From Candidatus Enterousia sp. (GTDB taxonomy: Bacteria; Pseudomonadota; Alphaproteobacteria; Rs-D84): 64,000 bases of DNA. The notes under the pieces were generated by a model. That model saw only the letters and a list, made by a program, of their open reading frames with translations. It was not told the origin of the DNA and did not search any database. This document shows positions 1-64,000 of this stretch, one piece after another. Numbering within the stretch: the stretch's first letter is position 1; the number at the start of each line of letters is the position of its first letter. The stretch lies in the NCBI GenBank assembly GCA_045643965.1, contig JAZRGB010000023.1, positions 12,137 through 76,136 of the forward strand. The letters run 5' to 3'. The position numbers were made by a program, and so were the translations under genes.

Positions 1-469
1 TCTGTTGTTGCATTTGTGCCATCTGTTGTGAATTTTGTGCAGCCGCAGCCTGTGCCGCAGCCTGTTGTGCGGCCAATTGCTGTTCTTGCATTTTGGCATT
101 GGCATTTGCAACAATTTGTGCAGCGATTGAATCAATCAAACTGGCACCATGTTTTTTACAATCTTTGTTTGAATTTACACAACCTTCGACAATTGGTCTG
201 GCAATTTCCAGTGTTGTACATGCACTACACTTTGGTTGTGCACAACGTTTTATCATCGCATCACAATTTCCAAAATCAGCCGTTGGTGCACCCGCAGCCC
301 CAGCCAACGTGCGATTATTCATCAATGTATTCCAATTATTGTTATTTGCAGAACCACCATTACCATTCCACGCAGTTAAATTACTGCCCGCAGTGGTTGC
401 AACATTTGCCCCACAAACACATGGGACAAAAAACAAGGTCAGCAATAAAAATCGCTTAAACAACTTCAT
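1..469 (-). CDS. Partial CDS (N-terminal part; gene continues beyond the window start): hypothetical secreted protein with a Gln/Ala-rich low-complexity region
   Basis: Manual reverse-complement translation from ATG at 469-467 gives MKLFKRFLLLTLFFVPCVCGANVATTAGS... (signal-peptide-like), open to the window edge. It is absent from the ORF track because no stop lies inside the window. Plus-strand ORFs 16..459 and 93..485 (PQPVPQPV) are antisense artefacts of this gene. Confidence 0.4.
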   Translation of the reverse strand, partial: MKLFKRFLLLTLFFVPCVCGANVATTAGSNLTAWNGNGGSANNNNWNTLMNNRTLAGAAGAPTADFGNCDAMIKRCAQPKCSACTTLEIARPIVEGCVNSNKDCKKHGASLIDSIAAQIVANANAKMQEQQLAAQQAAAQAAAAQNSQQMAQMQQQ

Positions 470-530
470 ATTCTCTCTTAGGTAAAATTTTACCATATTT
501 TAAATCTATATAAAAGCGAAAAATGATAGA

Positions 531-605
531 AATTTAGAATGATTTAGATAAAAGCAAATCGAGAATCGTTGTCATGAATTGCTGACACAGCCCGTGTTTA
601 GCGAA
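531..605. repeat. Degenerate/partial copy of the palindromic hairpin element family (E1a)
   Basis: Type-I left terminal repeat aatttagaatgatttagataaaa, then the arm caaatcgagaatc shared with copies at 33.8 kb and 52.0 kb. The loop is truncated (gttgtcatgaattg) and the right arm is not complementary. Confidence 0.5.
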
Positions 606-712
606 GAAATTAAAGATAATGGTATAGATAAACGGGTTGGAAATGGCGTAGTGTACAAAAGTTACATGAGCCATCGCCAACCCGCTTTAGATATACCATT
701 AGATTTAATTTA
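606..712. repeat. Palindromic hairpin element, type-II termini (E1b)
   Basis: Left terminus gaaattaaagataatggtatagata, stem cgggttggaaatggc / gccatcgccaacccg, core GTAGTGTACAAAAGTTACATGA at 648-669, right terminus tatataccattagatttaattt. The right end overlaps the ftsK stop codon (tta at 710-712). Confidence 0.7.
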
Positions 713-2953
713 CAGGATGTGACGTTTGTTATTGGCGTCCGGTGCAGACACAATACCATCTGCTTCCATACGTTCCATAAATCCAGCAGCCTTGTTATAA
801 CCAATTTGTAATCTGCGTTGGATATATGAAATAGTTGGCTTTTTATCACGCAAAACACATTCTTTGGCACGTGCATACAGGTCACCATCTTTGTCACCAG
901 TACCACCAAAACCGCCACCCATCATATCACCACCACCAGATTCTGCAGAATCTGTAACACCTTCGGCATATTCTGGTTCACCCTGGGTACGCAAGAAATC
1001 ACCAATACGTTTTAGTTCTTTGTCATCAATAAATGCACCATGGATACGAACTGGGACACGCCCTGCTTCGCTGAACAACATATCACCCATTGCTAATAAT
1101 TGTTCTGCACCACCTTCGCCAAGACATGTTACACTGTCGATACGGCTACGTGCCTGGAACGAAATACGTGTTGGGAAGTTCGCTTTGATAACACCTGTAA
1201 TTGTTGTTGCGTCTGGACGCTGGGTCGCCATAACCAAGTGGATACCGGCTGCACGTGCCTTTTGTGCAATACGCTGAACACACGCTTCTACGTCTTTACG
1301 TGCCAAACTCATCAAGTCTGCAACCTCGTCAATAATGATTACCATATATGGCATATCTGACAAATCGACTTCTTGTGTTTCGAACAACAATTCGCCCGTT
1401 TCTTCATCAGTTCCAACAGCAACTTGCTTGGTAATCTTTTCGCCACTTTCACGTTTTTGTGCAGCGATTTCATTATAACTTTCGATATTACGTGCATTAA
1501 GAACTTGCAGTTGTTTATATCTTTCTTCCATTTCACGCACAGCCCATTTCAACGCATTAACTGCTGGTTCTGGTTCCAACTTTACAATTGGTGTAATCAA
1601 GTGTGGAATATCATCCCAGAACCCAAAGTCAACACCCTTTGGGTCGATAATAATCAGTTTACATTTATCAGGGGTAAAATGATAAACAATAGATGTAATA
1701 ATGGATTGAACAAATACAGACTTACCAGATCCAGTACGCCCTGCAACCAACATGTGTGGCATCTTGGCCAAATCGAAATACATTGGATTTCCACCAATAT
1801 CAACACCCAACGCCAATGGTATTTTATATTTAGATTCTATGAACAAATCATCTTCCATCAATCCACGATAACGCACAGTCTGACGCTTTAGATTTACCAT
1901 TTCAACACCGATTAATTGTGTCTTTGGAATATGTGCGATACGGATACTTTCTGTTGCCATTGCACGCGTCATATCTGTTACAGTTTTGCTGACATCTGCC
2001 ATACGCGTACCTTCATCTGGCATAAATTCAAACAATGTTACAATTGGTCCAGGTTTAATACCGACAACCTTGCCATGAACACCATATTGTGAAAACTTTA
2101 CTTCCATACTGCGGGCAATTTGTTTTAATTCTGGTGTCACTGAATATTTGCTAAAATTAGACTTTTCCAAGAATCTTGTATCTGGCAATTCGTATGTATT
2201 TGCACGTGCAACACGTGTTTTTACAGCCGCCACAGCAGCAGCTTTTTTTACACTACGCTTCTTTGGGGTGGCTACTTTTTCTTCTTCCGCTTCTTCTTGC
2301 TCTATTTCTTCCTCAACTTCATCTTCTTCATCTGAATCATCAGTTTGTGGCACATACTTTGTTAAATGGAACGCAGACGCCAACCATAATGCCCAACGTT
2401 TTAAAACCTTTAGTCCCCAACGAACATGTTCCCATTTTATGTGTAGTAACATTCCACCCATAATACAAAAAACAACCACACATAAAACACCAACCAACAC
2501 AGCACCAACCAAACCAATCAAATACACAACATCAGCTGATACCACCGCACCAAACATACCACCGTATGTTGAACGTGGTGCAATTAAACCAAATCCAATT
2601 ACCCCCATGCACAGTGTAATAAATCCACGCAATAAATTATATTCCGGCAGATTTTCATATTCCAACCCCAGTATTTGCACAATTCCCCATCGTGCAATAC
2701 ACAAAAACAAAAACAGCCCAGGTATTACACCAAATGCATAACGCACCATACCAACCAAATACCCCATCACAGATTGGTCACCAAATGTACTGGATACGCC
2801 AAAGCCATCTAAATAAGAATTATAAAACAGCATTGCAAACACAGCCCACAATGCAACACCCAAGACACATACGCCAAATACACGTTGTGCCAAACTTTTT
2901 AATGCACCAGACACACGTTCCGGTAAAAAATTAGACTTTCTTTTCCCTGCCAT
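710..2953 (-). CDS. ftsK: DNA translocase FtsK
   Basis: ORF 710..2995. N-terminal TM helices and an acidic linker are followed by a C-terminal FtsK/SpoIIIE ATPase domain (GRTGSGKSVFVQSIITSIVY, Walker A) and a gamma-domain-like tail. Start chosen at MAGKRKSN (2953); the upstream ATG at 2995 is also possible. Confidence 0.9.
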   Translation of the reverse strand: MAGKRKSNFLPERVSGALKSLAQRVFGVCVLGVALWAVFAMLFYNSYLDGFGVSSTFGDQSVMGYLVGMVRYAFGVIPGLFLFLCIARWGIVQILGLEYENLPEYNLLRGFITLCMGVIGFGLIAPRSTYGGMFGAVVSADVVYLIGLVGAVLVGVLCVVVFCIMGGMLLHIKWEHVRWGLKVLKRWALWLASAFHLTKYVPQTDDSDEEDEVEEEIEQEEAEEEKVATPKKRSVKKAAAVAAVKTRVARANTYELPDTRFLEKSNFSKYSVTPELKQIARSMEVKFSQYGVHGKVVGIKPGPIVTLFEFMPDEGTRMADVSKTVTDMTRAMATESIRIAHIPKTQLIGVEMVNLKRQTVRYRGLMEDDLFIESKYKIPLALGVDIGGNPMYFDLAKMPHMLVAGRTGSGKSVFVQSIITSIVYHFTPDKCKLIIIDPKGVDFGFWDDIPHLITPIVKLEPEPAVNALKWAVREMEERYKQLQVLNARNIESYNEIAAQKRESGEKITKQVAVGTDEETGELLFETQEVDLSDMPYMVIIIDEVADLMSLARKDVEACVQRIAQKARAAGIHLVMATQRPDATTITGVIKANFPTRISFQARSRIDSVTCLGEGGAEQLLAMGDMLFSEAGRVPVRIHGAFIDDKELKRIGDFLRTQGEPEYAEGVTDSAESGGGDMMGGGFGGTGDKDGDLYARAKECVLRDKKPTISYIQRRLQIGYNKAAGFMERMEADGIVSAPDANNKRHIL

Positions 2954-3022
2954 AACGCTGGTTATTTTATCATAAAAAACACAAAAAAAACACACGATTT
3001 TTACACCGTCTGAAATTTATAT

Positions 3023-3712
3023 TTAATTAGTCTTTTTTAATAACTGCCATTTTATAATATCAGCAACAACCATACCAATAAAGGCCCCAAGCAATACATC
3101 CGATGGCCAATGTGCCCCAACTGCAACACGTGAAAAACCAACCAATATTGCCAGTGTCCATGTCAGAACTTTATACTTTGGTGCCAACATGCCAATCATC
3201 ACCAGCCCTGCAAAAGTAACAGTTGTATGACCAGACGGCATTGAATTAAACGCCCAATCTAATGATGGTGGATAAAAGCCAACCATATCCAACGCTTCGA
3301 AAAATATAGGTCTGGCACGTCCAATAAATGTCTTTAAAATTTTAACCAAAACACCTGCTGACAAAACGCTATAGAAAATCAAAAACGCATGACTTGCTTT
3401 TGTTTTTTCGAAACAATCACGTACACTGCCCAGCAAATTATTTACCTTAAATGATATTTCTGACTTTATCATTTTTTTGATACACAATACCGCAGCCGTA
3501 ATAAAAGATACCAACAACCATACCTTGCCAGCAAAAATAACATCAAAAAATTTCCATAAATCACAATCAAATTGACGTATAAAAACAAATAATGGTTTAT
3601 CCAACCAAACAATTCCCAAAAATACCAAGATTGCCGTTATCAACGACGCAATCCCCATTTTTTTCCATTTTATTTGATTATCTTTTGTTAAAAACATTTC
3701 ACACCCCCACAA
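3023..3712 (-). CDS. PAP2-family membrane phosphatase (phosphatidylglycerophosphatase-like)
   Basis: Multi-TM protein with PAP2 motifs (KxxxxxxRP ... PSGH ... SRVAVGAHWPSDV). The exact start is uncertain. Confidence 0.65.
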   Translation of the reverse strand: MWGCEMFLTKDNQIKWKKMGIASLITAILVFLGIVWLDKPLFVFIRQFDCDLWKFFDVIFAGKVWLLVSFITAAVLCIKKMIKSEISFKVNNLLGSVRDCFEKTKASHAFLIFYSVLSAGVLVKILKTFIGRARPIFFEALDMVGFYPPSLDWAFNSMPSGHTTVTFAGLVMIGMLAPKYKVLTWTLAILVGFSRVAVGAHWPSDVLLGAFIGMVVADIIKWQLLKKTN

Positions 3713-3718
3713 ATAATT

Positions 3719-5224
3719 TTATAAATCAATTAATCCATTATATATTTTCATATCCGTCAAAATCTTTACAGACACAGCCATTGATAACGCATCTTCATCT
3801 GTTCCACTGGCAAATGTTGGACAGCCCTGGCGAATATCTTTTGGATTAACATTTTTTTCTTTATTAAAATCACGTGCGTTAAAATCACCATTAATAACAT
3901 TTAAAAAGAAGGCATTTTGTTGCTGACTGGAACGAATATTAGACAAACATACAATTGGGAAAACACCACGTCCATCAATAACCTGTCCCTGACCTGATTT
4001 GACAGATTTGTTTAACAGTTCTAATGCACCACCATTGTTCAAATCAATAACAGTTGCGATTCTGGCACTGCCTGCTGTTGGCGTCCCAACCAACACACCA
4101 CGTTTTGTTTCATAAAAAGCAGACGCAATCGCTTCTGCAGTACCACGTGTTTGATCAGACATTAAAACCACAACTGGCATTTCAGTAATAGCTTTTGCAT
4201 TTGGCACAACTTCTACTTCATCCATTGCTGTTTCAACAATACGCATAACTGGAATTTCACCCATAAACAATCCTGCCAATTTTGCAGCCGCACGTTCATC
4301 ATCACCACTGGACGCACGCAAATCAAAAATAATACCTTCGGCATCTGTATATGTATTCAATGCCTTTTTCACAATATCAACTGCACCATCAGATACCTTG
4401 TGTACAATGATTTCCAGTATTCCACCATTGTCTGGATTTGAACGATGAACAATATCTGCATCTGCAACAATAACTGTCGCACGACGCAAGACAACATCTT
4501 TGCTGCCACGCGGTGACAATATTTTTATTTTTGATGTACCAGAATTAAATCCACTGATAACAGATGCCAATTCTGCATCAGACATATTACGTACCAATTT
4601 GCCATTGATTTGAACAATCAAATCCCCTGCACTGATACCAGCCGTATCTGCAGGTGCCCCTTTGAATACACCATCAACACGGAAATTACCACGTTCGTCA
4701 CGTACACCTTCCATACCAACACTAGTTAACAATCTGCCATCTTCGGTAATTTGTGCGGATTTAGAAAAAATATATCTGCCATTTTCATCCAAGCCACGCA
4801 TCATACCATCAACAACATATTGGTACATTTCGTTTTCTGACAGCGATTTCATATATGAATCATTTGCACGCATCTTTAAAATTAATGCTGTGGTAATTTC
4901 ACCGAATGCATTCCAATCGTTTTTATCTGGGCGTGGATAATTTGCAATAATCTTATCATCCCAAACCAATACAACCCGTTCATCCGTTGCAGCAATATGT
5001 GCAGATGGATTTAAATTTTCTAAACTTTCAATTGCAACATTCAGGCTTTTTCCACCCCACTTTACCCCGTTTAATTTTTCGTAAACGTCCGCAAAGTTTT
5101 TGGACATTTCAAATACAGGCAAACCATCTTGAATTTTTTCATCAGAAAAGAACAATCCGTCTGCAAAACACGGTGTCATACCAATGGCAAACGCCAACAT
5201 AAAAAATATTTTTGCTATTCTCAT
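3719..5224 (-). CDS. ctpA: Carboxy-terminal processing protease (S41 family)
   Basis: Signal peptide, PDZ region, then an S41 peptidase core (IIFDLRASSGDD... VVVLMSDQTRGTAEAIA). Confidence 0.85.
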   Translation of the reverse strand: MRIAKIFFMLAFAIGMTPCFADGLFFSDEKIQDGLPVFEMSKNFADVYEKLNGVKWGGKSLNVAIESLENLNPSAHIAATDERVVLVWDDKIIANYPRPDKNDWNAFGEITTALILKMRANDSYMKSLSENEMYQYVVDGMMRGLDENGRYIFSKSAQITEDGRLLTSVGMEGVRDERGNFRVDGVFKGAPADTAGISAGDLIVQINGKLVRNMSDAELASVISGFNSGTSKIKILSPRGSKDVVLRRATVIVADADIVHRSNPDNGGILEIIVHKVSDGAVDIVKKALNTYTDAEGIIFDLRASSGDDERAAAKLAGLFMGEIPVMRIVETAMDEVEVVPNAKAITEMPVVVLMSDQTRGTAEAIASAFYETKRGVLVGTPTAGSARIATVIDLNNGGALELLNKSVKSGQGQVIDGRGVFPIVCLSNIRSSQQQNAFFLNVINGDFNARDFNKEKNVNPKDIRQGCPTFASGTDEDALSMAVSVKILTDMKIYNGLIDL

Positions 5225-5253
5225 ATTACACCCCCCATTGGTATGACATACTA

Positions 5254-6117
5254 TTAATTATCTGTATCACGCAAATTAAAGTTATACAAAATCATATTAG
5301 ATATAAAGATACTTGTAAATGTTCCCATAACGACCGAGAAGCCCATTGCAATCGCAAATTCACGCAACATCGCCCCACCGAACAAATACAAACCAACCAT
5401 TGCCAACATTGTTGAAATACTGGTCAACATTGTACGTCTGAACATTTCACCAACAGACAAATCAATCAAATCTGCCATTGGCATTTTGTGATATTTCTTT
5501 ACATTTTCATCAATACGGTCATAGTTAACAACCTTGTCATTAATAGAATAACCTATACCAGTCAGGATAATTGCAATTGCCGTCTGATTAAATTCCAAAC
5601 CTGTGATTGAATAAAAACCAAACATCAATACAAAGTCCAAGAACAACGAACAAAATGCACCAACTGCATACCCACCTTTGTATCGAATCCAAACGTAAAC
5701 AGCCATCATAATAAAGGCAAACAATATCGCCAAAATACCACCACGAATCAATTCACCACCAATTTTTGGTCCAACAATTTGAACTTGTGAATATTCAACG
5801 TTATTACCCAAAATATTTTTTATTTCGGACACACGTTCATTTTGTTGTGCTTCTGTTGACCCTTTTGGTAATCCCAAACGAATTAATATCGCCTTGCCAT
5901 CAACCTGTTGCAATTCAGGACTAAATTCAGATAATGCGGCACGCATTTTATCAATTGTATAAGACTGTTCAACTGGTGTTACTTCCATTGAAATACCACC
6001 TGCAAAGTCAATACCATAATTCAGTCCACGGAACAACAGCGACAATATCGACAACAAAACCAACGCACCAGAAACGATGTACGCAATTTTACGATATTTC
6101 ATTATATGTAATTTCAT
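5254..6117 (-). CDS. secF: Protein translocase subunit SecF
   Basis: SecD/SecF family membrane protein. It follows secD, the canonical yajC-secD-secF order. Confidence 0.85.
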   Translation of the reverse strand: MKLHIMKYRKIAYIVSGALVLLSILSLLFRGLNYGIDFAGGISMEVTPVEQSYTIDKMRAALSEFSPELQQVDGKAILIRLGLPKGSTEAQQNERVSEIKNILGNNVEYSQVQIVGPKIGGELIRGGILAILFAFIMMAVYVWIRYKGGYAVGAFCSLFLDFVLMFGFYSITGLEFNQTAIAIILTGIGYSINDKVVNYDRIDENVKKYHKMPMADLIDLSVGEMFRRTMLTSISTMLAMVGLYLFGGAMLREFAIAMGFSVVMGTFTSIFISNMILYNFNLRDTDN

Positions 6118-6134
6118 ATTAATACCCCCACATC

Positions 6135-7688
6135 TTATTTTGCATAACCAATTTTTTTATTTTTGCCGTTCATGTACCAGTCAATCAGAACCTTGGACAA
6201 CCATACGCAAGTAAACAATGTTGTCAAAATACCGATAGACAAAGTCACTGCAAATCCACGAATTGGACCAGCACCAAACTGGAACAAAACCAAACCACAA
6301 ATCAATGTTGTTAAGTTTCCGTCCAAAACAGTCTTCATTGCACGATCGAACCCGATATTAACAGCACGCAAACTTGGTGTACCTGAACGCACTTCATCCC
6401 TGATACGTTCAAACGGCAATACGTTTGCGTCCACCGCCATACCCAACGTCAGAACGATACCGGCAATACCTGGCAATGTTAATGTTGCCCCGAACAATGC
6501 GGTAAGTCCCACAATCATCCCCAAATTTACAACCAATGCGATACCTGCAATCACACCAAATGCACGATATACAAAGAACAAGAAAATAAAGATAAACAGT
6601 ACACCTGCAATCGCACCAACCTTTCCTGCTGCAATTGTATCAGCACCCAATCCGGCACCAACAACACGTTCTTCGATAACTTGCAACGGTGCAGGCAACG
6701 CACCAGAACGCAACAGTACCGCCAAATCTTTGGCACCCTGTAATGTAAAGCCACCTGAAATCTGACCACGCCCCCCAGGAATTGGTTCACGAATAACAGG
6801 TGCAGACAAAACTTTACCATCCAAAACGATTGCAAATCTTTCATTTACATGTTCTGTTGTTAATTTTGCAAATCTGCGTGCACCAGACGCATCAAACACA
6901 GTTGACACAACCGGCATATTATTCTGGTCAAATTCTGCCTGAGAATCTTTTAATGATTCACCTGAAACTTCAACCCTTGAATACACAGGAATCAACTGCC
7001 CCCCCATATCCATATATGGCAAAAATTCCGTACCATTTGGTGCACGACCAGACGCAATTTGTTCATTTGAAACATTTTCATTTACCAAATGAAATGTCAT
7101 TTTTGCAGTCTGACCAATCAAATTTTTAATATGTTCTGGGTTATCAACACCTGGCAACTGAACCAAGATGTACTTACCACCCTGACTTTGGATTGATGGT
7201 TCTTTGGTACCCAATGCGTCAATACGACGACGAACGATTTCAACACTGCGTGCCAAAGCATCTTTTATCATTTCTTGCTTTTGCAATTCTGAATAAGACA
7301 AATAAATTGTTTTACCATCAGACTTCATATCAACAGTATTACCAAACGCAGCCTTTAAACGTCCCTTGGCATCAGAAACCTGTTTTTCTTCACGAACAAC
7401 CAATGACACAACACCATCATGATTACGCAGATTTGAAAAACGAATAACGCCTTTTTTTCTGTCAATCATGTTACTACGAACTTCTTCGTACAATTGCTGT
7501 GTTTTTTCAGCAAACATTGTATTCGTATCAACTTCCAATAACAGTTGTGCACCACCCTTTAAATCCAACCCAAGTGACACAGGTCCAATCCACGATGGAA
7601 AATAAGGTGCCAACTTTGGCGACATTGTTGGTACAGCCAACAACACACAAAATACAGCAACAAAAATTATCGCCAATTTTTTAAACAT
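6135..7688 (-). CDS. secD: Protein translocase subunit SecD
   Basis: 517 aa with a large periplasmic domain and C-terminal SecD/F TM bundle, located between yajC and secF. Confidence 0.88.
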   Translation of the reverse strand: MFKKLAIIFVAVFCVLLAVPTMSPKLAPYFPSWIGPVSLGLDLKGGAQLLLEVDTNTMFAEKTQQLYEEVRSNMIDRKKGVIRFSNLRNHDGVVSLVVREEKQVSDAKGRLKAAFGNTVDMKSDGKTIYLSYSELQKQEMIKDALARSVEIVRRRIDALGTKEPSIQSQGGKYILVQLPGVDNPEHIKNLIGQTAKMTFHLVNENVSNEQIASGRAPNGTEFLPYMDMGGQLIPVYSRVEVSGESLKDSQAEFDQNNMPVVSTVFDASGARRFAKLTTEHVNERFAIVLDGKVLSAPVIREPIPGGRGQISGGFTLQGAKDLAVLLRSGALPAPLQVIEERVVGAGLGADTIAAGKVGAIAGVLFIFIFLFFVYRAFGVIAGIALVVNLGMIVGLTALFGATLTLPGIAGIVLTLGMAVDANVLPFERIRDEVRSGTPSLRAVNIGFDRAMKTVLDGNLTTLICGLVLFQFGAGPIRGFAVTLSIGILTTLFTCVWLSKVLIDWYMNGKNKKIGYAK

Positions 7689-7710
7689 AACCTAACCCTT
7701 TTTACTTTTT

Positions 7711-8022
7711 TTATTCAACACCAGCCACTGCGTTTTTTGCAACTTCGATTACAACGCCCTTGGCTACTTCTAAATCAATTGTTTTTTCATTTACTTTTTT
7801 AATAGTACCATAAATACCAGCCGCCATTACACGGTTACCAACCTGTAATGAATCCAGCATTTTTTGATATTCCGCCATACGTTTTTTGTTTGGACGAACC
7901 ATTAAAAAATAGATGATTCCAAAAACAACCATACAATACAAAACCATCCCCCAAAAACCGTTTTGTGGGGCTGCTGCACCAGTTTGAACAACTGTATCTA
8001 CAACTTCTGCTGTTTGTTCCAT
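7711..8022 (-). CDS. yajC: Preprotein translocase subunit YajC
   Basis: 103 aa with a single TM helix and the conserved YajC motif (LQVGDRV-like: LQVGNRVMAAGIYGTI), upstream of secDF. Confidence 0.85.
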   Translation of the reverse strand: MEQTAEVVDTVVQTGAAAPQNGFWGMVLYCMVVFGIIYFLMVRPNKKRMAEYQKMLDSLQVGNRVMAAGIYGTIKKVNEKTIDLEVAKGVVIEVAKNAVAGVE

Positions 8023-8094
8023 GTATTTTCTCCTTGATTTAATACAGGAACATTAGTAAAAAAACCCAGATTTGTAAAGTAAAAATACAAGAAA

Positions 8095-9837
8095 TTACAA
8101 TCTTTCAAACCAAGTATCAATTTCAGTTATCGGAATGAATTTATACACAGGACGACCATGATTACACTGCCCACCACGTTCTGTTTTTTCGATATCACGC
8201 AGCAATGTATCCATTTGAACAAAATCTAACTTTTGCCCCGCCCGCACAGAATGATGACACGCCCAGTTTGCCAACTTTAAATGCAACTTTTCTTTTAACT
8301 GCGAAGAATGCCCATTTATACGCACTTCATCTGCAACACTACGCAACACATCTGCCCAATTCATATCCCAGTCAGATGGCTTTTCAAATATCGCAATCGC
8401 ATTATCGCCAAACGCGTCAACATGTAATCCAGACTGTTTTAATTCATCAGAAATAGACACAACCGCAACAACATCTTCTTCACGCAGATTAACAACAATT
8501 GGCGTCAACAATGGCTGTGTCTTTATTTTATTATTACGTAATTTTTCATATGTAATTCTTTCATGTGCAGCATGCTGATCAACAATCACCATATTATCAT
8601 CTTTCTGTGCGATGATATATTTATTTGCGACCTGCCCCACAACACGTCCCAACGGCATATCAACAAAAACATTTTCTATTGGTGTTTCTGCATGTTTTGG
8701 CACAGGTGTCACACAAACAGAATCAACAAACGGATTTTGCACCACAGGCTTAATTTCATCACGCACACAAAATGCACTTGGCTTAACTGCAAATTCAAAC
8801 TGTGGAAATGACTGTGCAGGTTTTGCTGTTTCAACAGGCGTTACCTGTTGCACAACATTACTTACCATTGTTTGTGACAATCTGTCACGCAAAGTTTTGA
8901 TTATAAATGACCGCACATGTGTAGGTTCTAAAAAATGCACTTCGGTTTTTGCAGGCGATACATTAACATCAACCGCATTTGTTGGCAACCACAGATACAA
9001 TGCACACAGCGGAAATTCACGTGCATGCATAACATCCATATACGCTGCACGCAACGCACCAACCAAAACCTTATCCTTGACTGGCCGACCATTAACAAAC
9101 AAAAACTGATCAACAGATGACGCACGTCGCAATGTTGGTTCTGAAATATAACCTGTTAATTTCATACCCGATGTTGATGATGACACAGCATCAATTTCCA
9201 ACATACGCCCAACAACATCGTCGCCCATAACCGCAGCAATACGAGATAACAAATCCTGATTTTTCGGAAAAATCCACTTATCATTTAGAACAAAACCAAC
9301 ATCTGTTCGTGCCATTGCCAACTTTTTTACAACTTCCAAAACAGACATTAATTCCGCCCTGTCACCACGCAGAAATTTTAATCTGGCCGGTGTTTTTGCA
9401 AACAGATTTCTGACACGCATACGCGTACCAACCTCCCACTCAGAAGGTTTTATTTCCCCTGTATTACAATCAATCTGCCAACCATTTTCATCTGCACCAT
9501 TATTAGTATCAATCGTCATATCAGACACAGACGCAATTGATGGCAACGCTTCACCACGAAATCCCATAAAGTTAATATTCAACAAATCATCATCTGGTAA
9601 TTTTGACGTTGCGTGTCGTGTAATTGCACGTGCCAAATCATCACGTGACATACCAGAACCATTATCAATAATACTTATCAATGTGCGTCCACCATCTGTG
9701 ACATCAACCACAATCTGGTCAGCACCCGCATCCAGTGCATTTTCAACCAGTTCTTTGACCACGCTGGCTGGATTTTCAACAACTTCGCCTGCTGCGATTT
9801 GATTAATCAAAAAATCAGGCAACACACGAACCGTCAT
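8095..9837 (-). CDS. mutL: DNA mismatch repair protein MutL
   Basis: N-terminal GHKL ATPase motifs (IAAGEVVENPASVVKELVENALDAGA ... IIDNGSGM), 580 aa. Confidence 0.9.
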   Translation of the reverse strand: MTVRVLPDFLINQIAAGEVVENPASVVKELVENALDAGADQIVVDVTDGGRTLISIIDNGSGMSRDDLARAITRHATSKLPDDDLLNINFMGFRGEALPSIASVSDMTIDTNNGADENGWQIDCNTGEIKPSEWEVGTRMRVRNLFAKTPARLKFLRGDRAELMSVLEVVKKLAMARTDVGFVLNDKWIFPKNQDLLSRIAAVMGDDVVGRMLEIDAVSSSTSGMKLTGYISEPTLRRASSVDQFLFVNGRPVKDKVLVGALRAAYMDVMHAREFPLCALYLWLPTNAVDVNVSPAKTEVHFLEPTHVRSFIIKTLRDRLSQTMVSNVVQQVTPVETAKPAQSFPQFEFAVKPSAFCVRDEIKPVVQNPFVDSVCVTPVPKHAETPIENVFVDMPLGRVVGQVANKYIIAQKDDNMVIVDQHAAHERITYEKLRNNKIKTQPLLTPIVVNLREEDVVAVVSISDELKQSGLHVDAFGDNAIAIFEKPSDWDMNWADVLRSVADEVRINGHSSQLKEKLHLKLANWACHHSVRAGQKLDFVQMDTLLRDIEKTERGGQCNHGRPVYKFIPITEIDTWFERL

Positions 9838-9866
9838 AAAAATCCTTCCTTTTTTCGCTTATAAAT

Positions 9867-10337
9867 TTAGTCTTTAAATTTAACTTCTAAAATTTCGTAT
9901 TCTTTTTCACCACCAGGCAATTTTACGATACAAGTATCACCAACACAACGACCAATCATCGCACGTCCCACTGGGGATGTACACGAAATAACAGTACGTC
10001 CATCCGATTCGATATCAGACAAAATTCTGCACTGCATTTTATTACCATCTTCGTCTTCGGCGACAACACGTGCACCAAAAACCACCCTGTCCCCTGACAA
10101 AGAATCAACATCAATAACAGACGCATTTTCAATAACACCTTCGATAAATCTGATACGTGCATCAATCTGACGTTGTTTTTCTTTGGCGGCACTATAATCC
10201 GCATTTTCAGACAAATCCCCCAGCGAACGTGCCCACTGGACGACTTTCAAGATTTCTGGTCTTTGATTTTCTTTCAAATCTTTTAATTCTTTAATCAGGC
10301 TATCAAAACCTGCACGTGAAATCGGTTTCTTTTCCAT
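9867..10337 (-). CDS. greA: Transcription elongation factor GreA
   Basis: Start chosen at MEKKPISRAGFDSLIKELKDLK (157 aa). The Gre coiled-coil and FKBP-like C-terminal domain are present. Confidence 0.85.
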   Translation of the reverse strand: MEKKPISRAGFDSLIKELKDLKENQRPEILKVVQWARSLGDLSENADYSAAKEKQRQIDARIRFIEGVIENASVIDVDSLSGDRVVFGARVVAEDEDGNKMQCRILSDIESDGRTVISCTSPVGRAMIGRCVGDTCIVKLPGGEKEYEILEVKFKD

Positions 10338-10428
10338 AACTATAATCCTATATCTTTTTGTTCTCAGAATTATACGCATTCATTTTAATTTTGCAATTAT
10401 CAAATGAAACAGGTATAATTTTACTATT

Positions 10429-11487
10429 ATGTTCAGGTTAAATATCTTAAATCGCTTTTTATTACGCCGATTTTTTTCCGGTGTTGGTTTGGTATTGTTG
10501 GTCGTATGTGGCATCATCATGGCTGTAACATTTGTTGAACGTCTGCCATCAAACCCAAACGCAATTGCGGCATTATATGATGCATGGATACGTCTATTGG
10601 AATACATTCCAATGTTTTTACCAATGGCCGTATTTATGGGCACATTATTAACATCGTACAATCTTACCAAATCCAGCGAAGGTATTATTATATCCAGTGC
10701 AGGACTATCCCCTTATCAGGCAACACGTCCTTTTTTTATCGGTGCATTTTTAATTGGTTTATTTGCAACAACTGTTATTAATCCCTACTCTGTCAAAATC
10801 AGTTCTGAAAATATAACCGCCGAAAATCTACAATTAATCGATGACAAAATCTGGTTACACGAAGGTGGCACAGACAAAACAATCACAATGAACGCCGAAA
10901 CCCTGCACAAGGCAAATAACTCTTTGGAATTTATTAATACAACAATATATATCCAAGGAACCGACTTTAAACTGAAAGAACGCATCACAGCAAACAATGT
11001 AACATTATCAGACAACAAATTATCCACAACAAATGCAACAATCCTGCACCAAGACGGCACAACAACTAATGGCACATGGGAAACAGACACATTATTGACA
11101 CCACAAACTGTTCTGGACAGATATTTACAACCAAATCAAATATCGTTCTGGCAACTGCCATCATTTATCAGAAAAATGCAAAGTATTGGTGCCCCAATAC
11201 GCGGTCATTTGATACAATTATGGACACTGTTATTTTTACCATTAACTATGATTGCAATGGCAACACTGGGGGTTGCATTTTCACAAACAAAGCAACGCAG
11301 AAATTACAGTTTTGGAATCAAGTTTAGTTTGGGAATCATAACATGCTTTGCTTTATACTTTTTAATCAATCTGTTTAACGCATTGGGTGCAACAGGAACA
11401 CTGCCACCAATATTATCTATCATTGCACCACCATTAATTATAATCGCAGGTGCAGGAATATTTATGAACAGTTTTGATACAATATAA
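10429..11487 (+). CDS. LPS export ABC permease, LptF/LptG (YjgP/YjgQ) family
   Basis: 352 aa with three N-terminal TM helices, a central periplasmic domain and three C-terminal TM helices, the typical YjgP/YjgQ topology. Confidence 0.6.
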   Translation: MFRLNILNRFLLRRFFSGVGLVLLVVCGIIMAVTFVERLPSNPNAIAALYDAWIRLLEYIPMFLPMAVFMGTLLTSYNLTKSSEGIIISSAGLSPYQATRPFFIGAFLIGLFATTVINPYSVKISSENITAENLQLIDDKIWLHEGGTDKTITMNAETLHKANNSLEFINTTIYIQGTDFKLKERITANNVTLSDNKLSTTNATILHQDGTTTNGTWETDTLLTPQTVLDRYLQPNQISFWQLPSFIRKMQSIGAPIRGHLIQLWTLLFLPLTMIAMATLGVAFSQTKQRRNYSFGIKFSLGIITCFALYFLINLFNALGATGTLPPILSIIAPPLIIIAGAGIFMNSFDTI

Positions 11488-11647
11488 ACAGATAAACCAA
11501 GGGTTCGAACAATATGCCAATAAAAAAGAAAAAAAAGAAAACAAATTTTCGCATTTTCTTAACCTGGACAATTATTGCAGTATTGATACTATTGATGCTG
11601 ATATCGTTTCCTGCAACCCAACACATGACCGAAATCGTAGTATATCC

Positions 11648-12508
11648 ATGAATTACATAGATATTTTTTTAGAAGCCCTGTCTGCAGAAAAAGGTCGCAG
11701 TGAAAAAACATTGACCAGTTATGCATCTGATTTGCATTTGGCAGACGATGCAATAAATGGCGGTCTGATGAACGCAACAGAATCAGACATACAAAACTAT
11801 CTGTCATCATTACCAGACAAAGCATCTTCAATTGCACGCAAGGCATCTGCCCTGCGTGGGTTTTATAAATTTTTAATGCTGGAAAAAATTATAAAAAACA
11901 ACCCAACAACAAATCTAGAACTACCAAAAAGAAATCGTGCATTACCAAAATTTTTAACTGTTGATGAAATAGAACTATTAATATCTTCGGCCGGCGACAT
12001 ACGCAATTCATTACGTTTGCGTGCCATGATTGAATTATTATATGCATCAGGTCTGCGTGTATCTGAACTGTGCGAATTACCCGTATCTGGCATATTGGGC
12101 AATAAATTATTAATTCATGGCAAAGGTGCAAAAGAAAGACTGGTCCCCATGCACGACGCTGCAATACATGCACTGAACAAATGGATGGACGCACGTGGCG
12201 ATACAGATTCTAAATATGTATTTCCATCAAACGCCAAATCAGGCCATATAACACGTGATGGATTTTTCAAGATTTTAAAAAAATGTGCTGTACTGGCCGG
12301 AATTGATCCAAACCGGGTCAGCCCACACGTTTTGCGTCATTCATTCGCATCACATCTGCTGGCAGGTGGTGCAAATTTACGTGCAATACAAACAATGCTG
12401 GGCCACGAAGACATATCAACAACCCAGATTTACACACATGTAATGCCAGAAAAATTAAAAGAAACAGTATCTAATCATCACCCATTTGCAAACAAGAAAG
12501 GTATATAA
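11648..12508 (+). CDS. xerD: Tyrosine site-specific recombinase XerC/XerD
   Basis: ORF 11474..12508. Start chosen at MNYIDIFLEAL (ATG 11648). The C-terminal catalytic motifs are HVLRHSFASHLLAGGANLRAIQTMLGHEDISTTQIYTH. XerC and XerD cannot be told apart from sequence alone. Confidence 0.8.
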   Translation: MNYIDIFLEALSAEKGRSEKTLTSYASDLHLADDAINGGLMNATESDIQNYLSSLPDKASSIARKASALRGFYKFLMLEKIIKNNPTTNLELPKRNRALPKFLTVDEIELLISSAGDIRNSLRLRAMIELLYASGLRVSELCELPVSGILGNKLLIHGKGAKERLVPMHDAAIHALNKWMDARGDTDSKYVFPSNAKSGHITRDGFFKILKKCAVLAGIDPNRVSPHVLRHSFASHLLAGGANLRAIQTMLGHEDISTTQIYTHVMPEKLKETVSNHHPFANKKGI

Positions 12509-12511
12509 GAA

Positions 12512-13015
12512 ATGATAAAAAAATGCGACCATTTGGGATGTACCAAGGCCGGAACATGCCGTGCCCCAAAAACACGTGACTTAAAAGAATATTGGTTTTT
12601 TTGTCAGGAACACGCTGCAGAATACAACAAAAATTGGAACTTCTATGCAAATATGACCCCCGAAGAAATCGAAGCGGATTGGGAACGTCAAACATTTGGC
12701 GAACCATTAAAAGATGCCAAAACAGCAAATACTGACGCATCAGATTATGCCAGTTTTATAAACGACTTCATCACAGGACGCAGTAAATTTGACCGCATGC
12801 CTGTAAAAAGCAAATTACCAACAACAGTCGTATCTGCATTTCGTGTATTTGATTTGGGTATATCTGCCACATGGCGTGAAGTCGGCGTAAAATATCGTGC
12901 ATTGGCAAAAAAATACCACCCAGACACCGCAACAGATAAAAAAAATGCGGCCACAGAATTTGCAAAAATATCTGCTGCATACGACATATTGAAAAAACAT
13001 TTTGGCAAGAAATAA
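12512..13015 (+). CDS. J-domain protein with an N-terminal Cys-rich (zinc-ribbon-like) region
   Basis: C-terminal J-domain signature YRALAKKYHPD. N-terminal CDHLGC...C...C...FC.EH. Confidence 0.6.
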   Translation: MIKKCDHLGCTKAGTCRAPKTRDLKEYWFFCQEHAAEYNKNWNFYANMTPEEIEADWERQTFGEPLKDAKTANTDASDYASFINDFITGRSKFDRMPVKSKLPTTVVSAFRVFDLGISATWREVGVKYRALAKKYHPDTATDKKNAATEFAKISAAYDILKKHFGKK

Positions 13016-13037
13016 GGCTTTTTTATAAGCCTTTTTT
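13014..13037 (+). terminator. Rho-independent terminator
   Basis: aaggctttttTATAagcctttttt hairpin followed by a T-tract immediately after the J-domain gene. Confidence 0.6.
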
Positions 13038-13070
13038 ATGATATAATTTTATCCAAAAGGAGAATTATAT

Positions 13071-14369
13071 ATGAAAAAGCAATTGTCTGTTATCGTTGGT
13101 GCATTGGCAATTTTGGCCACATCAAATGCGTATTCTGAAACAAATTGGGGCACACGTTCTGGTTCCAGTGTAAACTTGTCCAGCACGCCATCAACACGCA
13201 CACGCGAAAACATAAATTACAAAAAATATCAAACAACAAAACGTACATACACAACCAAAGATTCTGGTGACCTGTATTATACAAAACCTGCAAATCGCAG
13301 TGCATTGTACAAAGAATACACAGGTGCAAATTCTTCACGTGCAACAGAAACAAAAACAACAGTACGCAAGGTACGTTCTGAAACAGCACGCACAACAGCA
13401 AAACGCAAATACTTTTTGGCACACCCATTTTTCCAACCATTGGGTGGCAAATTCGGTTCTATAACAGACCTGTCATATACTAACAGTTCATATGATTTCA
13501 CAATGAATCAAACTGTTCCTTTTTATGATAACACAGGCACACCTTTGACACCATCTACAACACCATTATCTGACCTGACAGCCAATTGGACTACAAAGCA
13601 ATTAGTTATCAAAGAAGATTTCAGTTATGGTATCACAGATCGTTTTGCGATTTTGGGAATGCTGCAATATAATTCTTCTGATTACGAAACAGAATATGAC
13701 GATCCAACTGCCCCAAAAGACAAAATGAGTGACAGTGGTCTGAATTTATATGGTCTGGGCGTACAATGGCGTTTTGTTGATAACGACCAATGGATTGCAA
13801 TGGCGTCCGGATATTTCCAACATCAAAAAGACATCGCAAATAACTTTATTCTGGAAGCCAAGGCAGGATATAAAGTACAACGTTCTACAATCTATGGTTT
13901 GGCACGTGGTTGGTATATTGATTTAGAAGGCAATTCTTATGGCAACGCCATTTCTGGCAACGAAGTAAACGGCGATCCTTCTATGATGTATTTACCATAC
14001 CAAGTTGGCGACACCAGTGCAATGTATCTGGAAGGTGGCTTGGGTGTATTCAGTGTCTTAAACCAAGACTGGACATTAAATGTTGAAGCGGTATTGGGCA
14101 ACTATGACTGGCATAACCAGGCATCCGTAAAGGCCGCAATCGCATGGCAACCAAATGATTGGTTTGCACTGAACCTGTACGGTAAAACATCTATTTATGA
14201 TACTGCAAATGATAAAACCCTTGATTTGTATTATCAGAACCCACAAATTAAAATAGATAACGGTGCTGGCGGTCAAATATCTTTGGACAGCCTGTACCCC
14301 GTTGGAACAGCAGACTTGGATAAATATTCAGAAATGACAATCGGTCTGCAAGCAATATTCCAATTCTAA
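13071..14369 (+). CDS. Outer-membrane beta-barrel protein (hypothetical)
   Basis: Signal peptide MKKQLSVIVGALAILATSNAYS, alternating amphipathic beta-strand pattern, and a C-terminal aromatic residue (…IFQF). Confidence 0.55.
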   Translation: MKKQLSVIVGALAILATSNAYSETNWGTRSGSSVNLSSTPSTRTRENINYKKYQTTKRTYTTKDSGDLYYTKPANRSALYKEYTGANSSRATETKTTVRKVRSETARTTAKRKYFLAHPFFQPLGGKFGSITDLSYTNSSYDFTMNQTVPFYDNTGTPLTPSTTPLSDLTANWTTKQLVIKEDFSYGITDRFAILGMLQYNSSDYETEYDDPTAPKDKMSDSGLNLYGLGVQWRFVDNDQWIAMASGYFQHQKDIANNFILEAKAGYKVQRSTIYGLARGWYIDLEGNSYGNAISGNEVNGDPSMMYLPYQVGDTSAMYLEGGLGVFSVLNQDWTLNVEAVLGNYDWHNQASVKAAIAWQPNDWFALNLYGKTSIYDTANDKTLDLYYQNPQIKIDNGAGGQISLDSLYPVGTADLDKYSEMTIGLQAIFQF

Positions 14370-14382
14370 CATAAACATAACT

Positions 14383-14409
14383 TGATATTCCCGTATCATA
14401 CGGGAATAT
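14383..14409. promoter_or_regulatory. Perfect 12-bp-arm palindrome (gatattcccgta tca tacgggaatatc)
   Basis: Read directly from the sequence between the two OMP genes. There is no T-tract after it, so an operator or RNA hairpin is likelier than a classical terminator. Confidence 0.4.
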
Positions 14410-14433
14410 CATCCCAGGAGAGAGAGTCCCATC

Positions 14434-15171
14434 ATGCGTAAATTTTTATCCGTATTTTTTGTCAGTGCTTTTATCGCCCTGCCCGTATCATCATATGCAA
14501 ATGTATTGGAACACGATACATCTGATCCACTATATTTACTAAACACCGAAGAATTGTTAAGTCAAACATCTGTATCCTACTGGAATCACATGTTACGTAT
14601 CGGTCAAGGCATATCTTATGGTATGAATCAACGTTTATCAATTGGTGCAAACGTTCATTACCAACACCACTTTAACGGTGACATGGATGGATTTTCTGCT
14701 ATTGATTTGGGGGCAACATATCGTATGACACGTGCAACAGACACAGAATCACGTGTTATATCCGACCTGATATTTGGGTTTAAATTCGGCGGCAGTTCTC
14801 ATGCCCGCACACCATATTATGCAGATTCTACATACTATGCAGGTCTGCGATTTGGACGTCAATGGGCCGGCATGACATTGGCAGCAACAATCAAATCCAG
14901 TTGGGTCTTTGATGATGAACGTGGAATGTCATTTATTGACTTTATACCCGAAGCATATTTCAGAATTGCACCAGATTGGCGTATTGGCGGTGGCTTTACA
15001 ATTCGCAAGGCAACAAACCGTGATCCAGTCACAGGTGACGATTATGACCAAGAATGGCTGAACACAAAACTGGTCCGTCAATTTGGCCGCACACAATACA
15101 TTGGTCATATCGACTATGAATTCGAAAGCGATGAAATTCAATTCGGCGGAAAGTTGAATATTGTATTTTAA
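14434..15171 (+). CDS. Outer-membrane beta-barrel protein (hypothetical, OmpA/OmpW-like size)
   Basis: Signal peptide MRKFLSVFFVSAFIALPVSSYA and C-terminal …LNIVF. Confidence 0.5.
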   Translation: MRKFLSVFFVSAFIALPVSSYANVLEHDTSDPLYLLNTEELLSQTSVSYWNHMLRIGQGISYGMNQRLSIGANVHYQHHFNGDMDGFSAIDLGATYRMTRATDTESRVISDLIFGFKFGGSSHARTPYYADSTYYAGLRFGRQWAGMTLAATIKSSWVFDDERGMSFIDFIPEAYFRIAPDWRIGGGFTIRKATNRDPVTGDDYDQEWLNTKLVRQFGRTQYIGHIDYEFESDEIQFGGKLNIVF

Positions 15172-15172
15172 T

Positions 15173-15206
15173 AAAAATCGGGAATTTTTATTCCCGATTT
15201 TTTTCT
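15173..15206. terminator. Bidirectional Rho-independent terminator
   Basis: aaaatcgggaatttttattcccgatttttt between the convergent OMP gene and trxB. Confidence 0.7.
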
Positions 15207-15213
15207 CTACAAA

Positions 15214-16113
15214 TTATGATAACTTATTCAAATAGGCAATTGCGTCCATACCAGCACTGCACCCAGTACCAACAGCGGTTGCAATCTGCATTTTCAAATC
15301 GCTGTGAACATCACCTGCAACGAACATACCTGCTGGCAATTCAGATGGTGCCAGTCGCCCCAGCCCATCACGTTTAATATCTTCTGATAAATAGTCTGTG
15401 TTTGCTTCGTGTCCGATTGCAACAAAAACACCATCCACAACCAATTGTTCACCCGTTGTTGTTGTGACAATCAGTTCACCATCTGTGGAATCTGTTTTTT
15501 CTTCGATTTTTTCTAAATCTGTATTAAACAAGCATTCAATATTTTCACGCTGTGCAACGCGTTCACGCAATATTGCTTCGGCACGGAAAAATTCAGATTT
15601 ACGATAAACAATTTTTACAGTCTTGGCCAAATCTGCCAAATACAACGCATCATTTAATGCACTGTTTCCGCCACCCATAACGATTACTGTTTTACCACTG
15701 TAAAAGAAACCATCGCATGTTGCACAATATGAAACGCCACGTCCCATCAATTCACGTGCACCTGCGATTTCCAGTTTACGTGGACTGGCACCTGTGGCAA
15801 CAATCACTGTTTTTCCAACATATTCTTTATTATTTGCGGTAACAACAAATTCATCATTTTCATTTTTCACAACACTTGTCGCACAAACAAATTCAACATT
15901 TGCACCAAATGATTCCGCCTGATTTTTCATAAATTCAGCCAATTCACTTCCACTGCCGGCCCAGCCTGGATAATTTTCCAATGTTGCGATACCTGCCATC
16001 TGGCCACCTAATCTGTCACCGCCCAAAACGATTGTTTTCTTATTTGCACGTGCCGCATACAATGCCGCAGTTAATCCCGCAGGCCCAGAACCTAAAATAA
16101 TTACATCATACAT
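15214..16113 (-). CDS. trxB: Thioredoxin-disulfide reductase
   Basis: MYDVIILGSGPAGLTAALYAARA (FAD GxGxxG), CATCDG redox-active site, second NAD(P) GGGNSA motif. Confidence 0.92.
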   Translation of the reverse strand: MYDVIILGSGPAGLTAALYAARANKKTIVLGGDRLGGQMAGIATLENYPGWAGSGSELAEFMKNQAESFGANVEFVCATSVVKNENDEFVVTANNKEYVGKTVIVATGASPRKLEIAGARELMGRGVSYCATCDGFFYSGKTVIVMGGGNSALNDALYLADLAKTVKIVYRKSEFFRAEAILRERVAQRENIECLFNTDLEKIEEKTDSTDGELIVTTTTGEQLVVDGVFVAIGHEANTDYLSEDIKRDGLGRLAPSELPAGMFVAGDVHSDLKMQIATAVGTGCSAGMDAIAYLNKLS

Positions 16114-16272
16114 TTGATTTTCTTCCTTTACTTTTTCCTGGGGTCAATATAACAAAAATTACAAACCCACACAACCAAAATTATCAACATTTAAAACAGT
16201 TACACAAATTCTTTACAAACATTATAAACAGTTATAGAATACAATCCGAAATTATGACAAAGGACAATTAAT

Positions 16273-17550
16273 ATGTTGGATATAAAATTTATTCGTGAAA
16301 ACCCAGACACAGTTAAAAAAGCATGTGAATTAAAAGGCATGACAGATTATACAGATCAAATCTTGGAACTGGATGCACGCGTTCGTGAACTAAAAACAAT
16401 TACACAAAGCAAAACTGCTGAAAAAAATAAAATCACACGTGAAATACCAACCGCCACAGACAAGGCACCATTGATTGCAAAATCCAAAGAAATCAATGCA
16501 GAAATCGCAAATGACTTGGCAGAATTGGCAAACAAAGAACAAGAATTAAACGAACTGTTGCATTGTGTTCCACAAATACCAAGTGCAGACACACCATTTG
16601 GCCATGACGATTCTGAAAATGTCGAAGTTCGTCGTGTTGGCACACCACGTGAATTTGATTTTACACCACGTCCACAATGGGAACTGTTGGAAATGAACAA
16701 CTGGTATAAACCTGAAAAAATTGCATCAATTTGTGGCACACGTACATATGCCCTGTTCGGTGAAGCAGCAGAACTGGAACTGGCGATTCAAACATACGTA
16801 TTGCAAAAATTAATTGCCAAAGGTTTCACATTTGTAAACTGCCCTGCAATAACAAAACCACAAACAATCTTTAATGCAGGTCACTTCAAGGGAACAGATG
16901 TATCTGTTATGAACAATGATGTATTTATGCTGACTGATACAGACAGATGCTTGGCTGGAACTGCTGAAATCATTTTAAACTCACTGCACAGCGATGAAGT
17001 TTTAAATGAAAAAGACCTGCCAATTAAATATGCCGGTTTTTCACCATGTTTCCGCAAAGAAGCCGGTGCTGCTGGTCGTGACACTCGCGGAATCGTTCGC
17101 ATACATCAATTTAACAAGGTTGAACAATATATCTATTGCACACCTGAACAATCTGATGAAATGCATGAACATTTATTAAATAATCTGTGTGAAATTATGG
17201 AAGATTTAGAATTACCATATCGCGTTATTATGGCATGTACTGGCGACATGGGATTCAACAAAGTAAAAATGCACGACGTCGAAGCATGGTTCCCAAGTGA
17301 AAACACATATCGTGAACTGGGTTCTTGTTCTTCGATTGGTCAATTCCAAGCACGCAGAACAAATACCAGATACCGTGCCACAGATGGCAGTATGCAATTC
17401 TGTGCAACATTGAACAACACTGGAATTGCCCTGCCACGTGCAATTGTACCTGTTATTGAAAACCACCAAAACCCAGACGGTTCTGTCAATATTCCAAAGG
17501 CACTGCAACCATTAATGGGTGGCCGAACAAAAATCGGTGGAAAGCATTAA
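16273..17550 (+). CDS. serS: Serine--tRNA ligase
   Basis: N-terminal coiled-coil tRNA-binding arm (MLDIKFIRENPD...) and class II core motifs (FRKEAGAAGRDTRGIVRIHQFNKVE). Confidence 0.92.
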   Translation: MLDIKFIRENPDTVKKACELKGMTDYTDQILELDARVRELKTITQSKTAEKNKITREIPTATDKAPLIAKSKEINAEIANDLAELANKEQELNELLHCVPQIPSADTPFGHDDSENVEVRRVGTPREFDFTPRPQWELLEMNNWYKPEKIASICGTRTYALFGEAAELELAIQTYVLQKLIAKGFTFVNCPAITKPQTIFNAGHFKGTDVSVMNNDVFMLTDTDRCLAGTAEIILNSLHSDEVLNEKDLPIKYAGFSPCFRKEAGAAGRDTRGIVRIHQFNKVEQYIYCTPEQSDEMHEHLLNNLCEIMEDLELPYRVIMACTGDMGFNKVKMHDVEAWFPSENTYRELGSCSSIGQFQARRTNTRYRATDGSMQFCATLNNTGIALPRAIVPVIENHQNPDGSVNIPKALQPLMGGRTKIGGKH

Positions 17551-17578
17551 AAAACGCCCGTTTGGGCGTATTTTTATT
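17549..17578. terminator. Bidirectional Rho-independent terminator
   Basis: aaaaaacgcccgtttgggcgtattttt between serS and the convergent hypothetical gene. Confidence 0.7.
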
Positions 17579-18146
17579 TCTGAAACGATTGTGCTATTTC
17601 AACAAACGGACGTGCAAAACAATTTGCAGATTCGATTGCTAATTTACTTTTATATTTCTTTGCATTTTCAACAATTTCTTTTGAATATGTATCGCTGTGT
17701 CCATCATACATCCATTGTTGTACAGCACGACAGAAACGATAATATTCTGCACCATTACCATTAAAGAATACACTTGTTGCTTTGTTCCAAACAATACCTG
17801 TTGGATCTTGGACAATATAATAAGCAGAAGAAAAATCTCTTAACCCCTTTGCATCTGCATATTCCACCGCACGTTTACGCCATGCTGCTTCTGTTGTTTC
17901 ACGTGAAAAATACAAATCTGGATTTTTTGCAACCTGTTCCATAAACACCAAACTGCGTGCTGCATCACAACGCTTTTGCAAATCCATATTTTTCCAAATT
18001 GATTTAATACGTACACGTGCCAAATCTGTTAAACTTTTCAGTCCAACTTTTATTGCTTCACGAACTTCTTGTTCTTTATAAGTCTTATACATAATCCCAA
18101 CTCCTTTGGTTATTATTACATCACCGTCACAATTAAATATAGACAA
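17574..18146 (-). CDS. Hypothetical protein
   Basis: 190-aa ORF with coding-like codon usage and no recognisable motifs. The start may be MYKTYKEQ at 18092. Confidence 0.45.
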   Translation of the reverse strand: MSIFNCDGDVIITKGVGIMYKTYKEQEVREAIKVGLKSLTDLARVRIKSIWKNMDLQKRCDAARSLVFMEQVAKNPDLYFSRETTEAAWRKRAVEYADAKGLRDFSSAYYIVQDPTGIVWNKATSVFFNGNGAEYYRFCRAVQQWMYDGHSDTYSKEIVENAKKYKSKLAIESANCFARPFVEIAQSFQK

Positions 18147-18256
18147 AACAACACAAATGTCAATATTTTTACAAAAAAATATTCATAAATTCTTGAAAAA
18201 TGTAAATTTTCGTTATACCCTGTACTGGAAATTCAAAAAAATATGGGGCAAAACTT

Positions 18257-20089
18257 ATGAAAATACGCAATATTGCAATTATTGCACACGTTGACCATGG
18301 AAAAACAACCTTGGTTGATAATATGTTAAAGCAAGCAGGCACATTTCGTGAAAACGAAAAAGTCGAAGACCGTGTTATGGACAGCGGTGATATTGAACGC
18401 GAACGCGGCATTACTATTTCTGCAAAACCCACATCTATTCAGTGGGGCGAATACAAGATTAATATTGTTGACACACCTGGGCACGCAGACTTTGGTGGCG
18501 AAGTAGAACGAATCCTGTCGATGGTTGACGGTGTGGTATTATTGGTTGACAGTGCCGAAGGTCCACTGCCCCAAACAAAGTTCGTATTATCCAAGGCATT
18601 AAAACTGGGCCTGCGTCCAATTGTATGTATTAACAAGGTTGACCGTGGCGACGCACGACCAGATGAAGTTTTAACAGAAACATTTGATCTGTTCGACAAA
18701 CTGGGTGCAACAGATTCACAACTTGATTTCCCATATTTATATTCTGTTGGTCGTGATGGTTGGGCTGTTCGTGATTTGAACGACGAACGCAAAGATTTGA
18801 CACCATTGTTCCAATTAATTGTTGATCATGTACCTGCCCCAGACTGTAACGGCGAACGTTGTCAGTTGGACGCACCATTTACAATGTTGGCAACAACATT
18901 AGAAGCAGATCCATACGTCGGTCGAATTTTAACAGGTAAAATTGAATCAGGTACAGTTCGCGTTGGTCAATCTGTCAAAGCAATCAACCGAAACGGCGAA
19001 TTTATCGAAAACGCCAAGATTACAAAAATCATTGAACATCGCGGTGTTGAAAAAATCTCACGCGACACTGCATCTGCTGGTGACATTGTTGTTGTGGCTG
19101 GTTTTTCCAAGGCAACTGTGGCAGACACACTGTGCGATCCATCTGTTACCGAACCAATTCCTGCGATGCCGATTGATCCGCCAACCCTGACAATGACATT
19201 CTTTGTTAACACATCACCATTGGCGGGTAAGTCTGGTAAAAAATTAACATCACGCATGATTGGCGAACGCCTGTTCAAAGAAGCAGAAACAAACATTGCG
19301 TTAAAAGTTGAACAAAGTGAAAACAACGAAGCATTCGAAGTATCTGGTCGTGGTGAATTACAACTGGGCATTTTAATTGAAACAATGCGTCGCGAAGGTT
19401 TTGAATTATCAGTATCACGTCCACGCGTTGTTATGATTGAAAATGAAAATGGCGAAAAACTGGAACCAATCGAAGACGTTGTAATTGACGTTGATGACGA
19501 ATTCAGCGGTGTTGTTATTGAAAAAATGACAAAACGCAAGGCAACAATCACCGAAATGAAGGCATCAGGCGGCGGCAAAACACGTATTGTATTTTCTGCC
19601 CCGTCACGTGGTTTGATTGGATACTTGTCAGAATTCCGAACAGACACACGTGGCACAGGTATTATGAACCGTGTATTTGATAAATACGATGTGTATCGTG
19701 GTCCAATACAACAATATCGCCCAGGTGTATTGGTATCTATGGAAAAAGGCAGTGCTGCAACATATGCATTATTTAATTTGCAACCACGTGGCACACTGTT
19801 TATCGACCCACAAACCGAAGTATATTCTGGTATGATTATCGGCGAACACAGCAAAGAAAACGACTTGGAAGTTAATCCAATCAAGGGTAAAGAATTAACA
19901 AACATGCGTTCCGTTACAGCGGATGAAAAATTATTCTTGGCTCCTCCTCGTCGCATATCACTGGAAGAAGCACTGTCATATATCTTGGATGATGAATTGG
20001 TTGAAATCACACCTGACACAATTCGTCTGCGTAAAAAAGAATTAGACAGCAACACACGTAAAAAATTAAAGAAACATATCGAAGAATAA
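18257..20089 (+). CDS. typA: Translational GTPase TypA/BipA
   Basis: NIAIIAHVDHGKTTLVD, DTPGHADF, NKVD GTPase motifs and an EF-G-like domain arrangement, 610 aa. Confidence 0.92.
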   Translation: MKIRNIAIIAHVDHGKTTLVDNMLKQAGTFRENEKVEDRVMDSGDIERERGITISAKPTSIQWGEYKINIVDTPGHADFGGEVERILSMVDGVVLLVDSAEGPLPQTKFVLSKALKLGLRPIVCINKVDRGDARPDEVLTETFDLFDKLGATDSQLDFPYLYSVGRDGWAVRDLNDERKDLTPLFQLIVDHVPAPDCNGERCQLDAPFTMLATTLEADPYVGRILTGKIESGTVRVGQSVKAINRNGEFIENAKITKIIEHRGVEKISRDTASAGDIVVVAGFSKATVADTLCDPSVTEPIPAMPIDPPTLTMTFFVNTSPLAGKSGKKLTSRMIGERLFKEAETNIALKVEQSENNEAFEVSGRGELQLGILIETMRREGFELSVSRPRVVMIENENGEKLEPIEDVVIDVDDEFSGVVIEKMTKRKATITEMKASGGGKTRIVFSAPSRGLIGYLSEFRTDTRGTGIMNRVFDKYDVYRGPIQQYRPGVLVSMEKGSAATYALFNLQPRGTLFIDPQTEVYSGMIIGEHSKENDLEVNPIKGKELTNMRSVTADEKLFLAPPRRISLEEALSYILDDELVEITPDTIRLRKKELDSNTRKKLKKHIEE

Positions 20090-20117
20090 AAAATCCGCCA
20101 AACGGCGGATTTTTTTA
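20089..20117. terminator. Bidirectional Rho-independent terminator
   Basis: aaaaatccgccaaacggcggattttttt between typA and the convergent Cys-rich protein gene. Confidence 0.75.
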
Positions 20118-20128
20118 AATCATTTTAT

Positions 20129-21943
20129 TTATTGGATTCCAACTGTAAACTCATCGCCCCAACCTGCAACAGGTTGACCACCAATTGTACATTTCAAATC
20201 TTCAAAACCATCTTCGACCTGATGTTTTTTCATAACACTGCTGGTAATCAAACCACCGGCTGTACCTAATACAACAGCAGCAATCGAATCCGATGCCAGA
20301 CGTGCTGTATTAAATTTACCATCTTTGTCTTTCCAAACACTTACCTTCATTCCACCAACAATCGCATCCAAAACACCACTTGCTGCAGTAATTGCAGAAC
20401 GAGATTTTTCATTTTCTGAAACAACAACCGTTACATTTTGACAATATTTTTCAACAGACATTTCTACCCTTGTTGATATTTTATTATATTGTTCAGCAGT
20501 TGCATTTGGATCGTTACATAAATTTTCAAATTCTTGTATCAGTTGTAAAACAAAAGAATTATCTTTGCATACTTCTTTATACAAACCGATAGACGCCAAA
20601 TCAACAGCATCACATCTGAACGTTGTTATAGGAATAACTCCATCTTCTTCACCACCTGATTCAGGAATTATACATACTCCCCTACCTTCACGAATCGCAA
20701 ACTTTTTATTTTCACCAACACAATTACAATTTTTTCCATCCCATGTTGCGACAGATGTTCGCAAATCACAACACGCTTTGCCTTCTGGTGTTGAACGCGA
20801 TTCTTTACAACTTTTTTTATTTGGATCTGGTTCTGGTTTAACAGTCTGTCCATGTAAAGCATAGCAAACATTATTTGTTATATAATACGTTGCACCCGAT
20901 AAAACAGTTGCTTCAGAACTTGGCACATAAATATCTTTATCACCGAATGTTGTAACTAATTTTCTTCCTGTCAATGATGCACATGGGCTAAGTGCAGATG
21001 TACCATAATCTTCCCATACATTTCCACCATCCGAAGAACATCTGTATATTTTTGGATCTGTAATCGTTTTATTTGCCAAAACATGTGTTCCGGTCAGCAA
21101 AACCACTGTACCGTTATTACATGCTTTTTGCGTAACCCCACCACAAATCAAGGCCTGACGTGTTGATTCATGACCAACAGTTGGGAACAAATATTCATTA
21201 GAAATTTTAAACGATAGTGTTGGCATATCTTGCACTTCACACATATATCGTGTACCTACAATATTCGTCTTGGCAACACATGTATTATTTGCTTGATCCA
21301 GAACATAACCATCATTACATTCTTTAACCTTGCAGACCAATTTATCAATTGATTCACAATGCAATGTAAAACGCAATGCGTTCTTTGCAGTTAACTCTGT
21401 TGCTCGTTTACAAGCATCTTCAAACAATGTCTCTGGATAATCTTCACCAACAGCTAAATATTTTTTTACAGGATCTTTATTACCATTTAATTTAGGCACA
21501 GTACATCCCGCCTCAACAAACCTTGGAGTTCCTCTTTCATAAATACATTTATAAGTTGCTGATTTATTAATTTTTTTTCCTCTAAAATAATGCCCTGCAG
21601 ACAATGTTACAAACGGTTCAGACTCCCCTGTACAACTGGCACTACCGCACTGATACGCACCCTGTGACATATTTAAAAAAGAAACTTGATTAGTAGGCTT
21701 ATAATTTCTTTTTACAGATTCAGGTGCAGCTGCAAGTGCCGCTTCAATATCTGCCTGTGAAGCTACAGTATATCCACTTCTATTACTTGCTTTATTCCAA
21801 TCAGCATCACTTATAAACAAATATTTATCGCTACCTGGGGTATCCTTGACAGACAAATAAGCACCCTGGCCACACGTTGCAAACGCACCAGTACTGGCAA
21901 AACATACACACACCAACAACATTAATTTCAAAGTATTTTTCAT
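20129..21943 (-). CDS. Large cysteine-rich secreted/surface protein (hypothetical; EGF-like Cys spacing, C-terminal TM anchor)
   Basis: Signal peptide MKNTLKLMLLVCVCFASTGAFA, about 35 Cys in CxC/CxxxC clusters (e.g. CKVKECNDGYVLDQANNTC), and a hydrophobic C-terminal segment IAAVVLGTAGGLITSSVM. Confidence 0.6.
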   Translation of the reverse strand: MKNTLKLMLLVCVCFASTGAFATCGQGAYLSVKDTPGSDKYLFISDADWNKASNRSGYTVASQADIEAALAAAPESVKRNYKPTNQVSFLNMSQGAYQCGSASCTGESEPFVTLSAGHYFRGKKINKSATYKCIYERGTPRFVEAGCTVPKLNGNKDPVKKYLAVGEDYPETLFEDACKRATELTAKNALRFTLHCESIDKLVCKVKECNDGYVLDQANNTCVAKTNIVGTRYMCEVQDMPTLSFKISNEYLFPTVGHESTRQALICGGVTQKACNNGTVVLLTGTHVLANKTITDPKIYRCSSDGGNVWEDYGTSALSPCASLTGRKLVTTFGDKDIYVPSSEATVLSGATYYITNNVCYALHGQTVKPEPDPNKKSCKESRSTPEGKACCDLRTSVATWDGKNCNCVGENKKFAIREGRGVCIIPESGGEEDGVIPITTFRCDAVDLASIGLYKEVCKDNSFVLQLIQEFENLCNDPNATAEQYNKISTRVEMSVEKYCQNVTVVVSENEKSRSAITAASGVLDAIVGGMKVSVWKDKDGKFNTARLASDSIAAVVLGTAGGLITSSVMKKHQVEDGFEDLKCTIGGQPVAGWGDEFTVGIQ

Positions 21944-22013
21944 ATTCCCTTCCTATTTATTCTATCCCTTTTATTTTATCATATTTTCATTATCCTTCCA
22001 AGAGATAAAAACA

Positions 22014-22044
22014 TAAAAAAATCCGCCATTTGGCGGTTCTTTTA
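22014..22044 (-). terminator. Rho-independent terminator downstream of dnaA
   Basis: ccgccatttggcgg hairpin with flanking A/T tracts, just 3' of the dnaA stop. Confidence 0.65.
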
Positions 22045-23319
22045 TTTATATTCTGAAATCATTTGTTGAATCTGGGCAGATAATACCAAATCACTGGCCA
22101 AGTGTTTTTCGATTTGTTTAATTGCATATAATACTGTTGCATGATCACGACCACCAACAAAATTACCAATTTCTGACAATGACAAGCCTGTTACATTTTT
22201 CAATACAACCATCATAATCTGACGTGCCAATACCAATGAACGACTGCGACCATTACCACATACAGCATCATATGATACAGCCAATTTTTCACACATTTCA
22301 CGAACCATCGCACTTGGTGTTTTTGTTTTTTGCAATGTATCTGCCAACAAGCGTTGTGCAATATCCATATCAACATTTGCACCCATCAAATCTGCATATG
22401 TTTTGATTTTTGTTGCAATACCAGCAACCAAGTGACCATCATTTGCAGTACGTTGTGACAATGCACTTGCAACATCCATTGCAACACCCGCACGTTGTAA
22501 CATAACTGTTTTTACATGTGCATTTGGTGCAGCAATATCAGCAGTCAAACCAGACGCAAACAAAGATTGAACACCGCGTTCAAAACCAGTCAAATTATTT
22601 GGTGCTGCATTTGCAGTCAAAACAACGTTTTTACCAGCATTACGCAAATCTACAACCAATTGTACAAATTCTTCGGTTGTTGCTTTTTTACCAGACAATG
22701 TTTGAACATCATCCAAAATAAATGTATCACAGTTACGGCAGAAATCTTTGAAAGCAAAAATATTATGTTCCTTTAAAGAACGTGTAAATTCAGATACAAA
22801 TTGTGCACCACTCATTTTTACAACGCGACCCTGTGATGCACCTGCGATGCAATCTGTTAACAATGTTTTACCACAACCAGATGCACCATAAATAAACAGC
22901 GGGGAAAAAGAAACTGCACCCGCTGCCACTTTTTTACATGCAGATACGACGAACAAATTTTCATCACTGCATACAAAAGAATCAAAAGAAACGTTTGTTG
23001 TTGCAGCAACCTTGGCAGGTGTGAAAACCTGAGTCTGATTGTCATTTGCAACTGTTGTTGCTTTTTGTGCAACGCCACAAACAACAATTTTAACATCCAA
23101 ACCAAATTCATTTGCAACAGACTTGATAACATTTGCATGCACACTGCTAATAAAATCAGCAGAAAATTGATTTTGTGCACCCAATACCAATGTATTACCT
23201 ACAACATCAAATTGTAATGGTAAAATCCAGGATTTATAACTTGCAGAATCGATTTTTGCGGCAATCCCCCCCTTGATATTTTCGATATTTATCATTGATG
23301 GTTTTGCCAGTGTCTGCAT
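22042..23319 (-). CDS. dnaA: Chromosomal replication initiator protein DnaA
   Basis: AAA+ motifs (PLFIYGASGCGKTLL), sensor and box motifs, and a C-terminal DNA-binding helix-turn-helix. Start chosen at MQTLAKPSM with a strong SD (aggag) 8 nt upstream; the ORF track extends 15 codons further. Confidence 0.92.
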   Translation of the reverse strand: MQTLAKPSMINIENIKGGIAAKIDSASYKSWILPLQFDVVGNTLVLGAQNQFSADFISSVHANVIKSVANEFGLDVKIVVCGVAQKATTVANDNQTQVFTPAKVAATTNVSFDSFVCSDENLFVVSACKKVAAGAVSFSPLFIYGASGCGKTLLTDCIAGASQGRVVKMSGAQFVSEFTRSLKEHNIFAFKDFCRNCDTFILDDVQTLSGKKATTEEFVQLVVDLRNAGKNVVLTANAAPNNLTGFERGVQSLFASGLTADIAAPNAHVKTVMLQRAGVAMDVASALSQRTANDGHLVAGIATKIKTYADLMGANVDMDIAQRLLADTLQKTKTPSAMVREMCEKLAVSYDAVCGNGRSRSLVLARQIMMVVLKNVTGLSLSEIGNFVGGRDHATVLYAIKQIEKHLASDLVLSAQIQQMISEYK

Positions 23320-23447
23320 ATTATTTTCTCCTTTCCTTCCCTTAAAAGAGTGTCCCGTTTCCAAAGCATTTTCGAAACACCATATAATTAAAAATGACGT
23401 CCTGTTTTTTCAGTACGAATTGATAAAAAAATCAACCGTACTTATAT

Positions 23448-23546
23448 TCAGAACGCCCATTAATTTGACGTTCCAAATGTCCAGAACACCATTTCTTGTT
23501 GATGTCCCAATACTCAGAACGTCCCTTCCTTTTTGACGTTCCAATC
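23448..23546. promoter_or_regulatory. Three tandem ~33-bp repeats (cagaacRYcc...ttgaYgtYccaa) in the dnaA upstream region
   Basis: R1 23448-23479, R2 23480-23512 and R3 23513-23546, read directly from the sequence. Each carries a TTGACGTTCCAA-like motif. The AT-rich dnaA upstream region is a candidate regulator or initiator binding array. Confidence 0.5.
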
Positions 23547-23665
23547 TTGCTTTGAATACGTCAAATAATTTATAAGATATATTTCAGTTTACAATCAAAT
23601 ATTAATCAAAAAATGAACATTTATTTTTTGGCAACGATTCGGATTTTTATTGGTTTTCTGCGGTT

Positions 23666-23686
23666 TGTATATACACTGTATATACA
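23666..23686. promoter_or_regulatory. Doubled 10-bp perfect palindrome TGTATATACA-c-TGTATATACA
   Basis: Read directly from the sequence, 10 bp downstream of the dprA stop and inside the dprA-dnaA intergenic region. Confidence 0.45.
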
Positions 23687-23695
23687 TGAAAAGAA

Positions 23696-24718
23696 TCACA
23701 AACGAACGTATCCACCATCAACTTTTCGTACCAAACCTTGTAATTCTAACACTACTAAATTAGCCTTGATTTCCGAAACCGTTTTTTTGACAAGTTGTGC
23801 CAATACAGATTCTGACACAGGAATGTTTCCAATTTTATCAATCAGACTATTTTCCGAATCATTTTTTTCTGAATTTTTTATTTTTTTCACATCATTTTTT
23901 GACGTTTTGAAAAAATCTTGGGCCCCCATACACAGTTTTGCATCGCCAGACCGAATCAGTGAATTTGGTCCTATTCCCCGTAAATCCGCGGGATGCGACG
24001 GAATTGCCCACACATCACGACCATATTCAACTGCGAATCGTGCAGTAACCATTGATCCAGACTTTAAATCAGCCTCGCCTAATATTAATGTATCAGACAG
24101 ACCTGCAACCCAGCGATTCCGCTGCACAAAGTTTGTTGCCACAGGCACAAACCCCACAGGCATTTCACTTATAACACATCCGCGTTCTACAATTTCCCAA
24201 TACAACGACTCGTTTTCCAATGGCCATATATAATCTGCACCACCAGCCAAAACAGCAATTGTCTGTGAATTGCCACTTACACGCAACGCACCACGATGTG
24301 CTGCTGTATCTGTACCAATCGCCATACCGGATACAACTGCAAAATCATGTTCAGCAAATTTTTGTGCAATATCTGCAACAAAGGTCATACCGGTCGCCGT
24401 GGCATGACGTGTTCCGACAATTGACACCATTTGCTTAGACAATGTATCTGTATTACCACGCACTGTTATAACGGGCGGATGGTTTTTTAATTTACGTAAC
24501 CCCACAGGATATAAATTACTGTCATCTGATATATAATGTATATTATTTTTATATGCAAAATCCATTTCACGCATAACAGAATCACGGAATTCATTATCAA
24601 ACCCCATTGATTCTACAACCGCAGAAACAGACCCGAATCGTTTTATCAATTCCGCATAACGAACAGGCCCTATCTTAGGTGTACGAATAATCAATAACTT
24701 TTCAAATAAATCTGACAT
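23696..24718 (-). CDS. dprA: DNA processing protein DprA
   Basis: Rossmann-like DprA core (IVGTRHATATGMTFVADIAQKFAEHDFAVVSGMAIGTDTAAHRGAL) and a C-terminal winged-helix-like tail. Confidence 0.85.
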   Translation of the reverse strand: MSDLFEKLLIIRTPKIGPVRYAELIKRFGSVSAVVESMGFDNEFRDSVMREMDFAYKNNIHYISDDSNLYPVGLRKLKNHPPVITVRGNTDTLSKQMVSIVGTRHATATGMTFVADIAQKFAEHDFAVVSGMAIGTDTAAHRGALRVSGNSQTIAVLAGGADYIWPLENESLYWEIVERGCVISEMPVGFVPVATNFVQRNRWVAGLSDTLILGEADLKSGSMVTARFAVEYGRDVWAIPSHPADLRGIGPNSLIRSGDAKLCMGAQDFFKTSKNDVKKIKNSEKNDSENSLIDKIGNIPVSESVLAQLVKKTVSEIKANLVVLELQGLVRKVDGGYVRL

Positions 24719-24755
24719 ATTTGCAGTATACGATAAAACAGCAACATAAAACCAA

Positions 24756-24781
24756 TAAAAAATCCGCAGTTGCGGATTTTT
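24756..24781 (-). terminator. Rho-independent terminator
   Basis: aaaaatccgcagttgcggattttt downstream of the secreted hypothetical gene (minus strand) and upstream of dprA. Confidence 0.65.
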
Positions 24782-24786
24782 CTAAA

Positions 24787-25614
24787 CTATATAGCCAAAT
24801 CAAAGATTCCTTTGTATCGGTCACAAATATCTTTTACTTCTACATCTGTTGTACCGACCCAAATTTCTTTACTGCATTCCGCCTTCAGGGTCTTTAACTG
24901 TGAAACAAATCTGTTGTATTCCGATGCATTTTCATTTTTTAAAACAGCCAACTGTGAACGTAACAACTGTTCACCTTCCAGTGCTTTTTGTCCCATAACC
25001 TTACCACCAATGGCCTTGTTACCAAACAATTCCATTGCACCGACACCCAATGCAGCACCACCAACAGACGCCCCAACGGTACCTAAAACACGATTCTTTT
25101 TCTTGGCATCCAAAATTCTTTGACGCATATCATCTGCATTTACCCAAGAAGCACATGTAATTCCCTTACCCATTTCAAAGTATTTTCCAGCAACATCAGA
25201 AACATCAATTCTGCTGTCATCTGACGACAATTCAACCTTTACAAAACAAGTATTATTTTCTGGTTCCATTGTATCTTCAACCATCCCAGAATAATTATTT
25301 AAATTACTATAACGAGACGCCCAAACAAAAGTATTTCCAATACCTATATTATTAGACAAACAAGCATTACGTTCTTTTTCACGCAAATCTTTATTTGCGG
25401 GTTGCATTGTATTTGGCGTAACAGCCAACGAATCTGAAACCGTTACTGTTTTATTATTAGCCGCAGCCATCGCAGAAATTTGATTTTTTGATACAGTTGC
25501 ACGTGGTGCAGCATCCATCTGATTAGACATAGACACACGACCACGTCCCGCAGGTACAGCCCCCGCAGAACAAACAGCCATACAACCAATAAATAAAGTC
25601 AGAATTTTTTTCAT
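24787..25614 (-). CDS. Hypothetical secreted protein
   Basis: ORF 24787..25635. The likely start is MKKILTLFIGCMAVCSAGA (signal peptide). No recognisable domain. Confidence 0.5.
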   Translation of the reverse strand: MKKILTLFIGCMAVCSAGAVPAGRGRVSMSNQMDAAPRATVSKNQISAMAAANNKTVTVSDSLAVTPNTMQPANKDLREKERNACLSNNIGIGNTFVWASRYSNLNNYSGMVEDTMEPENNTCFVKVELSSDDSRIDVSDVAGKYFEMGKGITCASWVNADDMRQRILDAKKKNRVLGTVGASVGGAALGVGAMELFGNKAIGGKVMGQKALEGEQLLRSQLAVLKNENASEYNRFVSQLKTLKAECSKEIWVGTTDVEVKDICDRYKGIFDLAI

Positions 25615-25687
25615 ACTCTCTTTCCCTACTAGCATACATTTATATATATTATATCACAAAATCGATAAAAAATAAAGACTTTATAAT

Positions 25688-25722
25688 AAAACATCGGGCA
25701 GTTGCCCGATGTTTTATTTTTT
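25688..25722 (-). terminator. Rho-independent terminator of plsY
   Basis: aaaacatcgggcagttgcccgatgtttt with a T-tract. The plsY stop codon lies in the tract. Confidence 0.7.
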
Positions 25723-26301
25723 CCACTTCCACTCTATTTTCGATTCACTGCCAGAAATTAATCTAACTATATTTCCACGATGACGCCACATGCACAACAA
25801 ACCAATTGCTAAAAATGCGAAACCAACATTAATACTTATTGCAAATCCCAATACAGGAATCAAACAAAATACGATTGTTGCACCCAACGAAGAAATACCA
25901 CTGCTTAATGCAACCAACAACCATTCCAACCCACATACAACAAAAGACATCGGACTGACCGCCAACAACACACCAAACAGCGAAGAAATCCCCTTGCCCC
26001 CATGGAATTTTAACCAAACAGGATAACAATGGCCGACAATGGCGACAAAGCCACACCATGCCCCAAACGCATCACCTGCGACATATTTACCAATAAACAC
26101 AGCAGCAATTGCCTTGGCCATATCCAACAACCATACCAATCCAGCCATACGCAATCCACCAACACGCATAACATTTGTTGCACCGATATTACCACTGCCA
26201 ACCTTGCGTAAATCGCCCTTGCCCGCCAACTTCGTCAGCAACAATCCCATTGGAATAGAACCCAATAAATAAGAGATAATAATACTAAAAATATAAATCA
26301 T
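25714..26301 (-). CDS. plsY: Glycerol-3-phosphate acyltransferase PlsY
   Basis: 195 aa multi-TM protein with GSGNIGATN and HCYPVWLKFHGGKG motifs. Confidence 0.88.
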   Translation of the reverse strand: MIYIFSIIISYLLGSIPMGLLLTKLAGKGDLRKVGSGNIGATNVMRVGGLRMAGLVWLLDMAKAIAAVFIGKYVAGDAFGAWCGFVAIVGHCYPVWLKFHGGKGISSLFGVLLAVSPMSFVVCGLEWLLVALSSGISSLGATIVFCLIPVLGFAISINVGFAFLAIGLLCMWRHRGNIVRLISGSESKIEWKWKK

Positions 26302-26374
26302 GTTATTTTTCCTTGATTTTATGTTTGTTTTTTATAAAATACCAGAAACATTTCGAAAATAAAAGGAAAATAAC

Positions 26375-26635
26375 GTGGCAAATCATAAGTCATCTGAAAA
26401 AAGAATTTTGGTATCGGCCAAAAAGAACGCAATCAACACAGCACGCCGCAGTGCAGTTAAAACAGCAACAAAGAAAGCATTGGCTGCTGTTGCATCTGGG
26501 GACAAGGCTGCTGCTACAACAGCTGCACGTAACGCAGAAAGCAAGATTATGAAATCTGCTGGCAAAATCATGCCAAAGAAACGTGCTGCACGCAAAATTT
26601 CGCGTTTGGCCAAAAAAGTTTCCAAAATGGCTTAA
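26375..26635 (+). CDS. rpsT: 30S ribosomal protein S20
   Basis: MANHKSSEKRILVSAKKNAINTARRSAVKT..., an 86 aa basic protein. Confidence 0.9.
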   Translation: MANHKSSEKRILVSAKKNAINTARRSAVKTATKKALAAVASGDKAAATTAARNAESKIMKSAGKIMPKKRAARKISRLAKKVSKMA

Positions 26636-26649
26636 TAAAATTCAGAATT

Positions 26650-26679
26650 AAAAAATCCCCCGATTGGGGGATTTTTTTT
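26650..26679 (+). terminator. Rho-independent terminator of rpsT
   Basis: aaaaatcccccgattgggggatttttttt. Confidence 0.8.
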
Positions 26680-26721
26680 AGTTCCTTGCAAATTTTTAAC
26701 AAAACGTGTAAATTATATGGT

Positions 26722-27570
26722 ATGAAAACAAAACGTTTATTTCTGTTTGCAGGCTATCATCCAAAAAACATTGTTGATGATGCACTGACCTATTACGTAA
26801 AATCATTATCCAAATTTGGTGATGTTGTTCTGTGTATGGACTGCGATTGTCCAACATCAGAAACAAACAAACTAAAGAAATACACACTGCACACAATCGC
26901 CACGCGTCATGGTGAATATGATTTTGGTTCATACAAACGTGCGTATTTATGGGCGTATGAAAATTTAAAACTGACCGATTATGATTTTGTATATCTGGTA
27001 AACGATTCTGTTTATGGCCCAATGTACCCATTGGAACGATATTTTGATGCAATGGAAAATATGGGACATGATGCATTTGGTCTGGTTACCAAAAATCGTA
27101 CATCACATCCCCATATACAATCTTGGTTTATCGGTACAAAACCTGACATTTTCTTATCCGATTGGTTTGACAGTTTTATGCGTAATATCAAAAAGTTGGC
27201 CAACAAAGGTCAAATAACTTCTCAATATGAAAACGGATTTTCAAAATTGGTTCTTGAACACGGTTCCACATGGGATTGTTTATATTCTGTATTCAATCGT
27301 GGCGTATATAACAAGGTAAAAAAACTATATAAATCAGGCATGCCGTTTATGAAAAAGGTTGCATTTACCCGCAATCATGGTGGACTGGGACGTCAGGTTT
27401 TATACGTATTGAATCACGTTGATAAGAATCTGTCGGATGCAATTTTATCATCTGCAAAGCAGCAATATGGCGAAAAACAAGTTAAATGGTTACTGACCAA
27501 GAACCCGATAAAAACCGCATTCCGAAATATCCGACATATATTATGTAAAGTATTTATAGAGGGAATATGA
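26722..27570 (+). CDS. Polysaccharide biosynthesis protein, rhamnan-synthesis-F (RgpF)-like glycosyltransferase
   Basis: ORF 26686..27570. Start chosen at MKTKRLFLFAGYHPKN (26722). An EYDFGSYK motif and the overall pattern are reminiscent of the RgpF family. The assignment is tentative. Confidence 0.45.
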   Translation: MKTKRLFLFAGYHPKNIVDDALTYYVKSLSKFGDVVLCMDCDCPTSETNKLKKYTLHTIATRHGEYDFGSYKRAYLWAYENLKLTDYDFVYLVNDSVYGPMYPLERYFDAMENMGHDAFGLVTKNRTSHPHIQSWFIGTKPDIFLSDWFDSFMRNIKKLANKGQITSQYENGFSKLVLEHGSTWDCLYSVFNRGVYNKVKKLYKSGMPFMKKVAFTRNHGGLGRQVLYVLNHVDKNLSDAILSSAKQQYGEKQVKWLLTKNPIKTAFRNIRHILCKVFIEGI

Positions 27571-28415
27571 TAAAAAACAACCAAAAACTTAAACGCGTTG
27601 CAGTTATAACAATGGCCAGAAATGATGAATTTTTTCTGACCCGTTGGATTAAATATTATGGCGAACAATTTGGTTCAGAAAATCTGTATATCTATTTGGA
27701 TGGACTGGATAATAACACACCAGAAAATTCGGACAATGCACATATAACCAAACTGCCCCACCATGACATGTCACGAAGTGATGGCGACAAATATCGCATT
27801 GGTCTGATATCTGATTTAGCGAACAAATTATTAAAAGAATACGACATTGTTATTGGTTGCGACTGTGATGAATTTTTGGTTGTTGACCCAAATACAAATA
27901 TGACATTACACAAATATTTATCTCAGAAAAAATTCAACACCACATTGTCTGGAATTGGACTGGATGTTGGTCAGCATATGAAACACGAAAAAACACTGAA
28001 TAAATCAAAACCATTTTTATCCCAGCGTGCGTTTGCATTATTATCTACACGATACACAAAACCAGTCGTTATAAATCGTCCTGTACGTTGGGGTTCTGGC
28101 TTTCACCGCATAAAGAATCACAACTTTCATATCGACAAGAATTTATACCTGTTACACTTTGGTGCTGTTGATATGAAAATGCTGGAAACCAAGGCTGCCG
28201 CACGCGGCACAGACTGGTTAAATCATCTGCGTCGTCGCGGGAACGGAACAATTAACGATGTAACAAATCGCCCTGCCCGTGGTGAATTCTGGATAAAACT
28301 AGCACGCAAAATTCAGACTTACATTCGTGCACCATACGCAATTAATAAACCAAATATGCTGGGATTAAAAATTGTTGTAAAAATCCCAGAACGCTTAAAA
28401 AAATCAGGCGTTTAA
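27567..28415 (+). CDS. GT-A fold glycosyltransferase (family-2/92-like; DxD motif CDCDEF)
   Basis: N-terminal VAVITMARNDEFFL and DxD (GCDCDEF). It overlaps the upstream gene by 4 nt, indicating operonic arrangement. Confidence 0.45.
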   Translation: MIKNNQKLKRVAVITMARNDEFFLTRWIKYYGEQFGSENLYIYLDGLDNNTPENSDNAHITKLPHHDMSRSDGDKYRIGLISDLANKLLKEYDIVIGCDCDEFLVVDPNTNMTLHKYLSQKKFNTTLSGIGLDVGQHMKHEKTLNKSKPFLSQRAFALLSTRYTKPVVINRPVRWGSGFHRIKNHNFHIDKNLYLLHFGAVDMKMLETKAAARGTDWLNHLRRRGNGTINDVTNRPARGEFWIKLARKIQTYIRAPYAINKPNMLGLKIVVKIPERLKKSGV

Positions 28416-28444
28416 AAAATCCCTTTTCAGGGATTTTTTATTTT
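28414..28444. terminator. Bidirectional Rho-independent terminator
   Basis: aaaaaatcccttttcagggattttttatttt between convergent glycosyltransferase genes. Confidence 0.75.
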
Positions 28445-29448
28445 ATAAACTCTTCTATTCTGCCTTTATATTTCTTTGCACGCCCATTACAAGACACATC
28501 ACACACACCGGATTTATATAATTCGTCCACAGATTTTCGTGCAACATTAATATCTTTTTCTTCTGATAACCCCCGCACCTTTTGCATCATAGTAATTACA
28601 AAAGGCCACAAGAATTCACGATTAAAATGCTTAAATTCCCCAGCAATCGCTTTTTCTTTATATAAATTATATGAATAAATCAAACCGTGCACCAATGACT
28701 TAATCATAAATAAATCCTTGGCAGAATTTAAAGACGAAGTCGCATTTGGCATATAAAAATACAATGGCAACCGTAACATAACGGTCTTTGGCCGTGCCAA
28801 TAATATCGATACCCACCAAGGAAAATCTTCGATAATAATTCCACGTATAAATGGTGTTTTTTTAACCAAATCTGCACGATACAACGCCAACACAGGATAA
28901 CAATGTTTTCTGGTTGGACGTTTTACATGCCATGTTCTATTTTTTTCTGTTGCATGAAAAATAACATTTTTCAAAGAATATATGCGTTCATTTCCATATT
29001 TCTTATTTTTATTTTCCGGCAAAACATCTGTAATATCGACCCCTTGTAACATTTTTTTTCGCAGTCTATTATGAAATTTTACATCATGATCAAACATCAC
29101 CATATCTGCATTTTTTTGTTTTGCAGCATTATATGTTAATTCCAGTGTTTGCAAATGAATAAAATCATCACTGTCCAAAAACAATATATAATCACCAGTC
29201 GCATGTTGTACACCAATATTTCTGGCATCAGATTGTCCACCATTTTCTTTATGTATTACAACAAAGCGTTTATCACGTTTTGCATATTCGTCGGCGATTT
29301 CACCAGATTTATCTGGACTGCCATCATCGACACAAATCGCCTGCCAGTCTGTAAAAGTCTGATTTAATACACAATCCAAACATCTTCGCAGATATTTTTC
29401 AACATTATATATTGGTATAATTATTGAAATCTTTGGATTTTTTTTCAT
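28438..29448 (-). CDS. Glycosyltransferase family 2 (paralog A)
   Basis: ISIIIPIYNVEKYLRRCLDCVLNQTFTDWQAICVDDGSPDKSGEIADEYAKRDKRFVVIHKENGGQSDARN, the GT2 GT-A signature. Its N-terminal 100 aa are nearly identical to the adjacent paralog. Confidence 0.85.
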   Translation of the reverse strand: MKKNPKISIIIPIYNVEKYLRRCLDCVLNQTFTDWQAICVDDGSPDKSGEIADEYAKRDKRFVVIHKENGGQSDARNIGVQHATGDYILFLDSDDFIHLQTLELTYNAAKQKNADMVMFDHDVKFHNRLRKKMLQGVDITDVLPENKNKKYGNERIYSLKNVIFHATEKNRTWHVKRPTRKHCYPVLALYRADLVKKTPFIRGIIIEDFPWWVSILLARPKTVMLRLPLYFYMPNATSSLNSAKDLFMIKSLVHGLIYSYNLYKEKAIAGEFKHFNREFLWPFVITMMQKVRGLSEEKDINVARKSVDELYKSGVCDVSCNGRAKKYKGRIEEFIK

Positions 29449-29453
29449 ATTTA

Positions 29454-30467
29454 TTATCCTATGAAATTCACTATATCATCACGCAATTGTTCTGCCCATT
29501 TATATGGTGGATTTGATAACGCACCGATTTTATGCATTTCTATAAAGCATTGACGTGCATCGGCTAACTCTTCATCAGAACGTATATATTTTAACTTACG
29601 AAACGCCCACTTAATAAAGAACCATTTAAAGTTCTTGTTCCATTGTTCCATTTGATAATCTGTGGAATTTTCTTTATATGCAGAATACGCATCAATTATA
29701 CCTGTGCACAAACTTTTCATTATACGCAACTGTTTTGCACTTAATACAATTCCACCAAAATTTGGAATATAAAAATACAATGGTAACGGTGCAATTGTAA
29801 CACGCGGATTGCGTAACATAACCCTGCTCCACCATGGGAAATCTTCGAATAAAATCCCCTTGATAAAAGGAATATCTGCAATCAATTCACGTTTATACAA
29901 ATTTTTCCAAACCTGACAATGTTTTATCAACCAATGACGTTTTGGATTAAATTTATTGTGCGTACGTTCTGTTGCATATTCATAAACATCATCTGTTACA
30001 CGTGTTTTAATTTTATTCAGATTATATCTTTTATGAATCGCACGTGGCACAACATTATCCGTATCCAACCCCAGTTTATGACGCACCATTAATTGCGGGC
30101 GATATATTCTATCATATGTAAAAGATACAATATCAGACCCGTCACGCAACGCCAATGAATACGCAATTTCTAATGTTTGTGGGTGAATAAAATCATCACT
30201 GTCTATATACAAAATATAATCACCGGTTGCATGCGGCATACCAGCATTACGTGCATCGGACAAACCACCGTTTTCTTTATGAATAACCACAAAACGTTTA
30301 TCTCGTTTTGCATATTCTTCGGCGATTTCACCAGATTTATCTGGACTGCCATCATCGACACATATCGCCTGCCAATCTGTAAAAGTCTGATTTAATACAC
30401 TATCCAAGCATCTCCTCAGATATTTTTCAACACCATACATTGGAATAATTATTGAAATTGCAGGCAT
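29454..30467 (-). CDS. Glycosyltransferase family 2 (paralog B)
   Basis: ISIIIPMYGVEKYLRRCLDSVLNQTFTDWQAICVDDGSPDKSGEIAEEYAKRDKRFVVIHKENGGLSDARN, with a diverged C-terminal half. Confidence 0.85.
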   Translation of the reverse strand: MPAISIIIPMYGVEKYLRRCLDSVLNQTFTDWQAICVDDGSPDKSGEIAEEYAKRDKRFVVIHKENGGLSDARNAGMPHATGDYILYIDSDDFIHPQTLEIAYSLALRDGSDIVSFTYDRIYRPQLMVRHKLGLDTDNVVPRAIHKRYNLNKIKTRVTDDVYEYATERTHNKFNPKRHWLIKHCQVWKNLYKRELIADIPFIKGILFEDFPWWSRVMLRNPRVTIAPLPLYFYIPNFGGIVLSAKQLRIMKSLCTGIIDAYSAYKENSTDYQMEQWNKNFKWFFIKWAFRKLKYIRSDEELADARQCFIEMHKIGALSNPPYKWAEQLRDDIVNFIG

Positions 30468-30482
30468 ATATCATCTCCGTTT

Positions 30483-31391
30483 TTATTTATACATATTAAT
30501 TATTGTTTCTGCAAAAGTATCTTTTTTAGGTTTTTCAGAACCACGATATGTCAATTTTTGAAAGAACGAACCACTTGTCACCTTATCAAAAGTTTCTTGA
30601 TTGAATGGTTTATCATGATACGCCCACCATAACATGTGCGTTGGGTCCTGATCAACATGTGGCATTTTTTCAAAATACTTTTTTGCACGTTCATCATTTA
30701 AAACCAATGTCTTAAATAACAACTGGTGCATAAAATAATCAAAATTTGAATTTTCATGTTTCCAATATTCCAAAATCATTGCACGCCATGCTGCCAACAA
30801 ATACGCCCCTTTGCGTGCACGAATAAAGCAATTTTGCATAAACGAATAAGGACTGCCAACATTTTGACCTGCCATATAAACAAAAAAGTCTTCATTTTCA
30901 ATCCAACTTGGGATTTCACTGGTTGCCAGCCCTGTTGAATCCAGCCAATACCCACCATGTTGATATAACAATTCAACACGACAAATATCTGCAAAGTGTG
31001 CATGTGCAATCTTACCGGCACGACGTTTTTCCATAACATAATCAGGCAATGTTATATAATCAAAAACCGTCTTTTCATCCAATACTATCAATTCTTGTTT
31101 ACAATTTCTGCGAACACTGCGAAAACAAGCCTGAACCAATGGTGGAGCTTTATCTTCACCCTGTAACCACAATGTAAAGATTTTATCATTTTTATCGTTA
31201 TTTGTAACCTTGGTTTCTTTTACAGAAGCAACTGCAGGTAAATATCTTTTAAAATATTTTGGAATAACCTTGGAAATAACATCACTTCGAACAATACGTC
31301 TGTGTACACGCGAACGCCATGGCCAATTTAAAATATGACCACGCACCATAATTTCTGTCATTGCAACAAATCTTGCCAAGTTCATACACAT
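30483..31391 (-). CDS. Glycosyltransferase, DXD sugar-binding family (capsule-synthesis/OCH1-like)
   Basis: Motifs IFTLWLQGEDKAPPLVQACFRSVRRN ... DIVRVELLYQHGGYWLDSTG are typical of the Gly_transf_sug / Caps_synth families. The start is uncertain. Confidence 0.55.
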   Translation of the reverse strand: MCMNLARFVAMTEIMVRGHILNWPWRSRVHRRIVRSDVISKVIPKYFKRYLPAVASVKETKVTNNDKNDKIFTLWLQGEDKAPPLVQACFRSVRRNCKQELIVLDEKTVFDYITLPDYVMEKRRAGKIAHAHFADICRVELLYQHGGYWLDSTGLATSEIPSWIENEDFFVYMAGQNVGSPYSFMQNCFIRARKGAYLLAAWRAMILEYWKHENSNFDYFMHQLLFKTLVLNDERAKKYFEKMPHVDQDPTHMLWWAYHDKPFNQETFDKVTSGSFFQKLTYRGSEKPKKDTFAETIINMYK

Positions 31392-31450
31392 CCCCTTTTT
31401 TACATATTTTTAAACACCCAGCCAAACAAATGTCTGACTGGGCAACACTT

Positions 31451-32533
31451 TTATTCTTCGGATTCAGACATCACATCATCGTCATCATCGATTGGACCGG
31501 TTGTCATTTCTTCGGCAATTCCCGATGAACGTGCCATAATTTTTTCCAGCAACACTTCTTGTACATCTGGATGATCTTTTAACCATTGACGTGCATTGGC
31601 TTCGCCCTGTCCCATACGTTCACTGTTATACGAATAGAAACTGCCAGCCTTTTCAATCAAATCATATTTCACACCCATATCCAAGATTTCACTGATTCTT
31701 GAAATCCCTTCGCCATACATAATTTTAAAATCAACCGTACGGAAAGGTGGTGCAACTTTGTTCTTTACAATTTTTACCCTTGTTTCATTACCAACGATAT
31801 TTTCTTTATCCTTGATTTGTCCTGTACGACGGATATCAAGACGTACAGACGCATAGAACTTTAACGCATTACCACCAGATGTTGTTTCTGGATTACCAAA
31901 CATAACACCAATCTTCATACGAATTTGATTAATAAATATCAGCAATGTATTACTGCGTGATACAGAACCCGCCAATTTCTTTAATGATTGTGACATCAAA
32001 CGTGCAGTTGTACCAACAAAAGAATCACCAATATTACCTTCTAATTCTGCCTTTGGCACCAATGCAGCAACAGAATCAATTACAACAACATCAACCGCCC
32101 CAGATTTAATCAAAGTATCTGCGATTTCCAATGCCTGTTCACCAGAATCAGGTTGTGAAATAATTAAATTTGCAACATCAACACCCAACTTTTTTGCATA
32201 ACTTGGGTCCAAGGCATTTTCAGCATCAATATACGCACATGTACCACCTTTTTTCTGTGATTCTGCAACCGCATGCAATGCCAATGTTGTTTTACCAGAA
32301 CTTTCAGGTCCATAAATTTCAACAATTCTACCCTTTGGATAACCACCGATACCCAATGCAATATCCAACCCCAGCGAACCAGAAGATATCGCTTCGATAT
32401 TTTGTTGGGAACCGTCACCCATTTTCATAATTGCTTCTTTACCGAATTGCTTTTGAATTTGTGCCAACGCAGATTCCAGTGCAGGATTTTTAACTGGTGC
32501 ACCCGCGTCCTTACTTGCATCTTTCTTTGCCAT
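31451..32533 (-). CDS. recA: Recombinase RecA
   Basis: [20 protein letters not shown] Walker A, L1/L2 loops, 360 aa, acidic C-terminus. Confidence 0.95.
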
Positions 32534-32596
32534 AATTTTCCCCTTTTTTTCTTATCAAAATCATACAAAGAACACCAACAAAAAGCAATAAAATAG

Positions 32597-33784
32597 TTAT
32601 TTTTTACAAGGCACCAAAATCAGCATAACAAACGCACCGACAAATGCACTGACCGTCCAAACAGCCGCCGTTGTTCCAAACAGTGTAATCACCCCTGCCC
32701 CCAACATTGGAATTATCACACTTGGTAAATTCACACTTGTTCTGAACACACCATAAAAGCGTGATTGTTGCGACTTTGACACACCGTCAAAGAATAACAA
32801 ATCATGCACAGGTTCCATAAACGCACCTGAAATCTGCCACAAAATAAATATCGCCAACAACGGCACACCAGACACAAACGCTGCAACAGCCGCTAACACA
32901 GAAAACGACCCAAAACCTAACATCAGCCAAAATGTCTTGCCATACTTTCTAACCAAACGCCCCATCAGTTCGCTTAATACCAAATAAGGAATTATCCCGA
33001 CAGTCAGAACACCCCCCAAAACATCTTTTGAAAAACCATTTTCAATAACCAATATCGGCACATATAAAATACGCAACGCACGCAAAGAATAATACCCAAA
33101 ATTAACCAAATACGCACGCAGCATCCCAGGTATTTTAAAGAACGCACCTGCATTTTTTATCAATGCCTTAAATGTTTTTCTGGGGTTAACAGGTTTTAAT
33201 TCCTTGTCTTCTTGGACAACCTTAAACAATTTAAACATTGTCCACCCCATCAAATATATAACAGCCGACCCAAAGAACGCCGCCCTATTACCAAAATGAT
33301 TTGCAATTACCACGGCCACAAACGGAGCAAAAAAAGCCCCAAGATTTCCCCACAAATGATATCTTGAATTCAATCGTGCCATACCGATATTTTTTGAAAA
33401 ATCAGACATAAACAATGGAATCAACACTGTAATCAAAGTTGTCGCAAAACCCGTTGTATAATCCAAAATAACAAACGTACGTGGCAATATCGAAAAACTC
33501 ATCATCGCGTAACAAATTGCCACCATCAGCATTGCGAAATAGAACACACGCACTTTTGAAAATATACGCAATATCTCATTCGCAAACAACGCAACAATCA
33601 AACAAAATATTGAATAAATCGCAACATAAATACCAACAACAGCACTGTTGCGAAAGATTTCCAAGATAACCAATGAATAAACAGCATTATAAATACCATC
33701 TGCAAAACCAGTAAACAATCCCAGATTTGCAAATGAAAAACCATTTACCTTACGACCAACTGAAATATACTTCTCTCTTCCCAT
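32597..33784 (-). CDS. MFS transporter
   Basis: 395 aa with about 12 predicted TM helices and an MFS-like loop motif (RLVRKYGK). Confidence 0.6.
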   Translation of the reverse strand: MGREKYISVGRKVNGFSFANLGLFTGFADGIYNAVYSLVILEIFRNSAVVGIYVAIYSIFCLIVALFANEILRIFSKVRVFYFAMLMVAICYAMMSFSILPRTFVILDYTTGFATTLITVLIPLFMSDFSKNIGMARLNSRYHLWGNLGAFFAPFVAVVIANHFGNRAAFFGSAVIYLMGWTMFKLFKVVQEDKELKPVNPRKTFKALIKNAGAFFKIPGMLRAYLVNFGYYSLRALRILYVPILVIENGFSKDVLGGVLTVGIIPYLVLSELMGRLVRKYGKTFWLMLGFGSFSVLAAVAAFVSGVPLLAIFILWQISGAFMEPVHDLLFFDGVSKSQQSRFYGVFRTSVNLPSVIIPMLGAGVITLFGTTAAVWTVSAFVGAFVMLILVPCKK

Positions 33785-33820
33785 AGCCTATGTATTATAT
33801 CATAAAAAAACACTAACCAC

Positions 33821-33910
33821 AAATTCATGATTAGTGAAAAAAGAAATCGGAAATCGTAGTGTACTTAACGCTACATAAGACTCCCGATTTGTTTTTAGAT
33901 GAATTATTAG
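33821..33910. repeat. Palindromic hairpin element (E2), type-I termini, degenerate left end
   Basis: aaattcatgattagtgaaaa | arm gaaatcggaaatc | core GTAGTGTACTTAACGCTACAT (33856-33876) | arm ctcccgattt | ttagatgaattattag. Confidence 0.65.
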
Positions 33911-33917
33911 CCAATAA

Positions 33918-34026
33918 ATAAAATAAATTAGAATGATTTAGATAAAAAGAAATCGGAAATCGTAGTGTACTTAACGCTACATGAGATTTCCGATTTATTT
34001 TTAGATGAATTATTATAATTTATTTT
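33918..34026. repeat. Palindromic hairpin element (E3), type-I termini, complete
   Basis: aaataaattagaatgatttagataaaaa | stem aaaaagaaatcggaaatc / gagatttccgatttattttt (18 bp) | core 33962-33983 | ttagatgaattattataatttatttt. The secB stop codon and its last two codons lie inside the right terminus. Confidence 0.75.
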
Positions 34027-34520
34027 GCTTGTTTCTGGGCATACAACGCAGCAAAATCCACTGGCTGCATTGCAAATGTTGGGAACCCAGATTCAGATGT
34101 CAAACGTGTAATCAATGCACGTACTGCTGGGAACAACAATGTTGGAACATCAATCAACAATGTACGTTTCTTTGCTTCTTCATCTTTTTCTTCTTCCATT
34201 TGAACCAGACCTGAATAAGTTGATTCAATCAAGAATATCGATTTATCGCCATTTTCCAGTTTTGAATGAACCTTGGTAATCAAATCAACCATGAACAAGT
34301 TATTTTCTGCACCCTTGATTTGAATATCAATATTGATTTCTAATTTTGCCTGACCATTGTCATTTTTAAAGAACAATTCTGGAACATTTGGGCTTTCAAA
34401 AGAAATGTCTTTCAAGTACTGAGATATAATATTAAATTTTGCGATTATAATTTCTCCTTGTGATATTTGTGGCGACCTTAATGTCTGGACTTGCGTCCCT
34501 GTTCTATGATAATATAGCAT
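34020..34520 (-). CDS. secB: Protein-export chaperone SecB
   Basis: KFNIISQYLKDISFESPNVPELF... matches the SecB family. The acidic C-terminus ends ...ALYAQKQAK. The upstream ORF start may be over-extended. Confidence 0.85.
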   Translation of the reverse strand: MLYYHRTGTQVQTLRSPQISQGEIIIAKFNIISQYLKDISFESPNVPELFFKNDNGQAKLEINIDIQIKGAENNLFMVDLITKVHSKLENGDKSIFLIESTYSGLVQMEEEKDEEAKKRTLLIDVPTLLFPAVRALITRLTSESGFPTFAMQPVDFAALYAQKQAK

Positions 34521-34556
34521 TATTAAATTATTTTACAAGTGGGGGAATGTTTAAAA

Positions 34557-35657
34557 ATGTCTTTTTTCAATAAATCTTTTATAAAAAACGGTTTAATTGC
34601 TGCGTTTTGTGGATTTGTATTGGCGGCATGTGACCTGTCCACACCAACTGTATCTGGCGACAATTCAATAATTCCATCAAATTTGAAACGTGTATCTTAC
34701 AGTCAATTACCCGGCTGGAACGATGATGACGTCCGCTATGCACTGCAGGCATTTCGTAATTCTTGCAAGGCAAAGATTCAATATGTCGGGCGTGTAATTC
34801 CAGATCGTGAACTGTTTGCTGAAAAATGTCGCATGTTACCCAGTGCATCTGCAGATGTCGCAACTGTTCGTGCATGGTTTGAATCACATTTCCAACCATA
34901 CCAGATATTTAACGAAAACGGCACCGATACCGGCACATATACAGGATATTATTCACCAATAATCCCTGCATGTCGCAAGCAAACTGCACAATGCAACGAA
35001 CCATTGATGGCTGTTCCAAATGATGGCAGAAATTACAAAGGTGTGTCAAAAAAAGACATTGTTGAAAAGAAAATCGGTCGCGTTCTGTATTGGGCAAATA
35101 TCGTTGACGTACAAAACCTGCAAATCCAAGGCAGCGGTAACTTAAGACTGGAAGACGGCACAGATGTAAAACTAAACTTTGGTGCTGTAAACGATATGCC
35201 ATATAAATCAATCGGTGAAGAATTGCGTAATCGTGGCATACGTCCTGCTGGCGGTTATTCAGCCGAAGCAGTATGGCAACACCTGAAAGCAAACCCAACA
35301 CTTGCCAAAGACGTAATTTATAAAAACCCACGATACGTATATTTCTATGAATCAACACCACCAGACGTTGTTGGAAAACTTGGCACGCCATTATCAAAAA
35401 TCCGCAGTGTTGCAATGGACGACAGTTTATACACACTGGGATTGCCAGTATATATCAGCACAAACTTGTCTGATGGCCGTGCATTTCGTCGCTTGATGAT
35501 TGCCCAAGATACAGGCAGTGCAATCCGCGGATTTATCCGTGCAGACATTTTCTTTGGCAAAGGTGACGAAGCATACAAACTTGCCCAGGGTCAACACGCC
35601 CAAGGAAAAATGTTTATCCTGATGCCAAAAGAATACACATATGTCAAACCAAGATAA
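34557..35657 (+). CDS. mltA: Membrane-bound lytic murein transglycosylase A
   Basis: ORF 34539..35657. Start chosen at MSFFNKSF with a lipoprotein-like signal (LAACDLS). The MltA domain plus 3D domain is present (…RGFIRADIFFGKGDEA). Confidence 0.8.
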   Translation: MSFFNKSFIKNGLIAAFCGFVLAACDLSTPTVSGDNSIIPSNLKRVSYSQLPGWNDDDVRYALQAFRNSCKAKIQYVGRVIPDRELFAEKCRMLPSASADVATVRAWFESHFQPYQIFNENGTDTGTYTGYYSPIIPACRKQTAQCNEPLMAVPNDGRNYKGVSKKDIVEKKIGRVLYWANIVDVQNLQIQGSGNLRLEDGTDVKLNFGAVNDMPYKSIGEELRNRGIRPAGGYSAEAVWQHLKANPTLAKDVIYKNPRYVYFYESTPPDVVGKLGTPLSKIRSVAMDDSLYTLGLPVYISTNLSDGRAFRRLMIAQDTGSAIRGFIRADIFFGKGDEAYKLAQGQHAQGKMFILMPKEYTYVKPR

Positions 35658-35970
35658 AAAATTAAACGTCCGCATTTCACGTCCGCAAACAATTGCGGGT
35701 GCATTGGGTGGACTGATAAAAATTTTTGGGATTCGTGCATCTGATTCTGATTTGGCAAATCGCTGGGATGAAATAATGGGTGATGATATTGCAAGCATTG
35801 CAAAATTGGCAGCAATCAAAAAAAATCGTGATAACACATTTAATATTGTAATTCGCCCTGCCACACCTGCATACGCACTACAACTATCATATCAATCAGA
35901 AGAAATCACAAAACGCATAAATAAATACTTTGGATATAACGCAGTTGGAAAAATAAGTTTTAGAAAATGA
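35641..35970 (+). CDS. DUF721 (DciA-like) family protein
   Basis: 109 aa with an IAGALGGLIKIFGIR...WDEIMGDDIASIAKLAAIKKN pattern typical of DUF721. It overlaps mltA and ruvC, consistent with an operon. Confidence 0.5.
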   Translation: MSNQDKKLNVRISRPQTIAGALGGLIKIFGIRASDSDLANRWDEIMGDDIASIAKLAAIKKNRDNTFNIVIRPATPAYALQLSYQSEEITKRINKYFGYNAVGKISFRK

Positions 35971-36446
35971 CAAAACGCGTATTGGGCATTGACCCAGGAT
36001 TATTACACACAGGTTGGGCAGTTATTGATACTGCTGGTTCATCACGAAAATATATTGCCAGCGGTGTAATTTTACCAAATCCAAAAATGGAAATGGCCGA
36101 CAGACTTGTTACAATTTTTCGTGAAGTGACAAAACTGTGCGAAACGTTCGACCCCGATGAATGCAGTATTGAAATAACATTTGTAAATAAAAATCCAAAA
36201 ACAACTTTGATTCTGGGTCATGCACGTTCTGCTGCAATTGTCGCTGTTGCAAACAAGGATATTCCAATATTTGAATACGAACCAAACAAGATAAAAAAAG
36301 CCCTGACTGGTGCGGGACACGCCGACAAAAGTTCAGTTGATAAAATGGTTCAAATTTTACTGCCAACGGCCCACCCAAAAACCGCAGACGAAGCAGACGC
36401 AATCGCAATCGCCCTGTCACACACAAACATGATGCGTATATTCTAA
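35967..36446 (+). CDS. ruvC: Crossover junction endodeoxyribonuclease RuvC
   Basis: VLGIDPGLLHTGWAVI (catalytic Asp), …EADAIAIAL…, 159 aa. Confidence 0.9.
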   Translation: MTKRVLGIDPGLLHTGWAVIDTAGSSRKYIASGVILPNPKMEMADRLVTIFREVTKLCETFDPDECSIEITFVNKNPKTTLILGHARSAAIVAVANKDIPIFEYEPNKIKKALTGAGHADKSSVDKMVQILLPTAHPKTADEADAIAIALSHTNMMRIF

Positions 36447-37156
36447 CAGGATTTTATTCTACAATAATTTTCTATGATTTTATTTCTAAGATTTTCGTCT
36501 TTTACTTTTTGCTGGGTATATTTAAACATTTCTTGTTCTGTCTGTTTATCCATATTTTGCAACAGATGCAAAATTGTCCAAGACAGTCTGGCATCTATAT
36601 CATATTTTTCACGAAACAAAACCTGAAATTTTAACGCACGCGAAATTAGTGACGGTTCTTTATACAATGTTCCAATTTTATCGTTTACTATCAGATAATT
36701 TTCCAATTCTATTGTTTTATTTGATGTAAACGCATAAAACGGTGCAGCAGCAAAAATTTGCTGTGACCCGTTATGATAAAACAGAGAATTTACATTAAAA
36801 TCAAAATACTGACCAACTATTGCAGCAGGCCAATCAAATTCTTTATTAAAAATATCAACTTCTGGGAAATTTTTTAAACCTAACTTTATCCCACCAAAAG
36901 AATTTTCCTGTTTCCATAAAACATTTTGATTTTGTGATAAATCTGGTTTCTTTGACAATATTAAATCAATGTCTTTTGGGTCAAACTGTGTGTTTGTCAG
37001 TTCAGATAAAACAGCATCACGAACAAATCCGCCGACTGCAAAACATTCTGTACTTTTTGGCAAATTCAAATCATTAACAACACCGTCAACCAACGGGGCA
37101 ATTTTCTTGTCCGCCCGACGAATTACACTTTCAACATCTGCCAGATACCATCTCAT
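36443..37156 (-). CDS. Nucleotidyltransferase, CCA-adding/poly(A) polymerase head-domain family (short, 237 aa)
   Basis: Pol-beta-type NTase signature CFAVGGFVRDAVL...DIDLIL (GGxVRD...DxD). It lacks the usual about 150 aa C-terminal body of a canonical Cca. Confidence 0.55.
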   Translation of the reverse strand: MRWYLADVESVIRRADKKIAPLVDGVVNDLNLPKSTECFAVGGFVRDAVLSELTNTQFDPKDIDLILSKKPDLSQNQNVLWKQENSFGGIKLGLKNFPEVDIFNKEFDWPAAIVGQYFDFNVNSLFYHNGSQQIFAAAPFYAFTSNKTIELENYLIVNDKIGTLYKEPSLISRALKFQVLFREKYDIDARLSWTILHLLQNMDKQTEQEMFKYTQQKVKDENLRNKIIENYCRIKSC

Positions 37157-37177
37157 TACAAATCCAACGATTGATAT

Positions 37178-37287
37178 AAAAATAAATTAGAATGATTTAG
37201 ATGCGGAACGGTCCCGATGGTGTAGTGTACAAAAGTTACATGAGCCATCGGGACCGTCCACAGATGAATTATTATAATTTATTTTTA
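37178..37287. repeat. Palindromic hairpin element (E4), type-I termini
   Basis: aaaataaattagaatgatttagat | stem ggaacggtcccgatggt / gccatcgggaccgtcc | core GTAGTGTACAAAAGTTACATGA (37222-37243) | cagatgaattattataatttattttt. It abuts the yebC stop (cta 37288-90). Confidence 0.75.
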
Positions 37288-38004
37288 CTAGGCAGCGGCT
37301 GTGAACACCTTCTGCACATCATCATTTGCATCCAATGCATCAACCAATTTTTCCAGTTTTGCATATGCTTCGTCATCCAAATCCATTGGCATATTTGGCA
37401 ACCATGTCAGTTCTGCCTGTTCTGGTTCGCCCAAGATATCTGCCAAATATTTTTGTGCGGTTACAAAATCTTCTGGTTTTGTTGTGATGATAAAGCCTTC
37501 TTCGGATGTTTCTAGATTATCCGCATTTGCTTCCATAATAATTTCCATCATTTCATCTTCGGTTTTGCCGATTGATGCAGGATACATAATCTGACCTGCA
37601 CGTGTAAACATGAACACAACAGAACCTTCTTCGCCCATATTACCGCCATTTTTACCAAAGATATTACGAATTTCTGGCACAGTACGACGTGGATTGTCTG
37701 TCAATGCTTCAACAATAACAGGCACAGCACCTGGGCCATAACCTTCGTATCTAACTGCTTCGTAACTTTCTGTATTTGCACCAGACGCTTTTTCAATTGC
37801 ACGTTTGATATTATCGTTTGGCATTGAATTTTTGCGTGCTGTCAAAATAGCCAAGCGTAATCTTGGGTTATTATCTGGGTTTTTATCGCCCAACTTGGCA
37901 GCCATTGTGATTTCACGTGCCAATTTTGTAAACAAACCACTGCGTGCGGCATCGGCTGCACCTTTTTTATGTTGGATATTATGCCATTTACTGTGTCCAC
38001 TCAT
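37288..38004 (-). CDS. yebC: YebC/PmpR family transcriptional regulator
   Basis: MSGHSKWHNIQHKKGAADAARSGLFTKLAREI, the canonical YebC N-terminus. 238 aa. Confidence 0.9.
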   Translation of the reverse strand: MSGHSKWHNIQHKKGAADAARSGLFTKLAREITMAAKLGDKNPDNNPRLRLAILTARKNSMPNDNIKRAIEKASGANTESYEAVRYEGYGPGAVPVIVEALTDNPRRTVPEIRNIFGKNGGNMGEEGSVVFMFTRAGQIMYPASIGKTEDEMMEIIMEANADNLETSEEGFIITTKPEDFVTAQKYLADILGEPEQAELTWLPNMPMDLDDEAYAKLEKLVDALDANDDVQKVFTAAA

Positions 38005-38055
38005 ATTTGACCTTTTTATTTATTTAGATTAAAATTACCAGTAAAAGGATAACAA

Positions 38056-38646
38056 ATGATTGGAAAATTGCAAGGCATTGTTGACTATATCGGCGATGGA
38101 TTTATTATTTTGTTGGTTCATGGTGTCGGGTACAAGGTTTTTACCGCAGAATACCTGACCCACAAATCGACGGTGGAACTGTGGATTGAAACGATTGTCC
38201 GTGAAGATTCAATTCGCTTGTTTGGTTTTTCAACCCTGCAATCCCAAGATTTATTTAATATGCTGACTGGCGTATCTGGCGTTGGTCCAAAGGTTGCATT
38301 GGCAATAATGGGTACGATAAAATCTGATACTTTGATTTCTGCAATTGCAACAGGCGATGCAAAAACAATTGCCACCGCCCCAGGTGTTGGCAAAAAGATG
38401 GCTGAAAAAATTATCGTTGAATTAAAGAACAAGGTTGGCGGTGCATCTGCCACATTATTTGCATCTGACGTATCGGTTGGTGCCACATCATCTGCCCTGC
38501 CAGATTTATTAATGGCATTGGAATCATTGGGTTATCGCAGACTTGATATAATTGAAATGGCCCAAAAACTGGTAAATGAAAATCCAGATTACGATGTATC
38601 AAAACTGGTCCCAATGGCATTAAAAGAAATTAGTAAAGGAAAATAA
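38056..38646 (+). CDS. ruvA: Holliday junction branch migration complex subunit RuvA
   Basis: MIGKLQGIVDYIGDGFIILLVHGVGYKV (OB domain) and HhH motifs (LTGVSGVGPKVALAIM / PGVGKKMAEKII). Confidence 0.9.
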   Translation: MIGKLQGIVDYIGDGFIILLVHGVGYKVFTAEYLTHKSTVELWIETIVREDSIRLFGFSTLQSQDLFNMLTGVSGVGPKVALAIMGTIKSDTLISAIATGDAKTIATAPGVGKKMAEKIIVELKNKVGGASATLFASDVSVGATSSALPDLLMALESLGYRRLDIIEMAQKLVNENPDYDVSKLVPMALKEISKGK

Positions 38647-38674
38647 AAAATGCCCCAGTGGGGCATTTTTTATT
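38646..38674. terminator. Bidirectional Rho-independent terminator
   Basis: aaaaatgccccagtggggcatttttt between ruvA and the convergent ABC transporter gene. Confidence 0.75.
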
Positions 38675-40466
38675 CACCAACAAAACCACCAGTTTGCATT
38701 TTCCACAACTTGCTGTATGCACCCCCAGAACGCAACAGTTGTGCATGTGTTCCAGATTCAACAATACGCCCCTTGTCCAAGACAATAATTCTGTCCATAT
38801 TACGCAATGTTGATAATCTGTGTGCAATTGCAATTGTTGTTTTACCACGCATCACGGTCTTTAATGATTTTTGTATCAGCAATTCATTTTCAGAATCCAA
38901 TGCAGATGTTGCTTCGTCCAAAATCAACACTGGTGAATCTTTTAATATTGCACGTGCAATTGCAATACGCTGACGCTGACCACCAGACAATTTAATACCA
39001 CGATTTCCAACCAATGTATTATATCCATCTGGTAAACCACTGATAAAATCGTGAATATTTGCCTTTTTGGCAGCCTTGATAACATCCATCTTGCTGGCAC
39101 TTGGACGTGCATATTTAATATTTTCCAACAGCGATCTATTAAACAAAACTGCTTCTTGTGGCACAAAAGATATATTCTTGTGCAAAGAATCCTGTTTAAC
39201 ATCACGAACATCATATCCATCAATTTTTATTGCACCAGATTTAACGTCGTATGCACGCAAAATCAAATTGACCAGCGTTGTTTTTCCTGCCCCAGACAAT
39301 CCAACAATACCGATTTTTTCACGTGGGCTAACATTTAAATCAAAATGTTTTATAACATCTTTTTTACCATAGTTAAATGACACATCATCAAATTCTATTT
39401 CACCATGAACATTTTTCAAACTCTTGGCACGTGATGCATCAACAATTGAACACGGCAAAATAATATCTGTATATGCATGAATTGCTTTTGTTTTTTCTTC
39501 ACTGTACGCAACCATAACTTCTATCAAAGAATCAAACGCCCTGGCAATTGAACGTCCTGCTGCAAAAACAAACATACCGTCAGCCAATGACATAGTGCCC
39601 ATTTTAATAAAATACCAACACATCAGAATCAAAGACAAACAAAGAGCAAACCACAATATTTGTGACGGTCTGTCTTGCATACGACGCAAGAATCCAATTT
39701 TATGATCCAGTTTTATTGATTCTTCTTGTTGATTCCAAATATATTTATTTTCATATTCGATATTACCAAACAGTTTTGCAGTCAATGCATTTCCCAAACT
39801 GTCTGTTCGAATACCTGAAATCTTTGCCCTGACATCTTGTGCTTTTTTTTGTTCAGCATTAATTTTACGTTGCCAAATAAATCGCCAACCTGTACGCAAG
39901 ACTGCTGCAACAACAATCATCAGTGCAATCCAAACATTTTGAAATAATACACCCACAGACAAAACCAACATACCCAGCACCAGTTTTATAACGCTTGTAT
40001 AAAATTCCAATGTCAACGAATTTAAACCGTTACAAACTGTTCCCATTTGACTGATTACCTGCCCCGAAGACCTGTTTATAAAAAAGTCTGTATCATTTTT
40101 ATAAACACGTTTATACAAAACAAAACTGGCATAGCGTGATATAATCGGCCGCCAATAATGATTCATATATTGCCTTATAAATCCAATCAGCATAATCGTC
40201 AGGTATATTCCTACAATCCACCAAACTTTTTGATTCCATTGTCCAACAACAGCACTTTCAAATATTTGAACTGCCCACTTATTTGTATATGGGAACGTCA
40301 CATTATCGAACATATAACCTGCAATTATTGTGATTCCTGCAACAATATAAAACAGCGGAAACCGTTTTATAACAGACCAATAAAATCCAAACACTGTCGC
40401 TGAAAAATCAGTTATATTTGCATTTTGTTGTTGCTCTTTGTTTTTATGAAAAATTTTACGAAACAT
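38670..40466 (-). CDS. ABC transporter, fused permease/ATP-binding protein (MsbA/multidrug exporter-like)
   Basis: 6-TM N-terminal domain plus NBD (GLSGAGKTTLVNLI Walker A, LSGGQRQRIAIARAIL signature, ILILDEATSALD Walker B). Confidence 0.85.
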   Translation of the reverse strand: MFRKIFHKNKEQQQNANITDFSATVFGFYWSVIKRFPLFYIVAGITIIAGYMFDNVTFPYTNKWAVQIFESAVVGQWNQKVWWIVGIYLTIMLIGFIRQYMNHYWRPIISRYASFVLYKRVYKNDTDFFINRSSGQVISQMGTVCNGLNSLTLEFYTSVIKLVLGMLVLSVGVLFQNVWIALMIVVAAVLRTGWRFIWQRKINAEQKKAQDVRAKISGIRTDSLGNALTAKLFGNIEYENKYIWNQQEESIKLDHKIGFLRRMQDRPSQILWFALCLSLILMCWYFIKMGTMSLADGMFVFAAGRSIARAFDSLIEVMVAYSEEKTKAIHAYTDIILPCSIVDASRAKSLKNVHGEIEFDDVSFNYGKKDVIKHFDLNVSPREKIGIVGLSGAGKTTLVNLILRAYDVKSGAIKIDGYDVRDVKQDSLHKNISFVPQEAVLFNRSLLENIKYARPSASKMDVIKAAKKANIHDFISGLPDGYNTLVGNRGIKLSGGQRQRIAIARAILKDSPVLILDEATSALDSENELLIQKSLKTVMRGKTTIAIAHRLSTLRNMDRIIVLDKGRIVESGTHAQLLRSGGAYSKLWKMQTGGFVGE

Positions 40467-40641
40467 TAGACCCCCTTTTTTGTCACCAGCACAATATCTA
40501 CTAAAATCAACATGTTAATTCAAGCGATATTTGACAAAAATTGACAAATAAATAATTTGACTTTTCTCTCTTTTCGTTTATACTGATTATATCACAAAAC
40601 AAATAACAAGAAAACTTTCTTGTACATACGTTATCAACACA

Positions 40642-41970
40642 ATGAACAATAACGATACAATCTTTGCATTATCAAGCGGACATGGAAAATCAGGTGTTTC
40701 AGTAATTCGTATTTCTGGCGAAAACTTATCTGATATATTTTCAACATTTATAAACAAATCAGATTTTACACCACGCCATGCATATTTTACAAATCTGCGT
40801 GATGAAACCGGTGATTTAATTGATCAGTGTTTGGCAATCTACTTTCCTGCCCCAAATTCTTTTACAGGCGAAGATGTTATCGAACTGCATACACACGGTG
40901 CACCTGCGGTTATAAATAAAGTCTTTGATTTTTTACAGACAAAAAATATGCGTATGGCAACACCTGGGGAATTTTCCAAACGTGCATTTTACAACAATAA
41001 AATGGACTTGGCCGACGTTGATGGACTGGCGGCACTGTTAGACGCCCAAACAGACATGCAACGCAAACACGCACTGCGTTCAATGATGGGTTCTGACAGT
41101 CGTGTATATAACGCATGGCGAAACAAAATGATAGAAGTGTCCGCATACGCCGCAGCAATTCTTGATTACAGCCCAGATGATTTACCTGCAAATATCTGTG
41201 ACACGGTTCGCACGCACGCAGAACAATTATTTGATGAAATCGGCAACGCATTATTACAATACAAAACCGCACGCAGTATTCGTGGTGGAATAAATGTTGT
41301 ACTGGCTGGTGAAACAAATGTTGGAAAATCATCAATCTTTAATTATATCGTTGGTTCAAATCGTGCAATTGTATCTGATATTGCCGGTACAACACGCGAT
41401 GTTGTGTCCGCCACCGTTGACATTGATGGATTTATGGTAAACCTGTCTGACACCGCGGGCATTCGTGAAACATCTGACACGATTGAAAGCATTGGTATTG
41501 AACGCACAATGTCTGAAATTGAAAACGCAGATATTGTTCTGAACGTTTATACCCCAAACAATGTTCCAGATTTTGAAACATTTGATTCGCGTATCGGTCC
41601 AAATCCAAACATTGATATTGTAAATAAATCAGACACAATTGATATTGATGATATAAACAAGCGTTATAACACAATATATGTATCTGCCAAGACAGGCGAT
41701 GGCATGGAACAGTTAATGGACACACTGCGTCACACAATCCATGAAATGTTTGACGGTGCAGAATCTGCCCTGTGTGTAAACGCACGCACAAAAACATTAT
41801 TGGAATCTGCACACAGCGAACTTGGGAACGCGATTGCATCTGGCGACAATTATGACATATTTGCAGAACACACACGTCGTGCTGCAGATGCGATTGGGAA
41901 AATACTTGGCACCATCACAGCGGCCGAAGTTATGGATATGACATTCGGACAACTGTGTCTGGGAAAATAA
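40642..41970 (+). CDS. mnmE: tRNA modification GTPase MnmE
   Basis: N-terminal TIFALSSGHGKSGVSVIRISG, G-domain GETNVGKSSIFN...DTAGIRE, and the C-terminal …CLGK tail. Confidence 0.92.
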   Translation: MNNNDTIFALSSGHGKSGVSVIRISGENLSDIFSTFINKSDFTPRHAYFTNLRDETGDLIDQCLAIYFPAPNSFTGEDVIELHTHGAPAVINKVFDFLQTKNMRMATPGEFSKRAFYNNKMDLADVDGLAALLDAQTDMQRKHALRSMMGSDSRVYNAWRNKMIEVSAYAAAILDYSPDDLPANICDTVRTHAEQLFDEIGNALLQYKTARSIRGGINVVLAGETNVGKSSIFNYIVGSNRAIVSDIAGTTRDVVSATVDIDGFMVNLSDTAGIRETSDTIESIGIERTMSEIENADIVLNVYTPNNVPDFETFDSRIGPNPNIDIVNKSDTIDIDDINKRYNTIYVSAKTGDGMEQLMDTLRHTIHEMFDGAESALCVNARTKTLLESAHSELGNAIASGDNYDIFAEHTRRAADAIGKILGTITAAEVMDMTFGQLCLGK

Positions 41971-41975
41971 AAAAC

Positions 41976-42004
41976 AAAAAAATCCCCAAAACGGGGAATT
42001 TTTT
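41976..42004 (+). terminator. Rho-independent terminator of mnmE
   Basis: aaaaaatccccaaaacggggaatttttt. Confidence 0.8.
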
Positions 42005-42006
42005 AT

Positions 42007-42110
42007 AAAATTAAAGATAATGATATAGATACGAACAACCCCGAAACCGTAGTGTACAGAAGTTACATGAGGTTTCGGGGTTGTTTGTAGATATGCCATT
42101 AGATTTAATT
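42007..42110. repeat. Palindromic hairpin element (E5), type-II termini
   Basis: aaaattaaagataatgatatagat | stem acgaacaaccccgaaacc / ggtttcggggttgtttgt (18 bp) | core GTAGTGTACAGAAGTTACATGA (42049-42070) | agatatgccattagatttaatt. It abuts the fadD-like stop (tta 42111-13). Confidence 0.75.
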
Positions 42111-43691
42111 TTACTCGTGACGGTCTGGGTATTTGCCCTCAATCAAATTCTTGCGAACCTGATGATGTTTTACCTTTTGCGTACCGGTTAATGGCAAATC
42201 TTCGGTTGTCATTGCATAGTGTGTAACCCACTTGTAACTTGCAACCTTTTTATTTGCAGCAGCAATTTCCGCACCCAGCTGTTCTAATGTCACACCTTCT
42301 TCAACACTGAACACACCGTATGTAACAGTTTTATCTTTTACAACATGTTCAAATACTGCGACATTTTTTACACCTGGGATTGTGATAAACATGCCTTCCA
42401 GTTCGTCTGGATAAACATTTTTACCACTATCTAAAACGATAACCTGCTTTTTACGACCTGCAAAATGCAATTCGCCGTTTTTATCCATTGTAACCATGTC
42501 ACCTGTATTAAAGAATCCACGTTCATCAAAGATTTCTTTGTTGGCTTCTTCGTTGTTCAAGTAACCACCAAACACCTGATGACCACGCAACCACAGAACA
42601 CCAACGCCATCTTCGTTTTTATCACGAATTTCGCATTCATTGTTCAATGTTGGTGCACCGAACGCAAATGGGAAACGTTTCTTTGTTGGTTTGGAAATAC
42701 AGATTGGTCCAACTGTTTCTGTCAAACCATAGCCCTGAATAAATGTCAGCCCCAAACGTTCATAGAATGTTTCAACTTCTGGTTTTGTTGCAGCACCACC
42801 TGCAATCAACAGACGTGCACGACCACCAAACACATCCAGAATTGGTTTCTGAACCTTACGTACCAAGAAGCCAAGACCGATTTTGTTCAACACTTTACCA
42901 TACTTTAATACAAAAGATACCAATCCCCATTTCTTTTGTGCCTTTACATTATCGATGATTTTATTACGGAAAACTTCCCATAATCTTGGTACCGCAGGGA
43001 TAACTTGTGGACGGAATTTCTTAAAGTCAGCCATAATTTCTTTTGGATTGATTGTTGGCTGCAACAGAACGCCCGCACCATAATGCAGCGTTGCCAAGAT
43101 TTCAACTGCAAAACCAAACACATGATACATTGGCAAGAAACCATACAGATAATCCCCTGGTTTAATCCATTCTGCCATTGATTCCAAAGAATTTGTACAT
43201 TCAACAATATTAAAGTGTGTTAATGGCACAACCTTTGGCACACCGGTTGATCCAGATGTAAATGACATTGTTGCGATATCCAAAGATTCAACATTTGCAG
43301 GTTTTAATTCTGGTTTAACCTTGCCGTCTTTTTTGGTTATATCATAGAATTTAAATTTGCTGGTCTTGTACACAAAAGACTTTTCTGCACAAACCATATG
43401 ACAGTTTGTAGTTGATGTCATATTATCATATTCAAATGGAGTCAGATTTGTATCCAACAATAACACTGTTCCACCCAAATACCAAATTGCAAACATTGTA
43501 ATTGGAAATTCTGGGATATTGTGTGCCAAGATACCAACCACATCACCTTTTTTAACACCGGCTGCATCCAACGATGCGGCACGTGCCTTTACCAAGTTAA
43601 TGAAATCTTTGTATTTAACGCCCTCGCGAACCAGATATAAATTGTCTGGCCATGTTTGTGCTGTGCGTTCCAGTAACTGATACATATTCAT
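42111..43691 (-). CDS. Long-chain-fatty-acid--CoA ligase (AMP-binding enzyme family)
   Basis: AMP-binding motif MSFTSGSTGVPKVV, and …GYGLTET… / …NTGDM… family motifs. 526 aa. Confidence 0.8.
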   Translation of the reverse strand: MNMYQLLERTAQTWPDNLYLVREGVKYKDFINLVKARAASLDAAGVKKGDVVGILAHNIPEFPITMFAIWYLGGTVLLLDTNLTPFEYDNMTSTTNCHMVCAEKSFVYKTSKFKFYDITKKDGKVKPELKPANVESLDIATMSFTSGSTGVPKVVPLTHFNIVECTNSLESMAEWIKPGDYLYGFLPMYHVFGFAVEILATLHYGAGVLLQPTINPKEIMADFKKFRPQVIPAVPRLWEVFRNKIIDNVKAQKKWGLVSFVLKYGKVLNKIGLGFLVRKVQKPILDVFGGRARLLIAGGAATKPEVETFYERLGLTFIQGYGLTETVGPICISKPTKKRFPFAFGAPTLNNECEIRDKNEDGVGVLWLRGHQVFGGYLNNEEANKEIFDERGFFNTGDMVTMDKNGELHFAGRKKQVIVLDSGKNVYPDELEGMFITIPGVKNVAVFEHVVKDKTVTYGVFSVEEGVTLEQLGAEIAAANKKVASYKWVTHYAMTTEDLPLTGTQKVKHHQVRKNLIEGKYPDRHE

Positions 43692-43761
43692 AGTTAAAAT
43701 TCCTTGTTGTTTTTATATTGGACACCCGTTATTATACAGAACAAGAAACAGGAAAGCAAAC

Positions 43762-44532
43762 ATGAAAATACTTACATTAAATATTAACTCTATCCGTGCC
43801 CATATTGAAAGTTTTATTGATATTTTACGCAGTGGCGAATACGACACAATCATGGTCCAAGAATTAAAGGTCGAAACTGCGAACTTTCCACATATGGTTT
43901 TTGATGAATTTGGATATAACGTAAAGGTTTTCGGACAAAAGTCTTGGAACGGTGTTGCTGTATTTTCTAAATATTCCATTGAAGATGTGACAATGGGATT
44001 ACCAACATATCCCGATGTTAACGCACGTTTTATCGAATGTGTTATTGATGGTCAAGTACGTTTAATAAACGTGTATATGCCAAATGGGGATTTGGTAACA
44101 TCACCAAAATTTCCATATAAACTGGAATGGATGAACGCATTTACAAAATATATTGAACAATATTTAAACAGCCCAGAACCAGTAATAATCGGCGGTGATT
44201 TTAATGTTGCAATCGAAGACAGGGATATCTGGAAACCAAAAAATTATGAAGGTGTTGCAATTTCTGCCCCCCAGGCACGCAGTATTATGAACGATTGGTT
44301 AAATTCTGGCTGGATGGACGCATGGCGTACCCTGCACCCAGACACAATTGATTACACATGGTATGGATACCGTGGCCGTGACACCGTTGGCAATAAACAA
44401 GGCCTGCGTCTTGATTATTTCTTGTGCAATAAAACGGCCGCAAAAATGGTAAAGAATTGCGAAATCGACATTGAACCACGATTGGCAGAAAAACCAACCG
44501 ACCATTGTGGCTTAATGTTGGAATTAAAATAA
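43762..44532 (+). CDS. xth: Exodeoxyribonuclease III
   Basis: MKILTLNINSIRAH…VQELK…, an EEP-family AP endonuclease. 256 aa. Confidence 0.9.
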   Translation: MKILTLNINSIRAHIESFIDILRSGEYDTIMVQELKVETANFPHMVFDEFGYNVKVFGQKSWNGVAVFSKYSIEDVTMGLPTYPDVNARFIECVIDGQVRLINVYMPNGDLVTSPKFPYKLEWMNAFTKYIEQYLNSPEPVIIGGDFNVAIEDRDIWKPKNYEGVAISAPQARSIMNDWLNSGWMDAWRTLHPDTIDYTWYGYRGRDTVGNKQGLRLDYFLCNKTAAKMVKNCEIDIEPRLAEKPTDHCGLMLELK

Positions 44533-47034
44533 TCACACTCTTTTTAAATCATCATATTGACGATATTTTTTATCACTTGTTTCGTGATATTCATAGCCTG
44601 CCCCACCAGCAGAATAAATATTAAATAACTCTGTCGTCTTGGCAACAGCCGCATTTATCATCTGTTGTGTTATCTGTTCATCATATTCAATTACACGAAC
44701 GTCATTATTTTTCAGTTGTAAAAATTTCATAATTGGTGCTGATGACAATGGACTGGTCTGAATTTTAAATCCACCAGATTGCAACATAAACGCTTCTAAT
44801 GGTAATTGTGGCATATTTCCATCCAACAATTGTTTTTTTGTTGGTGCCGCACCTGTTTTAAAATCCATAACCCCACCATCCCAAACCAAGTCTGCACGGG
44901 CACGAACATTACGACCAGCGATTTTAATTCCACCACTAAATTCAGATTTTGCATTTTGAATTTTTGACAGTTCTGTTGCAACCACAGGTGCAATTTCTAA
45001 AAATCTTTTATGCCAGAAATGGAATAACACACTGCCCCGCCCTAATTTTTCAAGTGCGGCAGCATCCATTTTTGCAACCAAAACATCTGGACGTAAATCT
45101 GTTGCATTTTCAATAACACCATGCACCAGATTTCCAAACGTTCGTGCATCTGGACCAATCCAGTAATCATCTAAAACACGCAATTTCAAAATATGTTTCA
45201 CATAATACGCATACGGATTATGAATCAAATATTCTAAATCAGTAACATAAACATCAGACCAATCCGCAGGCGGTGTTGGCACAGAATCAATCAACGGACA
45301 ATACGGAACATCATCCATACTTGCGATATCCGCAACTATATTTTTACCTGCGTCTAAATCAATTTTTGCACGTCTTGCAATCACACGTGATAAAAATCTG
45401 GACTCTGTCGTCTGAACCCCACCAGACACGGTTGAACGCGTCCAAAACACCCGCTTTGCACACGACAGATTCATAAAATCCAATGCCTGTAATGATACTT
45501 TTCTGTTTGGTGAAGGTAATCCAATTTCCATTGCAACACGTTTTGGCAACCATGCGTTTTCATATCCAGTTGACGGGAACATCCCATCATTAAGCCCTGT
45601 TAAAATTACAACATCTGCTGTCTGCATACGCGATTCAATCGTCCCCAACACAATAACACGTGCGTCTGGTTTCATCGCATTTCGTTGCGATGCGGTTGAA
45701 ATTGCATCTGCGACAAAACTGCGTGCATCTGACAATGTCAGTTTTACATCTGCCATACTCAACGCATCAGACATCTTTTTTATTGCATTCCAAATCTGAA
45801 CACTTACATCATCGTCCACCGCAAATTTAGGCTTAAAATCGACCAAATTATCATCAACAATTTTTGCAATTGTATCAAACAGATTAAAATTACACTGTGT
45901 ATAAATCTTATCAAATTGACCACTGTTTGCCTCAATCCATGCATCCAACACATTTAATATTGCACGTCCCGTCAGCGTCATAGCCCCAGATATTGCAGCA
46001 GAAAAATCTGCATCAATACCAAATGTTTCGAACGCATTTGCAATTCGTTGATTTCCAGCCGCATCAGGCGTAATAATCAAAACAGATTTATTTTCATCCA
46101 CACATTGTTTGGCAATTTTTGCAACAGCCACTGCTTCTGTTGCTTCGCTGCAACATGTAACCAAACTGCAATGAGATAAATCATATTCATCAAATAAAAC
46201 ATTACAATCGTTTCCAAACGCATAATTCATAAAGTCAATCGCAGACGCCCCAACATCAATTGGAACAACATCATCAGCACACACACCAACACTTTCTAAA
46301 AACTTATGTTCTGCATTATATGGATTTGTATCCAACACAAAATCGGACACCCTGCCATTGATTTTACCAGACAAAATTATCCGTCCATGTGGCAACGCAT
46401 ATACCGCACGCATCAAATCAGCAGTTGCAGGAACACTGGCTGTTGAACCGCAAACAACAACCAACTTATACTTATGAAAATGATTAACCCAGTTACGAAT
46501 ATCTGCATTTCTGATTTGCACACTTGTCTTGCGTCCATTGGCGTACAGATTCATAAATTCAGACAAAATATTTAAAATTTTTGCCTTGTTCTGAAAATGA
46601 TTTGCATATTTTTCATCAACTAAATCTGGCCAGTCAACAGTTGCAGCATCAATACCTTCGTTTTCCAGATAATCTTGCATACGAATTAAATCACGTGCCA
46701 ACATTAATCCAGTAGATAAATTACCAACATTGGCATCTGCCGCCAACAACTTTGCCAACACCACCACACGTTCTGCATCTGATATTTCTGTTACCTGTTC
46801 TGAATCTGAAATTTCTTCATCTGCCCCATCACCCAATGGCACCAACATAGGCAACATTGCCACGCCACCAGATTTATCAGCAATTAATTTTTCCACACTA
46901 CGTACTGCACGACGACTGGGCAAGAATATCAACATATCAGACAAATCAACCCCAGAATTGTCGATTAAATTCCACAACGCATCCAAGATACGTGCAGGAT
47001 TTGTTGCATAAAAAATATTCTTATTTGATACCAA
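44533..47034 (-). CDS. addB: Double-strand break repair protein AddB (alphaproteobacterial type)
   Basis: 833 aa. C-terminal PD-(D/E)xK nuclease motifs (ARADLVWDGGVMDFKTGAAP ~ GRIDRID...DYKTG). There is no adjacent addA. Confidence 0.65.
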   Translation of the reverse strand: MVSNKNIFYATNPARILDALWNLIDNSGVDLSDMLIFLPSRRAVRSVEKLIADKSGGVAMLPMLVPLGDGADEEISDSEQVTEISDAERVVVLAKLLAADANVGNLSTGLMLARDLIRMQDYLENEGIDAATVDWPDLVDEKYANHFQNKAKILNILSEFMNLYANGRKTSVQIRNADIRNWVNHFHKYKLVVVCGSTASVPATADLMRAVYALPHGRIILSGKINGRVSDFVLDTNPYNAEHKFLESVGVCADDVVPIDVGASAIDFMNYAFGNDCNVLFDEYDLSHCSLVTCCSEATEAVAVAKIAKQCVDENKSVLIITPDAAGNQRIANAFETFGIDADFSAAISGAMTLTGRAILNVLDAWIEANSGQFDKIYTQCNFNLFDTIAKIVDDNLVDFKPKFAVDDDVSVQIWNAIKKMSDALSMADVKLTLSDARSFVADAISTASQRNAMKPDARVIVLGTIESRMQTADVVILTGLNDGMFPSTGYENAWLPKRVAMEIGLPSPNRKVSLQALDFMNLSCAKRVFWTRSTVSGGVQTTESRFLSRVIARRAKIDLDAGKNIVADIASMDDVPYCPLIDSVPTPPADWSDVYVTDLEYLIHNPYAYYVKHILKLRVLDDYWIGPDARTFGNLVHGVIENATDLRPDVLVAKMDAAALEKLGRGSVLFHFWHKRFLEIAPVVATELSKIQNAKSEFSGGIKIAGRNVRARADLVWDGGVMDFKTGAAPTKKQLLDGNMPQLPLEAFMLQSGGFKIQTSPLSSAPIMKFLQLKNNDVRVIEYDEQITQQMINAAVAKTTELFNIYSAGGAGYEYHETSDKKYRQYDDLKRV

Positions 47035-47575
47035 GTGTTTCCCTTAAACTCTCCAGACCAGTTTTCTTTTCTGCTGATGTATATAATATTTCTGGAATCA
47101 TTGCACCATGGTCAGTATGTTTAATTTCCATCTGATTTTTTTCACGAACTTTCTTGTCTTTCTTTGTATAAACAATCTGATAAGGTATTGCATTTGCATC
47201 ACAAAAATCCATCAAATCTAAATCAGAATCACGCACACCAATTCGCGAATCTATTAATATAAACAAACGCTTTAATTGGCTGCGATTTAACAAATAATCT
47301 TCCAATCTTTGCAGCCAGCGCATTGCATCTACTTTGGAAACTTTGGCATAACCATACCCTGGCAAATCGACAATCATTACCCTATCGTCTAAGTTAAACA
47401 GATTTAAACTTTGCGTACGGCCCGGCGTATTAGATGTACGTGCAATAACAGTTCCAACAATCGCATTTATCAATGAAGATTTACCCACATTACTGCGACC
47501 AATAAAAGCATATTCTGCAAATTGAGTCTTTGGCAACGATTTTACAGTTTCAAAACTGCCAACAAATTTAATCAT
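47021..47575 (-). CDS. engB: Ribosome biogenesis GTP-binding protein YihA/EngB
   Basis: GRSNVGKSSLINAI (G1) and DLPGYGYA (G3). 184 aa. Confidence 0.9.
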   Translation of the reverse strand: MIKFVGSFETVKSLPKTQFAEYAFIGRSNVGKSSLINAIVGTVIARTSNTPGRTQSLNLFNLDDRVMIVDLPGYGYAKVSKVDAMRWLQRLEDYLLNRSQLKRLFILIDSRIGVRDSDLDLMDFCDANAIPYQIVYTKKDKKVREKNQMEIKHTDHGAMIPEILYTSAEKKTGLESLRETLGIK

Positions 47576-48369
47576 TATTTATCCCCTGATTCTAATAATC
47601 TCTTGTATGCTTCTTTCTTAGATATTCCTGCACGCGATGCCAAATCTGCCGCCGCACTTTTCATCGATGTTGCTGCAATATCATTTACAATATTACTAAT
47701 TTCTTCATCTGTCATTTTATGTTCTGGACGCGGACCGACAACAATAACAATTTCACCACGTGGCGGTGTTATATTCATCAAATCAGAAGGATACCCAACA
47801 ATTGTTTCTTCGTACATTTTTGTAATTTCACGAACGATTGCAATTTTGCGTTCTGGCATAACGCGTGCAAAAGACGCAATTGTATTCATAACACGATTTG
47901 GACTTTCATAATAAATTATTGTATGCGGTATTTTATTATCATCACGTAATTTCTTTTCATCAAAAAACCCACAGAACGTAAATCTGTCTGTTGGGAACCC
48001 AGACAACACCAACGCAGAAATTGCCGCCACAGGTCCCGGAACAACAAAAACAGACACCCCCGCTTCACGTGCCGCCCGCACCAATCTGAACCCTGGGTCA
48101 CTGATTCCTGGCATACCTGCATCACTGACCGCTGCAATTGCAAGTCCATTTTGCATTTTTTCAATCAATTCTGGCACTACATCACGTTCATTATGTTCAT
48201 GACAAGAAATACGCTTTGTTTTTATATCAAAATGTGATGCCAACTTACCAAAAACACGTGTATCTTCTGCAGCGATTAAATCGACAGACTGTAAAACTTC
48301 AATCGCACGTGGCGACATATCAGACAAATTTCCAATTGGCGTACCAACAATATAAAGCCCTGATTGCAT
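47575..48369 (-). CDS. rsmI: 16S rRNA (cytidine1402-2'-O)-methyltransferase RsmI
   Basis: LYIVGTPIGNLSDMSPRAIEVLQSVDLIAAEDTR, tetrapyrrole-methylase fold. 264 aa. Confidence 0.9.
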   Translation of the reverse strand: MQSGLYIVGTPIGNLSDMSPRAIEVLQSVDLIAAEDTRVFGKLASHFDIKTKRISCHEHNERDVVPELIEKMQNGLAIAAVSDAGMPGISDPGFRLVRAAREAGVSVFVVPGPVAAISALVLSGFPTDRFTFCGFFDEKKLRDDNKIPHTIIYYESPNRVMNTIASFARVMPERKIAIVREITKMYEETIVGYPSDLMNITPPRGEIVIVVGPRPEHKMTDEEISNIVNDIAATSMKSAAADLASRAGISKKEAYKRLLESGDK

Positions 48370-48417
48370 TTAGAATCCTTTTATAGTAAAATGATACAAA
48401 ATAAAATGGATTTTTCA

Positions 48418-50007
48418 ATGTATATAAACAGAATTTTTACTTATTTAATTTCAGTCTTTGTTTTAACAGGCTGTGCGGGCAAATTAACCCAAGATGCAAA
48501 TTGGTCTGTATCTGATGATACAGTTGTGGGTCACCCATCTAATCTGGAACACGGTCCGTTTTCAAACATGTACGGCACATTTACAGACGACGCACATAAT
48601 ATTGCAGTACTGTTACCATTATCTGGCACATCTGCATCTGCAGGCAAGACAATCCGCACATCTGTTGAAATAGCAGTACTGGAAAGCAGTGCTCAAAATC
48701 TGTCTGTATCATTTTATGACACCGCATCTGATGCAAAAACATCAATTGATACCGCATTGGCATCAAATCCAGATGTTATAATTGGCCCACTGTTTGCCAA
48801 AGACGCATATGATTTACGCAAATCAAAGCCATCTGAAACACCTGCTATATCATTTACATCTGATGCGACTGCGGTTGGTGATGGTGTTTTAAGCGTTGCA
48901 TTAATGCCAAACAATGGTGTCGAAGAAATCGTCAAACAAATTAAATCTGACGATATCAAGAAATTCATTATTATCGCCCCCGACACAAAATCAGGTCATT
49001 TAATGGCAGGCACCGCAAAATCGGCTGCCCAAATTTATGAAATGCCATTAATTGGAATATTCTTTTACACAGAAAAAGATTCCGATTCCATTAAAAATGC
49101 CGCAATGTCTGCATCAATGTATAATGCACGAACAACCGCACACACACGTGCACGTCAGGTTATATCTGATGTCTTGACTGGTGAAACATTAACTCCTATT
49201 GAAAAATCAAACTTAAACACCCAACTGGAAAAACTGGAAAAAACAGAAACAGTTGGCAACGTACCGTATGACGGAATTTTATTCTTAGGCAACGGTGAAG
49301 ACACCAAGGCACTGGCATCCTTTCTGCGTTATTACAATGTTGGTGCACGCGACGCCGCATTTTATGGAACAACAATGTGGGACGGATCAGATATCGCATC
49401 TGATTACACGTTAAGCGGTGCAAAATACGCCACAATGCCACAAACAAAACCAGAATTTACAGCATTATATGAACAAGTATCTGGCACAACACCAAATCGA
49501 CTGGCCAGTTTTGGATACGACGCAACCAACATGGCGATTAATATGCTGGCATCCAACAAATCTAAATCTGCATATTTATTAGACCCCAGCGGTTACATCG
49601 GAACAGACGGTCTGTTCAGATTAAAACCAAATGGCGACAACGAACGTGCATTACGCATAATGCAGTTGAACGGTTCTGGCACACCAACTGAAATCCGCCC
49701 TGCACCAACCAGTTTTATGATACCATTGTATAACATTGAACAGAAACGCATTGAACCAGCAAATGCAATGGACATGGAAACATCTGGCATTGACCCAGAC
49801 GATTATATTCGTCTGCCAGAAAGATTGCGTGATAAATATCGCAGCAAAACAATCGGTGCAAACACAAAACAAGAATCAACACCAATTCCAACAAATATCG
49901 TTACAATAGAATCAGACAACACATCTATAAAATCATCTGAATTTAAACCTGTAAAATTGGAATCTGTTAAACGCACATACATCGAAGAATACGAAATCGA
50001 AGAATAA
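48418..50007 (+). CDS. LppC/LpoA-family lipoprotein (penicillin-binding-protein-activator-like, periplasmic-binding-protein fold)
   Basis: ORF 48364..50007. Start chosen at MYINRIFTYLISVFVLTGC (lipobox). A periplasmic-binding-protein type-1-like segment (IAVLLPLSGTSASAGK) is present. The gene is divergent from rsmI, as in the rsmI-lpoA/lppC synteny. Confidence 0.5.
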   Translation: MYINRIFTYLISVFVLTGCAGKLTQDANWSVSDDTVVGHPSNLEHGPFSNMYGTFTDDAHNIAVLLPLSGTSASAGKTIRTSVEIAVLESSAQNLSVSFYDTASDAKTSIDTALASNPDVIIGPLFAKDAYDLRKSKPSETPAISFTSDATAVGDGVLSVALMPNNGVEEIVKQIKSDDIKKFIIIAPDTKSGHLMAGTAKSAAQIYEMPLIGIFFYTEKDSDSIKNAAMSASMYNARTTAHTRARQVISDVLTGETLTPIEKSNLNTQLEKLEKTETVGNVPYDGILFLGNGEDTKALASFLRYYNVGARDAAFYGTTMWDGSDIASDYTLSGAKYATMPQTKPEFTALYEQVSGTTPNRLASFGYDATNMAINMLASNKSKSAYLLDPSGYIGTDGLFRLKPNGDNERALRIMQLNGSGTPTEIRPAPTSFMIPLYNIEQKRIEPANAMDMETSGIDPDDYIRLPERLRDKYRSKTIGANTKQESTPIPTNIVTIESDNTSIKSSEFKPVKLESVKRTYIEEYEIEE

Positions 50008-50693
50008 TGAAAAAACTATTAATTTGGGATTTTGATGGTGTTATTGCAGACAGTGAAAAATTATGGGTACAATCTTGGATTGAAGTTTTAAAAACAGAAA
50101 AAAACATTGTATTAACAGATTCTGAAATCAAAGATTTATTAGTCGGCGTTTCCGACAAAACGCGTTGTCAAAGACTTGAAAAACATATATCAAATTTAAT
50201 TCTTGATAACGAATTTATGCAAAAAATTCATGAAAAAGAATATTATCTGGGCAGTAATTTTATGACTGCTATTAATGGTGTTGAAAACGTAATGGCAAAC
50301 ACATATTTTGAACATTGTATTGCCACAGGTGCGACATCAGAACAACATCAATGGAAAATGAAACAATTTGAATGGATACGAAAATACATGTCTGACCAAG
50401 ACTTTTTCACCGTTGACATGGTAACACATGGCAAACCTGCACCAGACTTATTTTTATTGGCGGCAAAAACAAAGAAATATCATCCATCAGATTGCATCGT
50501 TATTGGCGACAGTGTAAACGATTTTATGGCTGCAAAATCTGCAAACATGGATTGTATTGCGTTTGTTGGTGCCACAGGTAATAACACCGATGAATATATA
50601 AACAAATGTAAAACTTATGATATTTTTGATATCTGCGACAATATGGATTCAGTAAACACAGCGATAAACAGATGGTTAAAAAACAAAATTTGA
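50007..50693 (+). CDS. HAD-superfamily hydrolase (beta-phosphoglucomutase-like subfamily)
   Basis: LIWDFDGVIADSE motif I, and …GDSVNDFMAAKSANM… motif IV. Its start overlaps the upstream stop (TAATG). Confidence 0.75.
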   Translation: MKKLLIWDFDGVIADSEKLWVQSWIEVLKTEKNIVLTDSEIKDLLVGVSDKTRCQRLEKHISNLILDNEFMQKIHEKEYYLGSNFMTAINGVENVMANTYFEHCIATGATSEQHQWKMKQFEWIRKYMSDQDFFTVDMVTHGKPAPDLFLLAAKTKKYHPSDCIVIGDSVNDFMAAKSANMDCIAFVGATGNNTDEYINKCKTYDIFDICDNMDSVNTAINRWLKNKI

Positions 50694-50716
50694 TAAATTA
50701 ACAAAGGTGGCAGATT

Positions 50717-51445
50717 ATGGCTATTATACTTGGCGGTGGTGGACATGGGGAACAAACCGTTATTACAAACAAGTTATTTGAAAGTTTAATAGATTCAAAC
50801 AAACCGATTTTATATATTCCTTTGGCGTGGGAACACTATGACGAAGGTTATCAAAATTGTAAAAAGTTTTTAATTGGCGAATTTAGTAACATCAAACATG
50901 GCGAAATAGAAGTTATACAATCTGCAGACGAAATTTTAGATAAAAATTTATTTGATTATTCTGCTATTTTTATCGGCGGTGGAAATACCTATAAATTATT
51001 AAAAAATTTGAAAGACAGTGGTGCATTCGAAAAAATAAAACAATATACCGACAACGGTGGCATTGTTTATGGTGGCAGTGCTGGTGCCGCAATATTTGGC
51101 AAAGATATTAATTCTATTTTTTATATGGATACAAATAATGTCGATTTAAAAGACACCAGCGGATTTAATTCACTATTTGGATTTTCACTTACTGCACACT
51201 ATACAAATCAAAGTGAAGAGAATCATAAACACGCCACAGAATATATAACAAAATATTCTATGCACGAACCAATAATCGCATTACCAGAAGAAGACAGTCT
51301 TTATACAGATGGGAAAATTGTAAAAATAGTTGGGTCAAGACCATGGTATATTTTCAACAATGGTAAAAATCAACAATCAGCACCGAACGTTGAATACACA
51401 CGTGATGAATTTATCAATATTGTAAAAACCACCAGCAATACCTAA
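50717..51445 (+). CDS. Peptidase E / S51-family dipeptidase
   Basis: IFIGGGNTYKLLKNL … YGGSAGAAIFG (catalytic Ser in GGSAG). 242 aa. Confidence 0.7.
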   Translation: MAIILGGGGHGEQTVITNKLFESLIDSNKPILYIPLAWEHYDEGYQNCKKFLIGEFSNIKHGEIEVIQSADEILDKNLFDYSAIFIGGGNTYKLLKNLKDSGAFEKIKQYTDNGGIVYGGSAGAAIFGKDINSIFYMDTNNVDLKDTSGFNSLFGFSLTAHYTNQSEENHKHATEYITKYSMHEPIIALPEEDSLYTDGKIVKIVGSRPWYIFNNGKNQQSAPNVEYTRDEFINIVKTTSNT

Positions 51446-51475
51446 ACACACCTGCCCTATTAACATAATCACAGA

Positions 51476-51504
51476 AAAACCGACCATAAAGGTCGGTTTA
51501 TGTT
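51476..51504 (+). terminator. Rho-independent terminator of the peptidase E gene
   Basis: aaaaaccgaccataaaggtcggtttatgttt. Confidence 0.7.
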
Positions 51505-51522
51505 TCTGGTGGGAGTGGCTGG
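51503..51522. repeat. 20-bp direct repeat copy of the tRNA-Tyr-like 3' end (tttctggtgggagtggctgg)
   Basis: Identical 20-mer at 51503-51522 and 51746-51765. The second copy is the 3' acceptor/T-stem end of the minus-strand tRNA-Tyr-like gene. This is an att-site-like duplication. Confidence 0.7.
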
Positions 51523-51715
51523 GGCCCTCGATACACAATAATTAAAATCAAAAAAATCTTGTTCCGGCGATTTTTTAAGATTTTTATAATTGTATATTCT
51601 CGTATTCGCTCGGCATAAATGCCTGCGCGGCAACCGTAACGATTTTGCTTCGCTTTACTCGCAAAATCTACTTGTTGTCGAACGTGCATCTAACCCATAA
51701 GCCACGTCCACAGAA

Positions 51716-51746
51716 ACAAAAAACACCCCAAACGGGGTGTTTTTTA
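51716..51746 (-). terminator. Rho-independent terminator downstream of the tRNA genes (also functional-looking on the plus strand)
   Basis: aaaaaacaccccaaacggggtgttttttatt. Confidence 0.7.
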
Positions 51747-51749
51747 TTT

Positions 51750-51825
51750 CTGGTGGGAGTGGCTGGATTCGAACCAGCTCAGGCTTAAGCCAACAGATTT
51801 ACAGTCTGCCCCGGCTCTCCAACTC
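51750..51825 (-). tRNA. tRNA-Tyr(GTA)-like gene, 3' two-thirds canonical, 5' acceptor/D-arm region not canonical (possibly truncated or pseudo)
   Basis: The minus-strand sequence reads …gcaga CTGTAAA tctgt | tggcttaagcc (long variable arm) | gctgg TTCGAAT ccagc | cactccc A CCA. The anticodon GTA, class-II variable arm and T-arm are canonical. Only about 17 nt precede the anticodon stem, too few for an acceptor strand plus D-arm. The candidate 5' strand ggagttg pairs imperfectly with the 3' strand. Confidence 0.45.
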
Positions 51826-51843
51826 CGGCGCACGCCCAATCCT

Positions 51844-51917
51844 TGGTGCGGGCAGCGGGAATCGAACCCGCATTTCAAGCTTGGAAGGCTTGCATACTAG
51901 CCTTTGTACTATGCCCG
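51844..51917 (-). tRNA. tRNA-Gly(TCC)
   Basis: GCGGGCA TA GTAC AAAGGCTA GTAT G CAAGC CTTCCAA GCTTG AAAT GCGGG TTCGATT CCCGC TGCCCGC A CCA. All stems pair. Anticodon TCC. The 3' CCA is encoded. Confidence 0.85.
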
Positions 51918-51999
51918 CAACAAAATCAAAGCCCAGTGATTATATAATAAATGAAATCAAAATCAAGACATTTTTTACCAAAACAACATAATTAGCAAA

Positions 52000-52107
52000 G
52001 AAATTAAAGATAATGATTTAGATAAAAACAAATCGGGAATCGTAGTGTACAAACGCTACATGAATTGACCGGTACTGCTTTTAGATAAATTATTATCGGC
52101 AATTTTT
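52000..52107. repeat. Palindromic hairpin element (E6), type-II left terminus, degenerate (non-complementary right arm)
   Basis: gaaattaaagataatgatttagataaaa | arm acaaatcgggaatc | core GTAGTGTACAAACGCTACATGAATTG (52042-52067) | accggtactg | cttttagataaattattatcggcaattttt. Confidence 0.6.
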
Positions 52108-52109
52108 TA

Positions 52110-52213
52110 GAAATAAATTAGAATAGTTTAGATAAAAGTAGTGCCGGCAATGTAGTGTACAGACGCTACATAAATTGCCGGCACCGCTTTTAGATAAATT
52201 ATTATAATTTATT
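52110..52213. repeat. Palindromic hairpin element (E7), type-I termini
   Basis: gaaataaattagaatagtttagataaaa | stem gtagtgccggcaat / attgccggcaccgc | core GTAGTGTACAGACGCTACATAAAT (52152-52175) | ttttagataaattattataatttatttt. It abuts the stop codon (tta 52214-16) of the small Cys-rich gene. Confidence 0.75.
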
Positions 52214-52489
52214 TTATTTGATTGGCGGGAAACAATCACCCCCACTCTCTGGACAACAGTTATATCCTAAATCACCCATGTTGGTATAAACTTCACCAAC
52301 ACAACAACCATTTTTATCTGGTGTTGTGCCATCAAGACATTTCAACGATGGACCAAATGAAAACATATCAATATTTGCATATACTAAAATACCAAACATT
52401 GCACCCAACACAAAAGAAACAACCAAGGAAACCCATGATGTTGTTTTACTTGTTTTTTTCATTGTTGATTTTTTTGTAACTTTTTTCAT
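52214..52489 (-). CDS. Small membrane-anchored protein with a C-terminal 7-Cys module (paralog of 52503..53060)
   Basis: A basic N-terminus plus TM helix (WVSLVVSFVLGAMFGILVYA), then CLDGTTPDKNGCCVGEVYTNMGDLGYNCCPESGGDCFPPIK. The motif is shared with the neighbouring gene. Confidence 0.6.
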   Translation of the reverse strand: MKKVTKKSTMKKTSKTTSWVSLVVSFVLGAMFGILVYANIDMFSFGPSLKCLDGTTPDKNGCCVGEVYTNMGDLGYNCCPESGGDCFPPIK

Positions 52490-52502
52490 ATTTTCTATCC
52501 TC

Positions 52503-53060
52503 TTATTCTATTGGCGGAAAACATTCACCATCCCCAGACTTTGGACAACATGCAAAAACAGAATTACCAAGGTCTTTAAAGACTTCACCTGTGCAACAAC
52601 CAAACTTGTTTGGTTTTGTTCCATCAACACACAAACCCGCATCCAAATTTGCCAATTCTTGTTCCAACAATGCTTCTTCATCGATTTCTTCTGTTTCTTC
52701 TGCGACAAATTCTTCGTCTTCGACGGCTACTTCTGCCGCTGTTGTTACGACATCAGATTTTGTTTCTGTAACTGTTTCTTCTGCAACCTCTTCTGGGGTT
52801 GTAACAGTTGCAGCAACAACAGTATTTTTCACCGCAGACGACTTACGTTTTGCTGCACTGCGTGAACACTTGCTGCGATAATCTGTCTTTAATTTATCCA
52901 ATTCTGCGATTTCGTCTTCTGTTGGTTCTTCGACAGCAGACAATTCTGTAATTTTCGCCTGAATATCTGCACAAGACACACGTTCTGCAACATTTGGTGT
53001 ATCTTCTGCAAATGCACCTGTCGCAGTAATTAATCCAATTAACGCAATCAATATTTTCAT
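52503..53060 (-). CDS. Secreted acidic protein with a C-terminal 7-Cys module (paralog of 52214..52489)
   Basis: Signal peptide MKILIALIGLITATGAFA, a Glu/Thr/Val-rich acidic linker, then CVDGTKPNKFGCCTGEVFKDLGNSVFACCPKSGDGECFPPIE. Confidence 0.6.
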   Translation of the reverse strand: MKILIALIGLITATGAFAEDTPNVAERVSCADIQAKITELSAVEEPTEDEIAELDKLKTDYRSKCSRSAAKRKSSAVKNTVVAATVTTPEEVAEETVTETKSDVVTTAAEVAVEDEEFVAEETEEIDEEALLEQELANLDAGLCVDGTKPNKFGCCTGEVFKDLGNSVFACCPKSGDGECFPPIE

Positions 53061-53073
53061 ATGATGTACCTTT

Positions 53074-53820
53074 TTAGTGTTCGTTTATGATTTTTTCGAC
53101 TTCCAGAATAAAATCTATCGCAGGATTTGTTAATTTTTTTGCAGTTTCAAAAATTTCTTCTGCGGCAGCTTGCATATTTAAACGTTTATACGTTTCAACA
53201 ACTTCGATTGTTTCTTCATTGTTAAATTCATCGTCTTGCAATGCACGTGCAATTTCCAATTCTTGCTTTGCCAGTTCAACATATTTTGCTTTGTTTTCAT
53301 CACAGCCACGTTCTGACAAGTTTGCATAAATTTTTGCACGTGTAATACGTTGATATGGTGGCATAGAAGTATATTCTTCTGGTAATTTGTCTAATAATGA
53401 TGCTTCTATTTTTTGACATGTTGTTTGTGCATCATTCTGTCCACCCAACGCAGCAACTATTTCCATTTCACGTGATATTGCAGCACGATACACACCTTTA
53501 TTCTGTGGACAACCATGCTGGAACAATGTTTCATAAATTCGAATATTGTCTTTATGATATTCTATATTACTTGAATTTTCATCATTCAAATACCCCAACT
53601 GAATTTCTTCGATAATGGCACAAGTTTCTTTTTGCTGATTCTGTTGTAATTCTGTTGCGTCCTGAACCAATGCTTGTTTTGGTTTTTCAGTGTTATATCC
53701 AATTCCCATACCAACCATAACACCACACACAAACAGCATTATCAGTGCCAACCAACCCTTGATTTTCTGTGAACGTGTATAAACAACTTTATAAACTTTC
53801 TTAGATTGTTTTTTTGCCAT
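53074..53820 (-). CDS. Hypothetical membrane-anchored protein with two ~60-aa internal repeats
   Basis: ORF 53074..53868. Start chosen at MAKKQSKK, with SD ggagagg upstream. The TM helix is WLALIMLFVCGVMVGMGIGY. Repeats are (…IYETLFQHGCPQNKGVYRAAISREMEIVAAL…) and (…IYANLSERGCDENKAKYVELAKQELEIARAL…). Confidence 0.55.
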   Translation of the reverse strand: MAKKQSKKVYKVVYTRSQKIKGWLALIMLFVCGVMVGMGIGYNTEKPKQALVQDATELQQNQQKETCAIIEEIQLGYLNDENSSNIEYHKDNIRIYETLFQHGCPQNKGVYRAAISREMEIVAALGGQNDAQTTCQKIEASLLDKLPEEYTSMPPYQRITRAKIYANLSERGCDENKAKYVELAKQELEIARALQDDEFNNEETIEVVETYKRLNMQAAAEEIFETAKKLTNPAIDFILEVEKIINEH

Positions 53821-53851
53821 AATTTCCCCTCTCCTATTTTCTGCTATTATA

Positions 53852-54562
53852 CTATTGAACAACGCCATTGTGAATAGTTATTTTTCTATCTGCTCTGTCT
53901 GCCAATGACATATCATGTGTAACAAACAGCATTGCCATTTTATTTTTACGCACAATATCCAACAACAAATCAAACACGGCACCTGCATGTTGCGGATCCA
54001 AATTACCTGTTGGTTCATCAGCCAATAATATATCAGGATTATTTGCCAACGCACGTGCCAACGCAGTTCGCTGTTGTTCACCGCCACTCATTTCCCCTGG
54101 ATGATGCGATGCACGATGTGCAACATTTGTTGCCTTTAATAATTTTATTGCACGTGTATTTGCAGTATCTTCGTCCATACCATTTGCCAACATTGGCAAG
54201 ACAACATTTTCCAGTGCTGTAAAATCAGATAACAAATTATGTTTTTGATATACAAAACCAATTTTATTTCTGCGTATTTTTGTACGCATATCTTCGTCCA
54301 TTTTATGTACAGGTGCCCCAGAAATAACAATACTGCCACCACTTGGCTTATCCAGCAACCCAACACACTGTAACAACGTAGATTTACCACATCCAGACTG
54401 TCCAACCAAGGCAATTATTTCCCCACGATGCAAATCAAAACCACCACCACGTAAAATATGCAATGGTTGACCGCCTTCGATAAAGGTCTTTTTAATATCA
54501 CGCACCGACAGAACGACATCACCCTGCTTTACCCGTGACAAAGAATTTAAAATATTCGCCAT
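53852..54562 (-). CDS. lolD: Lipoprotein-releasing system ATP-binding protein LolD
   Basis: GEIIALVGQSGCGKSTLL Walker A, LSGGEQQRTALARAL signature, and the LolD-specific region. 236 aa. Confidence 0.85.
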   Translation of the reverse strand: MANILNSLSRVKQGDVVLSVRDIKKTFIEGGQPLHILRGGGFDLHRGEIIALVGQSGCGKSTLLQCVGLLDKPSGGSIVISGAPVHKMDEDMRTKIRRNKIGFVYQKHNLLSDFTALENVVLPMLANGMDEDTANTRAIKLLKATNVAHRASHHPGEMSGGEQQRTALARALANNPDILLADEPTGNLDPQHAGAVFDLLLDIVRKNKMAMLFVTHDMSLADRADRKITIHNGVVQ

Positions 54563-55219
54563 TTATTCTTTTTCCTTACCTTGATTTTTCTTCATTAAAT
54601 ACTCGTTCACTTGTTTTTGCAATAACGCCCTATTATCTGGACATAATATATACTCTAAACGTACGCCTATCTTGTCTAAAACAATTCTTAATTGTTTCTG
54701 TTCATTATGATCAGACTCTGCTTGTTCATAACTTCTATTTATAAAATAAGATATTTCTTCTGGTCCAAAACCATACAGGGCCCCTCTTAAAAAATTGCTT
54801 TTAGCAATCTCATCATCCGGAACATTTACAATTGATAGTTCTGGATTATTTTCTTGTACCCATTTAAAATGTTTATCAAGAAACTCTAAATATTTTGTTC
54901 TTTGACTTGCCCGATATTTTTCCACAACATCCAGTTCTTCATCAGACAAGTCCCCCCTATCCACACAGCCAATTTGAATCAAGTCTTTAATAGTGGGATA
55001 CTTAAAGACAAAAAAATCAATCTTTCCTGATTCTATTTCAAATTTTTCAGGAGGCATTCCACCTGGCAACTTATATTGAAACCATAACCTTTTTGGAAAT
55101 TTAATTCCCAGCCTTGCCAAATCCGTTTCTAATATTTGTGCAGAAGAATTATACCCACCACCAACATTTGCAAACTGCAACATACAAGCATTCAAAAAAA
55201 GCATTAATTTTTTATTCAT
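54563..55219 (-). CDS. Hypothetical periplasmic protein/lipoprotein encoded between lolC and lolD
   Basis: 218 aa with signal peptide MNKKLMLFLNACMLQFA (possible lipobox LNAC). It abuts the lolD start with a 0-nt gap and overlaps the lolC stop by 8 nt. No similarity to LolA or LolB is recognisable by eye. Confidence 0.55.
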   Translation of the reverse strand: MNKKLMLFLNACMLQFANVGGGYNSSAQILETDLARLGIKFPKRLWFQYKLPGGMPPEKFEIESGKIDFFVFKYPTIKDLIQIGCVDRGDLSDEELDVVEKYRASQRTKYLEFLDKHFKWVQENNPELSIVNVPDDEIAKSNFLRGALYGFGPEEISYFINRSYEQAESDHNEQKQLRIVLDKIGVRLEYILCPDNRALLQKQVNEYLMKKNQGKEKE

Positions 55220-56465
55220 TACGTAATACCTCTACCGGGTCTGTATTTGCGGCCTTCCATGCAGGATACAATGTTGCCAAGAATGCCAACGCAACTGCAA
55301 TTAATGCAATTCCCAATACATCTGTCCATACCAGTTTAGATGGTAACTCAGACAAATAATACAATTCCGCAGGAAACAAATCACGCCCTGTTAACCATTG
55401 GAAAAACTGTCTGATTGGTTCGATATAAATCGCAATCACAACCCCCAGAATTGTTCCAAAAAACGCACCAATAACACCGATTGATGTACCCGACAAAACA
55501 AATATCTTCATCATCGATTTACGCGACACGCCAAACGTACGCAGCACTGCGATATCTTTGTTTTTATCTTTAACCAACATAACCAATGACGACACAATAT
55601 TAAACGCAGCCACAATTACAATCAGCAACAAGATTAAAAACATAACATTTGATTCAACCTGTAACGCACCAACAAAACCACGATTTAAATCACGCCAATC
55701 ACGAACAACGAAACCGTCCGGCAACAAACGTCCAAGTGCAGATGCAACATCTGTTGTGTCTTCTGGGTTTTTCAAGAACAAATCAATATGCGTAACAGAA
55801 TTTGGAATATTCAAATATTTTTGTGCTGTTTCCAACGGCATAAATATATACCCAGAATCATATTCATACATACCCATAAAGAACGAACTTTTTACTGGAT
55901 ACGACATAATCCGTGGCATTGATCCAAATGGGGTTGGTGTTGCACCATTTGCAGACACTAATGAAATATTATCCCCCATACCAACACGCAACGCACGTGT
56001 CAGCGATGCCCCCGCAACCAATTCGCCATCTGTGATTGCAGATAAATCTTTACCATAAATACGTGTTCCTGTTTTTGTTTTGGCTGCTAAATCAGACATA
56101 CGAATACCACGAACCATTGCACCTGTATTATTACCATTTGCAGTTGCCATAACCTGACCTTCAGCAATTGGAACAATACCTGTTATATTTTCTGCAACAA
56201 TCTTGTTTTGTTTCATCTTGTCAATCAAGAAATCAAAGTCTGATATCGCACCATCTTGATGATAAACAACAACATGCCCGTTCATACCAACAATACGTCC
56301 CAACAACGTATCATGAAAACCACCCATAACAGACATTACAACAATCAACGTTGCAACACCCAGCATAATACCAATCAAAGACACCCACGAAATAACAGAA
56401 CCAAAACCACGTTTTTTGGCACCCAAATATCTAAAAGCTATTTTTCTTTCCAGTTTTGAAAACAT
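55212..56465 (-). CDS. lolC: Lipoprotein-releasing system transmembrane protein LolC/LolE
   Basis: FtsX-like permease with a MacB-like periplasmic domain. N-terminus MFSKLERKIAFRYLGAKKRGFGSVISWVSLIGIMLGVATL is typical of LolC/E. Confidence 0.85.
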   Translation of the reverse strand: MFSKLERKIAFRYLGAKKRGFGSVISWVSLIGIMLGVATLIVVMSVMGGFHDTLLGRIVGMNGHVVVYHQDGAISDFDFLIDKMKQNKIVAENITGIVPIAEGQVMATANGNNTGAMVRGIRMSDLAAKTKTGTRIYGKDLSAITDGELVAGASLTRALRVGMGDNISLVSANGATPTPFGSMPRIMSYPVKSSFFMGMYEYDSGYIFMPLETAQKYLNIPNSVTHIDLFLKNPEDTTDVASALGRLLPDGFVVRDWRDLNRGFVGALQVESNVMFLILLLIVIVAAFNIVSSLVMLVKDKNKDIAVLRTFGVSRKSMMKIFVLSGTSIGVIGAFFGTILGVVIAIYIEPIRQFFQWLTGRDLFPAELYYLSELPSKLVWTDVLGIALIAVALAFLATLYPAWKAANTDPVEVLRNE

Positions 56466-56475
56466 TAAAATTTCC

Positions 56476-57804
56476 TTATTCGTTCAAGAAATCACGCAAT
56501 GCGTCACCGATTAATTCTTCGGTATTATCATCATGCCCTGTTGCACCATCCATTATTGAAATAATACGTGGCGACATAAACACAACCAGTTCCGCAAATG
56601 GCGACACCAATGTTTCTGGGGTTGTAACAAAAGAATGTGTTGGAATACCAACAATTACATAATTATCACCAACAGTCGTTGGGATATTAAACGAAGACAA
56701 TTCTCCATTTGATGTTCGCAGAACAATTTTTGCATCAATTTTATCACGACCACCAAAGTCCCCATACGTACCTGTTGCACCAATAATCAAATCTGTTTCC
56801 AGTCTTTCTTCCTTGCCACATTGACCAATATCAAAACGTGACTGCCAACCATTTGGAATCGCAAAGGTTCCTTGGGAAATCAGAACAACATTTGCTTGCT
56901 GACCTAAAAATTCTTGTAATGTTTTTGTATTAATTTCTGGTCCAACAACCAATGCACGACCAACAACCCCAGGGATAGACATTTTCACATTTTTATCCCC
57001 AAACGCAGGCAACAAATTCATCCAAACTATTGGATTATCTGTACGTGGATACACACGATAAACATCAATATCCCATGCAATCATGTATTTTTTTCCTGCA
57101 ATATCTGCAATTATCTTTGCGACTTCACGTTCTGTCTGATAATTACCTTCGAACACGACTGTTTTATCGTTCCAATCAACCAGCAGATTTCGCATATCAG
57201 CACCATGCATCGCATCCAACAACGCCATAATAATAGTTTCATTATGTGGCATTTTTATCAGCCACTTTGCACGATGTGTTAAATGTAATTCACCATTATG
57301 TTCATCATAAGAATAATAAACACGTCCCATTTTTGTCATCAGTTCAACAGCATCTGCCAATGTTCCAGACGAAATAGAACCAGATATTTTTTCATATAAT
57401 GGTTCGTCTTCAATAACTGCAATATCTGTACCCAACAACAACTTATCTAACGCTTGTTTAACCGTCAAATCTTTGAATTCATAGTCATCGACTTTCAGTT
57501 CTGGCAATTCATCACCTGTTGCCAAACGAATAATTTCGACTTTTTCTTCTGGAACAACAGACACAACCTTTTGATTATTCCAATCAACTTCACATCTTTT
57601 TGGCAACTCTATTGAAAACCTGCGTGCAGTATCAGTTGTTAATGCGGCTTTTTTCGGGAAAATTGGCACAGAATTTTCATCAATAACCAGATTATCAACA
57701 ACTGTTATTGTATCGTACAAAGGCACATTCTGTTGTTTCTGTGTACATCCCAGCATCACAAAAACCGACAACAAGCCAATCAAACTTTTTTTCAAAAAGA
57801 TCAT
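56476..57804 (-). CDS. Secretin-family outer-membrane lipoprotein (GspD/PilQ/BfpB-like; tentative)
   Basis: Lipoprotein signal (LSVFVMLGC). C-terminal secretin-like motifs …VIVGIPT… and LVVFMSPRII (compare LVIFLTPxII in secretins). There are no other secretion or pilus genes in the window. Confidence 0.4.
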   Translation of the reverse strand: MIFLKKSLIGLLSVFVMLGCTQKQQNVPLYDTITVVDNLVIDENSVPIFPKKAALTTDTARRFSIELPKRCEVDWNNQKVVSVVPEEKVEIIRLATGDELPELKVDDYEFKDLTVKQALDKLLLGTDIAVIEDEPLYEKISGSISSGTLADAVELMTKMGRVYYSYDEHNGELHLTHRAKWLIKMPHNETIIMALLDAMHGADMRNLLVDWNDKTVVFEGNYQTEREVAKIIADIAGKKYMIAWDIDVYRVYPRTDNPIVWMNLLPAFGDKNVKMSIPGVVGRALVVGPEINTKTLQEFLGQQANVVLISQGTFAIPNGWQSRFDIGQCGKEERLETDLIIGATGTYGDFGGRDKIDAKIVLRTSNGELSSFNIPTTVGDNYVIVGIPTHSFVTTPETLVSPFAELVVFMSPRIISIMDGATGHDDNTEELIGDALRDFLNE

Positions 57805-57840
57805 TTTCCTTTCCTTTTTGTATTATATGAATACTTTATA

Positions 57841-58164
57841 TCAAATATTCATAACTTTTTCAAATTCTGCCAACGTCATTTCATGTATTGGTTTTTGCGT
57901 TGGTGTTGTTAAATCTTTGACCTTGTCAAACTGAACAGCAAACCGATTTATCAAATTTATGATATCAGGCGACAAACTTTTATCCACATCGATTAAACGT
58001 CTGCCATATTCTACAACATATTCCAACAAGTCTGCAGCATAAAAACGTCCATTATAATTTTCCATTGCAATTCCGCCCTTTTGGACACATATTGCAGACA
58101 TAAGCATTGCCGTCTGATTATACAAATTTGCCAGTTTTATAAACTGTTGTACAGATATTGCCAT
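57841..58164 (-). CDS. Hypothetical protein
   Basis: 107-aa ORF with coding-like composition and no recognisable motif. Confidence 0.4.
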   Translation of the reverse strand: MAISVQQFIKLANLYNQTAMLMSAICVQKGGIAMENYNGRFYAADLLEYVVEYGRRLIDVDKSLSPDIINLINRFAVQFDKVKDLTTPTQKPIHEMTLAEFEKVMNI

Positions 58165-58240
58165 TTAAAATTTCCTTTCTCTCTTTTTTACATTATAAAA
58201 ACTATTGCCCCAAAAAGGCAATTAAATTATAATATAAAAC

Positions 58241-58621
58241 ATGAGAATAAAAATTTTACCAATTTTACTGATATTAACCGCATGTGCATCTGCCAATCGT
58301 GGCAGTATTGATGACGCAACAATCCTGAACTGGGAAAACGAAGCGGTAACAACTGAACAATTCGTACGTGACCACAAGGCGTGTTTGGGCATAAACAAAC
58401 CTGCACACCAACCACGTTCACGTATTGCAAAATTGCTGTCCCCAAATCAAAGTTCAATTATGCCGGATTGGGACGGTCTGTGGGTAACATTTCAATCAAA
58501 CGAATATCGTGATGTTGGTCAACGCAGTTTAATGTCTGTACCACGCAATACTGCATCTAAAACAGTCGGTGCATATCGCAGATGTATGTTCAGACGTGGA
58601 TATTTACTGCGTGCAATGTAA
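58241..58621 (+). CDS. Hypothetical lipoprotein
   Basis: Signal peptide plus lipobox MRIKILPILLILTAC. 126 aa. Confidence 0.5.
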   Translation: MRIKILPILLILTACASANRGSIDDATILNWENEAVTTEQFVRDHKACLGINKPAHQPRSRIAKLLSPNQSSIMPDWDGLWVTFQSNEYRDVGQRSLMSVPRNTASKTVGAYRRCMFRRGYLLRAM

Positions 58622-58624
58622 AAA

Positions 58625-59023
58625 TCATTTCAGAACTAATTTTCTGCCACCGTTATATTCCGTAATATAAACATGAACAGTGTCTGTTGGTAATACATCC
58701 AATGCTATTTCTGGCCACTCTATTAACGTGATATCATTTTCCATTGCATGTTGTAAACCAACCTCAGTTAATTCTGACACATCTGTTAATCTGTACAAAT
58801 CAAAGTGTGAAATACCATCATAATTCTGCACGATTGTAAATGTTGGACTTGGCACAACAGTATCTGCACCACGCAGTGTTTGAATCACAGTACGTGCAAT
58901 TTCAGACTTTCCCATTCCCAAATCCCCGTGCAACGCGACAACCACAGGTGCCTTCAGTTGCTTTGCAAATTCAGCAGCCCACGCACGCATTTGATTAACA
59001 TCAGACAATATAAATTCTTGCAT
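58625..59023 (-). CDS. tsaE: tRNA threonylcarbamoyladenosine biosynthesis protein TsaE
   Basis: P-loop VVALHGDLGMGKSEIAR. 132 aa. Typical YjeE. Confidence 0.85.
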   Translation of the reverse strand: MQEFILSDVNQMRAWAAEFAKQLKAPVVVALHGDLGMGKSEIARTVIQTLRGADTVVPSPTFTIVQNYDGISHFDLYRLTDVSELTEVGLQHAMENDITLIEWPEIALDVLPTDTVHVYITEYNGGRKLVLK

Positions 59024-59026
59024 TTC

Positions 59027-61018
59027 TTACTCCAACAATAACAAATCATCTTCCAGACCATGAATTTGGTCGCGAATTTCTGCAGCCAATTCAAATTCCA
59101 AGTCTTCGGCAGCCTGATGCATTTTCTTGGTTAACTTTTTTATTTCTGCCCTGACAGATTCTGCATCCATAACCCCGCCAGATTTATCATAAACAAATTT
59201 TCGTGACTTGTCAGTTTTTTCTTGTCTTTCACCAACTTCTGAAAACACGGCCTTGGTCACAGTTTTTGGCACGATACCATGTTCTGCATTAAAGTCCATT
59301 TGGATTTTACGTCTGCGTGCTGTTTCATCCAGCGCACTTTGCATAGATTCTGTAATTTTATCAGCGTATAAGATAACACGTCCATTTGCATTTCGTGCAG
59401 CACGCCCAATCGTTTGAATTAAAGAACGCGTAGAACGCAAAAAGCCTTCTTTGTCCGCATCCATAATTGCAACCATTTCACATTCTGGCACATCCAAACC
59501 TTCGCGTAACAGGTTTATACCAACCAGAACATCAAATTTACCCAAACGCAATTCACGCAACAGTTCGATACGTTCCAACGTTTCTATATCGCTGTGCAGA
59601 TATTTTGCACGCACACCATTTTCATTTAAATAATCTGTTAATTGTTCTGCCATTTTCTTGGTAAGCGTTGTTACCAAAACACGTCCAGAAACATTTTTAA
59701 CAGCATCCAGCAAATCATCAACCTGATGTGTTGTTGGTCGCACTTCACATACCGGATCCAGCAATCCTGTTGGTCGAATAACCTGTTCTGACACAATTCC
59801 ACCCGACTGATTCAATTCCCATTCTGCAGGTGTTGCAGATACAAAAATAGTCTGGGGGCGTAAATTATCCCACTCATCAAACGTCAATGGTCTGTTATCA
59901 ATACACGCTGGCAATCTGAATCCATATTGTGACAAGGTTTCTTTTCTGGCACGGTCACCACGACTCATTGCACCGATTTGCGGAACAGTCACATGACTTT
60001 CATCAATAAACAACACTGCATCTTTTGGCAAATATTCAAACAATGTTGGTGGTGGCTGACCCGGCAAACGCCCAGATAAATATCTTGAATAATTTTCCAC
60101 GCCACGACACGTACCGGTACTTTCCATCATTTCAATATCAAAGTTTACACGTTCACGCAGTCTTTGTTCTTCTATATACTTCATATTTTGATGAAAGTAT
60201 TCTAATCTTTCTGCTAAATCTTTTCTGATTTGTGTAATCGCCTGTAAAACACTGGGCATCGGTGTAGCATAGTGTGTATTTGGATAAACCGCAATTCTAT
60301 TTAACTTTTGCAGTTTTGCCCCTGTTAAAGTATCAAATTCCCATATTTCTTCGACTTCATCGCCCCAAAAACAAACCTTCCAGCCACGATCAACCGCATG
60401 CGATGGGAAAATATCCAGCGTATCACCACGCACACGAAATTCACCACGTGCGGGTGCCATATCATTTCTTTTATATTGTATATCAACCAACGAACGAACA
60501 ACATCAGCAATTGACACAACGTCACCAACATTTACAACCAATCGCATTCCTGCATATTGTTCTGGCGACCCCATACCGTATATAGATGATACACTGGACA
60601 CAACAACGACGTCACGTTCTTCCAACATTGCACGCGTTGCACTGTGACGCATACGGTCCAATTGTTCATTAATTGATGCGTCTTTATCAATATATGTATC
60701 TGTTGTTGGCATATACGCTTCTGGTTGATAATAGTCATAATAAGAAACGAAATATTCGACATGATTTCTTGGGAAAAAAGATTTCATCTCTGTATATAAC
60801 TGTGCCGCCAAAATCTTGTTCGGTGCCATAATTAATGCAGGACGCCCCAGTTCTGCAATAACATTTGCCATTGTAAATGTTTTTCCAGACCCAGTTACAC
60901 CCAACAAAACCTGAGATTGCCTACCTTCATTTACCCCCGACACCAGTTCAGCAATGGCGGTCGGCTGATCACCCATAGGTTTATAGTCACTTTCAAGATA
61001 AAATTCTGCTTTTTTCAT
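59027..61018 (-). CDS. uvrB: Excinuclease ABC subunit B
   Basis: GVTGSGKTFTMANVI Walker A, helicase motifs, beta-hairpin, and a C-terminal UVR domain (AAEDLEFELAAEIRDQI). 663 aa. Confidence 0.95.
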   Translation of the reverse strand: MKKAEFYLESDYKPMGDQPTAIAELVSGVNEGRQSQVLLGVTGSGKTFTMANVIAELGRPALIMAPNKILAAQLYTEMKSFFPRNHVEYFVSYYDYYQPEAYMPTTDTYIDKDASINEQLDRMRHSATRAMLEERDVVVVSSVSSIYGMGSPEQYAGMRLVVNVGDVVSIADVVRSLVDIQYKRNDMAPARGEFRVRGDTLDIFPSHAVDRGWKVCFWGDEVEEIWEFDTLTGAKLQKLNRIAVYPNTHYATPMPSVLQAITQIRKDLAERLEYFHQNMKYIEEQRLRERVNFDIEMMESTGTCRGVENYSRYLSGRLPGQPPPTLFEYLPKDAVLFIDESHVTVPQIGAMSRGDRARKETLSQYGFRLPACIDNRPLTFDEWDNLRPQTIFVSATPAEWELNQSGGIVSEQVIRPTGLLDPVCEVRPTTHQVDDLLDAVKNVSGRVLVTTLTKKMAEQLTDYLNENGVRAKYLHSDIETLERIELLRELRLGKFDVLVGINLLREGLDVPECEMVAIMDADKEGFLRSTRSLIQTIGRAARNANGRVILYADKITESMQSALDETARRRKIQMDFNAEHGIVPKTVTKAVFSEVGERQEKTDKSRKFVYDKSGGVMDAESVRAEIKKLTKKMHQAAEDLEFELAAEIRDQIHGLEDDLLLLE

Positions 61019-61076
61019 TTTTTTATTAACAATCTTAAATATAATCCATTATAATCAAATTACAAGGAAAGAGAGA

Positions 61077-63554
61077 ATGGCATTAAAACCTAGATATAAA
61101 CGCAGAATCTTTTGGTCAATTATATCCACAATTACTGTGATTGCACTGGCAATTGTATTGGTACCACCATTTATTACATTAAACGGGTTTAAATCTGTGG
61201 TTGAACAATCTGTTTATAATCAAACAAATGTTCCTTTAAAATTAAATGGCGACATACATTTCAGTCTGGTTAGCGGTGCAACAATTGCGGCCCACGATGT
61301 TGATATTCCAGATGCAAAAATTGGTTCAATTCTGTTTTCAATTCCATTTCACAGTTTTTTTAATCTAAAAGAAGCAAAATTAAATGACGCTGTTATTATC
61401 TATGATGCAGACATAAATGTAAAAAAATTAGAACCCGCTGTTTTTAATCACGACATAAAAATATATAACAGCGACATGAACTTCTTTGGACGCAAGTTTC
61501 ATATTATACGTGCAGACTTTACTAACAATGAATTTCACGGAACAATTCGATCAGAAAATCATAAATACGACGTAGAATTTATAAACGATACATTTAATAT
61601 AAAAAACAAGAACAATAAACTTGATTTAACAGGTCAGTTTTACTCAGACGGATCCATACGTGGTCACATGGATATCGAAACCAGAAATATAAATGAATGG
61701 TTTGGATTTGACGAACCAAAGATTACCCGCCCTGTAAAATTATCAACTAATTTTGAATGGGATGGTGGCAATGGATACGAATTCAGTAATTTAAATGCAA
61801 ACGGATTTTCTGGAAACGTTATCGTATCTGCAAATGGCGAAAAGACAATTCAACTTGTATCACATGATGCAAACATTGATTTATCTTTTTTGGCAAAACC
61901 AACTAATCTGTTAACAAAAACTAAATTTAATTTAGATTTCTATGGCATTATTACATTTATGAACTATACCTTTAAACATGTAAAAATAGATGTTGTTGCA
62001 GACCAGAACATCGTACAAATTACAAACATTATTGCAGATGATATTGTTATCACAGGGGGTCAAATAACAAAAACAGGTGCAAAAGACATAATGATTACAA
62101 TGCCTGTGAACGATACAAACGCAATGTGTATATTTTCTGGCACACCAACAGATTGGCAATGTTCTAAATTCACTTATGGCAATCTGTTTGGCACTATATC
62201 CGTCAAAGACAATACATTTAATATAAACATACAATCAGAAACACCAATGCCCGCAAACAACAGCAAACTGATGGATATGGTTTATAAACTTGGCAATCGT
62301 GGCATTATCAAATTTAAATTTTCAGACATTGGCGGAACATACAAAATTAACAAAAACGATGTTATTCCAACATACGATTTTGCAAACGGCAAAACATTAA
62401 AATGGTTAAAAATAAATATTCCATTTTTACCTAAATACATGCTTGAAGAAGTTGGCAATTTCACATGGCAAAATAATGTACTGACATTTATACCAAATAA
62501 TAAACAGTGGCAATTATCAACATACGATAATTATTTTGACATATCTGGGAACAGTTTTAAAACATGGCTGCCGAACACAGATCTGCGTTTTGTAAAAGAC
62601 AGTAAATATTCTTTTTCTGGGTATTACGAAAAAAACAAAATATCTAATTTAAAATTAAATGTATTTGATCATGAATTTACAGGTTCTGTATCGAATAAAA
62701 ACATTACGTTGCATACAGACATGTTATCTATTAATAAATTCACAAATCAGTCATTTTTTGACAGATTTTCAGAACAAGAATTTTAAACAAACGCCCCTAT
62801 ATTAACACTATTTGATTTGCCATATAACATATCGCTATCTGCAAACAAACTTGTATATGACAACAGTGAATATAAAAACTTTGTATATTCATTAAAACCA
62901 AACTCTCAAACATTTTCCATCACAGACATGTCACGTGGAAACATACTTGCAACGATTGATAAAAACAAAACAAATTATGAAATTTTTGCTCAGTTAAATC
63001 AGTTTATTATAAACGGTATGTTATTATCAAAAGAATTACCATTAAACCTTCGTGATACGATGATAACAGGCGAATTAAACTTTATAACAAACGGCAAAAT
63101 TGCACACGATATTTATTATAATCTGTCTGGCGATATTGATGTTTCTTTTTCAGACGGCTATCTTATTGGAATGTCTTTTGATAAATTCTATGCGTCTGCA
63201 GAAAACATAACCACCCTTAATGCAGAATACGCACTGGCAAACGCATTAACAACCGGTGAAACAAAGATTAAAACAATGCGTGTAATTGGCACATATCAAA
63301 ATGGCAACTTTATAACATCACGCCCAATAGAATTATCAATGCGACACACAAATGCAGTTGGGGGTCTGGCAATAACAGACGGAAAAATGACAGCAGAATT
63401 TGATTTAACATTACGTGGCACTGCACCAACCCCTGTAACAATTGAACTGGGTATAACGCCAGATGGCACACGCAATTATTCGCTATCTGAAATCATGCAA
63501 AACATGGACCCTGGTTTCATGCGGGCATTTGTAAAAACACACGATAAATTTTAG
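61077..63554 (+). pseudogene. AsmA-family outer-membrane assembly protein, interrupted by an in-frame TAA at 62784-62786 (ORFs 61077..62786 and 62817..63554 are in the same frame)
   Basis: N-terminal TM anchor plus AsmA-like N-domain (…LNGFKSVVEQSV…PLKLNGDIHFSLVSGATIAAHDVDIP). The downstream ORF continues in frame 0 after a single TAA. Its track start is a TTG, and 10 sense codons lie between the stop and that TTG. It could alternatively be two genuine genes. Confidence 0.45.
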
Positions 63555-63901
63555 TGTTTAACTTCTTGGTCAAATTCATAACGTGACATTATTTTGCCAC
63601 TTGCATCGGCATAATATGTATATCGCCCTACTTTGACACAGTGAAAACCATTTGCATAAAATTTGATATTTCTTTGTGCCTGTAACAACGTCTTATTTTG
63701 TCCGATTAAATCAGCAGGTGCACCAAACAACACACTGGACACACGTCCCCAAAAACCATGGACAATATATGGTGCATACAACAATCCACCACGTTTTTCC
63801 AGACGTGACATATTATATCTGTCACAATGTGATTTAATTTTATTTTCCTGATACGATGTCAGATTTAAATTATGTGATAATTTATCAATATAATCGTGCA
63901 T
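63551..63901 (-). CDS. Hypothetical protein
   Basis: 116-aa ORF convergent with and overlapping the AsmA-like gene by 4 nt. No recognisable motif. Confidence 0.4.
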   Translation of the reverse strand: MHDYIDKLSHNLNLTSYQENKIKSHCDRYNMSRLEKRGGLLYAPYIVHGFWGRVSSVLFGAPADLIGQNKTLLQAQRNIKFYANGFHCVKVGRYTYYADASGKIMSRYEFDQEVKH

Positions 63902-64000
63902 GATTATTCTCTCTGTGTTTTGTTATTTAATCGGCACGAATTATATTTATATAAAAACAAAATCCAACAGGTATGATTTCATAAAAAATCCCCCAAACTG

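Follow-up and report, generated by a model that had tools for sequence, protein, structure and literature searches.

REPs, REPINs and MITEs are common in bacteria, and their site choice and function are still debated. The Correia/NEMIS elements of Neisseria and the enterobacterial ERIC/IRU sequences are ~100–150 bp long, bear terminal inverted repeats and, as RNA, fold into long hairpins. They are transcribed along with adjacent genes and can influence how an mRNA is processed and how stable it is. Group IIC introns home to sites directly behind intrinsic terminators. REPs are extragenic palindromes that lie chiefly on the 3′ side of ORFs, where the genes on either side are unidirectional or convergent, and Rickettsia palindromic elements (RPE) are inserted in frame inside ORFs and carry a CGTC tag (PMC3733652). 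In the long hairpin of a REPIN the ends are conserved, and the middle is less so but stays paired through compensatory changes (PMC3116915). REPs within 15 nt of stop codons affect translation (PMC12306157); the same paper states, with reference to Liang et al. 2015, that in E. coli many REPs are located ≤15 nt from the stop and stall ribosomes. The IS200/IS605 and TnpA-REP enzymes work on the lagging-strand template, and IS200/IS605 elements show a fork-linked orientation bias, insert without duplication beside a short one-strand sequence and require DNA hairpins (PMC6006769).

Here we analyzed a previously undescribed family of ~110-base hairpin repeats in Candidatus Enterousia, small-genome gut bacteria. 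The family is confined to Ca. Enterousia and related gut Alphaproteobacteria MAGs. Each repeat is a palindrome of ~105–113 nt: its terminal inverted repeats enclose a self-complementary inner stem, which is variable, and a conserved apical core (GTAGTGTAC-N-TACATGA). Inverted repeats of 23 nt, AT-rich and paired with one another, form the ends, with AAAATAAA/TTTATTTT as feet. An invariant GTAG occupies the apex of the 50-bp hairpin, followed only by a 4–5-bp AT-rich mini-stem (TGTA...TACA). Compensatory changes were found at 29 of the 36 predicted pairs (104 copies), the inner stems are 89% Watson-Crick (76 distinct stems), and both strands, folded as DNA, had z-scores between −7.7 and −11.8. 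A search of Rfam returned no family at gathering thresholds, and permissive matches were confined to sub-threshold eukaryotic miRNA hairpin models. Carriage by phages or viruses was considered and rejected, as IMG/VR gave three chance matches. Tandem arrays contain linker modules, among them CGCTAATCACG, CCCC..TTGC..GGGG and GGCAATTTTTTAG.

In the window, by which we mean the whole 64-kb stretch of DNA analyzed, copies were called by covariance model scores, a core pattern search and alignment. Five copies are complete (E1b, E3, E4, E5 and E7, 99–117 bits by the covariance model), and all seven cores lie on the + strand. The original prediction had counted eight copies in one orientation: the common orientation holds for the seven cores, but E2 and E6 are altered and E1a is core-less. 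E1a (515–605, + strand) is a degenerate remnant in which a left repeat and a left inner arm can still be made out by alignment and by the direct-repeat families D6/D7; both the core pattern search and the covariance model missed it. Next to it, E1b (606–712, + strand; subtype AAATTAAAG.../...AGATTTAATTT; covariance model match at 602–715, 102.8 bits) has as its last bases the stop TAA (710–712) of ftsK (ORF 710–2995, minus strand). Orthologous ftsK ends (RHIL*) bear elements in at least seven species.

The complete element E3 (33920–34026, + strand, 98.6 bits) forms a two-copy array with E2 (33816–33910, + strand), the gene-distal member, which scored 41 bits and is also supported by alignment. 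In E2 the right repeat breaks off after TAGATGAATTATTA, and a terminator-like hairpin with a T-run (33811–33836, minus strand; CACTAATCATGAATTTGTGGTTAGTG TTTTTTT) stands in for the left, gene-distal repeat at the outer edge of the E3–E2 array. Related linkers, CTAATCACG, were found in arrays elsewhere. The stop of secB (34020–34520, minus strand) and its last two codons had been placed inside E3. The stop TAA (34020–34022) and the Lys codon (34023–34025) indeed fall within the right terminal repeat, but the Ala codon does so only partly. This class of junction recurs at 25 other sites, and secB tails differ among species.

E4 (37177–37287, + strand, 113.3 bits; DNA fold −27.8 kcal/mol, z = −9.0) lies between the yebC stop and the start of a 237-aa ORF at 37156. 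The stop of yebC (37288–38004, minus strand) is TAG (37288–37290), followed by an in-frame TAA (37285–37287) that is the end of E4; the 80 yebC orthologous loci are a mix of filled, empty and remnant-bearing sites. E5 (42006–42113, + strand, 116.5 bits) ends in a T-run whose last T is overlapped by the stop TAA (42111–42113) of an acyl-CoA ligase gene (42111–43691, minus strand). Distal to E5, a native bidirectional intrinsic terminator (41977–42004, no strand assigned; family D5) is retained and is common to the convergent mnmE; in the empty orthologues L011 and L071, TAA is directly followed by a terminator. In the second array, the complete element E7 (52111–52216, + strand, 114.2 bits) ends in a T-run whose last T is likewise overlapped by the stop TAA (52214–52216) of a 91-aa Cys-rich ORF (52214–52489, minus strand). 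The gene-distal member E6 (52001–52096, + strand) retains the core and falls below the covariance model threshold; its inner arms derive from two subtypes and are unpaired, and its right repeat is truncated. The E6/E7 junction sequence recurs beside a different gene in L021. The coordinates thus place all five loci against or over the stop of a minus-strand gene in one orientation, as predicted, and at four of them the downstream neighbours were also those expected: an MFS gene, the 237-aa ORF 22 nt after E4, tRNA-Gly/Tyr and, at E5, the convergent mnmE.

With random placement and orientation in the 4,058 non-coding bases, the chance of such contact is ~0.08 per locus and that of five of five loci ~4e-6. 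We surveyed distance and orientation in 198 copies at 139 sites from other genomes, and both rules were upheld. A gene reads into the right end and stops within ~10 nt at 101/120 sites (119 other loci), the stop lying 31–52 nt after the core at 101/120 sites, and the mirror test at the left end revealed no stop peak. TAA is inside the repeat at 42 of the 101 sites. In an independent sample, the loci selected by yebC, the same polarity was observed in 38/38 copies, and an ORF ends at the right terminus in 29/31, the other two being at contig edges. Sites were convergent (64), unidirectional (60), lagging-lagging (≤4) or divergent (~1), and in convergent spacers the right end is on the stop in 64/64 and the left end never. 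Inversion of the core is very rare (seen in L018). Matches to the core pattern inside ORFs numbered two (L001 and L079), both without arms.

At empty orthologous sites the stop is present and an intrinsic terminator follows from ~5 nt later; native terminators begin a median of 5 nt past stops, and empty convergent spacers have a median length of 42 nt. A terminator-like hairpin was found in 57/72 empty (79%) vs. 19/49 filled (39%) convergent spacers (p = 9e-6). At filled sites the element usually lies where the terminator would be, and there it may act on the transcript. Its GC stem is separated from the U-tract by a 24-bp AT-rich stem, which is atypical of a terminator; any terminator activity is putative, and a scan with a terminator consensus did not call the elements themselves. 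The option that these repeats are 3′-end structures or terminators, raised in the original prediction, thus gains indirect support at the sequence level from the occupancy of the slot, the depletion of terminators and a decayed copy at 15172–15213.

The latter is a plain bidirectional terminator (15172–15213, no strand assigned; AAAAAAATCGGGAAT-AAAA-ATTCCCGATTTTT) whose stem is of the commonest inner-stem type. This gene end carries a full element in twelve other species and none in the window, and the hairpin is probably an element decayed into a terminator. Nowhere else in 1.86 Mb does an inner stem of any type stand without the core. Because core-less inner stems occur only this once, we dropped the notion that inner stems are captured native terminators; a decayed element is the better reading of the lone stem.

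The contact with the stop is also polar with respect to replication, an aspect that was absent from the original prediction. By raw GC skew of the locus, the abutted gene is on the G-rich strand, the presumed leading strand as judged from GC skew only, in 93/96 sites. As a replication marker the raw skew was rejected, since it is confounded by coding composition (in the window, coding 0.12 and replication 0.13). The polarity persisted once the two components were separated: with coding-strand composition removed, 62 of the 65 sites whose strand could be assessed still had the abutted gene on the G-rich strand. The + strand of the element is on the C-rich strand in 122/128 sites.

Such polarity bears on an improbable alternative, that insertion is random and non-functional, that purifying selection in a compact genome spares the copies lying after stops, and that AT-rich termini trivially make stops. 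The window is 93.8% coding, empty convergent spacers measure a median of only 42 nt, terminators begin 5 nt past stops so that the neutral target is tiny, and any ORF entering the AT-rich repeat would stop within a few codons. However, random insertion leaves the fixed orientation unexplained, as the left repeat offers stops in all three frames, and accounts neither for the restriction to the leading strand (62/65; 64/64 for the right end in convergent spacers) nor for the loss of terminators at filled sites. The polarity data strongly disfavour it, and selection by itself is insufficient when, in 64 convergent spacers, it is always the gene at the right end that is contacted and, in 62/65 sites, the one on the G-rich strand.

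In mRNA sense the gene-proximal terminus of the element reads AAAATAAATTATAA, and the element encodes the last one to four residues in ~40% of sites. C-terminal residues vary with the element subtype (NKL* vs. NKN*, the native end being NKLS*), and abutted genes use TAA in 96/101 vs. 76% in the background. Insertion had been proposed to target TAA/TTA with donation of the stop. The location of the stop inside the right repeat in 42/101 sites, the enrichment of TAA and the subtype-dependent C-termini lend this proposal partial support, but the stops pre-exist at orthologous sites lacking the element, which argues against donation, and neither TA nor TAA is duplicated in the flanks of 64 single-copy sites. 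Stop donation cannot explain the orientation either, because the left repeat would give stops in all three frames. In the same 64 sites, A is the gene-side flank in 81%; on the distal side, T accounts for 30% and G for 47%. No fixed target oligonucleotide was readable at the junctions, where the A-run is ambiguous; a T precedes the A-run in 81% of sites, and the flank is GC in ~10%. Comparison of filled and empty orthologues did not fix the breakpoints, the species being too diverged and the A/T runs too ambiguous.

These flanks weigh on a further reading, in which a DDE-transposase would move a TA-targeting MITE of the IS630/Tc1-mariner type, as for Correia elements, into the TA of TAA or TAG stops, and TAA would be regenerated from the duplicated TA and the first A of the element. 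The terminal inverted repeats, the length of ~110 bp, the TA on both sides of E4, the stops of E1b, E5 and E7 (TA plus the terminal A) and the enrichment of TAA (95% vs. 76%) are all compatible with it. Nevertheless, it is very improbable: a symmetric TA duplication is absent (distal T 30% and gene-side A 81% at 64 single-copy sites), a TA target would impose neither orientation nor strand polarity, and 42% of the stops are inside the repeat with non-TA flanks. Correia-like TA duplication was accordingly rejected on the flank statistics.

The two strands of the element fold differently. The + sense, with G·U pairs and tandem G·A loops, folds ~10.8 kcal/mol better than the mRNA sense in 105/107 copies; with DNA parameters the difference is small (−27 vs. 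−20 to −26 kcal/mol), and either strand can form the inner GC stem equally well. Strand-specific wobble is absent from the inner-stem mismatches (G·T 36 vs. A·C 49). Therefore, RNA-level selection in the mRNA sense is unsupported, and the fold asymmetry traces back to the consensus repeats and core, since the independent inner stems show no wobble bias. For the same reason the G·U-rich fold was rejected as evidence for a + sense RNA. Mutational GC skew was also rejected as a source of the wobble asymmetry, its expected direction being the opposite. Promoter-like sites within the elements were not above background in a promoter scan, and promoter donation was rejected on this ground.

It could be argued that the + strand yields a structured small or antisense RNA, or is an attC-like recombination site folded from a single strand, with cassette-like behaviour or antisense regulation as the outcome. 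This is scarcely credible to us. The better + sense fold (~10.8 kcal/mol in 105/107 copies, G·U pairs, tandem G·A loops), the fixed orientation 3′ of ORFs, the conserved structure with variable sequence and the 4-nt bulge (ATGA) speak for it, the last three being attC-like, but the asymmetry comes from the conserved repeats and core only, the promoter signal is at background, and no Rfam family matches. Moreover, the neighbours are single-copy housekeeping genes lying kilobases apart, the GTTRRRY core site is absent, and no integrase was noticed.

Closely matching copies are shared by unrelated gene ends. Of the 30 copy pairs with ≥95% identity, 26 belong to gene ends that are not orthologous, two of them within a single MAG. 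At yebC the subtype differs between close relatives, some of which have no element, hybrid outer/inner repeats occur, and gains at formerly empty sites were seen among orthologues. The family has recently been mobile, with copying between unrelated loci. Fast turnover at fixed orthologous sites could reflect gene conversion among existing slots instead of new insertion. A tblastn search for a Y1 transposase with IS200, IS608 and E. coli RAYT queries gave no match below E = 0.04 in 1.86 Mb (the window and 202 loci), a sample that covers only ~1–2% of each genome. Weak recurring Y1 transposase matches were rejected, as they lie antisense to an orthologous gene.

These observations bring in a rather unlikely alternative without dedicated transposition. 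Ectopic recombination, gene conversion or template switching between copies and terminators would spread the repeats, with the flanking A-tract and T-tract as the source of microhomology, and replication-linked selection would keep the polarity, perhaps because only the strand that folds less well is tolerated on the exposed lagging-strand template, or because the conserved core is a replichore-polar signal. Consistent with it are the differing subtypes at orthologous sites in close relatives, the mixed-subtype arms of E6 and the hybrid outer/inner repeats, the similarity of native stop-to-terminator spacers (TAAAAATAAAAT...) to the element termini, the worse fold of the gene-sense strand in 105/107 copies, the very rare inversion of the core (L018), which suggests counter-selection, and the failure of tblastn to find a transposase in 1.86 Mb. 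However, palindromic flanking homology cannot set an orientation, under DNA parameters the strands differ little in stability and form the inner GC stem equally well, gains at previously empty sites are clear, and the contact of only the right end with the stop is left unexplained.

We tentatively favour, as the leading but by no means secure account, a mobile REPIN/MITE-like family that colonises the stop-to-terminator slot in a strand-specific manner and substitutes for the terminator. The target would be the few A-rich bases between a TAA stop and the intrinsic terminator, used only for leading-strand genes and with the same element end always towards the gene. The mRNA-sense terminus being AAAATAAATTATAA, the element would therefore merge with the stop or replace it. 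The long hairpin, with its A-rich/U-rich base, would then serve as the 3′-end hairpin of the transcript (a terminator or an exonuclease barrier), and the original terminator would mostly be lost after the element arrives. Insertion may proceed strand-specifically into the single-stranded lagging-strand template, on the 3′ side of the A-tract or of the stop-codon T, after which purifying selection in a 93%-coding genome would clear the copies outside the slot. We favour single-strand insertion because it best accounts for polarity to both gene and replication; to our knowledge, the features of IS200/IS605-type single-strand transposition are the only known mechanisms that would naturally yield such polarity. 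Several points stand against it: the better-folding strand is the C-rich one and not the strand exposed on the lagging-strand template, long terminal inverted repeats are unlike an IS200/IS605 derivative, the junctions show no readable fixed target, and a transposase was not found in 1.86 Mb. The insertion machinery, its enzyme included, and the presumed role in RNA are read from the pattern of sites.

In an unlikely variant, the element would home to stop codons: at the replication fork, a single-stranded DNA hairpin would enter 3′ of TAA/A-tract, donate a new stop and take over from the terminator, and the terminating ribosome would melt the base of the hairpin. Since it would enter 3′ of TAA/A-tract on the lagging-strand template, only leading-strand gene ends would be hit. 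If this were true, (i) translation of the upstream gene could be coupled to transcriptional read-through; and (ii) the target would be defined by the gene end and not by a DNA sequence family, and the enzyme would possibly be an unrecognised one.

In ~130 sites from many species, the rules followed by this family are unusually clean: contact with the stop, a leading-strand gene and, usually, the place of the terminator. A loose link between repeats and gene 3′ ends thereby becomes testable, with single-strand insertion at the fork or selection as the source of the polarity. A further question is whether termination can be taken over, and protein C-termini changed, by a mobile hairpin in a 0.75–1.0 Mb genome. 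For annotation, it matters that the repeats encode part of the gene ends in Ca. Enterousia MAGs, that synteny is broken where they lie and that assemblies will likely fragment at them.

When compared with REP, BIME and REPIN sequences, the repeats are likewise extragenic, 3′ of ORFs in unidirectional or convergent contexts, and form mosaic tandem arrays; as in REPINs, a long hairpin has conserved ends and a compensated middle (29/36 pairs; stems 89% Watson-Crick). In contrast, GTAG is apical here, and in REPs the GT[AG]G precedes by 0–2 nt the 5′ foot of a hairpin that is short, fully paired and GC-rich. The termini here are AT-rich 23-nt inverted repeats, nearly every copy (~84–95% of sites) abuts a stop, many of them overlapping it, and gene and replication strand both fix the orientation. 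A RAYT was not found in the DNA sampled (1.86 Mb). Correia/ERIC-type MITEs are similar in size and terminal inverted repeats, but here TA target-site duplication is absent, orientation and strand polarity are strict, and placement is on the stop and not anywhere intergenic. RPE differ in that copies here are at ORF ends, contribute at most the last 1–4 codons and lack the CGTC tag.

Like IS200/IS605 elements and their miniature, PATE-like derivatives, the repeats are oriented with the fork (62/65; 122/128) and lack a duplication. IS200/IS605 elements, however, have two distinct subterminal hairpins without long inverted repeats, in contrast to the paired 23-nt inverted repeats here; they encode or need a Y1 HUH transposase, which was not found in 1.86 Mb here, and use a conserved tetra- or pentanucleotide target, which is not readable here. 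Integron attC sites (e.g., the Vibrio cholerae repeats) are also imperfect palindromes (60–140 bp) 3′ of an ORF, sometimes containing the stop; they share one orientation, have extrahelical bases and conserved ends around a middle that is variable but paired, and fold in a strand-specific way. Unlike attC sites, the repeats lack R/L core sites (GTTRRRY) and have A/T runs as junctions, they form no cassette array, their neighbours are core housekeeping genes (ftsK, secB, yebC, acyl-CoA ligase) kilobases apart, and their centre is conserved, whereas it is the most variable part of attC. With respect to intrinsic terminators, the hairpin differs in being ~50 bp long with a 24-bp AT-rich stem between GC stem and U-tract, and in being mobile and repeated with a conserved loop, its terminator role being putative. 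It nevertheless resembles the bidirectional intrinsic terminator, which sets an A-tract, a hairpin and a T-tract right after the stop, in the very slot that the repeats occupy.

The conserved core of the element (GTAGTGTAC-N(4-7)-TACAT) is present at seven places in the window (37.7% G+C), at positions 648, 33856, 33962, 37222, 42049, 52042 and 52152, on the + strand in 7/7 cases. A remnant without a core (E1a) was located at 515-605 by direct repeats and alignment. When the window copies were aligned, a complete copy was a three-part palindrome of ~107-111 nt. The 23-nt terminal inverted repeats are of two main subtypes (AAATAAATTAGAATGATTTAGAT/...AGATGAATTATTATAATTTATTT and AAATTAAAGATAATGGTATAGAT/...AGATATGCCATTAGATTTAATTT), the 14-18-bp inner stem varies in sequence from copy to copy with its self-complementarity kept, and the apex is conserved and has a right-side 4-nt bulge (ATGA). 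The inner arms of E6, a gene-distal array member (52001-52096), are unpaired, the left of AAATCGGGAATC type and the right of ATTGCCGGCAC type; judged by these two arm types, E6 is a recombinant of two subtypes.

As single-stranded DNA, either strand is predicted to fold into a single long hairpin (-20 to -28 kcal/mol, z-scores -7.7 to -11.8). Compensatory changes in 29 of 36 element pairs represent strong covariation, which fits a DNA-level and an RNA-level constraint equally. The + sense folds better than the mRNA sense by 10.8 kcal/mol (105/107 copies), and the source of this advantage is the conserved repeats and core. Across 76 independent inner stems the mismatches were G.T in 36 cases, A.C in 49 and other in 49, hence there was no sign of RNA wobble selection on either strand.

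NCBIfam and Pfam confirmed the identities of ftsK, secB, yebC, acyl-CoA ligase and mnmE. The stop coordinates proposed in the original prediction were correct at all five loci when checked against the window ORFs, and so was the single orientation relative to the upstream gene, the abutted genes all being on the minus strand. The TAA of ftsK, of the acyl-CoA ligase gene and of the 91-aa ORF is made up of a flanking TA and the terminal base of the element. In secB the stop lies inside the element, as proposed, with the TAA and the preceding Lys codon within the right repeat, and the yebC stop is a TAG followed by an in-frame TAA at the element end. Abutment at five of five stops has p ~4e-6 under random placement. 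The element is carried by 5/39 minus-strand and 0/21 plus-strand window genes, a difference that alone is not significant (p = 0.15).

A relaxed core search gave at least 198 copies in at least 139 sites among the matches listed (92 single copies, 39 doublets and 8 longer arrays), only one of these 139 sites being of mixed orientation. Within the window, a hairpin with a T-run (CACTAACCAC...GTGATTAGTG, 33811-33836), related to the heptamer (TTAGTGG/GTTAGTG) of element-free relatives, caps the E3-E2 array; elsewhere, CGCTAATCACG linkers connect units within arrays. Where enough right-side sequence was available (120 sites), a gene read into the right end, the one facing the abutted gene, in 114 sites, and its stop lay 31-52 nt past the core, at or inside the right repeat, in 101; most of the remaining sites were internal array members. 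The mirror test for stop position at the left end gave no peak; on the left, the neighbouring gene was convergent in 64 sites, and in 60 it was a downstream gene read in the same direction. At the 101 junctions the stop was wholly within the conserved repeat in 42 cases, overlapped its last T(s) in 24, was in the T-run extension in 26, and was 4-9 nt away in 10. The stop codons were TAA in 96, TAG in 5 and TGA in none, compared with 76% TAA in element-free genes (p = 3e-7). In a sample chosen independently of the element (80 metagenome loci selected by YebC), polarity was identical in 38/38 copies, and an ORF at least 60 codons long ended at the right terminus in 29/31 copies having one, the other two being cut by contig ends. 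The predicted stop distance and orientation thus extend beyond the window.

The original prediction had also considered that the element might supply the stop. Grouping the called genes by C-terminus and adding the 80 yebC loci gave many families with both filled and empty gene ends, that is, with and without the element. Gene ends that lack the element do have the stop, and a median of 5 nt beyond it a canonical intrinsic terminator begins (A-tract, GC hairpin, T-tract); the stop therefore predates the element. Stop donation cannot set the orientation, because stops occur in every frame of the left repeat (AAATAAATTAGAATGATTTAGAT) and in two frames of the right one. C-terminal residues, however, can be element-encoded: one family ends in NKL* with subtype 1 and NKN* with subtype 2 vs. 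NKLS* in its element-free member, window gene 15214-16113. A TA duplication was rejected on the flanks of 64 single-copy sites: the gene-side base after the terminal T-run was A in 81%, but the distal base before the A-run was T in only 30% (G in 47%).

The interpretation in the original prediction was partly supported, by stops that often lie within the repeat and, for a role as 3'-end structure or terminator, indirectly by the depletion of terminators at filled sites. A terminator-like hairpin was found in 57/72 empty convergent spacers (median 42 nt) and, outside the element, in 19/49 filled ones (odds ratio 6, p = 9e-6). Filled sites sometimes have the order stop-element-terminator (E5, and L162, L166, L170, L174, L185 and L194 in other genomes) and often stop-element with no terminator after it (L037, L018, L051 and L025). 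How these genomes are built largely explains where the element sits: 93.8% of the window is coding, and a gene end can spare nothing but the A-tract that separates stop from terminator, or the terminator where the insert can take its place. The A-rich element terminus would fuse with the TAA after insertion in this slot, and the precision of abutment is explained because native terminators are equally close to stops.

Some copies have probably decayed. Convergent genes 14434-15171 (+) and 15214-16113 (-) flank a bidirectional terminator at 15172-15213 (AAAAAAATCGGGAAT-AAAA-ATTCCCGATTTTT), whose stem (AAATCGGGAAT/ATTCCCGATTT) matches the commonest inner stem of the element exactly. No other core-less case of an inner stem, of whatever type, was present in 1.86 Mb, and in twelve other species a full element occupies the orthologous end of gene 15214-16113. 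It is probably a decayed element that now serves as an ordinary, predicted bidirectional terminator. Deletion remnants at yebC keep the distal arm only (L182, L196, L197). Many element-free relatives have heptamer runs, (TTAGTGG/GTTAGTG)n, between stop and terminator, just after the yebC stop in L139, L150, L151, L156, L133, L137, L140, L157 and L195.

A second polarity, relative to the replication strand, is absent from the original prediction. These genomes are strongly GC-skewed, the window very strongly so. In the window, + strand GC skew is -0.255 within minus-strand genes and -0.011 within plus-strand genes, which splits into roughly equal coding-strand (~0.12) and strand-wide (~0.13) components, the latter presumably replicative. 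As the minus strand is G-rich along its whole length, the window belongs to a single replichore. Where genes on both strands allowed the components to be separated, the abutted gene was on the G-rich strand in 62/65 sites (93/96 by raw skew), a strand holding only ~62% of other coding bases. Convergent spacers offer two stops a few tens of bases apart, and in 64/64 it was the right end that touched a stop; at most 4/128 sites lay between a pair of lagging-strand genes. A single clear copy has its core inverted, with arms otherwise standard, at the yebC 3' end in L018 (~5160-5270); recombination between arms can therefore flip the centre, and such copies are almost never seen. That inversion is possible yet very rare suggests that polarity is actively maintained. 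Selection alone, another option raised originally, would largely account for position through genome compactness, but leaves this double polarity unexplained.

Copies also move. Among 30 copy pairs with 95% or higher identity across 100 nt or more, 26 were at non-orthologous gene ends, and one such pair (L025/L080) was 99% identical within one MAG. Conversely, relatives with 96-97% identical YebC differed at the yebC stop, which could have one subtype or another, an array, or no element, and the FtsK end RHIL* carried differing repeat and stem types in eight species. Sequence therefore moves frequently among slots; transposition, conversion or the two together may be responsible, and a recombination-plus-selection model of spread is the main rival to insertion. 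In L120-L124 and L018 (YebC 96-97% identical), gene order breaks directly past the element that abuts yebC, which suggests that the repeats are rearrangement breakpoints. Two other duplications were noted in the window. The tRNA-Tyr 3' end (…CTCCCACCA, minus strand) with a terminator is duplicated 244 nt downstream (51475-51522 vs. 51719-51766, 77% identity) and may be a remnant of integration at a tRNA gene; tRNA-Tyr and tRNA-Gly were the sole ARAGORN and Rfam finds in the window. Tandem paralogues at 28438-29448 and 29454-30467 (336 and 337 aa) are 84% identical over 300 nt (repeat family D1).

We tentatively favor a model in which the element inserts strand-specifically and is then kept as a stand-in for the terminator or 3' hairpin, because single-strand transposition, by analogy with IS200/IS605 and TnpA-REP (PMC6006769), would be the only known source of fork-tied orientation without target duplication. 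The lagging-strand template would expose the TAA of a leading-strand gene in the sense matching an element placed 3' of it. Homing to stop and terminator slots by single-strand insertion is a rather unlikely reading. The sampled DNA, which covers a small part of each genome, yielded no Y1 transposase. Stop abutment, gene orientation and replication strand follow unusually strict rules, and the mechanism can therefore be tested.

At least 119 loci matched in an exact-pattern scan that took one genome from each species. Among the matches listed, all sources were gut or rumen MAGs labeled Candidatus Enterousia, uncultured Alphaproteobacteria or uncultured Rickettsiales. Ca. Enterousia, a member of order Rs-D84, has a reduced genome (0.75-1.0 Mb), and repeats go unmentioned in the paper that describes it (PMC12306168). 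Rfam had no family matching the element, and three matches to the element in viral contigs resemble chance hits. The element is an undescribed family of an uncultured host lineage. It lacks the canonical REP signature, the TA duplication of TA-duplicating MITEs and integron attC core sites, all of which were looked for. Among described entities, REPINs and BIMEs come closest (PMC3116915, PMC3733652), and REPs tend to sit within 15 nt of stops and affect translation (PMC12306157).

Follow-up and report, generated by a model that had tools for sequence, protein, structure and literature searches.

The VSPs of Giardia are eukaryotic proteins with many CXXC motifs, about 12% cysteine and a CRGKA tail, present as hundreds of paralogues with switching expression. 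The chlamydial proteins OmcB and OmcA belong to a cross-linked outer-membrane complex, are not known to have a C-terminal helix anchor and fall into Pfam families of their own. The PEP-CTERM/exosortase, GlyGly-CTERM/rhombosortase and T9SS C-terminal domain systems are the logical analogues of a reading, weighed below, in which a conserved C-terminus acts as a sorting signal. Finally, GxxxGxxxG motifs drive helix-helix packing and oligomerisation, and the concept of the glycine-zipper membrane helix reportedly goes back to Kim et al. 2005.

The protein that we compare with these systems has 604 aa and is encoded in a stretch of 64,000 nucleotides (the window) from Candidatus Enterousia, a member of the order Rs-D84, which comprises Alphaproteobacteria of the gut whose genomes stay below 1 Mb. 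In this protein and its relatives, a nearly invariant membrane “foot” carries fast-changing, shuffled “head” modules. The family is undescribed and confined to small-genome gut bacteria of the order Rs-D84 (Candidatus Enterousia and relatives), and no published description of it was found in a literature search. These bacteria, which are uncultured, occur widely in the guts of humans and animals and are thought to live off other cells. Enterousia-type genomes are under 1 Mb and lack respiration and biosynthesis; the lineage has been proposed to live as an obligate symbiont or parasite, dependence on a partner is thought likely, and “hypothetical membrane-bound proteins” have been suggested as mediators of its cell interactions (PMC12306168). 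The window carries diderm functions, including LptF/G, a LolCDE-like set, AsmA, SecB, SecDF and MltA.

The gene is a complete CDS on the minus strand (20129..21943, 604 aa plus stop in the ORF list) with a Shine-Dalgarno sequence (AGGAAGGGA, 21946-21954), in agreement with the initial annotation. As also indicated there, the gene is next to dnaA, which is found immediately upstream and in the same orientation (22042..23364), and terminators on both sides mark the gene as its own transcription unit: a hairpin followed by seven T residues closes dnaA, and a bidirectional hairpin separates the gene from the convergent typA. The latter was read straight from the sequence at 20093-20110 and escaped the criteria of the terminator scan. 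DnaA boxes around the gene and around dnaA are about as numerous as expected by chance. No second copy of the family was found within the window by tblastn, and a conserved membrane protein of 282 aa encoded nearby (24787..25635) was rejected as a distant relative of the anchor (hhalign probability 0.3%). A nearly identical protein, P0001, occurs on two other metagenome contigs. From the dnaA side to the typA side, the features of the locus are as follows.

22016..22036, minus strand: terminator-like hairpin of intrinsic type directly after the dnaA stop (CCGCCAAATGGCGG + T7 at 22023-22036)
21973..22001, minus strand: promoter-like site TTGGAA-17-TAAAAT with TG upstream, from a consensus scan only; the regional count of such sites equals chance
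21878..21943, minus strand: signal peptide, aa 1-22, MKNTLKLMLLVCVCFASTGAFA followed by TC (hydropathy, -3/-1 rule)
21503..21838, minus strand: module A, copy 1, with an insertion, aa 36-147 (jackhmmer on the family, domain E=3.1e-13)
21278..21502, minus strand: module C, aa 148-222 (jackhmmer, in 17 of 90 members)
20849..21241, minus strand: all-beta domain holding module A, copy 2, aa 235-365, SNEYLFPT... (jackhmmer, E=1.4e-23)
20810..20848, minus strand: Pro/Lys-rich spacer, aa 366-378, TVKPEPDPNKKS (alignment A1; low AF2 confidence)
20672..20809, minus strand: module B, aa 379-424 (jackhmmer, in 66 of 90 members, one to three copies)
20441..20614, minus strand: module D, aa 444-501 (jackhmmer, in 40 of 90 members)
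20348..20416, minus strand: stalk helix near the membrane, aa 510-532 (per-column entropy in 90 members; AF2 helix 510-531)
20132..20335, minus strand: anchor core, aa 537-604 (24 positions invariant in 90 of 90 members)
20231-20287, minus strand: single C-terminal hydrophobic segment, aa 553-571 (hydropathy)
20132-20230, minus strand: 33-aa tail, GFED..C585..GGQ.VA.WGDEF.VG(I/V)Q, with one invariant Cys, a beta-hairpin in the AF2 model
20087..20117, no strand assigned: bidirectional terminator-like hairpin in the gap before typA, stem-loop 20093-20110 (A-run, ATCCGCC-GTTT-GGCGGAT, T-run)

The ectodomain has the module order A - C - A - spacer - B - D and is followed by the anchor. From one family member to the next, modules A to D vary widely in their order and in their number of copies, the anchor always coming last. 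Module A contains four Cys in the motif (D/N)E(F/Y)L(F/Y)...C..C..G..V....GH.F.G.....Y.C.....W.....C. Its first copy is modelled with mixed confidence (AF2 pLDDT 42-86); the domain holding the second copy consists of strands throughout, with pLDDT mostly 75-90 (means over 10-residue blocks of 65-90), and this region is conserved in the close orthologues P0002-P0005. The spacer that follows is longer in orthologues, for example KPEPKPEPKPKPKKK. Module B has six Cys (C..R....G.ACC......W....C.C.........G.C) and is modelled as one helix and four strands (pLDDT 83-91), and module D as a three-helix bundle (H446-458, H463-477 and H483-500) with four Cys at the helix ends (pLDDT 85-97). The two cysteine motifs quoted in the initial annotation are indeed present, at aa 204-222 and aa 391-424.

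What all family members share is their C-terminus, where about 70-90 aa form a strongly conserved module. Conserved positions of its stalk are spaced like heptads (I518, A521, L525, I528, F/L532), and the core begins with the motif W537-K-x-x-x-G542-x-FN-T-A-RL-A-SD552, whose FN lies exactly 61 aa from the C-terminus in 118 of 123 representatives. The hydrophobic helix contains a glycine zipper, [GA]556xxxG560xxx[GA]564, in which all 90 members have G at position 560, 63 have G and 27 have A at position 556, and 74 have G and 16 have A at position 564; the invariant KK572-573 comes right after it. The 604-aa protein has all 24 family-invariant positions (domain E=2e-45) and the complete family signature, namely a signal peptide and a terminal W-K-x3-G-x-FN-x2-RL-x-SD ... 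VVLG ... KK ... GF..x2-C-x2-GGQ ... D-x-F-x-VG. The AF2 model of the anchor (helix, helix, beta-hairpin) is of low confidence (pLDDT 46-78), as is a model of the anchor only, built from P0040 and 119 relatives (pLDDT 59.6). The heptad spacing together with the GxxxGxxxG motif suggests that the anchor self-associates or associates with those of paralogues. No Pfam glycine-zipper family matches the protein at E<=1.

The type I topology put forward at the outset is a reasonable prediction rather than a certainty. It agrees with the single C-terminal hydrophobic segment and the 33-aa tail, but the helix is only marginally hydrophobic: its best 19-residue Kyte-Doolittle mean is 1.66, and simply adding up the Hessa-scale values yields +2.8 kcal/mol, where the family has a median of +4.1. 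Given these values, the helix alone may not be a sufficient stop-transfer anchor, and K/R counts on its two flanks show no clear preference for a cytoplasmic tail.

The protein has 29 cysteines, fewer than the approximately 35 initially reported: 26 belong to the mature ectodomain, two to the signal peptide and one to the tail. Its cysteine content of 4.8% shows that the enrichment is real, as 52 genes of the window average 1.2% (sd 0.9). The N-terminus does resemble a signal peptide, as initially noted: hydropathy and the -3/-1 rule predict signal peptidase I cleavage between AFA and TC, and an equivalent N-terminus exists in 84 of 89 family ORFs. A lipoprotein was rejected, as inspection revealed no lipobox before any N-terminal Cys. 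The number of ectodomain cysteines is even in 78 of 86 locus ORFs of the family and in 112 of 123 independent representatives, and exactly one Cys lies beyond the helix in 86 of 86 and 122 of 123, respectively; these parity counts are not independent because the modules are homologous. An even number implies ectodomain disulfides in the family, in line with the disulfide-dense ectodomain first proposed, although the pairing of particular cysteines can only be inferred. No Dsb gene was seen within the window. The lineage has no respiratory chain (PMC12306168), and the even-cysteine signature, implying oxidative protein folding in such an anaerobe, poses a testable puzzle.

A profile search returned 952 cluster representatives (50% identity), of which 841 reach E<=1e-30, and the set of matches is sharply bounded; among the best 150 of the 952, the anchor domain is almost always C-terminal. 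A genome scan gave 111 confirmed hits, and all 79 loci kept belong to gut-type alphaproteobacterial or Enterousia MAGs, some of which have two or three copies. Neither the scan nor the profile search detected relatives outside this bacterial clade. The 89 family ORFs have a median length of 470 aa and a median of 25 Cys; lengths range from 260 to 782 aa, and some members have collagen-like and GGN low-complexity inserts. One copy lies directly after dnaA in 47 genomes, a fixed locus in every genome examined, and the gene order around it is kept across the order. Recurrent neighbours of family copies are dnaA, typA, a GyrB/ParE-like gene, dnaJ, mutL and greA, all with housekeeping functions; no dedicated partner gene (sortase-like, protease or transporter) is conserved beside the copies, and no outer-membrane translocator was found in any family neighbourhood.

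Conservation falls steeply from the anchor to the N-terminus. Among 89 members, aa 505-604 are matched in 89, aa 380-505 in about 40-54 and the N-terminal 360 aa in only 7-21. At the dnaA-adjacent locus of the 47 genomes, mean identity is 68.7% for DnaA, 78.4% for the anchor core and 18.9% for the ectodomain, and even in a genome whose DnaA and TypA are 90% and 97% identical to those of the window the ectodomain reaches only 26%. At the strain level dN/dS is 0.23 (4.5 non-synonymous and 5.5 synonymous changes), indicating purifying selection; with this ratio and too few substitutions, positive selection between strains is not supported.

From these data we consider it somewhat probable that the protein is a Sec-exported, modular envelope protein specific to Rs-D84, whose conserved oligomerising anchor displays variable, disulfide-stabilised, ligand-binding heads. 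Once the signal peptide is removed, the 26 ectodomain cysteines would form 13 disulfides in the oxidising envelope and stabilise the string of small modules from the first A to D. The C-terminal module (heptad stalk, glycine-zipper helix with KK, beta-hairpin tail of 30 aa and lone Cys) would hold the protein in the membrane, by default with a periplasmic ectodomain, an inner-membrane helix and a cytoplasmic tail. The anchor, associated with itself or with those of paralogues, would be a common foot under very strong constraint, and the heads, shuffled, replaced and fast-diverging, could bind changing external ligands, be these a partner cell, a host surface, phage or immune pressure. There is no evident route for the heads across the outer membrane. 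No autotransporter family of Pfam matches, and the C-terminal module, of about 70-90 aa and predicted as helix, helix and beta-hairpin, does not resemble a beta-barrel translocator of about 250 aa or more.

The initial annotation saw here a possibly eukaryote-like protein with EGF-like spacing that would fit host interaction in an intracellular bacterium; in its full form this account makes it a horizontally acquired effector of EGF, TNFR or furin type. An EGF-like or eukaryote-derived protein is not supported, and this account is largely refuted and now highly improbable. What speaks for it is the reduced genome of the bacterium and a short C-x4-C-x2-GY-x9-C stretch at the end of module C (CKVKECNDGYVLDQANNTC), the only part with a faint similarity to cEGF, CPL1 or DUF4215. 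The best Pfam scores are all far below threshold (cEGF E=0.21, CPL1-like E=0.028, DUF4215 E=0.29), that of cEGF being 11.9 bits for a cut-off of 26.6 and covering aa 208-223 only. None of these families, EGF (PF00008) and cEGF (PF12662) included, is among the matches for 32 members searched at E<=0.01 and 100 at E<=0.001; TNFR and furin-like repeats are likewise missing from the matches of these 132 members and, at E<=1, from those of the protein itself, and no relevant Pfam or NCBIfam domain emerged from any of them. A sequence profile search of PDB gave no match, and neither did Foldseek with the AF2 model against PDB and BFVD, hence viral folds, at E<=1e-3. Horizontal transfer was rejected on native GC, codon-usage distance and a gene order kept across the order, to which the locus is ancestral: the gene has a GC of 0.369, where the window averages 0.378, its codon usage shows nothing unusual, and the low GC3 (0.202 versus 0.293) is equally seen in dnaA (0.229) and in an ORF of 190 aa (0.194). 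An intracellular lifestyle is not established for Rs-D84 (PMC12306168, PMC11257099), which leaves the role of an intracellular effector unsupported. Host interaction in a broader sense fares better, since the very fast evolution of the ectodomain makes a role in contact with another cell or a host plausible. Two findings together had been named as arguments against such a role, and only one was made: no known repeat domain matches, but with conservation limited to the anchor the protein does not qualify as a conserved housekeeping protein.

Two further accounts concern the compartment in which the heads reside. The protein could be a tether spanning the periplasm, comparable in principle to TonB, MotB, Pal and OmpA, whose ectodomain stays periplasmic on an inner-membrane anchor and links the membrane to peptidoglycan or to the outer membrane rather than acting as an adhesin. 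The Sec signal peptide and the C-terminal helix give this topology by default, the ectodomain contains TonB-like Pro/Lys-rich spacers (one member has a weak NCBIfam TonB match), one copy keeps its place in each genome examined from the order, and translocators are missing from the neighbourhoods. Moreover, the identical anchor carries OmpA-like peptidoglycan-binding domains in the paralogues P0249, P0223 and P0206, that of P0249 scoring 34.3 bits, above the Pfam cut-off, and matching PA0833-PD, YfiB and OmpA in PDB; this argues for the periplasm and not the surface as the compartment of the ectodomain. However, OmpA-like domains are rare in the family, with about 3 cases in 145 representatives, and in a housekeeping tether it would be surprising for ectodomain identity to drop to 19% on average while DnaA keeps 69%, for modules to be shuffled, for lengths to vary so widely and for collagen-like and GGN low-complexity inserts to be taken up. 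We regard this account as rather unlikely. Less probable still, the C-terminal module could be a sorting or secretion signal of a lineage-specific display pathway, in which a dedicated machine, perhaps through cleavage or outer-membrane insertion, brings the heads to the surface. Its presence on unrelated ectodomains, a conservation exceeding that of DnaA, the fixed distance of the FN motif from the C-terminus, a helix too weakly hydrophobic for a classical anchor and heads that evolve as fast as exposed proteins would are all consistent with such a signal. Against it, no NCBIfam/TIGRFAM sorting-domain model matches the protein (E<=1) or 32 members (E<=0.01), no sortase-like, protease or transporter gene is conserved beside any copy, and the OmpA-like paralogues again point to the periplasm. 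The layout also differs from tripartite signals, where motif, helix and basic cluster occupy the last 25-35 aa: here the protein runs on for about 33 conserved residues beyond the basic pair, in a module of 70-90 aa.

The most likely reading remains a scaffold, anchored in the membrane and oligomerising, on which variable binding modules are displayed, either towards the periplasm or towards the cell surface. In a bolder form of it, the module would be a new anchoring and display device of Rs-D84, an oligomerising glycine-zipper foot perhaps with its own sorting route, bearing a rapidly diversifying, disulfide-stabilised surface coat of shuffled modules with which these metabolically dependent bacteria would attach to and exploit partner or host cells; this we hold to be unlikely. 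The anchor is among the most conserved and the heads among the least conserved sequences of these genomes, which makes the protein an obvious candidate for a contact apparatus or a lineage-specific envelope structure. The anchor profile could be used to mark the clade and to fish for partners. If the protein were only a periplasmic tether, the gain would be a modest one in annotation, a new domain of unknown function.

Compared with the described systems, the protein shares traits with several of them. It has no OmpA-like domain, unlike OmpA, Pal, YfiB and MotB, and its anchor is a C-terminal helix instead of the beta-barrel, lipid or N-terminal helix of OmpA-type proteins. With Gly-zipper_Omp, Gly-zipper_YMGG and Rick_17kDa_Anti it shares a GxxxGxxxG-type motif in a weakly hydrophobic helix rich in Gly, Ser and Thr, which in contrast to these Pfam families lies inside a larger C-terminal module of large exported proteins. 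As in OmcB/OmcA, a disulfide-dense envelope protein without a known ordinary Gram-negative counterpart is found in a diderm with a reduced genome, although neither the protein nor its scanned relatives match the OmcB/OmcA Pfam families. Like PEP-CTERM, GlyGly-CTERM, LPXTG and the T9SS C-terminal domain, the module is a conserved C-terminal element on otherwise unrelated exported proteins of one lineage, and as in C-terminal sorting domains its hydrophobic helix is followed by basic residues. With respect to the Giardia VSPs, there is no sequence similarity, Cys content is about 5% with no CXXC bias, the Rs-D84 family has one to three or more copies per genome, and the conserved part spans 70-90 aa, including a stalk and a tail of 33 aa; the overall plan is nevertheless alike, family-wide, in combining a signal peptide, a variable Cys-rich ectodomain and a near-invariant C-terminal segment, here predicted to be transmembrane, with a short invariant tail.

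The gene directly downstream of dnaA is real, expressed-looking and lineage-specific. The initial annotation had placed there a 604-residue ORF flanked by terminators, and both the ORF and the signals are found, with dnaA (22042-23364) directly upstream on the same strand:

20129-21943, minus strand: ORF of 604 aa, coding sequence of the Cys-rich protein
22023-22036: GC hairpin followed by T7 after the dnaA stop
20093-20110: bidirectional hairpin between the gene and the convergent typA/bipA

A good ribosome-binding site (AGGAAGGGA) lies 2 nt 5' of the ATG. The GC content (0.369) and codon usage are native to the window, so that the suggested check for foreign origin gave no sign of one; the only compositional oddity is a low GC3, also seen in dnaA. 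For near-identical strains (L081, L082), the count in this gene is 4.5 non-synonymous to 5.5 synonymous changes, a dN/dS of 0.23 vs 0.01-0.12 for five neighbours. It is not a pseudogene and shows no obvious positive selection at this scale, the numbers being too small for more.

Some other features of the window are worth reporting. There is no dnaN after dnaA, the cumulative GC skew falls steadily over all 64 kb with no turning point, and DnaA-box matches (TTATCCACA, at most one mismatch) are at chance level (34 observed vs 29 expected); no replication origin beside dnaA is evident from skew and boxes over the whole window. Between plsY and dprA, a 282-aa protein (24787-25635, minus strand) has a signal peptide, conserved Cys and a Gly-rich hydrophobic helix (VLGTVGASVGGAALGVGAMELFG) followed by a coiled-coil-looking tail of about 80 aa. 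It is kept at this position in about 50 Rs-D84 loci (45-74% identity), matches nothing in Pfam or NCBIfam and is unrelated to the anchor described below (hhalign probability 0.3%). A 190-aa ORF between serS and typA (17574-18146, minus strand) has a very low GC3 (0.194) and no family match, and occurs in only some related genomes, for example L011 and L081/L082, in which the called ORF has 172 aa. Two adjacent plus-strand ORFs of 432 aa (13071-14369) and 245 aa (14434-15171) have no Cys and no Pfam match; at the corresponding position, an Enterousia contig (L001) carries two ORFs that also lack Pfam matches, one of 416 aa and one of 245 aa. Just beyond plsY lies a polysaccharide synthesis cluster (26686-31391; RgpF-like, three or four GT2 glycosyltransferases, Caps_synth), of which the contig of a near-identical strain (L081) has a slightly different set of genes. 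Finally, GC is lower (about 0.305-0.306) over 61001-63000, a region containing a 569-aa ORF whose N-terminal part weakly matches the AsmA family (28 bits, slightly below threshold).

The N-terminus of the Cys-rich protein (MKNTLKLMLLVCVCFASTGAFA|TCG) has the charged, hydrophobic, small-x-small order of a signal peptidase I substrate, as the annotated signal peptide implied, and no Cys is preceded by a lipobox. The only other hydrophobic stretch is aa 553-571 (SIAAVVLGTAGGLITSSVM), followed by KK and 31 further residues, in agreement with the single C-terminal helix and short tail proposed earlier. Both quoted Cys motifs are present. The total is 29 Cys and not about 35: the signal peptide has two (C12 and C14), the mature ectodomain 26 and the tail one (C585). 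As the itemised sequence features were found as described, the initial annotation was essentially right save for this count. The Cys content (4.8%) is four standard deviations above that of 52 window genes (mean 1.2%, sd 0.9).

A direct homologue search gave only five relatives, one of which (P0006) shares only the last ~90 residues; searching with this shared C-terminal piece returned 128 proteins. A full HMMER scan of 1.84 billion cluster representatives gave 952 matches (E<=1e-10 for 935, E<=1e-30 for 841), and in the best 150 listed the matching part nearly always closes the protein; this E-value distribution and placement therefore indicate a sharp boundary of the family. From 79 genome loci we extracted 89 non-redundant ORFs with the anchor C-terminus, 84 of which have a signal-peptide-like start; the 83 complete signal-peptide-bearing ones range from 260 to 782 aa (median 470), with 4 to 46 Cys (median 25, 5.2%). 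Iterated profile searches within the family (90 members) defined five recurring units:

Module A: about 65-110 aa, (D/N)E(F/Y)LY ... ECD..C..G..V....GH.F.G....Y.C....W, in 42/90 members, up to three copies
Module B: six Cys, C..R....G.ACC....W...C.C......G.C, in 66/90 members, up to three copies
Module C: ends in LVCKA.EC..GY....G.C, in 17/90 members
Module D: in 40/90 members
Anchor: in 90/90 members

These occur in more than 20 different orders, that of the window protein being SP-A-C-A-spacer-B-D-anchor, and other members have collagen-like G-x-x runs, GGN runs or (P/T)n linkers. Examples with a collagen-like run (GPAGPAGRDGKDGKDGKDGRDG...) or long (GGN)n ectodomain tracts are L047:2488-4308, L004:8987-10756 and L006:9458-11218. 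AF2 models of the window protein contain confident small folds at aa 235-365 (all-beta) and 379-424 (a helix and four strands), as well as a three-helix bundle at aa 444-501 (pLDDT 85-97) with Cys at the helix ends; a fold search with the model against PDB and BFVD found no structural neighbours for these three (E<=1e-3).

Modules, anchor and inserts have no Pfam or NCBIfam match, except in paralogues with known domains, and the family has no sequence match in the PDB. Paralogue P0249 has an OmpA-family domain (34.3 bits, above the Pfam threshold) with PA0833-PD, YfiB and OmpA as its PDB relatives; in P0223 the corresponding domain scores just below threshold, and P0206 combines a CarboxypepD_reg-like domain with a weak OmpA-like domain. 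Weak DUF5874 matches occur in 5/100 family representatives (best E=1.3e-5). Source annotations read only 'hypothetical protein' and none of the literature searched mentions the family, which, like its anchor and modules, appears undescribed.

Conservation is concentrated at the C-terminus: aa 505-604 of the window protein are matched by 89/89 relatives, aa 380-505 by about 40-54 of 89, and any part of the first 360 residues by only 7-21 of 89. In 47 genomes the gene that immediately follows dnaA, in the same orientation, is a family member. Over these 47 pairs, mean identity to the window is 68.7% (58-90) for DnaA, 78.4% (66-91) for the 68 C-terminal residues of the family protein and 18.9% (10-26, global alignment) for the ectodomain. 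The C-terminal module is thus more strongly constrained than DnaA, and turnover of the distal parts is extremely rapid. Among the genomes carrying another allele, the nearest (L004) has 90% identity in DnaA and 97% in TypA but only 26% in the ectodomain, the distal part having been replaced and B-D-anchor kept. Extra copies are found at a few other housekeeping junctions, beside a GyrB/ParE-like gene and dnaJ or after mutL, with no recurrent accessory gene beside them. Three family genes lie within ~10-20 kb in L066, L067 and L068 (URSJ01, CAKQTG01, CAKQSE01), flanking the plsY-dprA-dnaA block and partly in tandem, which suggests local duplication.

Within the anchor, 24 positions are invariant in 90/90 members (W537, G542, F544, N545, R548, L549, S551, D552, A555, V557, V558, L559, G560, K572, K573, G579, F580, C585, G588, Q590, A593, D597, F599 and G602), and 118/123 representatives keep the FN motif at a distance of exactly 61 residues from the C-terminus. 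The preceding stalk helix is conserved only at I518, A521, L525, I528 and F/L532, a 3-4-3-4, coiled-coil heptad-like spacing. The hydrophobic helix is conserved on all faces and not on one, and contains a glycine zipper ([GA]556xxxG560xxx[GA]564), a motif of tight helix packing in oligomeric membrane proteins; the window protein matches no Pfam glycine-zipper family. It is only weakly hydrophobic (+2.8 kcal/mol in the window protein, +4.1 family median, by a position-independent Hessa-scale sum). Full-length and anchor-only AF2 models give a stalk helix, a turn, a kinked long helix and a beta-hairpin, at low confidence (10-residue block means 54-77 and 46-78, respectively). The strongly conserved C-T-[IV]-G-G-Q at aa 585-590 (20174-20191) recalls the release-factor GGQ, probably by coincidence.

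The family protein is exported, Cys-paired and modular. The number of Cys between the predicted signal-peptide cleavage and the anchor is even in 78/86 locus ORFs and 112/123 independent metagenome representatives, counts that are not independent because the modules (4, 6 and 4 Cys) are homologous; several of the odd counts visibly stem from miscalled cleavage sites or incomplete ORFs. Dutton and colleagues are said to have described in 2008 such an even-Cys bias in exported proteins as the classical genomic signature of disulfide formation. Exactly one Cys follows the FN motif in 86/86 locus ORFs and 122/123 representatives; this Cys would fit either a free thiol facing the cytoplasm or, if tail and ectodomain are on the same side, a disulfide between molecules.

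Of the named relatives, the closest (P0005) belongs to a Candidatus Enterousia MAG with the gene order of the window (plsY, 277-aa hypothetical, dprA, dnaA, family gene, typA, serS). Scanning a single genome for each species gave 111 confirmed matches; the 79 loci kept are all titled Candidatus Enterousia, (uncultured) Alphaproteobacteria, Pseudomonadota/proteobacterium or 'uncultured Rickettsiales', and where a source is named it is overwhelmingly animal or human gut. The family and its linkage to dnaA are also present in L036 (JAFGMC010000010.1, isolate Zod_Metabat.441) and L078 (Rickettsiales bacterium Cc175_bin31), MAGs whose isolate names point to no obvious vertebrate gut source, and the clade and family may therefore extend beyond vertebrate guts. 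Enterousia, in the GTDB order Rs-D84, has genomes below about 1 Mb without TCA cycle, respiratory chain, or amino-acid, nucleotide and lipid biosynthesis, and an obligate symbiont or parasite lifestyle was proposed (PMC12306168); in a termite-gut study, Rs-D84 is one of the small-genome lineages that need not be flagellate endosymbionts (PMC11257099). The window encodes diderm envelope functions (LptF/G, a LolCDE-like set, AsmA-like, SecB, SecDF, MltA), and no Dsb protein was seen among its genes. The family poses a puzzle about how proteins fold oxidatively in an anaerobe that lacks a respiratory chain.

We infer that all family members, whatever their heads (the variable modules), are mounted on the shared anchor, that the C-terminal module acts as an oligomerising membrane foot through its heptad stalk and glycine zipper, and that the heads bind changing ligands. 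This anchored display is the reading that we somewhat favour, its structural part being much more secure than its functional part. The pointers to the side of the outer membrane occupied by the heads conflict, and three readings are therefore given. The default topology of Sec export with stop-transfer and the OmpA-like paralogues point to periplasmic heads, and a purely periplasmic tether is a possible but rather doubtful explanation. Fast head replacement, low-complexity spacers and the weakly hydrophobic helix point instead to exposed heads or a special sorting route, and a C-terminal module serving as sorting signal seems unlikely; the family failed the membership tests for tripartite sorting signals, autotransporters and the Pfam glycine-zipper families. 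It also failed those for EGF and TNFR repeats, for which the initial annotation had suggested a search and which gave no Pfam match above threshold; an EGF-type, eukaryote-like or horizontally acquired effector is not supported and highly improbable.

The anchored family is a concrete candidate for the contact surface of an uncultured, partner-dependent gut lineage. Among known systems, its closest architectural analogue appears to be the Giardia VSPs, variable surface proteins on an invariant anchor, which are not homologous to it. Among bacteria, it recalls the disulfide-dense envelope proteins of chlamydiae and, by its conserved C-terminus, the C-terminal sorting domains.

Follow-up and report, generated by a model that had tools for sequence, protein, structure and literature searches.

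Why does a gut bacterium with a streamlined ~0.9-Mb genome, of a kind expected to shun junk DNA, carry long palindromic repeats directly past the ends of housekeeping genes? Small palindromic repeats (REP, REPIN, Correia, and RPE elements) are common, and both their choice of sites and their role in the host are debated. The window analyzed here, a 64,000-nt stretch from Candidatus Enterousia (a gut alphaproteobacterium of the order Rs-D84, genomes 0.75 to 1 Mb), presents an unusually clean case in which two sharp rules hold together: the repeats dock on TAA stop codons, and they lie on the leading strand only, in one orientation.

A preliminary description of this DNA had proposed a hairpin repeat family with eight copies at five loci. 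We ran a covariance model, trained on 97 copies from other genomes, over the window with filters off and recovered seven copies, all on the + strand, with E values of 1e-7 to 1e-26. The family is therefore real, with copies where they had been placed, and the five loci stand, but the eighth copy (531 to 605) is a decayed remnant that the model did not detect in the window at E ≤ 1; its loop is mostly deleted and is followed by the linker CCCGTGTTTAGCGAAG. Five copies score 92 to 108 bits (E = 4e-22 to 2e-26) over model-defined spans of 606 to 712, 33920 to 34026, 37179 to 37285, 42007 to 42112, and 52110 to 52215. The exact 9-mer GTAGTGTAC occurs seven times, on the + strand only (648, 33856, 33962, 37222, 42049, 52042, and 52152), where by our own arithmetic chance would give ~0.5 occurrences in 64 kb on both strands. 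The family makes up ~1.3% of the window.

Table 1. Hairpin units and neighboring terminators in the 64,000-nt window
Feature	Position	Strand	Basis
Decayed internal unit; left terminal repeat GAAATTTAGAATGATTTAGAT and left arm AAAAGCAAATCGAGAATCG retained	531..605	+	Read directly; repeat families D7, D8
Full element, type II terminal repeats	606..712	+	Covariance model, 95.4 bits, E = 3.8e-23
Small terminator-like hairpin CACTAATCATGAATTTGTGGTTAGTG, then T7	33811..33836	-	Terminator scan
Partial unit, first of tandem pair	33821..33910	+	Covariance model, 33827-33907, model positions 14-93, 36 bits
Full element, type I	33918..34026	+	Covariance model, 91.6 bits
Full element, type I	37178..37287	+	Covariance model, 105.1 bits
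Bidirectional canonical intrinsic terminator of mnmE	41975..42004	.	Terminator scan; repeat family D4
Full element, type II	42007..42112	+	Covariance model, 107.7 bits
Chimeric unit, first of tandem pair	52000..52106	+	Covariance model, 69.2 bits; arm classes
Full element, type I	52110..52215	+	Covariance model, 106.2 bits

The family extends well beyond the window, but only within related genomes. Across 185,579 species genomes, an exact-pattern scan gave at least 119 matching stretches; every one belongs to Ca. Enterousia or to an uncultured alphaproteobacterial MAG from the gut, and the total comes to 198 copies in 126 sequences of this one lineage. Only two tRNAs in the window reach Rfam gathering scores, and the element itself is unmatched; at E ≤ 10 its best Rfam hits are long-hairpin miRNA and 3′ UTR models (14 to 25 bits, with cutoffs of 50 to 211). 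An exact-pattern scan gave 0 matches in viral contigs, and blastn with one element gave none in 72,556 plasmids. In the searchable literature the terminal-repeat strings are absent, the core 9-mer is confined to unrelated settings (primers, virus termini), and published work mentioning Enterousia does not mention repeats. The family is non-coding and apparently undescribed, in agreement with the preliminary description.

Each unit of ~106 nt forms one long imperfect hairpin. Its imperfect 24-nt terminal inverted repeats carry an invariant AGAT in each arm, which produces a tandem G·A mismatch, and enclose a stem of 13 to 19 bp whose sequence differs between copies while its complementarity is kept. 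The loop of 20 to 22 nt holds an apex, GTAGTGTAC-N6/7-TACAT, that is invariant across the family and sets GTAG directly 5′ of a mini-helix of 4 to 6 bp (TGTA..TACA or GTAGTG..CGCTAC); apex and both AGAT motifs are the invariant columns in an alignment of 97 element sequences. The lower stem is AU-rich and mismatched. DNA-fold z-scores range from -7.8 to -11.3, and across the 43 base pairs 91.5% of cells are paired, compared with 75.3% in shuffled sequences and 36 to 48% with partners slid. Compensatory double changes affect 30 of the 43 pairs, including all 13 in the variable stem. The hairpin is therefore far beyond chance, and the invariant apex and G·A motif point to a specific protein partner. 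Stems recur in ~15 classes rather than as unique spacers, which rules out a CRISPR-like array. A peptide-coding function is ruled out because the only start-stop pairs are ATG-TAA or ATG-TAG, and a search by eye for CtrA, IHF, or CcrM sites gave no consistent match.

Most structural features of the preliminary description hold: a complementary stem of 12 to 18 bp, a conserved loop, and two flavors of terminal repeat, between which hybrids also occur. The repeated unit, given there as ~105 bp, usually runs ~20 nt further left into a conserved linker or small-hairpin module, and a small terminator-like hairpin usually follows. The common architecture that it assigned to every copy fails for the chimera at 52000 to 52106, which joins a type II-like left repeat and left arm class aaatcgggaatc to right arm class attgccggcac, leaving the arms unpaired. 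It did not include stop docking, replication polarity, the invariant tandem G·A, the shuffling of arms at the loop, or arrays with truncated units.

The two strands differ in predicted stability. The GTAGTGTAC strand folds better because of its G·T wobbles and tandem G·A pairs; the advantage is ~10 kcal/mol in 119 of 122 elements under RNA parameters and 1 to 8 kcal/mol under DNA parameters. Mismatches in the variable stem are balanced (72 A·C versus 56 G·T) and uninformative about the strand under selection.

Elements lie, singly or in tandem arrays, directly past the stops of leading-strand genes. In the window, the right end of the 606 to 712 copy overlaps the stop of ftsK (ORF 710..2995, - strand), the TTA at 710 to 712 being TAA on the - strand, and the stop codon of the gene identified as secB (34020 to 34022) falls inside the right terminal repeat of the 33918 to 34026 copy, whose partial tandem neighbor is without most of its left terminal repeat. 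The 37178 to 37287 copy stops 1 nt short of the stop codon of the gene identified as yebC (37288 to 37290), within a probable operon whose next start codon is 22 nt away. The 42007 to 42112 copy docks on the stop of an acyl-CoA/AMP-ligase gene (42111..43691, - strand), and the 52110 to 52215 copy on that of a 91-aa Cys-rich ORF (52214..52489, - strand). Across the family, the right terminal repeat docks on the stop of a converging ORF in 181 of 198 copies. The stop is 37 to 47 nt away from the loop, with one or two more unit lengths between them in arrays; it is 12 to 23 nt from the invariant AGAT and so falls within the terminal repeat or at its border. On the left side of the 198 copies we looked for docking on stops and found none.

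Docked stops are biased toward TAA (TAA = 78, TAG = 8, TGA = 0; 91% TAA) compared with unoccupied leading-strand ends (TAA = 320, TAG = 59, TGA = 56). A convergent gene faces 64% of occupied ends, compared with 29% of unoccupied leading-strand ends. Protein C-termini are identical in occupied and empty orthologues, with the element at or after the stop. Docked genes such as ftsK, secB, yebC, and the acyl-CoA ligase are housekeeping genes in conserved synteny, and the same gene ends are occupied across species (yebC, 13/15; ftsK, 9/10; secB, 8/10; AMP-ligase, 10/14).

Canonical terminators are found at 17 of 36 empty orthologous sites, versus ~23% of gene ends generally, and after only 14% of arrays. 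This distribution supports an exchange of terminators and elements at orthologous sites, support that is weakened because most units have a small terminator-like hairpin of their own. In other species (L014, L071), the end of the acyl-CoA/AMP-ligase gene has a plain terminator and no element; in the window, the mnmE terminator is retained and adjoins the left end of the element docked on the ligase gene. The long hairpin does not fit an intrinsic terminator (GC-rich stem, 3- to 8-nt loop, immediate U-tract), whereas the small hairpin beyond it does at some sites. One such hairpin, at 33836 to 33811, lies in gene direction past the two-unit array 3′ of secB and bears a repeated "linker" motif, CGCTAATCAYG, which follows most units elsewhere too.

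Occupancy is equally strict with respect to replication. Elements occupy 99 of 530 gene ends on the leading (G-rich) strand and 0 of 322 on the lagging strand, and GC skew along the GTAGTGTAC strand is negative at 112 of 113 loci. The skew stays negative over genes whose sense lies on the GTAGTGTAC strand, so the polarity follows replication and not the coding strand. The leading-strand template holds the GTAGTGTAC strand and the lagging-strand template its complement; orientation relative to the gene is constant, and mRNA would carry the reverse complement of the GTAGTGTAC strand. Only 2 of 198 loops are flipped. One head-to-head pair (L098) was considered as a replication terminus and rejected: GC skew does not flip there, and the pair reflects a loop inversion within the palindrome. 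Docking and polarity together suggest a REP/REPIN-like element that works through single-stranded DNA.

Comparison of strains shows that the elements turn over at fixed sites. At yebC, an alignment of seven strains shows identical flanks around type I in some and type II in others; other strains of the window's species have type II at the very site where it has type I. Strain-variable genes adjoin the yebC element. One gene end can hold different stem classes in different species, unit number varies between strains (at secB, strain L004 has one unit and the window two), and some units are chimeras broken at the loop. Judged from these sequences, the arms appear to recombine at the apex. Tandem arrays include truncated units, and even truncated units that do not fold retain perfect loops. 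Ordinary homologous recombination, whether from strain to strain or from copy to copy, could account for the type swaps seen among strains.

We infer mobility from the distribution of the family. No target-site duplication of ≥5 nt was found (longest word shared between junctions, 4.90 nt versus 4.69 ± 0.09 nt in re-paired controls), a bound that applies to such lengths, duplications of 2 to 3 nt not being resolvable in the A/T-rich junction context. A few sites seemed to carry a 7-nt duplication (ATAAAAT or GTAAAAT at orthologous sites L051 and L092), but the systematic comparison with re-paired flanks shows no excess. Among the strains compared, no clean recent insertion with a matching empty site within one species was captured. 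Searches for an enzyme or parent insertion sequence covered 935 kb, which amounts to a small fraction of each genome: with E. coli RayT (NC_000913) and an IS608 TnpA sequence as queries, tblastn gave no match better than E = 0.5, no orphan pair of terminal repeats encloses an ORF that might represent an autonomous parent, and no gene is flanked by opposed elements, the single opposed-element locus enclosing no gene. Ten window ORFs that are small or unannotated were scanned against Pfam and showed no transposase or recombinase domain.

The explanation that we favor, with a probability only slightly better than even (roughly 0.55), is that these are lineage-specific, non-coding hairpins of REP/REPIN/MITE-like type, replication-polar, transcribed within 3′ UTRs, and spread via single-stranded DNA. 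Spread and turnover would depend on a strand-specific process that acts at the replication fork on single-stranded DNA, akin to REPIN/RAYT or to IS200/IS605 "peel and paste" and leaving no target-site duplication; the preferred entry point would be the TAA/A-rich sequence that separates a stop codon from its terminator. Copies would also swap halves at the invariant apex, which would yield chimeric arms, truncated array units, and type swaps at a fixed site. The elements would be cotranscribed as 3′ UTR hairpins that probably affect mRNA 3′-end stability or termination, and such an effect could explain why occupied sites persist across species. The better-folding GTAGTGTAC strand lies on the leading-strand template, which is not the strand that the IS200/IS605 model expects to be single-stranded. 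A bolder version, which strikes us as rather unlikely, makes the elements substrates of a strand-specific enzyme that inserts hairpins at stops or, as a variant, a domesticated polar chromosomal or 3′-end signal in these ~0.9-Mb genomes. The putative enzyme would recognize the GTAG mini-hairpin apex and the tandem G·A on folded single-stranded DNA, and would insert or exchange hairpins at the stops of genes codirectional with replication, where the non-template strand of transcription would be the lagging-strand template. If true, this would be a mobile hairpin coupled to replication and docking on stop codons, unlike the REPIN, IS200, or MITE systems described so far.

A tentative alternative, doubtful but worth keeping in view, holds that the repeat is not mobile and is instead a selected 3′-end module, with the long hairpin, small hairpin, and U-run together acting as a terminator or mRNA stabilizer and gene conversion between copies accounting for spread and homogenization with no dedicated enzyme. 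Docking on stop codons, shared occupancy of the yebC, ftsK, secB, and AMP-ligase ends across species, the excess of terminators at empty sites and their scarcity after arrays, the enrichment of occupied ends before convergent genes, and the closing of arrays by small hairpins with T-runs all fit such a module, and the conserved terminal repeats and apex offer enough homology for conversion, which would produce the chimeras and type swaps. A pure RNA role nevertheless leaves the absence from 322 lagging-strand ends unexplained, along with the invariant 20-nt apex and tandem G·A. The mRNA-sense strand is the weaker folder, and the long hairpin, with its 20- to 22-nt loop and AU-rich, mismatched lower stem, would make a poor terminator; the yebC element interrupts a probable operon in which the next start follows it by 22 nt, and truncated array units keep perfect loops where no hairpin can form. 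This module could also hold alongside our favored explanation, as a domesticated element. The polarity that counts against an RNA role is what would commend a signal in replication or chromosome architecture, that is, a polar site for a host protein (for instance a motif like KOPS or Chi, a signal for the primosome or for single-strand initiation, or an element related to the fork or to topology) whose orientation is kept by selection. Besides GC-skew polarity at 112 of 113 loci and the empty lagging-strand ends, such a signal would be consistent with the single-strand-type invariants (tandem G·A and apex), with the G-rich linker motifs GCAAGGGGTTGGG on the leading strand, and with the rarity of flipped loops (2/198) even though flanking 40-bp inverted arms could invert the loop. 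As a possible parallel, TAGCGT, the CS-6 loop motif of ssoA single-strand origins, occurs in the commonest apex when read as its reverse complement. Still, we consider a replication signal improbable: it does not explain docking on stops or the TAA bias, spacing is irregular, tandem and truncated arrays resemble by-products rather than designed sites, no host partner protein was identified, and no 106-nt hairpin is known to us to act in this way.

Two further readings seem to us very improbable. If the repeats were integron-like attC sites, they would be folded single-stranded substrates of a tyrosine recombinase that moves adjacent cassettes; they share with attC sites a fixed orientation right after the stop, with a better-folding strand that runs antisense to the gene within the leading-strand template, as well as conserved ends, a variable but compensated center, conserved unpaired bases, and, at yebC, strain-variable genes close by. 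The attC bottom strands of sedentary chromosomal integrons are arranged likewise. Yet the alignment of 97 sequences holds no RYYYAAC/GTTRRRY core sites, the docked genes are housekeeping genes in conserved synteny, the variable ORF beside yebC has no element of its own, arrays contain no ORFs, no integrase was seen, and attC loops vary where the apex here is invariant; gene content thus largely refutes this reading. Equally hard to credit is a multicopy set of sRNA or antisense RNA genes for which the GTAGTGTAC strand would be the transcript and the apex the seed. That strand is indeed the better folder, with G·U pairs, and structured RNAs typically combine a conserved loop with variable stems, but a promoter scan stayed at background (39 found versus 35 ± 6 expected, none tied to elements), the strand lacks a terminator, and ~100 copies per 0.9-Mb genome would be implied; replication polarity would be unexplained, and Rfam gave no match.

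If a partner is found, the family could show how single-stranded DNA elements read the polarity of transcription and replication, and how portable hairpins take the place of terminators. The conserved apex marks Ca. Enterousia specifically in gut metagenomes, and the repeats probably help to fragment Enterousia MAG assemblies.

The suggested kinship with REP, MITE, and RPE elements proved uneven, with REPINs the closest of the group and neither RPE-type in-frame insertion nor a MITE-type duplication or parent insertion sequence found in the DNA searched. The hallmark of RPEs is insertion in frame within protein-coding genes. Our elements resemble them as palindromic repeats of ~100 to 150 bp that persist in a reduced alphaproteobacterial genome, but, compared by description, they differ in lying past the stop, with no in-frame insertion and unchanged C-termini. 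Integron attC sites share an imperfect palindrome right after the stop, fixed orientation, conserved ends, a variable paired center, and strand-specific folding; unlike them, our elements have no core sites, no integrase, housekeeping neighbors, and an invariant apex in place of a variable terminal loop. Terminal inverted repeats are present as in MITEs derived from insertion sequences, but flanking target-site duplications of ≥5 nt are absent. Correia elements of Neisseria, ERIC, RUP, BOX, Bru-RS, and RIME are non-coding repeats of 100 to 150 bp with terminal inverted repeats and high copy number. They are cotranscribed with their neighbors as long RNA hairpins and can carry or replace terminators. 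By this general description they match ours in size, terminal inverted repeats, non-coding nature, and copy number; in contrast, ours show no TA or other target-site duplication, no parent insertion sequence with the same ends in the 935 kb searched, and no plasmid, viral, or Rfam similarity, and fixed orientation and docking on stop codons are not known as traits of those families.

IS200/IS605 elements and their miniature derivatives (PATEs) resemble ours in showing no target-site duplication, in hairpin-dependent recognition, and, in the miniatures, in an orientation tied to the lagging-strand template, the strand on which Y1 enzymes act (PMC6006769). They differ in carrying separate subterminal hairpins at each end where our elements form one long hairpin, and in inserting 3′ of a defined tetra- or pentanucleotide; moreover, no tnpA-like match was found here in 935 kb covering part of each genome, and in our elements it is the leading-strand template that holds the better-folding strand.

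REPINs have conserved inverted ends around a less conserved spacer, with common compensatory changes and a hairpin in single-stranded DNA or RNA, and are distributed randomly in extragenic space (PMC3116915). A REP is defined by GTAG or GTGG 0 to 2 nt 5′ of a hairpin whose basal stem has 7 to 20 fully paired nt (PMC6006769). That definition does not cover our elements, whose apical helix has 4 to 6 bp. REPINs are mobilized by RAYT (TnpA_REP), a Y1 HUH transposase whose gene is usually single-copy and often has the repeats on either side. Their terminal repeats also lack a GTAG-tagged hairpin, the only GTAG being at the apex; the apex is invariant, the elements are docked on stops (181/198) and ~99% replication-polar, and no RAYT was found in the 935 kb searched. 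The likenesses are nonetheless extensive: ~100-nt non-coding units with inverted conserved ends around a compensated variable spacer, folding of the whole unit as one hairpin, many copies per genome in several classes with clusters and mosaics, no target-site duplication, GTAG immediately 5′ of a helix (here the apical mini-helix), and vertical persistence in a lineage. Of the known systems compared, the REPIN is the closest in architecture to the Enterousia hairpins.

These hairpin repeats form a structured, lineage-restricted family that docks on stop codons, follows replication polarity, exchanges arms at the apex, and turns over at strain level. Enterousia is a member of Rs-D84, an uncultured order of Alphaproteobacteria, and has genomes of 0.75-1.0 Mb that are about 90% coding (PMC12306168). 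A scan of 185,579 species genomes with the exact pattern GTAGTGTAC-N2/3-AMGYTACATRA returned at least 119 matching stretches; among the matches listed, all are from Candidatus Enterousia or from uncultured alphaproteobacterial or other gut metagenome-assembled genomes (MAGs). With strain contigs added, the matches listed gave a working set of 126 sequences (935 kb) holding 198 copies (182 distinct). The finding proposed from the window alone is confirmed. The elements matched nothing in viral contigs, plasmids, Rfam, or the literature searched, supporting the initial reading of an undescribed family.

Within the window, element sequences were found where the preliminary description had placed them. 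The 9-mer GTAGTGTAC occurs seven times, each time on the + strand (about 0.5 exact matches expected by chance, by our own arithmetic), and a covariance model trained on 97 copies from other genomes and run with filters off recovered seven copies, all on the + strand. Seven of the eight copies first counted are thus retained; the model missed the eighth, at 531-605, a decayed unit that keeps its left terminal repeat and left arm and has lost most of the loop. Full copies fold far above shuffled sequence on both strands (DNA z-scores, -7.8 to -11.3). Genes surrounding the elements are ftsK, secB, yebC, mnmE, ruvA/C, dciA, and recA, a set that points to a proteobacterium. The window is 98-99% identical to metagenome contigs L001-L004 (L numbers denote collected element-carrying sequences from other genomes or strains) and shares about 88% identity with the closest species-representative MAGs, which are labelled Candidatus Enterousia.

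Coordinates of hairpin copies, docked stop codons, tRNA genes, and terminators in the window
Feature	Position	Strand	Detail
Copy	606-712	+	Covariance model 95.4 bits, E 3.8e-23
Copy, partial	33827-33907	+	Covariance model positions 14-93, 36 bits
Copy	33920-34026	+	Covariance model 91.6 bits, E 4.1e-22
Copy	37179-37285	+	Covariance model 105.1 bits, E 8.2e-26
Copy	42007-42112	+	Covariance model 107.7 bits, E 1.6e-26
Copy	52000-52106	+	Covariance model 69.2 bits, E 5.9e-16
Copy	52110-52215	+	Covariance model 106.2 bits, E 4e-26
Docked stop	710		ftsK
Docked stop	34020		secB
Docked stop	37288		yebC
Docked stop	42111		Acyl-CoA ligase
Docked stop	52214		91-aa ORF
tRNA-Tyr	51751-51837	-	
tRNA-Gly	51844-51918	-	
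Bidirectional intrinsic terminator	20075-20118		
Bidirectional intrinsic terminator	22003-22046		
Bidirectional intrinsic terminator	26637-26680		
Bidirectional intrinsic terminator	28399-28442		
Bidirectional intrinsic terminator	41964-42007		

An alignment of 97 full copies defines the anatomy. Imperfect 24-nt terminal inverted repeats occur as type I (AAATAAATTAGAATGATTTAGAT ... TAGATGAATTATTATAATTTATTT), the related type II (AAATTAAAGATAATGGTATAGAT ... TAGATATGCCATTAGATTTAATTT), and hybrids of the two; AGAT is invariant in both arms, and its facing copies form a 5'-GA/3'-AG tandem mismatch between invariant A-T pairs. The variable stem (13-19 bp) shows compensatory double changes at 13 of 13 pairs, a single column holding as many as four pair types, and leads to an invariant apex, GTAG-TGTAC-(A/T)..(CGC/AGT)-TACAT-(G/A)A, whose mini-helix lies immediately 3' of GTAG. 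Over 43 pairs, pairing holds in 91.5% of cells, versus 75.3% in shuffles and 36-48% with slid partners, and the covariation score is 0.46 versus 0.17 in shuffles. About 15 modular stem classes recur at different loci and in different species. The GTAGTGTAC strand is the better folder in 119 of 122 elements by about 10 kcal/mol with RNA parameters, and leads by 1-8 kcal/mol with DNA parameters, because the type I repeats contain G·T wobbles and because of the G·A pairs. Within the variable stem, mismatches of the A·C and G·T kinds are balanced. Read in reverse complement, the commonest apex (ATGTAGCGTTTGTACACTAC, e.g., 33962-33982) contains TAGCGT, the loop motif CS-6 found in ssoA single-strand origins of rolling-circle plasmids. 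It also holds ATG-TAG or ATG-TAA as a start-stop pair; each of these may be a chance match.

At 181 of the 198 copies, an opposite-strand ORF of at least 80 codons terminates just right of the loop; no comparable peak of ORF ends lies to the left of the same copies. For a solo unit or the final unit of an array, loop-to-stop distances cluster in the 37-47 nt range; inner units add one or two unit lengths to this. Relative to the invariant AGAT, the stop codon falls 12-23 nt away, within the right terminal repeat or at its edge, and this rule is obeyed at all five window loci. Docked genes end in TAA (78), TAG (8), or TGA (0), and unoccupied leading-strand ends in TAA (320), TAG (59), or TGA (56). 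Protein C-termini do not change between occupied and empty orthologues, and therefore the element sits after the native stop and the gene is not truncated. The docked gene at 52214-52489 and its neighbor at 52503-53060 (-) encode an unannotated paralogous pair of small proteins with N-terminal signal or transmembrane segments and a common Cys-rich C-terminal motif, CC.GE...CCP..G..CFPPI[KE].

Docking is confined to one replication strand. Using greedy gene calls at loci with |GC skew| above 0.08, we found an element at 99 of 530 ends of G-rich-strand genes and at none of the 322 opposite-strand ends, and only 1 of the 126 sequences has loops on both strands. GC skew along the GTAGTGTAC strand is negative at 112 of 113 loci (mean, -0.178), and remains so over genes that have this strand as sense (mean, -0.10; 81% of genes); it is therefore replication, not the coding strand, that the skew reflects, making the GTAGTGTAC strand the leading-strand template and the mRNA-sense strand the lagging-strand template. 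In 50 occupied convergent intergenic regions, the docking partner is the leading-strand gene. Two polarity exceptions (L098, 5060-5140; L108, ~5713-5810) are copies, 2 of 198, whose apical loop is inverted relative to terminal repeats and gene within an otherwise normal palindrome, and no GC skew switch occurs at L098. Loop orientation is otherwise constant despite ~40-bp inverted flanking arms able to flip it by recombination.

Of 36 truly empty sites orthologous to occupied ones, 17 have a canonical intrinsic terminator directly 3' of the stop; the rate is about 23% for unoccupied gene ends overall, and 14% of arrays have one behind. A convergent gene lies opposite 64% of occupied ends versus 29% of unoccupied leading-strand ends. 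Some sites retain a terminator past the element (window 41975-42004, L001, L051). We conclude that the elements occupy terminator territory. As an intrinsic terminator, the long hairpin itself is poor: its loop has 20-22 nt, and its AU-rich lower stem is mismatched in the mRNA sense. The yebC element precedes the start codon of the next gene by 22 nt, a context that suggests an intra-operon position. Canonical bidirectional terminators in the window, built from an A-tract, a GC hairpin (e.g., TCCGCC..GGCGGA), and a T-tract, directly follow stop codons; for two of them (gene ends 20129 and 22042), other Enterousia species have a hairpin element in place of the terminator at the orthologous position. 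A stretch of ~20 nt matching the tRNA-Tyr 3' end (TTTCTGGTGGGAGTGGCTGG), with a terminator-like hairpin ahead, occurs at 51475-51522 and 51719-51766, 244 bp apart, and looks like a remnant attachment-site duplication from integration or excision at a tRNA gene.

Many sites hold tandem arrays in which only the gene-adjacent unit is complete. Inner units retain their left repeat and left arm along with a perfect loop, followed by 4-12 nt of right arm and a repeated linker that reads in gene direction as a small hairpin module, (A/C)CGCTAATCRYG... or CCNNNGCAAGGGGTTGGG; a T-run often lies behind the linker at array ends (e.g., window 33836-33811). Chimeras join the left arm of one class to the right arm of another (window 52000-52106, L011, L031, L039), with the apex as exchange point. 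At the yebC site, strains L005 and L006 have identical flanks around a type I element in one and a type II element in the other, and unit number varies from strain to strain. A five-unit array in L078 (3900-4385) contains a 178-nt tandem duplication of a truncated type II and a full type I unit; ordinary tandem duplication is therefore another route of array growth. At one site in L001 (~10780-10900, -) and L003, the loop is deleted between GTAGTG of the left arm (AAGTAGTGCC) and GTAGTG of the apex, a slippage route of unit decay. Across species, occupancy reaches 13/15 at yebC, 9/10 at ftsK, 8/10 at secB, and 10/14 at the ligase, fractions biased upwards because the loci were collected for their elements; a given site carries different stem classes in different species. 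No target-site duplication of 5 nt or more was found. Genes also differ between strains at window 36443-37156 (-) and 38670-40466 (-): the yebC-adjacent 237-aa ORF, with a weak, sub-threshold match to a PolyA_pol/nucleotidyltransferase head, is missing from L001 and L003, and in its place L006 has a 239-aa ORF (clearly homologous) and L005 a 269-aa ORF; L001, L003, and L006 lack the ABC transporter that lies between ruvA and mnmE. Two adjacent glycosyltransferase family 2 genes (28438-30467) in a polysaccharide cluster (Caps_synth, RgpF) are tandem paralogues with 84% identity over 300 nt (29131-29430 versus 30159-30458).

Because the elements combine the lack of target-site duplication, a compensated-stem hairpin, a GTAG-tagged apical hairpin, and near-absolute polarity, we infer a single-stranded DNA (HUH/Y1-type) system such as REPIN/RAYT or IS200/IS605 as their likely source; systems of these types give this feature combination (PMC3116915; PMC6006769). 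For leading-strand genes, the mRNA-sense strand is transcription non-template and lagging-strand template at once, which would explain why the docking and polarity rules hold together. Against this reading, the better-folding strand lies on the leading-strand template, no partner enzyme turned up in the sequences searched, and no insertion facing an empty allele was caught within one species. A rather doubtful alternative is that the elements are 3'-end modules kept by selection and made uniform through gene conversion; it is compatible with a single-stranded DNA origin, as a domesticated element. We consider it improbable that the elements are a polar replication or architecture signal, and very improbable that the hairpins are attC-like sites; small RNA genes are an equally remote prospect.

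In architecture, the family groups with the REP/REPIN/MITE-like elements. Under strict membership tests, it does not qualify as REP, MITE, RPE, or attC, nor as a member of any Rfam family; it also has two features not described for these, docking on stop codons and polarity with replication.
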